From assembly GCA_964016885.1 (NCBI GenBank), contig CAXHJY010000608.1, positions 91,218 through 155,217 of the forward strand: 64,000 nt of DNA. Reading direction: 5' to 3'. The translations under genes and the position numbers were made by a program. Positions 1-64,000 of this stretch are shown here, piece after piece. This stretch comes from Eledone cirrhosa. Taxonomy: Eukaryota. Under the pieces are notes generated by a model, which made no database searches, was not told the DNA's origin, and saw nothing but the letters and a program-made list of their open reading frames with translations. The stretch's first letter is position 1; every line of letters begins with the position of its first letter.

Positions 1-18984: not shown

Positions 18985-21275
18985 TGAAAAATTTGAACAG
19001 GAACAAAACAGAGAGCAGTACGAATCGTAATTAATTTCACGCTCTGGATAGTGGGTGGTGGCAGGGAACGACGTTTCGGGCATAAGCCCTTCCTCAGGTG
19101 AGAAGTGTGTGGGAACAGAGTTCAAAGGGTGTGTAGGGGAGTGGTGGAGAGACATATAGCGAAAAAAAACGGTGCGAATGAAATTAAAAATAAAAGTAAA
19201 AATAAAGCATGATCAAAATACAAGGAATGAAATAAAATGAAATATAAAAGCATGATCAAAATAAACTGAAATTAAAAAGGGGTAAAACAGGTGGTGGAAG
19301 GGTGTGGGGTGTGTAGGGGTGGTGGCGGGTGGAGTGGGGAGAGGGAGACGGGGTGTCCGAGCGGGGAGGGCTGAAGGTGGTGTGTGTGTGTAGGTGTACG
19401 TGTGTGTGTGTGTATGTGAAACTAAGGGTTGGGGGAAGAACGGGATTACATGTTCAGGAAGTGGTGTGTGCGTGGGGGGGGGGGTTGTAGGTCGGAATGT
19501 CAGTGCGTTTGTGGATAGAGGGATGGGGGGAGAGGAATCAGGAGGCTTAGGGTGTAAATATGTGGTGGAAAGCACGTGTGTGTGGGGGGTTTAAGCGTGT
19601 TGTGGGTGTAGGTGGCGTGTGGGAGAAAAAAATTGTTTGTGTGTGTGTGTGTGGGTGAGTTATATAGGTGATTCCGTAAGAGGATGGTTGAAATGTTGGT
19701 AAGTTCCTATGATGTTTAGTGGACTCTGTGGTGGTCAAGTTCCGCCTACGAGTATACCATGAAGAGATGTTCGGAAGAGGAGAGATGTGGGGTGCGCGCG
19801 CAACAGGAAGTGGTCAAGCGGTGGGAGTACTGTGTGTCTGTTTGTGCTGGGAGGTGGTCAGTGGGCATAGCAGGAGTCGGTGGAATGGTAAAAGGGCGAG
19901 AATGGGTAGGTGTGAAAGTTGGAATGAGGCGGGTGTGTGTGTGTATTAGTAGAGGTGTTAGTGGGATGAGTGAGTGTGGGGCGAGGATGTGGGTGGAGCG
20001 GGAAGAGAAGGGTGTGTGTAGTTCTATGGAGGGAGTGTGGTGTACTGGTGTGTGTGTAGTTTGATGAAGGGGGTGTTAGTGGGTGTTAGTATACGGGAGG
20101 TGGGGAAGAGTTGAATGCAGATGTGTGAGGGTTAGTGGTGGTAGGATGAGTAGAGTTGGTGCGTGTGTTCGTGTGCTTGGGGTTAGGGGGCGTTAATGAG
20201 GTTAGTTGCGGGGTGGTGGGATGGAGGTGTGGAGGTGAGGGTTAGTGGTGGTAGTAGTGTTTGTGTTTAGTGTGAGCGCGTGTATACATGTACCGGTGGG
20301 TGTGTGCGTGTGATAAGGAGGGGGTATTTAGGAGTAGAAGGGAGGGATGTTAGTTTGTTAGTTGGCGAAGGGTGGTCGGATGTGGGGGGGGGGTGAAAAT
20401 GAGGGGTGTGTTAGTGGTGTTAGTGGGGGATAAGTGTGGGGGAGGGGGCGGTCGAAGGCTAAAGGAATAAGGGTGGGGAGTTCAGGCCGGGGGGGAGTGT
20501 GGGTCTGTAAGATGAAGATAGTTCTTTGTTCGACTCTAAGGCGATTGGCGGTTGTTCCGTGGCATTGGAGTAGACCACAGACTGTGAGATGGCGTGCGTA
20601 ATGTCCAGGGCCACCAAAGTGGCGGGCGATGGCGGAACTACCACCGAGACGAATATCCCGGAGGTGCTCAGTGAATCGGTCCGCCAGGTGACGTCCCGTC
20701 TGTCCGACATAAGTCGCGCTGCGCGTAGACTAGGTTGAAGGTACTGCAGCGGAAGGCATGCCGGACAGAGAGAGAGTGGCCATTGGGACCCTGGAAGGTG
20801 GTGGTGTTGGTGATGTGGGGACAGGTCTTGCAGCAGGGCCTAGAACAGGGAAAGGAACCGGGGGGGGGGAACAGAGCGTGGGTTGGGGCATAGGGAGCTG
20901 TGGACGAGGAGGGTGCGAAGATTGCGTGCGCGTTTGAATGAGGGGAGTGGTGGGGTTGCGAAGATGTGGAAGGTGGAGGGGTCGGACTGGAGGTGTTGGA
21001 AGAGGCGGCGGATGGTGCGGTGGAGGGGTAAGGTGGAGGTGTGGTAGGTGATGGGGAAGGGGAGACGGTGGGTGGGTGTGCGGTGGCGTGGGGTGAGGGT
21101 GGTGGAGCGGTGGACAGCACGGGCGCGGGTGAGAGCGGTGTGGACAAGAGAGGGGGGTAACCTCTGCGGATGAAATGGCTGACTAGGGAAAGGGCCTGGG
21201 ACTCGAAGTCAGCAGCTCGGCTACAGAGGCTGCGGATCCTGAGGAGTTGGGAGTAGGGAATGGAGTGTTTAGTGT

Positions 21276-21277
<2 letters not shown>
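18985..21277 (-). mobile_element. Decayed canonical PLE (Neptune/Penelope-like) 3' portion with a C/A-rich 3' UTR
   Basis: LRIRSLCS..FIRRGYP, PCSRPCCKTCPHI..CSTFNLVYA, GQTGRHLADRFTEH and PPGLN at 20459-21245. HHR-like CTGAGGA-AGGGCTTATGCCC-GAAACGTC at ~19068-19099 (weak stem I). Confidence 0.75.
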
Positions 21278-21354
<77 letters not shown>

Positions 21355-21470
21355 ATCCTTATATATATATATATATATATTATCTATATATATATATATA
21401 TTATCTATATATATATATATATATTATCTATATATGTATATATATATATTATCTATATATATATATATTA

Positions 21471-21507
<37 letters not shown>

Positions 21508-21809
21508 TCTCTCTCTCTCTATATATATATATATTATCTATATATATATATATTATCTATATATATATATATATATATATTATCTATATATATGTATATA
21601 TATATTGTCTATATATATATATATATATTATCTATATATATATATATATATTATCTATCTATATATATATATATGTATATAGATAATATATATATATATA
21701 TATTATCTATATATATATATATATATATATATTATCTATATACATATATATATATATATATATTATCTATATATATATATATATATATTATCTATATATG
21801 TATATATTA

Positions 21810-21845
<36 letters not shown>

Positions 21846-21993
21846 CTATATATACATATTATCTATATATATATATATATTATCTATATATGTATATATT
21901 ATCTATATATATATATATATATATATATATTATCTATATATATATATTATCTATATATATATATATATATCTTATCTATATATATATATTATC

Positions 21994-22038
<45 letters not shown>

Positions 22039-22057
22039 CTTCACTTTTATATATATA
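21278..22057. repeat. (TA)n microsatellite with TATTATC interruptions
   Basis: Direct reading. Confidence 0.97.
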
Positions 22058-22781
22058 TATATTACTTCACTATTAGTTCACTTTGCTGCACTGGGTGGTT
22101 GCCGGAATTGTGCCCGGGATGGAAACCTTTATTGTTTATTTCGTGGTAGTCTCTTTAGTATTTTGGCCCCTTTTGTTAACCCGTCACCGTATCATTTACG
22201 TACTTATACCTCTTAAAAGGGTCCTCGCCTATTTCGTCCCACCTAGTTCTTTTACTTATTTCGTTATTTCTTTATTTCTTTCTTTACTTCTTTCTTTCTT
22301 TCTTTATTTATTTTTTCTAGACTAACAATAGCTACAGACCTAGGTCGTAGAATTTAATTTACTTTACTTTTTTCTTTACACTTATTAGTTTTTCTTTACA
22401 CTTATTTGCTTTTCTTCACTCTCAGTATTATTTCTACCCCCCCCCCCCCATTCTTCTACCTACCGTTCCGACTCCCCCCTCCCCCCCCCCCCTCCCCTGT
22501 ATCTTCTTTGACCTCATGCCCAGCTGTAGCTGGCACTACAAACGCTTGATTGGGGCTACTCCACCCCCTCCCCTCTTTCTCCTACTAGCAGGTTTAGCCA
22601 CCATCTCCCCTACTAATTTGCAACCACAGAATTACTACTGAATTTTGACAATCACTTTGACCATATATGGAATTACCCCTTGAGAAGATCGGCTATTTAA
22701 ATACCAGGATAAATTTTCATTTAGTCCAGAATTAGCCGTCGAAACGGCTTGAGCTCAGCTGTCGGGGTCTTACTGGTTCCT
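22058..22781 (+). mobile_element. Non-coding pLTR-like fragment ending in a hammerhead
   Basis: TA-flanked, pyrimidine-rich island with an HHR ~15 nt from its 3' end. Confidence 0.6.
22675..22768 (+). ncRNA. Type I hammerhead, U3-A8 core variant, extended stems
   Basis: ACCCC-TTGAGAA-GAtCGGCTA..TAGCCGTC-GAAA-CGGC..GCTG-TC-GGGGT: all three stems pair, GUC site. Confidence 0.82.
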
Positions 22782-22927
22782 ATATATATATTATCTATAT
22801 ATGTATATATTATCTATATATATATATATATATTATCTATATATATATAATATCTATATATATATATATCTATATATATTATCTATATATATATATATAT
22901 ATATTATCTATATATATATATATATAT

Positions 22928-22963
<36 letters not shown>

Positions 22964-23522
22964 CTATATATATATATATCTCTATATATATATATATATT
23001 ATCTATATATGTATATATTATCTATATATATATATATATATATATATTATCTATATATATATATATATAATCTAGATATATATATATTATATATATATAT
23101 ATTATTTATATATATATATATATATATTAACTATATATATATATATTATCTATCTATATATATATATATATATATATATTATTTATATATATATTTATAT
23201 ATATTATCTATATATCTATATATATATTAAAAACAAATAACGAAACGAAATTAAATTTTGTTTCATTTGTAACTCACTTTTGTATGACTGACGCTTAAAC
23301 AATTAAGTTAAAGATGTACATCCATATATGTATACTGAAATACTAGTATGTATATGAATACACACACGTATACATATGTAGATGTACCAAGTTTTTTCAC
23401 TGGTCACTTTACTGTGAGTGGCCAGCTATTCTGTATGTAAACACACAGACAAACCGGTTTTTAGAGTCATACTGGTTTTTGAGGAAACACCTTTCCTCTA
23501 TTCTCTAGAAAGCCAGACAAGG

Positions 23523-23567
23523 AATATTGAACTAGTTTCGTTGTTGTTACAACTCATCAGCAATATT
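23523..23567 (-). ncRNA. Minimal type I hammerhead, 467-bp family (first of 5 minus copies, every 467 bp)
   Basis: Reverse complement of the motif at 25730. Confidence 0.85.
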
Positions 23568-25729
23568 TACCTATCTTCCGGCCTCTCTAGAGAATCGTAA
23601 AAGCACATATCGTTATATGCTTTTTGTATGAAAATTAGTAGTGGGCATACTAATTTGCATAGAGTGTGAGTAAGTACCGGTTCAACGGAGACGATAAAAA
23701 CAAATAACGAAACGAAATTAAATTTTGTTTCATTTGTAACTCACTTTTGTATGACTGACGCTTAAACAATTAAGTTAAATATGTACATCCATATATGTAT
23801 ACTGAAATACTAGTATGTATATGAATACACACACGTATACATATGTAGATGTACCAAGTTTTTTCACTGGTCACTTTACTGTGAGTGGCCAGCTATTCTG
23901 TATGTAAACACACAGACAAACCGGTTTTTAGAGTCATACTGGTTTTTGAGGAAACACCTTTCCTCTATTCTCTAGAAAGCCAGACAAGGAATATTGAACT
24001 AGTTTCGTTGTTGTTACAACTCATCAGCAATATTTACCTATCTTCCGGCCTCTCTAGAGAATCGTAAAAGCACATATCGTTATATGCTTTTTGTATGAAA
24101 ATTAGTAGTGGGCATACTAATTTGCATAGAGTGTGAGTAAGTACCGGTTCAACGGAGACGATAAAAACAAATAACGAAACGAAATTAAATTTTGTTTCAT
24201 TTGTAACTCACTTTTGTATGACTGACGCTTAAACAATTAAGTTAAAGATGTACATCCATATATGTATACTGAAATACTAGTATGTATATGAATACACACA
24301 CGTATACATATGTAGATGTACCAAGTTTTTTCACTGGTCACTTTACTGTGAGTGGCCAGCTATTCTGTATGTAAACACACAGACAAACCGGTTTTTAGAG
24401 TCATACTGGTTTTTGAGGAAACACCTTTCCTCTATTCTCTAGAAAGCCAGACAAGGAATATTGAACTAGTTTCGTTGTTGTTACAACTCATCAGCAATAT
24501 TTACCTATCTTCCGGCCTCTCTAGAGAATCGTAAAAGCACATATCGTTATATGCTTTTTGTATGAAAATTAGTAGTGGGCATACTAATTTGCATAGAGTG
24601 TGAGTAAGTACCGGTTCAACGGAGACGATAAAAACAAATAACGAAACGAAATTAAATTTTGTTTCATTTGTAACTCACTTTTGTATGACTGACGCTTAAA
24701 CAATTAAGTTAAAGATGTACATCCATATATGTATACTGAAATACTAGTATGTATATGAATACACACACGTATACATATGTAGATGTACCAAGTTTTTTCA
24801 CTGGTCACTTTACTGTGAGTGGCCAGCTATTCTGTATGTAAACACACAGACAAACCGGTTTTTAGAGTCATACTGGTTTTTGAGGAAACACCTTTCCTCT
24901 ATTCTCTAGAAAGCCAGACAAGGAATATTGAACTAGTTTCGTTGTTGTTACAACTCATCAGCAATATTTACCTATCTTCCGGCCTCTCTAGAGAATCGTA
25001 AAAGCACATATCGTTATATGCTTTTTGTATGAAAATTAGTAGTGGGCATACTAATTTGCATAGAGTGTGAGTAAGTACCGGTTCAACGGAGACGATAAAA
25101 ACAAATAACGAAACGAAATTAAATTTTGTTTCATTTGTAACTCACTTTTGTATGACTGACGCTTAAACAATTAAGTTAAAGGTGTACATCCATATATGTA
25201 TACTGAAATACTAGTATGTATATGAATACACACACGTATACATATGTAGATGTACCAAGTTTTTTCACTGGTCACTTTACTGTGAGTGGCCAGCTATTCT
25301 GTATGTAAACACACAGACAAACCGGTTTTTAGAGTCATACTGGTTTTTGAGGAAACACCTTTCCTCTATTCTCTAGAAAGCCAGACAAGGAATATTGAAC
25401 TAGTTTCGTTGTTGTTACAACTCATCAGCAATATTTACCTATCTTCCGGCCTCTCTAGAGAATCGTAAAAGCACATATCGTTATATGCTTTTTGTATGAA
25501 AATTAGTAGTGGGCATACTAATTTGCATAGAGTGTGAGTAAGTACCGGTTCAACGGAGACGATAAAAACAAATAACGAAACGAAATTAAATTTTGTTTCA
25601 TTTGTAACTCACTTTTGTATGACTGACGCTTAAACAATTAAGTTAAAGATGTACATCCATATATGTATACTGAAATACTAGTATGTATATGAATACACAC
25701 ACGTATACATATGTATACATAGATAGGTA

Positions 25730-25774
25730 AATATTGCTGATGAGTTGTAACAACAACGAAACTAGTTCAATATT
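25730..25774 (+). ncRNA. Minimal type I hammerhead, 467-bp family (first of 11 plus copies, every 467 bp)
   Basis: AATATTG-CTGATGA-GTTG taacaa CAAC-GAAA-CTAG-TT-CAATATT: 7-bp stem I, palindromic AACTAGTT stem III. Confidence 0.87.
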
Positions 25775-28700
25775 CCTTGTCTGGCTTTCTAGAGAATAGA
25801 GGAAAGGTGTTTCCTCAAAAACCAGTATGACTCTAAAAACCGGTTTGTCTGTGTGTTTACATACAGAATAGCTGGCCACTCACAGTAAAGTGACCAGTGA
25901 AAAAACTTGGTACATCTACATATGTATACGTGTGTGTATTCATATACATACTAGTATTTCAGTATACATATATGGATGTACATCTTTAACTTAATTGTTT
26001 AAGCGTCAGTCATACAAAAGTGAGTTACAAATGAAACAAAATTTAATTTCGTTTCGTTATTTGTTTTTATCGTCTCCGTTGAACCGGTACTTACTCACAC
26101 TCTATGCAAATTAGTATGCCCACTACTAATTTTCATACAAAAAGCATATAACGATATGTGCTTTTACGATTCTCTAGAGAGGCCGGAAGATAGGTAAATA
26201 TTGCTGATGAGTTGTAACAACAACGAAACTAGTTCAATATTCCTTGTCTGGCTTTCTAGAGAATAGAGGAAAGGTGTTTCCTCAAAAACCAGTATGACTC
26301 TAAAAACCGGTTTGTCTGTGTGTTTACATACAGAATAGCTGGCCACTCACAGTAAAGTGACCAGTGAAAAAACTTGGTACATCTACATATGTATACGTGT
26401 GTGTATTCATATACATACTAGTATTTCAGTATACATATATGGATGTACATCTTTAACTTAATTGTTTAAGCGTCAGTCATACAAAAGTGAGTTACAAATG
26501 AAACAAAATTTAATTTCGTTTCGTTATTTGTTTTTATCGTCTCCGTTGAACCGGTACTTACTCACACTCTATGCAAATTAGTATGCCCACTACTAATTTT
26601 CATACAAAAAGCATATAACGATATGTGCTTTTACGATTCTCTAGAGAGGCCGGAAGATAGGTAAATATTGCTGATGAGTTGTAACAACAACGAAACTAGT
26701 TCAATATTCCTTGTCTGGCTTTCTAGAGAATAGAGGAAAGGTGTTTCCTCAAAAACCAGTATGACTCTAAAAACCGGTTTGTCTGTGTGTTTACATACAG
26801 AATAGCTGGCCACTCACAGTAAAGTGACCAGTGAAAAAACTTGGTACATCTACATATGTATACGTGTGTGTATTCATATACATACTAGTATTTCAGTATA
26901 CATATATGGATGTACATCTTTAACTTAATTGTTTAAGCGTCAGTCATACAAAAGTGAGTTACAAATGAAACAAAATTTAATTTCGTTTCGTTATTTGTTT
27001 TTATCGTCTCCGTTGAACCGGTACTTACTCACACTCTATGCAAATTAGTATGCCCACTACTAATTTTCATACAAAAAGCATATAACGATATGTGCTTTTA
27101 CGATTCTCTAGAGAGGCCGGAAGATAGGTAAATATTGCTGATGAGTTGTAACAACAACGAAACTAGTTCAATATTCCTTGTCTGGCTTTCTAGAGAATAG
27201 AGGAAAGGTGTTTCCTCAAAAACCAGTATGACTCTAAAAACCGGTTTGTCTGTGTGTTTACATACAGAATAGCTGGCCACTCACAGTAAAGTGACCAGTG
27301 AAAAAACTTGGTACATCTACATATGTATACGTGTGTGTATTCATATACATACTAGTATTTCAGTATACATATATGGATGTACATCTTTAACTTAATTGTT
27401 TAAGCGTCAGTCATACAAAAGTGAGTTACAAATGAAACAAAATTTAATTTCGTTTCGTTATTTGTTTTTATCGTCTCCGTTGAACCGGTACTTACTCACA
27501 CTCTATGCAAATTAGTATGCCCACTACTAATTTTCATACAAAAAGCATATAACGATATGTGCTTTTACGATTCTCTAGAGAGGCCGGAAGATAGGTAAAT
27601 ATTGCTGATGAGTTGTAACAACAACGAAACTAGTTCAATATTCCTTGTCTGGCTTTCTAGAGAATAGAGGAAAGGTGTTTCCTCAAAAACCAGTATGACT
27701 CTAAAAACCGGTTTGTCTGTGTGTTTACATACAGAATAGCTGGCCACTCACAGTAAAGTGACCAGTGAAAAAACTTGGTACATCTACATATGTATACGTG
27801 TGTGTATTCATATACATACTAGTATTTCAGTATACATATATGGATGTACATCTTTAACTTAATTGTTTAAGCGTCAGTCATACAAAAGTGAGTTACAAAT
27901 GAAACAAAATTTAATTTCGTTTCGTTATTTGTTTTTATCGTCTCCGTTGAACCGGTACTTACTCACACTCTATGCAAATTAGTATGCCCACTACTAATTT
28001 TCATACAAAAAGCATATAACGATATGTGCTTTTACGATTCTCTAGAGAGGCCGGAAGATAGGTAAATATTGCTGATGAGTTGTAACAACAACGAAACTAG
28101 TTCAATATTCCTTGTCTGGCTTTCTAGAGAATAGAGGAAAGGTGTTTCCTCAAAAACCAGTATGACTCTAAAAACCGGTTTGTCTGTGTGTTTACATACA
28201 GAATAGCTGGCCACTCACAGTAAAGTGACCAGTGAAAAAACTTGGTACATCTACATATGTATACGTGTGTGTATTCATATACATACTAGTATTTCAGTAT
28301 ACATATATGGATGTACATCTTTAACTTAATTGTTTAAGCGTCAGTCATACAAAAGTGAGTTACAAATGAAACAAAATTTAATTTCGTTTCGTTATTTGTT
28401 TTTATCGTCTCCGTTGAACCGGTACTTACTCACACTCTATGCAAATTAGTATGCCCACTACTAATTTTCATACAAAAAGCATATAACGATATGTGCTTTT
28501 ACGATTCTCTAGAGAGGCCGGAAGATAGGTAAATATTGCTGATGAGTTGTAACAACAACGAAACTAGTTCAATATTCCTTGTCTGGCTTTCTAGAGAATA
28601 GAGGAAAGGTGTTTCCTCAAAAACCAGTATGACTCTAAAAACCGGTTTGTCTGTGTGTTTACATACAGAATAGCTGGCCACTCACAGTAAAGTGACCAGT

Positions 28701-30968
28701 GAAAAAACTTGGTACATCTACATATGTATACGTGTGTGTATTCATATACATACTAGTATTTCAGTATACATATATGGATGTACATCTTTAACTTAATTGT
28801 TTAAGCGTCAGTCATACAAAAGTGAGTTACAAATGAAACAAAATTTAATTTCGTTTCGTTATTTGTTTTTATCGTCTCCGTTGAACCGGTACTTACTCAC
28901 ACTCTATGCAAATTAGTATGCCCACTACTAATTTTCATACAAAAAGCATATAACGATATGTGCTTTTACGATTCTCTAGAGAGGCCGGAAGATAGGTAAA
29001 TATTGCTGATGAGTTGTAACAACAACGAAACTAGTTCAATATTCCTTGTCTGGCTTTCTAGAGAATAGAGGAAAGGTGTTTCCTCAAAAACCAGTATGAC
29101 TCTAAAAACCGGTTTGTCTGTGTGTTTACATACAGAATAGCTGGCCACTCACAGTAAAGTGACCAGTGAAAAAACTTGGTACATCTACATATGTATACGT
29201 GTGTGTATTCATATACATACTAGTATTTCAGTATACATATATGGATGTACATCTTTAACTTAATTGTTTAAGCGTCAGTCATACAAAAGTGAGTTACAAA
29301 TGAAACAAAATTTAATTTCGTTTCGTTATTTGTTTTTATCGTCTCCGTTGAACCGGTACTTACTCACACTCTATGCAAATTAGTATGCCCACTACTAATT
29401 TTCATACAAAAAGCATATAACGATATGTGCTTTTACGATTCTCTAGAGAGGCCGGAAGATAGGTAAATATTGCTGATGAGTTGTAACAACAACGAAACTA
29501 GTTCAATATTCCTTGTCTGGCTTTCTAGAGAATAGAGGAAAGGTGTTTCCTCAAAAACCAGTATGACTCTAAAAACCGGTTTGTCTGTGTGTTTACATAC
29601 AGAATAGCTGGCCACTCACAGTAAAGTGACCAGTGAAAAAACTTGGTACATCTACATATGTATACGTGTGTGTATTCATATACATACTAGTATTTCAGTA
29701 TACATATATGGATGTACATCTTTAACTTAATTGTTTAAGCGTCAGTCATACAAAAGTGAGTTACAAATGAAACAAAATTTAATTTCGTTTCGTTATTTGT
29801 TTTTATCGTCTCCGTTGAACCGGTACTTACTCACACTCTATGCAAATTAGTATGCCCACTACTAATTTTCATACAAAAAGCATATAACGATATGTGCTTT
29901 TACGATTCTCTAGAGAGGCCGGAAGATAGGTAAATATTGCTGATGAGTTGTAACAACAACGAAACTAGTTCAATATTCCTTGTCTGGCTTTATAGAGAAT
30001 AGAGGAAAGGTGTTTCCTCAAAAACCAGTATGACTCTAAAAACCGGTTTGTCTGTGTGTTTACATACAGAATAGCTGGCCACTCACAGTAAAGTGACCAG
30101 TGAAAAAACTTGGTACATCTACATATGTATACGTGTGTGTATTCATATACATACTAGTATTTCAGTATACATATATGGATGTACATCTTTAACTTAATTG
30201 TTTAAGCGTCAGTCATACAAAAGTGAGTTACAAATGAAACAAAATTTAATTTCGTTTCGTTATTTGTTTTTATCGTCTCCGTTGAACCGGTACTTACTCA
30301 CACTCTATGCAAATTAGTATGCCCACTACTAATTTTCATACAAAAAGCATATAACGATATGTGCTTTTACGATTCTCTAGAGAGGCCGGAAGATAGGTAA
30401 ATATTGCTGATGAGTTGTAACAACAACGAAACTAGTTCAATATTCCTTGTCTGGCTTTCTAGAGAATAGAGGAAAGGTGTTTCCTCAAAAACCAGTATGA
30501 CTCTAAAAACCGGTTTGTCTGTGTGTTTACATACAGAATAGCTGGCCACTCACAGTAAAGTGACCAGTGAAAAAACTTGGTACATCTACATATGTATACG
30601 TGTGTGTATTCATATACATACTAGTATTTCAGTATACATATATGGATGTACATCTTTAACTTAATTGTATATATATATTTATATATATATATTATCAATA
30701 TATCTATATATATTTATATATATATAATCTATATATCTTTATATCTATATATATATATATATATATATATTATCAATATATATCTCTATATATATATGTA
30801 TATATAATCTATATATCTATATATATATAATATATATATCTATATATATATTATCTTTATATATATCTATATATATCTATATATATCTATATATTATCAA
30901 TATATATATATTATCAATGTATATATATATATCTATATATATATATATATATATTATCAATGTATATA

Positions 30969-31003
<35 letters not shown>

Positions 31004-31008
31004 TATCA

Positions 31009-31081
<73 letters not shown>

Positions 31082-31144
31082 CTATATATATATATAAATA
31101 TATATATATATTATCTGTATATATATATATATTATCTCTCTCTC

Positions 31145-31268
<124 letters not shown>

Positions 31269-31426
31269 CTATAAATATATATATATATCTATATATGCAA
31301 AGTTTTATTTAAATTGTTGGGTTACAACGAGTAAATATTTATAACTGATATAAAAGCACTCAACAAGTATTTGGAGTATATTTACGATATTAAATAAATG
31401 GAAACTATATTTATAAAACCATATTT

Positions 31427-31490
31427 ATTTCATTATATATATTTCAGGGATATCATATTAAAAATATGTTATGCCTTCTTCAGACAAAAT
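31427..31490 (-). ncRNA. Type I hammerhead of PLE family A
   Basis: ATTTTGT-CTGAAGA-AGG..CCT-GAAA-TATATA-TA-ATGAAAT. Confidence 0.8.
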
Positions 31491-33442
31491 ACAATATAAA
31501 CAGTCTTATAAATAGATAGATTTGACATACCTTTCAACTTCAACTTCCATTTAAAAAGTTGATTTGGTAGTGAAAATGTTAGGGACAGTTATAAAAAGAA
31601 AGAAAGAAAGAAAGAAAGAAAGAAAAAACGAAGAAAAAGAAGAAATGCATGCAACTAAATAGAGAGAGATAGATATAGAGAGATATATAGAGAGAGGAAT
31701 TCATGTAAAGAAACAGAGAGAGATATATAGAGAGGGGAAAAAACACAGAGGGAGATAGATAGAGAGAGAGATAGAGAGAGAGAAGAGAGAGAGAGAAAAA
31801 AAATAGAGAGAGATAGAGAGAAAGAAAATAGGTAGTTGGGCACCAGTTGAATGACGTATCAATGATATATTTATTTATTTATTTATTCATTTAATTCTAG
31901 TATTAATATAGAGAGAGATATATGTGGTTAGGAGAGAAAACAGCCGTTACATAGAGAGTAAAGAAAAATATCCAGACATAAACGAGGCAGACTTAAAATG
32001 TTTCATCAATGTAAAAATATCAATTCGTATGAATCAGGCATTATAATGTAAATATCAGTATTCATGAATGAGACACGTATCAATAATGTGTGAAAAATAA
32101 TGATCATATGTCTAGTTTAAAATTCCTAGGTTTATATCAGAGTTGAGATAAAATAGAAGGTTATCCCAGATTCGATACTATAGACATCCATGTGAATTTA
32201 CGTGATCAACTCTGCAAATTCCTATTTCACACGAAAACATTCTCATCGTGCTATAAAAATTCTAGTATACATATATGTGTACATACACACAAATATATAT
32301 AGAGTCTACATTAAATTTAACAATACTATTCATGTCTTTACTCTACATGATTATCGTTCAAGCATAAGTAGAGAACAGATATCAATATATCAATAAAAAT
32401 ATCAGAAATAAAAATAAAAAAATAAAAAAATATAAAAATATGAAAAATAAAAATATTAAAATATTAAAAATAAAAAAATAAAAAATAAAAAATAGAACAT
32501 AGTATGCCCCGCAAATCAACCACAGAGATCAACCTTCAAGGTTAATTGACAATATATTGCCAAGTTCGTTATAAGCATCAGAATCAAAAGCAAACAAAAC
32601 CAAAATTATTTACCAAAACCTGTCTAGCAGAAATCATTCCAAAAGTTTAGGATACCCATTTGATCTACAGATGGTCTTATATTTAATATAGAGGTTTATC
32701 TAGTGTAAAATTTATTCGATATATTTGGAGCATCAGCTTTTAGGGTAGTTTAATTATTCATGAAGAATGTTTAAAATAAAAAATGAAATCGGAAGATTTA
32801 TCGGCGAGTTTCATAAATAATTATAAATCAAGTTAAATATATTACATTTTAAATTTATATTTATATTTAAAAGTTGAGTTCAATCTATGTCTGCAGCAAG
32901 TGAATAAATTTGTTCGTAAATTAAGGGAATTTTTAGATTTTAGTATAAAGAATATCTCCTCCGCACAGAGGTCACATGTCTCAGAGGATGAATTAAAAGG
33001 AATCCCTCTTGAGACTATATTCCAAGCCGTCGAATATCCAACGTTATCATGCTTAAGTTGCCAGAGTAAGCCTGATAGTGATGTTGAAGATTTTTTGCTT
33101 GGATCTGTGAAAGAATTCTTGTGGTTATTATAGCGAAGTTTAAATTCTGTCGAGGTGGAACCAACATAGTTAAAATAATTTAAGTCCGTTTTAACATTAC
33201 AGTTGTATATTATATTTTTAACTAAGCAATTGTTATTTAACGGACATTTAGATCTATCTCTACAGTTACATTTGTTTACTTGGATATTATTTATGCTATT
33301 ATCGCTAGGTTTTAAATTCCTATTATTTATTCTATTAATATTTTGTGCTAAATTTTTGGTGGATGAGTAAGTTAATTTTATAGTATGTCTATTGAAAATT
33401 GAGTGATACCTATGTGTTCTAGGGAAGCGATTATCAAGAGCA

Positions 33443-34717
33443 TTAAAAAAATAGTTTAGCGATGTGGGTTTTAATGTTTAGTGAAAAAGGGGGGGCAAAC
33501 CATATTATATTCCTAGTTCTATTTCTTTTTTGGCTTTTGGAATTATTGTAATGCTTTCTATTATAGTTTTTAAAGTTGTTGCCGTAATTAAAATTGTTGT
33601 TATTTTGGTTAGTTTGTCTATTATTATCTATGTACATAATTGTATCACTATATCCTGCTCTAGCTAACGCTTCATTGTAATACTGGGCTTTTTCGTCGAA
33701 AATCTTTTTATTAGATGAGATTCTAGAGATACGTTTTTGAACAGAGTTTACTATAGTATTTTTAACAGATCTGGGGTGGTTAGAGTTAAAGCTGACATAG
33801 TTTAAGTTTTCATTCAACTTGTGAAATGGATAGTGAAGACATGTGTTGAGATTTAATGTTACATCTAGGAAATTGACTATTCTATGGTTATTCTCAATTT
33901 CTATTTTTAGATTAAAATAATTAAAAAATTGTGTAATTTGTTTTCTTTTTCTATTTAGTTCAGAGTTATTATTTTCAATAAGTAAAAGCATGTCATCTCT
34001 ATATAAACCTCCGGTAGCACCGGGTATTTTCCTATGCAGAGAATTGATTATAAATAGGCCCACAAGGTCAGTTACCTGAGCTGAGTCGGATGATCCCATA
34101 GTAATGTCGAAATTGTTATCTCTATCTGCTCTGGTCCATAGTTGGTCATTAAATTCTATCAATGTTTTCCTAGCCGATAATATAATGTGCATTTCATTGC
34201 TAGTTAGGTCTGTATATTTGAATGCGTAATTTTGTGCCTTATTTAGTAGATTAGGGGTAATAGATGAATAATAGTTAGCTATATCTAGTTGAATACATTT
34301 ATTATTATTGTTATATTTTATTTCTTTAAACCACTCAATAACCTCTCCAGTTCCCTTCCACAAGCTCAAGGTAGGTAAACAATTCAAGTTTTTAATTTGC
34401 TGTATCACCCTGTCTAGAATGTTTTTGATTAGTTTACCCAGGTCAGATTTTGATGGTGCAATCAATCTGACTGGCAGGTCATTTTCAAAATTTCTTTTAT
34501 GATCTTTCATATTGATCTTCGGTTTCCTGGGCACGAAAGGTTGTGTTCTGTTCTCAATTTCCAACTCATCCATTATACAAGATGCCTCAACATTCATTTT
34601 CTCAAGCTCAGCCTTATCTGCTACCTTGTACTTTTTCCTCAGTTCTTTCAGTATGAGGCCATTATACATGTCTTGTTGCACTCCATAGAGGTTGTTGGTC
34701 TTGTCAGATTTCACCAA
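33443..34717 (-). CDS. PLE reverse transcriptase (remnant ORF; EN in another frame)
   Basis: KSDKTNN, MKDHK, VRLIAPSK, QLDIANYYSSI, ITMGSSDS, GLYRDD, FLDVTLNL. Confidence 0.85.
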   Translation of the reverse strand: MVKSDKTNNLYGVQQDMYNGLILKELRKKYKVADKAELEKMNVEASCIMDELEIENRTQPFVPRKPKINMKDHKRNFENDLPVRLIAPSKSDLGKLIKNILDRVIQQIKNLNCLPTLSLWKGTGEVIEWFKEIKYNNNNKCIQLDIANYYSSITPNLLNKAQNYAFKYTDLTSNEMHIILSARKTLIEFNDQLWTRADRDNNFDITMGSSDSAQVTDLVGLFIINSLHRKIPGATGGLYRDDMLLLIENNNSELNRKRKQITQFFNYFNLKIEIENNHRIVNFLDVTLNLNTCLHYPFHKLNENLNYVSFNSNHPRSVKNTIVNSVQKRISRISSNKKIFDEKAQYYNEALARAGYSDTIMYIDNNRQTNQNNNNFNYGNNFKNYNRKHYNNSKSQKRNRTRNIIWFAPPFSLNIKTHIAKLFF

Positions 34718-34869
34718 GATCTTCTCAGTTTTCTCTAAGCTCTCAATATTATCCTTAATGCCTTTCAGATATTCCTGGCCTTTGAAGTTTCTCTTGAATT
34801 TGACTCCTTGTATGATAGTAATTATATCGTTTTCAAAGTCAAATAAAATAAAATAAAATAAAATAAAAT

Positions 34870-36100
<1,231 letters not shown>

Positions 36101-36285
36101 TAATACAATAACAGAGAAAGCGTTAAGCTAAACTCTGACTGGCTACCATCTCACTCAACAAACATTAGGATATACCTTAGTATAATCCCAATTTTGTGTT
36201 TGGGGTGCTAACTATATGTATTTTCTGGAATGCCAGTTGTATTCTTTTATATGAGATATAATCAAAATTAAAATATATCTCTCTT

Positions 36286-36407
36286 TCCAAACAATTGTTT
36301 CATTATAAGTTTTCTACACGTTGGCAGAATGTTTCAGGTTCATGTAGAAGCCTACATATTGTTCTGTAAGAACATATGCAGGTGGGCACATATAAATCAT
36401 CATTGGA
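36286..36407 (-). ncRNA. Degenerate hammerhead (C3 to A) with ~100-nt domain II, in island 36101-36497
   Basis: TCCA-ATGATGA-tTTATA..TATAAt-GAAA-CAATTG-TT-TGGA. Confidence 0.45.
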
Positions 36408-36497
36408 TGCCCTTCAAATTTTTTCACCGCAGTTATTTTTTGTTTCAGCTAAGTCGTCCCTTCACGCATCATAATGACCGCCAAATTTGAAATTTTA

Positions 36498-36541
<44 letters not shown>

Positions 36542-36675
36542 ATCTCTCTCTCTATATATATATATTTTATCTATATATATATATATATATATATTTTTTA
36601 TCTATCTCTCTATATATATATTTATATATATATATTATCTATCTATATATATATATATATATATATATTATCTAC

Positions 36676-36707
<32 letters not shown>

Positions 36708-36714
<7 letters not shown>

Positions 36715-38048
36715 TTAGAAACACACAGATACATGCGGACACACACATATATACATGAATGCATCCGCACCCAACTGTGAGTTAAGGGTGCCAACTTCAC
36801 CGATGTTGCTCAATGAATGACTGGGACAGACCAATTCAGTTGTACCAGACTGAACCAGTATCAGAGTTAAAAATACATTATGAAGAGAGAAGAAACATTT
36901 AGATATAATTAGTAATAAAATGTATCATACCTAAACTGCTCCTAAATTCCTCGACTACGTAGTTTCGTGGCATAAATAAAAACAATATATCATAAAGATA
37001 TAGTGTCCCTGCGAGGTCTGCCGACTTATCAAGAGGATACCTCATTTTACTAGTCTCAAGAACGCGTCTACACGACGTGAGAAAGAATCCCAAAAGGCGG
37101 AGGGGGAGATAGTCACGCGATATAACGGTCGAGAAACAGAGCTAAGCCTCTTATAACCCCGAAGAAAATACCACGGAGGTGGAGGGGGTATTTATATCGA
37201 GGCCGTAGAAGAGGTGGTGAAGAAGGCGAGAAGTATGAGTAATGGAAGCTTTCCAGCTGTCCCCACACTTCAAAGGTTGCTCGACCAGAGGGAGTTATTA
37301 ACAATATATTTAGAAACACACAGATACATGCGGACACACACATATATACATGATTGCATCCGCACCCAACGTAGTCGAGGAATTTAGGAGCAGTTTAGGT
37401 ATGATACATTTTATTACTAATTATATCTAAATGTTTCTTCTCTCTTCATAATGTATTTTTAACTCTGATACTGGTTCAGTCTGGTACAACTGAATTGGTC
37501 TGTCCCAGTCATTCATTGAGCAACATCGGTGAAGTTGGCACCCTTAACTCACAGTTGGGTGCGGATGCATTCATGTATATATGTGTGTGTCCGCATGTAT
37601 CTGTGTGTTTCTAAATATATTGTTAATAACTCCCTCTGGTCGAGCAACCTTTGAAGTGTGGGGACAGCTGGAAAGCTTCCATTACTCATACTTCTCGCCT
37701 TCTTCACCACCTCTTCTACGGCCTCGATATAAATACCCCCTCCGCCTCCGTGGTATTTTCTTCGGGGTTATAAGACGCTTAGCTCTGTTTCTCGACCGTT
37801 ATATCGCGTGACTATCTCCCCCTCCGCCTTTTGGGATTCTTTCTCACGTCGTGTAGACGCGTTCTTGAGACTAGTAAAATGAGGTATCCTCTTGATAAGT
37901 CGGCAGACCTCGCAGGGACTCTATATCTTTATGATATATTGTTTTTGTTTATGCCACGAAACTACGTAGTCGAGGAATTTAGGAGCAGTTTAGGTATGAT
38001 ACATTTTATTACTAATTATATCTAAATGTTTCTTCTCTCTTCATAATG

Positions 38049-38052
<4 letters not shown>
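36708..38052. mobile_element. ~595-bp unit element as two divergent arms, each slightly over one unit
   Basis: 36708-37369 (minus) and 37370-38052 (plus) are inverted, circularly permuted copies. Diverged relative at 42061-42325. Confidence 0.87.
37887..37976 (+). ncRNA. Type I hammerhead, U3-A8 core variant, 595-bp family
   Basis: TCCTC-TTGATAA-GTcGGCA..TGCCAC-GAAA-CTACGTAG-TC-GAGGA. Minus copy at 36948-37037. Confidence 0.82.
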
Positions 38053-38103
<51 letters not shown>

Positions 38104-38203
38104 CTATATATATATATATATTATCTATCTATATATATATATATATATATATTATCTATATATATATATATTATCTATATATATATATATATATATATAA
38201 TAT

Positions 38204-39049
38204 AAAAGACGTAAAATAAGAAAATTTAAAAAAATTTTTTTTAAAAAATTAACTTACTTACTTAAATGTTCACTCCAACTAATTAGTTTCTGCAATGGGA
38301 TAAAGACAGTTATGTAATGAACTGTTGAGAATTTCGTTGCGTCATCAGGGATGTCTATTCTCAGCCAAGTCTGCAGGCAATGCCCGGACACTGGGGACTC
38401 ATATAAAAATAATAATAATTCGGTAAATGGAACAGCTATCGAGGACTGGATTCCAGGTACTGAAAATTCTCACTGGTACCGGTCATATGGCCGATTCTAA
38501 AGAATCAATCACGTGATACAGAGGCTAGTCAGTAGGAATGGGATGGTAAGATGACAGACGCCTACTACTGGGGGTGTTAGTAGGCGTCTGTCATCTTACC
38601 ATCCCATTCCTACTGACTAGCCTCTGTGTCACGTGATTGATTCTTTAGAATCGGCCATATGACCAGTAGCAGTGAGAATATTCAGTACCTGGAATCCAGT
38701 CCTCGATAGCTGTTCCATTTACCGAATTATTATTATTTTTATATGAGTCCCCAGTGTCCGGGCATTGCCTGGAGACTTGGCTGAGAATAGAACTCCCTGA
38801 TGACGCAATGAAATTCTCAACAGTTCATTACGTAACTGTCTTTATCCCGTTGCAGAAACTAATTAGTTGGAGTGAAAATTTAAGTAAGTTAACTTTAAAA
38901 AATTTTTTTTTTTAATTTTTCTTATTTTACGTCTTTTATATTATTGTTCTGCATCCTCCTGCATTGAACCACCTAGGTACTATGACATAACGTGTGTATT
39001 TGCTGGCATTAGCGTACATCTGTGCGCTTATGTTAGTAGATATATTAAA
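38204..39049. mobile_element. Fold-back insertion of a diverged 522-bp-family element
   Basis: 38204-38570 inverts 38578-38940, with ~110 nt of extra tail on the right. HHRs at 38272-38353(-) and 38792-38873(+). Confidence 0.85.
38792..38873 (+). ncRNA. Type I hammerhead, 522-bp family relative
   Basis: ACTCC-CTGATGA-cGCAATG..CGTTGCa-GAAA-CTAATTAG-TT-GGAGT; covaries with 530-611. Confidence 0.8.
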
Positions 39050-39119
39050 TTATCTATATATATACATATATATTATCTATATATATATATATATTATCTA
39101 TCTATATATATATATATTA

Positions 39120-39208
<89 letters not shown>

Positions 39209-39417
39209 CTATATATATATTATAAATTATATATAGATATATATATATATGATCTAGATATATATATATTATCTATATATATATATATATATATATTATC
39301 GATATATATATATATATTATCTATATATATATATATATTATCTCTCTCTATATATATATATATATATATTATCAATATATCTATATATATATATTATCTA
39401 TCTATCTATATATATTA

Positions 39418-39455
<38 letters not shown>

Positions 39456-39604
39456 TTATCTATATATATATATATATTTTATCTATATATATTATCTATA
39501 TATATATATATATATTATCTATATATATATATATTTTATCAATATATATATATATATATTATCTATCTATATATATACATATATTATCTATATATATACA
39601 TATA

Positions 39605-39666
<62 letters not shown>

Positions 39667-39764
39667 CTATATATATATATTATCTATATATATATATATT
39701 ATCTATATAAATATATATATATTATATATATATATACATATTATCTATATATATATATAAATTA

Positions 39765-39802
<38 letters not shown>

Positions 39803-39863
39803 TATATATATATTATCTATATATATATATATATATATTATCTATATATATATATATATATTA

Positions 39864-39896
<33 letters not shown>

Positions 39897-39901
<5 letters not shown>

Positions 39902-41680
39902 TAATATATATGAGTAATATATATGTTGAAACAGATACCAACATATCTGTATTTATATTGCAAAAGAAAGTTAGCCAGACTGAAGAATATTAATTATTAT
40001 ACCACAGTTCGTCCACATCGATTTAAAATAATAATAATAATAAATCGACAAAAAACTAGTTGTGCTGCCAAATGGCAATGATGTTTATACATATTTAAAT
40101 TTCAAAGTCAAACCTGTTCAGTAGATAAGTTTAAACCTCAAAATCCAAACATGTTTCGAGATGGATATAAGTGTAGGAATATCATGCCACTGCTCTCCTC
40201 AGTAAACATCCAGAGACAATTGATAAGCTTCACTTCTAAATAATTTAAAAGGATTTTTACTGAGGAGAGCAGTGGCATGATATTCCTACACTTATATCCA
40301 TCTCGAAACATGTTTGGATTTTGAGGTTTAAACTTATCTACTGAACAGGTTTGACTTTGAAATTTAAATATGTATAAACATCATTGCCATTTGGCAGCAC
40401 AACTAGTTTTTGTCGATTTATTATTATTATTATTTTAAATCGATGTGGACGAACTGTGGTATAATAATTAATATTCTTCAGTCTGGCTAACTTTCTTTTG
40501 CAATATAAATACAGATATGTTGGTATCTGTTTCAACATATATATTACTCATATATATTACTTTTATACACGGCTCAGGAATATTTCCTTTCGAGCTAATT
40601 CCATTGTAAAAGAATTCCTTACACTTAATATAACGGCTCTTCGTCGAGCTAAATTTCGCCTCATATATACGACTGTTATTTCTAGCAGTACGGTTATGAG
40701 ACTAGCCTGAATCTGTGAACCCATGTGCGTCACACAGTCTTTTAAATTATTTAGAAGTGAAGCGTATCAATTGTCTCTGGATGTTTACTGAGGAGAGCAG
40801 TGGCATGATATTCCTACACTTATATCCATCTCGAAACATGTTTGGATTTTGAGGTTTAAACTTATCTACTGAACAGGTTTGACTTTGAAATTTAAATATG
40901 TATAAACATCATTGCCATTTGGCAGCACAACTAGTTTTTGTCGATTTATTATTATTATTATTTTAAATCGATGTGGACGAACTGTGGTATAATAATTAAT
41001 ATTCTTCAGTCTGGCTAACTTTCTTTTGCAATATAAATACAGATATGTTGGTATCTGTTTCAACATATATATTACTCATATATATTACTTTTATACACGG
41101 CTCAGGAATATTTCCTTTCGAGCTAATTCCATTGTAAAAGAATTCCTTACACTTAATATAACGGCTCTTCGTCGAGCTAAATTTCGCCTCATATATACGA
41201 CTGTTATTTCTAGCAGTCCGGTTATGAGACTAGCCTGAATCTGTGAACCCATGTGCGTCACACAGTCTTTTAAATTATTTAGAAGTGAAGCTTATCAATT
41301 GTCTCTGGATGTTTACTGAGGAAAGCAGTGGCATGATATTCCTACACTTATATCCATCTCGAAACATGTTTGGATTTTGAGGTTTAAACTTATCTACTGA
41401 ACAGGTTTGACTTTGAAATTTAAATATGTATAAACATCATTGCCATTTGGCAGCACAACTAGTTTTTGTCGATTTATTATTATTATTATTTTAAATCGAT
41501 GTGGACGAACTGTGGTATAATAATTAATATTCTTCAGTCTGGCTAACTTTCTTTTGCAATATAAATACAGATATGTTGGTATCTGTTTCAACATATATAT
41601 TACTCATATATATTACTTTTATACACGGCTCAGGAATATTTCCTTTCGAGCTAATTCCATTGTAAAAGAATTCCTTACAC

Positions 41681-41686
<6 letters not shown>
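39897..41686. mobile_element. 528-bp retrozyme-like element: inverted arm (39897-40250) plus 2.7 tandem units
   Basis: Period 528 (ORF track 40338/40866/41394). One HHR per unit; TA flanks. Confidence 0.88.
40783..40847 (+). ncRNA. Type I hammerhead, 528-bp family (wobble-rich stem I)
   Basis: GTTTA-CTGAGGA-GAG..CTC-GAAA-CATG-TT-TGGAT. Other copies at 40143-40207(-), ~40255-40319 and 41311-41375. Confidence 0.68.
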
Positions 41687-41720
<34 letters not shown>

Positions 41721-42060
41721 CTATATATATATATTATCTATATATACATATATATATATATTATCTCTATATATATATATTATCTCTCTCTCTATATATA
41801 TATATATTATCTATATATCTATATATATATATATATTATCTATATATATATATATATATATATATATTATCTATATATCTATATATATATATATATTATC
41901 TATATATATATATATATTATCTATATATCTCTATATATATAATCTCTCTCTCTATATATATATTATCTATATATATATATATTATCTATATATATATATA
42001 TTATCTATATATATATATATATTTTCTCTCTATATATATATATTATCTATATATATATAT

Positions 42061-42458
<398 letters not shown>

Positions 42459-42515
42459 GTATATATATATATATATATGATCTATATATATCTATATTTA
42501 TATATATATATGATC

Positions 42516-42553
<38 letters not shown>

Positions 42554-42591
42554 CTATATATATACATATATATATTATCTATATAAATATA

Positions 42592-42624
<33 letters not shown>

Positions 42625-42777
42625 TATCTCTATATATACATATATATATTATCTATATAAATATATATATATATATATATTATCTATATATATACACATA
42701 TATATATATATATATATATATTATCTATATATATACATATATATATTATCTCTATAAATATATATATATATATTATC

Positions 42778-42831
<54 letters not shown>

Positions 42832-42851
42832 CTATATATATATATATTATC

Positions 42852-42886
<35 letters not shown>

Positions 42887-42888
42887 TC

Positions 42889-42923
<35 letters not shown>

Positions 42924-43216
42924 TATCTATATATATAAATATATATATATATATATTATCTATATATATAAATATATATATATATATAAATATATATATA
43001 TTATCTATATATATAAATATATATATATATTATCTATATATATAAATATATATATATATATAAATATATATATATTATCTATATATATAAATATATATAT
43101 ATATTATCTATATATATAAATATATATATATTATCTATATATATAAATATATATATATTATCTATATATATAAATATATATATATTATCTATATATATAA
43201 ATATATATATAAATAT

Positions 43217-43402
43217 ACGTTATTCCGGGTTGAATCGGAGGTAACCACAGTAAGTAAGGTACTCAATACATAGCAGAGTATAAAAGTTTTAATAAGATAT
43301 ATGTGGTGGGAGAAAAGAGGTAGATAGAGTAATATCTATCATACGAGGTGGGAGAGATACAGTTAAAAACAGCCGATATATAAGTCTCGTCAAGTGTAGA
43401 GG
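43217..43402 (-). mobile_element. Chimeric fragment: 3' end of the 55262-56004 family fused to a PLE family A pLTR piece
   Basis: 43217-43294 is the reverse complement of ~55928-56004; 43295-43401 is the reverse complement of ~44060-44184. Confidence 0.75.
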
Positions 43403-43446
43403 AGAAAAAGAAAGAAAGATGCATATATATATATATATGTATATAA

Positions 43447-43577
<131 letters not shown>

Positions 43578-43634
43578 AATATATATATATATGTATATTT
43601 ATAAATAAATATATATATATATGTATATTTATAA

Positions 43635-43731
<97 letters not shown>

Positions 43732-44624
43732 CTATATATATATATATATATTATCTATATATATATATATATATGCAAAAGTTTTATTTAAAATTGTAGG
43801 GTTACAACGAGTAAATATTTTATAACTGATATAAAAGCACTCAACAGGTTTTGGAGTAGGTTTGCGATATTAAACAAATGGAAACTATATTTATAAAACC
43901 ATATTTATTTCATTATATATATTTCAGGGATACCATATTAAAAATATTCATTCATGAATATTGATATCTACATTGTAATACCTAATTCATATGAATTGAT
44001 AATTCAAATCGACGAGACATAATATTTTAAATATATTTTAAATATATTTTAAATATATCATCTTTCTTTCTTTTTCTCCTCTACACTTGACGAGACTTAT
44101 ATATCGGCTGTTTTTAACTGTATTTCTCCCACCTCGTATGATAGATATTACTCGATCTACCTCTTTTCTCCCACCACATATATCTCTCTCTACCTCTCTT
44201 TATTTATCATATTTCTCTCCGTATCCTTAACACTATAACTAAATAAATAAATAAATAAATAATTACAGTACCCCCTCCCCTCCTTAATATCTCATTTCTA
44301 CGCTGATCATCTGTCTCCAAGCTGCCTATCATTTTTCACTCCCTCAATATATTTCTCTCTCCCATATCTCTTTCTCTCTATCTCGCTCTGTTGCTTTCTT
44401 TGCATACATCTCTTCATCTTCTTCTCTAACTGTCCTTAGCGCTATGCATTTTCTTTCTTCTTCTCTTCTTTTTTTATCTTCTTTTTTTTTTTCTTTTTTT
44501 CTTTTTTCTCTTCGTCCTTCTTTTTAACTGTCCTCAACATTTTCACTACCAAATCAACTTTTTAAATGGAAGTTGCACTGTTCTATGTATGTCAAATTTA
44601 TTTATAAAATGGTTTATATATTGT

Positions 44625-44688
44625 ATTTTGTCTGAGGAAGGCATACCATATTTTTAATATGGTATCCCTGAAATATATATAATGAAAT
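44625..44688 (+). ncRNA. Type I hammerhead of PLE family A, ~180 nt upstream of the ATG
   Basis: ATTTTGT-CTGAGGA-AGGcATACCATAT..ATATGGTATcCCT-GAAA-TATATA-TA-ATGAAAT. Another copy at 49957-50020(-). Confidence 0.85.
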
Positions 44689-44869
44689 AAATATGGTTTT
44701 ATAAATATAGTTTCCATTTGTTTAATATCGTAAACCTACTCCAAAACCTGTTGAGTGCTTTTATATCAGTTATAAAATATTTACTCGTTGTAACCCTACA
44801 ATTTTAAATACAACTTTTGCATATATTTTGCTCCAATACGGTTGGGCGCTTTATATTATAACTGAAAAA

Positions 44870-47081
44870 ATGGAATTCTTTAAGATCTCTTCTTCTCTAA
44901 AAGACATACCTCTACCTAGAAACAAGGACTTTATTAAACAACTAATAGATAAATCAGACTCGTTTATAAGGAGAATCAGGTGGCGTGCATTCCACTTTGA
45001 TAAATCTAATATAAATGAAAATGTCTCAGACTTAGACAAAGTTTTCAAATCCAAAAAAAATCCACCCCCCAACAAACTTTTAATTGATTTTGAAAACGAT
45101 ATAATTTCTATCATACAAGGAGTCAAATTCAAGAGAAACATCAAAGGCCAGGAGTATCTGAAAAGCATTAAGGATAATATTGTGAGCTTAGAGAGAACAG
45201 AGAAGATCTTGGTGAAATCGGACAAAACCAACAACCTCTATGGAGTGGAAAAAGACATGTATAATGGCCTCATACTGAAAGAACTAAGGTAAAAGTACAA
45301 GGTAGCAGATAAGGCCGAACTTGAGAAAATGAATGTTGAGGCATCTTGTATAATGCACGAGTTGGAAGTTGAGAACAAAACACAACCTTTCGTGCCCAGG
45401 AAACCCAAGATCAATATGAAAGACCACAAAAGGAATTTTGAAAATGACTTGCCAGTCAGATTGATTGCACCATCAAAATCTGACCTGGGTAAGCTTAGCA
45501 AAAACATTCTAGACAGGGTGATACAGCAAATTAAAAACTTGAACTGTTTACCTAACTTGACCTTGTGGAAGGGAACTGGGGAGGTCATTGAGTGGTTTAA
45601 TGAAATTAAATATAACAATAATAATAAATTTATTCAACTAGATATTGCTAACTACTATTCATCTATTACCCCTAATCTACTAAATAAGGCTCTAAATTAC
45701 GCATTCAAACATACAGACCTAACTAGCAATGAAATGCACATTATATTATCGGCAAGGAAAACATTGATAGAATTTAATAACCAACTATGGACTAGGGCAG
45801 ATAGAGATAATAATTTCGACATTACTATGGGATCATCCGACTCAGCTCAGGTAACGGACCTTGTGGGCCTATTTATAATTAATTCGCTGCATAGGAAAAT
45901 ACCCGGTCTTACCGGAGGATTATATAGAGATGACATGCTTTTACTTATTGAAAATAATAACTCTGAACTAAATAGAAAAAGAAAACAAATTATACAATTT
46001 TGTAATTACCTTAATCTAAAAATAGAAATTGAGAATAACCATAGAATAGTCAATTTCATAGATGTAACATTAAATCTCAACACATGCCTTCACTATCCAT
46101 TTCACAAGTTAAATGAAAACTTGAATTATGTCAGTTTTAGCTCTAATCACCCCAGATCTGTCAAAAATACTATAGTGAACTCTGTTCAAAAACGTATCTC
46201 TAGAATCTCATCTAATAAAAATATTTTCGACGAAAAAGCCCAGTATTACAATGATGCGTTAGCTAGAGCAGGATATACTGATAAAATTATGTACATCGAC
46301 AAACTAACCGAAATAACAACAATTTTAATCACAGTAACAACTTTAACAACTATGATAGAAAGCATTACAATAATTCCAAAAACCAGAAAAGAAATAGAAC
46401 TAGAAATATAATATGGTTTGCCACCCTTTCTCACTAAACATTAAAACCCACATCGCTAAACTATTTTTTAATGCTCTTGACAAACGCTTCCCTAGAACAC
46501 ATAAGTATCACTCAATTTTCAATAGACATACCATAAAATTAACATACTCGTCCACCAAAAATTTAGCACAAAATATTAATAGAATAAATAATAGGAATCT
46601 AAAACCTAGCCAAAATACCGAAAATAGCCTAAACAATATTCAAGTAAACAACTGTAACTGTAGAGATAGATCTAAATGTCCGCTAAATAACAATTGCTTA
46701 GTTAAAAATATAATATACAACTGTAATGTTAAAACTGACTTAAATTATTTTAATTATGTTGGTTCCACCTCGACAGAATTTAAACTTCGCTATAATAATC
46801 ACAAGAATTCTTTCACGGATCCAAGTAAAAAATCTTCAACATCACTATCAGGTTTACTCTGGCAACTTAAACATGATAACGTTGGATATTCGATGGTTTG
46901 GAATATAGTCTCAAAAGGGATTCCTTTTAATTCCTCTCCTGAGACATGTGACCTCTGCGCGGAGGAGATATTCTTTATACTAAAATCTAAAAATTCCCTT
47001 AATTTACGGACCAATTTATTCAGCTGCTGCAGACATAGATTGAACTCAACTTTTAAATATAAATATAAATTTAAAATGTAG
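44870..47081 (+). pseudogene. PLE RT plus GIY-YIG polyprotein with one nonsense change and one frameshift
   Basis: MEF..SSLKDIPLP..RIRWRAFHF, KSDKT, YRDD, CNCRDRSKC, YVGST, CDLC. TAA at 45290-45292 where the sister copy reads Lys; frameshift near 46300-46420. Confidence 0.9.
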
Positions 47082-49036
47082 TATATTTACTTAAGATATT
47101 TAACTATTTATGAAACTTGCCGATAAATCTTTCGATTCCTTCAATTTTTTTAAAACCTTCTGCATGAGTATATAAATTAATAAGATTAATTAAAGTACCC
47201 TATAATGGTGATGTTCCCAATCTATTGAATACATTTTTAAGCTAGATAAACTTCTATAATAAATATAAGAGCATTTGTAGAATAAATTTTTTTTTTGAAT
47301 GATTTCTGCTAAATAAGGTTTGTTGAATAATTTTGGTTTAGTTTACTTTTGATTATGATTGCTTCTAATGAACTTGACAATATATTGTCAAATAAATTTG
47401 AAGGGTGGTTTTCTGTGGTTGATGCGCGTGGCATACTATGTTTTATTGCGTCCCTAGTTACTCTGTGGAGTGACGAAGATATTCTTGGCGTTTTTAATAT
47501 ATTTTTTTAGTATATTTTTAATATATTTTTAATATATTGATATCTGTTGTCTAATCTATGCTTGAACGATAATCATGTAAGTGAGGGCAAGAATATTATT
47601 ATTAATATTAATGTACACTTTATGTCTATATATATATGTATGTACATATATGTATGGTGGAATCTTTTGTAACGCAATGAAGCTTTTCAGAGCCGATCAC
47701 GTAAATTCACATGTGTGTCCATAATTGTCAACTTGAATTTGAGATAACCTTCTCTTTTCTCTTTTTCTTTTTTCATGAAAATACATATATACTTATGTAT
47801 TTCAGAAGTTTTGAAGTTTCATCTCAGATTTTGCTTATAAACCTAAGAATTTTTAAACTAAACATGGGGTCACAATTTTTTCATTTTTTCACACGTTATT
47901 GATATGTGTCTCATTCATGAATATTGATATCTACATTGTAATACCTAATTCATATGAATTGATAATTCAAATCGACGAGACATAATATTTTAAATATATT
48001 TTAAATATATCATCTTTCTTTCTTTTTCTCCTCTACACTTGACGGGACTTATATATCGGCTGTTTTTAACTGTATCTCTCCCACCTCGTATGATAGGTAT
48101 TATTCGATCTACCTCTTTTCTCCCACCACATATATCTCTCTATACCTCTCTTTATTTATCATATTTCTCTCCGTATCCTTAACACTATAACTAAATAAAT
48201 AAATAAATAAATAATTACAGTACCCCCTTCCCTCCTTAATATCTCATTTGTACGCTGATCATCTGTCTCCAAGCTGCCTATCATTTTTCACTCCCTCAAT
48301 ATATTTCTCTCTCCCATATCTCTTTCTCTCTATCTCGCTCTGTTGCTTTCTTTGCATACATCTCTTCATCTTCTTCTCTAACTGTCCTTAGCGCTATACA
48401 CTTTCTTTCTTCTTCTCTTCTTTTTTCTTTTTTTTTTTCTTCTTTTTTTCTTTTTTCTCTTCGTCCTTCTTTTTAACTGTCCTCAACATTTTCACTACCA
48501 AATCAACTTTTTAAATGGAAGTTGCACTGTTCTATGTATGTCATAAATGTTTTTTCATTCTCATATATTGTTTCATTTTTATATATATATCGAGAATGAC
48601 ACTTCTTTTTACTATTACACTCCCTTCCCTATTTATCTTCAGCATATAAGTGATCGCGTGTGTGAGTGTTTATACGCGTGCTTTCATACTCGTATGTGTA
48701 TATATTTAATACCTGTATCTGGATGTATGTTAAATATATTATCTTACAATTTCATTATCAACTCATATTATATAAGTATTTGTGGTCACACATACACAAA
48801 TATACTTGGCCTCATATATGTACTTACGCACACATTTTCACCATACACATGCATTTGTACATACACACATATGTACATTTGTGAGTGAATATACATACAT
48901 ATATATATATACCCTAACTATATTTCCTTATTTTTTTATATATCTTTGCATTACTTTTATTTATATATTTTTTTGCCCGGTAAACTCTTGCCTTTCTTGA
49001 GGAGATTTATCAAATATATCACTATGTTTTAAATTG

Positions 49037-49104
49037 CCTTGTCCGATGAACGAATGAGGACGTTTTTCGTATTCGTCTTATTCGGGAAACCTCTGGTAAT
49101 GAGG
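49037..49104 (+). ncRNA. Hammerhead-like fold with CCGAUGA core (U4 to C), in fragment 48544-49135
   Basis: CCTTGT-CCGATGA-aCGAATGAGgACG..CGTCTTATTCGg-GAAA-CC tct GG-TA-ATGAGG. Second copy at 52363-52430. Confidence 0.7.
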
Positions 49105-49130
49105 TAATTATATTGTATTGTTTATTATAC

Positions 49131-49303
<173 letters not shown>

Positions 49304-49374
49304 AATATATATATATAAATATATATATATATAAATATATATGTATAAATATATATATATATATATATATGCAT

Positions 49375-49405
<31 letters not shown>

Positions 49406-49565
49406 GCATAATATATATAAATATATATATATAAATATGTATATATATATGCATTATATAAATATATATATATATATATATATGCATAATATATATATAT
49501 ACACATAATATATATATATATATATACACATAATATATATAGATAATATATATATATTATCTCCT

Positions 49566-49596
<31 letters not shown>

Positions 49597-49915
49597 GCAT
49601 AATATATATATATACACATAATATATATATATATATACACATAATATATATATATATATAGATAATATATATATATATATTATCTCCTTCTCTCTCTATA
49701 TATATATATATAAATATATATATATGTATACATAATATATATATACATATATAAATATATATATATATATATGTATATACATAATATATATATATATATA
49801 CATTATATATATATATATATATATATATAAATATATGTATATACATAATATATATATATATATACATAATATATATATATATACATAATATATATATATA
49901 TATATATATATATAC

Positions 49916-64000: not shown

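What the first reader, a model, noticed from the sequence alone, without database searches (positions are those of the whole stretch)
23229..30668. 16-copy, near-identical 467-bp hammerhead concatemer with one inversion: a rolling-circle cDNA footprint
Seen: 5.3 units pointing left and 10.6 pointing right, each with a minimal HHR. I spotted only three substitutions (23780, 25182, 29992). A 5-nt filler, TACAT, sits at the turn, and both ends fall mid-unit at TA. Inference: this was one recent insertion made by reverse transcription going repeatedly round a 467-nt circular RNA from two primers, rather than an ordinary satellite.
Basis: partly seen in the sequence, partly recalled or inferred. 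Interest (0 to 1): 0.85.

Follow-up and report, generated by a model that had tools for sequence, protein, structure and literature searches.

The report
Ribozyme repeat inserted from both ends
This 7.4-kb head-to-head array of a 467-base self-cutting-RNA repeat belongs to a family spread across the genome whose two arms almost always stop at two fixed sites, one site per arm, which suggests a Penelope-type reverse transcriptase copied a likely circular RNA from both ends of a broken (TA)n site.

Summary
It is a non-LTR retrozyme: a non-coding, strongly folding 467-nt type I hammerhead repeat with 5,201 exact ribozyme cores genome-wide.

In 59 loci, 99 of 103 arm ends fall at two fixed unit sites about 72 nt apart. 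In 38 of 39 classifiable head-to-head loci, one arm ends at each site. That matches the Penelope-like element (PLE) 'tail' and two-start-site signature. Inner joints are random, often with microhomology.

Both arms share locus-specific variants in every unit, with no scars or run-offs at the cleavage site, which favours one circular monomer copied repeatedly. Against this: some old loci clearly grew later by block duplication, no RNA was seen, and no cognate PLE was found. The ribozyme is not 'minimal'.

Verdict: a new member of a known kind, with unusually clean genomic evidence on an open mechanistic question. Interest 0.58.

The parts
22781..23227 (.). Left half of the degenerate (TA)n target tract
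   Evidence: TRF; sequence (TTATC interruptions run the same way on both sides of the array)
23228..25715 (-). Left arm, 5.33 units; inner (RNA 5') end at unit position 197, outer (RNA 3') end at unit 349 = site B. Unit position 1 = window 25721
25716..25720 (.). 5-nt filler TACAT at the inversion; an inverted copy of the last five bases of the left arm (inferred snap-back)
25721..30668 (+). Right arm, 10.60 units; inner end at unit 1, outer end at unit 278 = site A
25721..25780 (+). Type I hammerhead (first + copy, repeated every 467 nt): bulged stem I, CUGAUGA core at 25737, stem II GUUG/CAAC, palindromic helix III ACUAGU, predicted cut GUU^C at 25767/25768
25768..26234 (+). One cut-to-cut monomer, the predicted 467-nt RNA (linear or circular); non-coding, 34% GC
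   Evidence: fold z -9.2 on a nearly identical permutation; circular fold -140.8 kcal/mol; longest ATG frame 27-30 aa
25995..26071 (+). 'Tail' segment between site A (unit 275-282) and site B (unit 343-351), holding a conserved hairpin (unit 310-338); inferred binding and priming region for the reverse transcriptase
30668..31296 (.). Right half of the degenerate (TA)n target tract; a target-site duplication cannot be told from the repeat

Best explanation
This is one recent insertion of a non-coding hammerhead retrozyme, likely made by a Penelope-like element's enzyme that primed reverse transcription from both ends of a cut (TA)n tract at two fixed sites of a likely circular 467-nt RNA. SHOWN: the anatomy; the genome-wide family; two fixed outer-end sites used once each per insertion; variable inner joints with microhomology or short fillers; one haplotype across both arms; RNA-strand structure kept among variants. 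INFERRED: read-through transcripts self-cleave at GUU^C (helped by dimerisation through the palindromic helix III) and a host ligase closes the monomer. A PLE protein, probably a dimer, binds the hairpin between sites A and B and cuts both strands of (TA)n. One freed 3' end primes at A, the other at B, each on 1-2 nt of U/A pairing. Each RT runs repeatedly round the circle, giving 5.3 and 10.6 copies. The two cDNA 3' ends then join by microhomology or snap-back and copy each other, which leaves the head-to-head array. Later, some old arrays grow further by ordinary block duplication.
For: Family: 5,201 exact ribozyme cores. Ends: 103 arm ends in 59 loci, 50 at A, 49 at B, 4 elsewhere; of 41 two-arm loci 38 are A+B, 1 A+A, 0 B+B, 2 unclassifiable; P=7e-11 against independent choice. 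The 27 loci taken in chromosome order behave like the 31 taken by identity. A sister family (4,142 cores) gave A+B in all 15 cleanly called two-arm loci of 28 examined (two look like one duplicated locus). A ~65%-identical third family also shows two different ends in its clearer two-arm loci. A Hydra-clade PLE in the same window (RWR, DKT, CxCx5C) ends in (TA)n at two sites ~90 nt apart, 8 and 6 of 14 ends found in 30 loci. A purified PLE cuts and extends both strands and starts RT at two internal sites that define the tail (PMC11167929). Joints: 15 of 21 clean junctions overlap by 1-8 nt, 12 by 2 or more, against 19% by chance. Single-unit template: variants fixed in all units of both arms, e.g. 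window 418C 16/16, L033 140T 18/18, L059 285A 17/17, L074 384G/388G/389G 19/19. 22 of 27 loci of 4 or more units have no variant shared by only some units. No variant at unit 44-49 in 325 passes; 1 of 103 inner ends in unit 40-55. RNA-level selection: compensatory change in stem II (U-A 23, A-U 13 of 36) and many G-U-preserving changes on this strand.
Against: No RNA, circle or cleavage was observed. No autonomous PLE with sequence likeness to the unit was found. Old loci show 2-, 3- and 4-unit higher-order duplications, one arm reaching 31 units, so length can arise after insertion. 5 of 27 larger loci are mosaic, including L088+89 with a period-3 variant in one arm only. Ribozyme-inactivating changes sit in adjacent units at a few loci. 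Depletion of inherited variants in the ribozyme is weak (2 of 61 positions, 5.6 expected, P=0.06). The tail is ~72 nt, not the 30-40 nt reported. In the anole PLE the ribozyme is not needed for insertion in vitro. Only 4 of 145 predicted pairs show two-sided change.
Confidence: 0.7

Rival explanations
1. Same two-site, two-ended PLE priming, but the template is an uncleaved linear read-through transcript of an existing homogeneous array, not a circle.
For: Ribozyme cleavage is dispensable for the anole PLE in vitro and unprocessed RNA is its main substrate. An uncleaved multimer also leaves no scar at the cut site. Mosaic loci L042, L051, L034 need more than one unit type as template. Dead-core copies occur side by side at some loci.
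Against: Linear copying can only keep or shorten an array. Yet many different haplotypes each form arms of 11-13 units with their own variant in every unit (L033, L054, L059, L074, L088+89), which needs a single-unit bottleneck followed by repeated copying. Stem II and the stems closing the monomer are kept by compensatory or wobble changes.
Confidence: 0.16
2. A short PLE-type insertion of 1-2 units per arm was lengthened afterwards at DNA level (unequal crossing-over, slippage or DNA circles), as in an ordinary satellite.
For: Clear block duplications of already mutated units at C10:47.40 Mb, C1:375.6 Mb, C3:354.5 Mb, C1:5.74 Mb and L084.
Against: In this locus all three substitutions are single-unit. 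22 of 27 larger loci have only single-unit or all-unit variants, so duplication is usually slower than mutation, yet arrays of 14-20 units with 0-3 mutations are common. Both arms would have to expand separately. Arm lengths in the 59 loci stop near 6.0 kb.
Confidence: 0.1
3. The inversion comes from one priming event plus fold-back self-priming, as proposed for rotifer Penelope (PMC3846280), not from two target-primed cDNAs.
For: A few junctions are near-symmetric (L047, L057, L080, L083) and this locus has a 5-nt palindromic filler.
Against: Most inner ends of the two arms lie at unrelated unit positions (here 197 and 1). Simple fold-back does not explain why the second arm stops at the other fixed site.
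Confidence: 0.03
4. The array or its inversion is a sequencing or assembly artefact.
For: The window lies on a 155-kb unplaced contig, and no long reads could be laid.
Against: The arms are not mirror images. The same geometry recurs at 41 loci, mostly on chromosome-size contigs, each with its own haplotype. Contigs of run X1 show loose (TA)n ends at the same two sites (library not on record, and it may be the source sample).
Confidence: 0.01

Closest known systems
Non-LTR retrozymes of animals (Cervera and de la Pena 2020, PMC7229834; Li et al. 2026, 10.64898/2026.07.22.740005)
   Same: Non-coding, low-GC, strongly self-paired tandem unit with one type I hammerhead per unit, thousands of dispersed copies, coexisting with PLEs; proposed to be copied from circles into tandem cDNA by a PLE RT.
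   Different: The unit is a little longer than the 170-400 nt first reported (inside the 51-972 bp range of 2026). In the parts I read neither paper describes head-to-head arms or fixed priming sites ('inverted' 0 times in the first; 'head-to-head' 0 times in the second). Here no parent pLTR was found.
Penelope-like elements, EN+ (Craig et al. 2021, PMC8557442; Frangieh et al. 2024, PMC11167929), Hydra clade for (TA)n targeting
   Same: Inverted 5'-truncated copy head-to-head with the main copy, a tail at one end only, two internal RT start sites, AT-rich target, hammerhead upstream of the start sites.
   Different: No ORF; many short identical units instead of a partial tandem of a 3-4 kb element; tail ~72 nt instead of 30-40; the hammerhead is not the minimal PLE type; one-site-per-arm pairing is counted here (38 of 39) rather than noted as frequent.
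L1 twin priming (recalled, not read here)
   Same: Two target-primed cDNAs from opposite sides of the cut, joined internally with microhomology, giving a 5' inversion.
   Different: L1 primes first at a poly(A) tail and second at a variable internal site on a linear mRNA; here both sites are fixed and internal, and each arm runs through many units.
Newt satellite 2 / axolotl retrozymes (passages in PMC6155905 and PMC7229834)
   Same: Type I hammerhead with a weak helix III, expected to work as a dimer.
   Different: Those are described as satellite-like tandem repeats; here young loci are discrete two-armed insertions and only older ones grow satellite-like higher-order repeats.

Membership tests
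Non-LTR retrozyme | Type I hammerhead in each tandem unit | tested here: met
   16 cores in 15.9 units; HH9-like fold; stem II covariation
Non-LTR retrozyme | Short, low-GC, non-coding monomer | tested here: met
   467 nt, GC 0.34, longest ATG frame 27-30 aa; above the 170-400 nt of 2020, inside the 51-972 bp of 2026
Non-LTR retrozyme | Highly self-paired RNA | tested here: met
   MFE -142.7 kcal/mol, z -9.2, 0 of 100 shuffles as good; structure kept over 36 natural monomers
Non-LTR retrozyme | Dispersed, dimers to multimers, no LTR architecture | tested here: met
   PBS/PPT not scanned separately
Non-LTR retrozyme | Self-cleavage activity | not testable with these tools
   only 1 of 9 predicted Xenopus elements cleaved in vitro, so activity cannot be assumed
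Non-LTR retrozyme | Expressed as linear and circular monomer RNA | not testable with these tools
   no RNA run could be laid
Non-LTR retrozyme | Target-site duplication longer than 4 bp when present | tested here: inconclusive
   flanks are (TA)n; any duplication is hidden
PLE insertion signature | Inverted 5'-truncated copy head-to-head with the main copy | tested here: met
   41 of 59 loci called two-armed with a joint under 100 nt; several others have very short second arms
PLE insertion signature | Tail at one end only / two RT start sites | tested here: met
   38 of 39 A+B; length ~72 nt rather than 30-40
PLE insertion signature | Insertion in (TA)n (Hydra clade) | tested here: met
   Hydra description
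PLE derivative by descent | Sequence likeness to the pLTR of an autonomous PLE | tested here: inconclusive
   none in the loci held or in three relaxed ribozyme pattern searches; only a small part of ~33,600 RT candidates was seen
Autonomous PLE | RT plus GIY-YIG ORF | tested here: not met
Minimal (PLE-type) hammerhead | No helix III, no tertiary-contact elements | tested here: not met
   2-bp palindromic helix III and bulged extended stem I; definition
Rfam Hammerhead_HH9 (RF02275) | Score at or above gathering 52 bits | tested here: not met
   39.3 bits
Ordinary satellite DNA | Array built by stepwise duplication (shared partial variants, higher-order repeats), ends not fixed | tested here: not met
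   not met at this locus or in 22 of 27 larger loci; met secondarily in old loci

The most novel reading that the evidence does not exclude
Each insertion is the fossil of one dimeric Penelope enzyme running two reverse transcriptases round the same 467-nt ribozyme-made RNA circle from two fixed start sites, one per broken DNA end, the two cDNAs then serving as each other's second-strand template. The retrozyme lineage (three families down to ~65% identity) would evolve as an independent viroid-like RNA that hijacks PLEs by a tail hairpin rather than descending from a current pLTR. That would be in vivo evidence of double rolling-circle target-primed reverse transcription and a general explanation of the PLE inverted-plus-tail structure.
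Probability: 0.4. Interest if true: 0.8.

Novelty: new member of a known kind. Interest (0 to 1): 0.58.

Why it matters
How animal retrozymes get back into DNA, and why Penelope-like elements land as inverted copies with a tail at one end, are both stated as unresolved in the papers read. This family ties the two together. It carries the PLE two-start-site signature with near-strict one-site-per-end pairing, and its long homogeneous arms point to a circular template. It names the RNA, the two start sites and the target needed for a direct in vitro test. It also shows young two-armed insertions turning into satellite-like arrays with age.

Tried and rejected
Cognate PLE search: blastn of the unit against held loci, relaxed ribozyme patterns (one search had a wrong spacer and returned only indel variants) and tblastn beside the hits found only unrelated PLEs in neighbouring (TA)n tracts. 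L062 (LINE-like ORF in the joint) and L145 were checked and rejected as partners.

'Dimer circle from a dead ribozyme': suggested by the 934-nt periodicity at C10:47.40 Mb. Dropped as evidence because other dead-core loci show period 1, 3 or 4 with many old mutations, which fits later block duplication.

'Hard 6-kb arm ceiling': holds in the 59 loci but not in others (6.7, 6.9, 8.9 and 14.3 kb).

Arm-length correlation: rho 0.48 over 38 loci, but not significant in the 15 unbiased ones; not used.

junctions: 41 examined, 12 not callable, 8 set aside because a private variant or long filler spoiled the exact call, 21 counted.

I mis-registered stem II by one column, so its totals understate pairing; one search is used instead.

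Sequencing runs: no RNA holder listed. X4 and X5 hold the unit at depth about 10-25 and X21 not at all; not interpreted.

Pfam gave only a weak GIY-YIG hit for 1 of 6 window proteins. Earlier-findings look-ups were empty. I did not determine the host organism.
Full report
Observation. The window is G000:C635:91218-155217 of a 3.0-Gb assembly. The array is as described: 5.33 units on the minus strand (23228-25715), TACAT, 10.60 units on the plus strand (25721-30668), three single-unit substitutions and 16 CUGAUGA cores, inside a degenerate (TA)n tract. Unit position 1 is window 25721. The ribozyme is a type I hammerhead with a bulged extended stem I, a 4-5 bp stem II, a 2-bp palindromic helix III and a GUU^C site at unit 47/48. 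Rfam's best match is HH9 at 39.3 bits, below its gathering score. It is not a minimal PLE-type motif by the published definition. The monomer is non-coding and 34% GC and folds far better than its shuffles (z -9.2).

Family. The unit is dispersed: 5,201 exact cores, a sister family about 89% identical with 4,142 cores, and a third family about 65% identical in the ribozyme region. I studied 59 loci of the main family: the window, 31 from the identity-ranked list and 27 taken in order along C1. Across 36 natural monomers, stem II has a compensatory change (U-A 23, A-U 13) and most one-sided changes keep pairing as G-U on the ribozyme strand, though only 4 of 145 pairs change on both sides. This points to selection on the RNA. 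Depletion of inherited variants in the ribozyme is only suggestive (2 of 61 positions, 5.6 expected, P=0.06).

The two-site rule. Of 103 outer arm ends, 50 lie at unit 275-282 (site A), 49 at 343-351 (site B) and 4 elsewhere. Of 41 head-to-head loci, 38 have one arm at A and one at B, one has A+A (L034, whose two flanks are identical for 55 nt), none has B+B, and two have one unclassifiable end; P=7e-11 for 38 of 39 against independent choice. This locus is B on the left and A on the right. Several apparently one-armed loci hide a second arm of about a dozen bases ending at A; others are truly one-armed. The sister family gave A+B in all 15 cleanly called two-arm loci of 28 examined. Contigs of run X1 have loose (TA)n ends at window 26001 and 26070, the same sites; its library is not on record and it may be the source sample. 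A conserved hairpin lies between A and B. Inner ends are spread over the unit, and 15 of 21 clean joints overlap by 1-8 nt, 12 by at least 2 against 19% by chance.

What that signature is. PLE insertions often have an inverted truncated copy and a 30-40 nt tail at one end only, and Hydra-clade PLEs target (TA)n (PMC8557442, passages and section 11). A purified anole PLE cuts and extends both strands, is predicted to be a dimer, and starts reverse transcription at two internal sites that bound the tail (PMC11167929, parts 1-2 of 4). A Hydra-type PLE in this window has the RWR, DKT and CxCx5C motifs and ends at two sites about 90 nt apart (8 and 6 of 14 ends in 30 loci). Other head-to-head elements in the window also have unequal ends. 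So the array works like a PLE insertion. I found no autonomous PLE resembling the unit, so descent from a pLTR and the identity of the mobilising enzyme stay open.

Circle or not. For: variants are usually in every unit of both arms or in a single unit. Examples are the window's 418C (16/16, shared only with L033 among the 59), L033 140T 18/18, L054 13G 13/13, L059 285A 17/17 and L074 three variants 19/19. 22 of 27 loci of four or more units have no partly shared variant. That needs a single-unit bottleneck followed by repeated copying faster than mutation. There is no variant at unit 44-49 in 325 passes and 1 of 103 inner ends near the cut site, so the template had no free end there. Against: old loci show 2-, 3- and 4-unit block duplications and arms up to 31 units; five of the 27 are mosaic; dead cores occur in adjacent units at some loci, which dimeric trans-cleavage or later duplication could explain; an uncleaved multimer would also leave no scar; and no RNA was seen. 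I put the circular two-ended model at 0.70, a linear multimer template at 0.16, later DNA-level growth at 0.10, fold-back at 0.03 and artefact at 0.01.

Comparison and novelty. It meets every sequence-testable feature of a non-LTR retrozyme (PMC7229834, passages). That paper already proposes tandem cDNA from circles made by a PLE RT, and a 2026 preprint supports the PLE link by co-occurrence and pLTR likeness (parts 1-3 of 5 read). The class is therefore known. Seven searches found no paper describing head-to-head arms with paired fixed start sites in a retrozyme, or counting one-site-per-end pairing. Subscription papers and supplements (such as the model figure of PMC7229834) were not seen and may bear on this. 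PMC3846280 (passages) offers fold-back self-priming as an alternative origin of PLE inversions. L1 twin priming is recalled, not read. Verdict: new member of a known kind, real, with evidence that makes the mobilisation mechanism directly testable; interest 0.58.

Noticed in passing
window 43777-48543 (+) and 31299-34862 (-): Two copies of a Hydra-type PLE (RT and GIY-YIG-like end, ORF broken by a stop and a frameshift in the first); ~3.96-kb unit, short inverted arm at 43777-43947, two fixed end sites ~90-95 nt apart; 33,630 RT candidates genome-wide.
   Followed up: partly
window 39912-41675: A 528-nt hammerhead repeat (palindromic helix III, GUU site, long stem II), head-to-head in (TA)n, with arms ending about 60 nt apart in the unit: a second retrozyme with the same geometry.
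   Followed up: partly
window 6749-13064: A 2.9-kb hammerhead-bearing unit without a long ORF, with internal 505- and 230-nt repeats, head-to-head; its two outer ends differ by about 146 nt.
   Followed up: no
window 111-1174, 38212-39054, 36722-38042, 42065-42311, 13874-14280, 15906-16958, 53287-56000, 59807-60249, 62006-62439: Further small tandem or inverted elements in (TA)n tracts (522- and 595-nt units among them), several with hammerhead-like cores and unequal outer ends; nearly the whole window is such insertions.
   Followed up: no
window 1-110 and L090 end; L040:1-690; L139:8500-10000: A third, distant retrozyme family (~420-468 nt) related to the 467-nt unit, sharing the ribozyme layout and the tail hairpin.
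   Followed up: partly
window 2561-6080 and 49923-52689: More PLE ORF pieces of other families; two face each other at 3113-4867 (+) and 4989-6080 (-).
   Followed up: no
window 1386-2476, 14819-15900, 18986-21267: Fragments that look like LINE reverse transcriptase ends and a GC-rich GIY-YIG-like PLE piece of another type (labels recalled from motifs, not tested).
   Followed up: no
L133+L134 (C10:47.398-47.405 Mb), L165+L166, L170, L146+L147: Older arrays of the family with 2-, 3- and 4-unit higher-order repeats, up to 31 units in one arm: retrozyme insertions turning into satellites.
   Followed up: partly
L088+L089; L042: One arm has a period-3 variant absent from the other arm; L042 mixes two haplotypes in both arms. 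Unexplained: multimeric template, template switching or later conversion.
   Followed up: partly
L062:3459-8304: A LINE-like ORF of about 1,040 aa and another tandem repeat sit between a B-ended and an A-ended arm.
   Followed up: no
runs X4, X5 and others: The unit is listed in runs labelled with many different organisms; the two laid hold it at low depth, one as a single 497-nt cyclic contig. Carry-over or real presence not resolved.
   Followed up: partly
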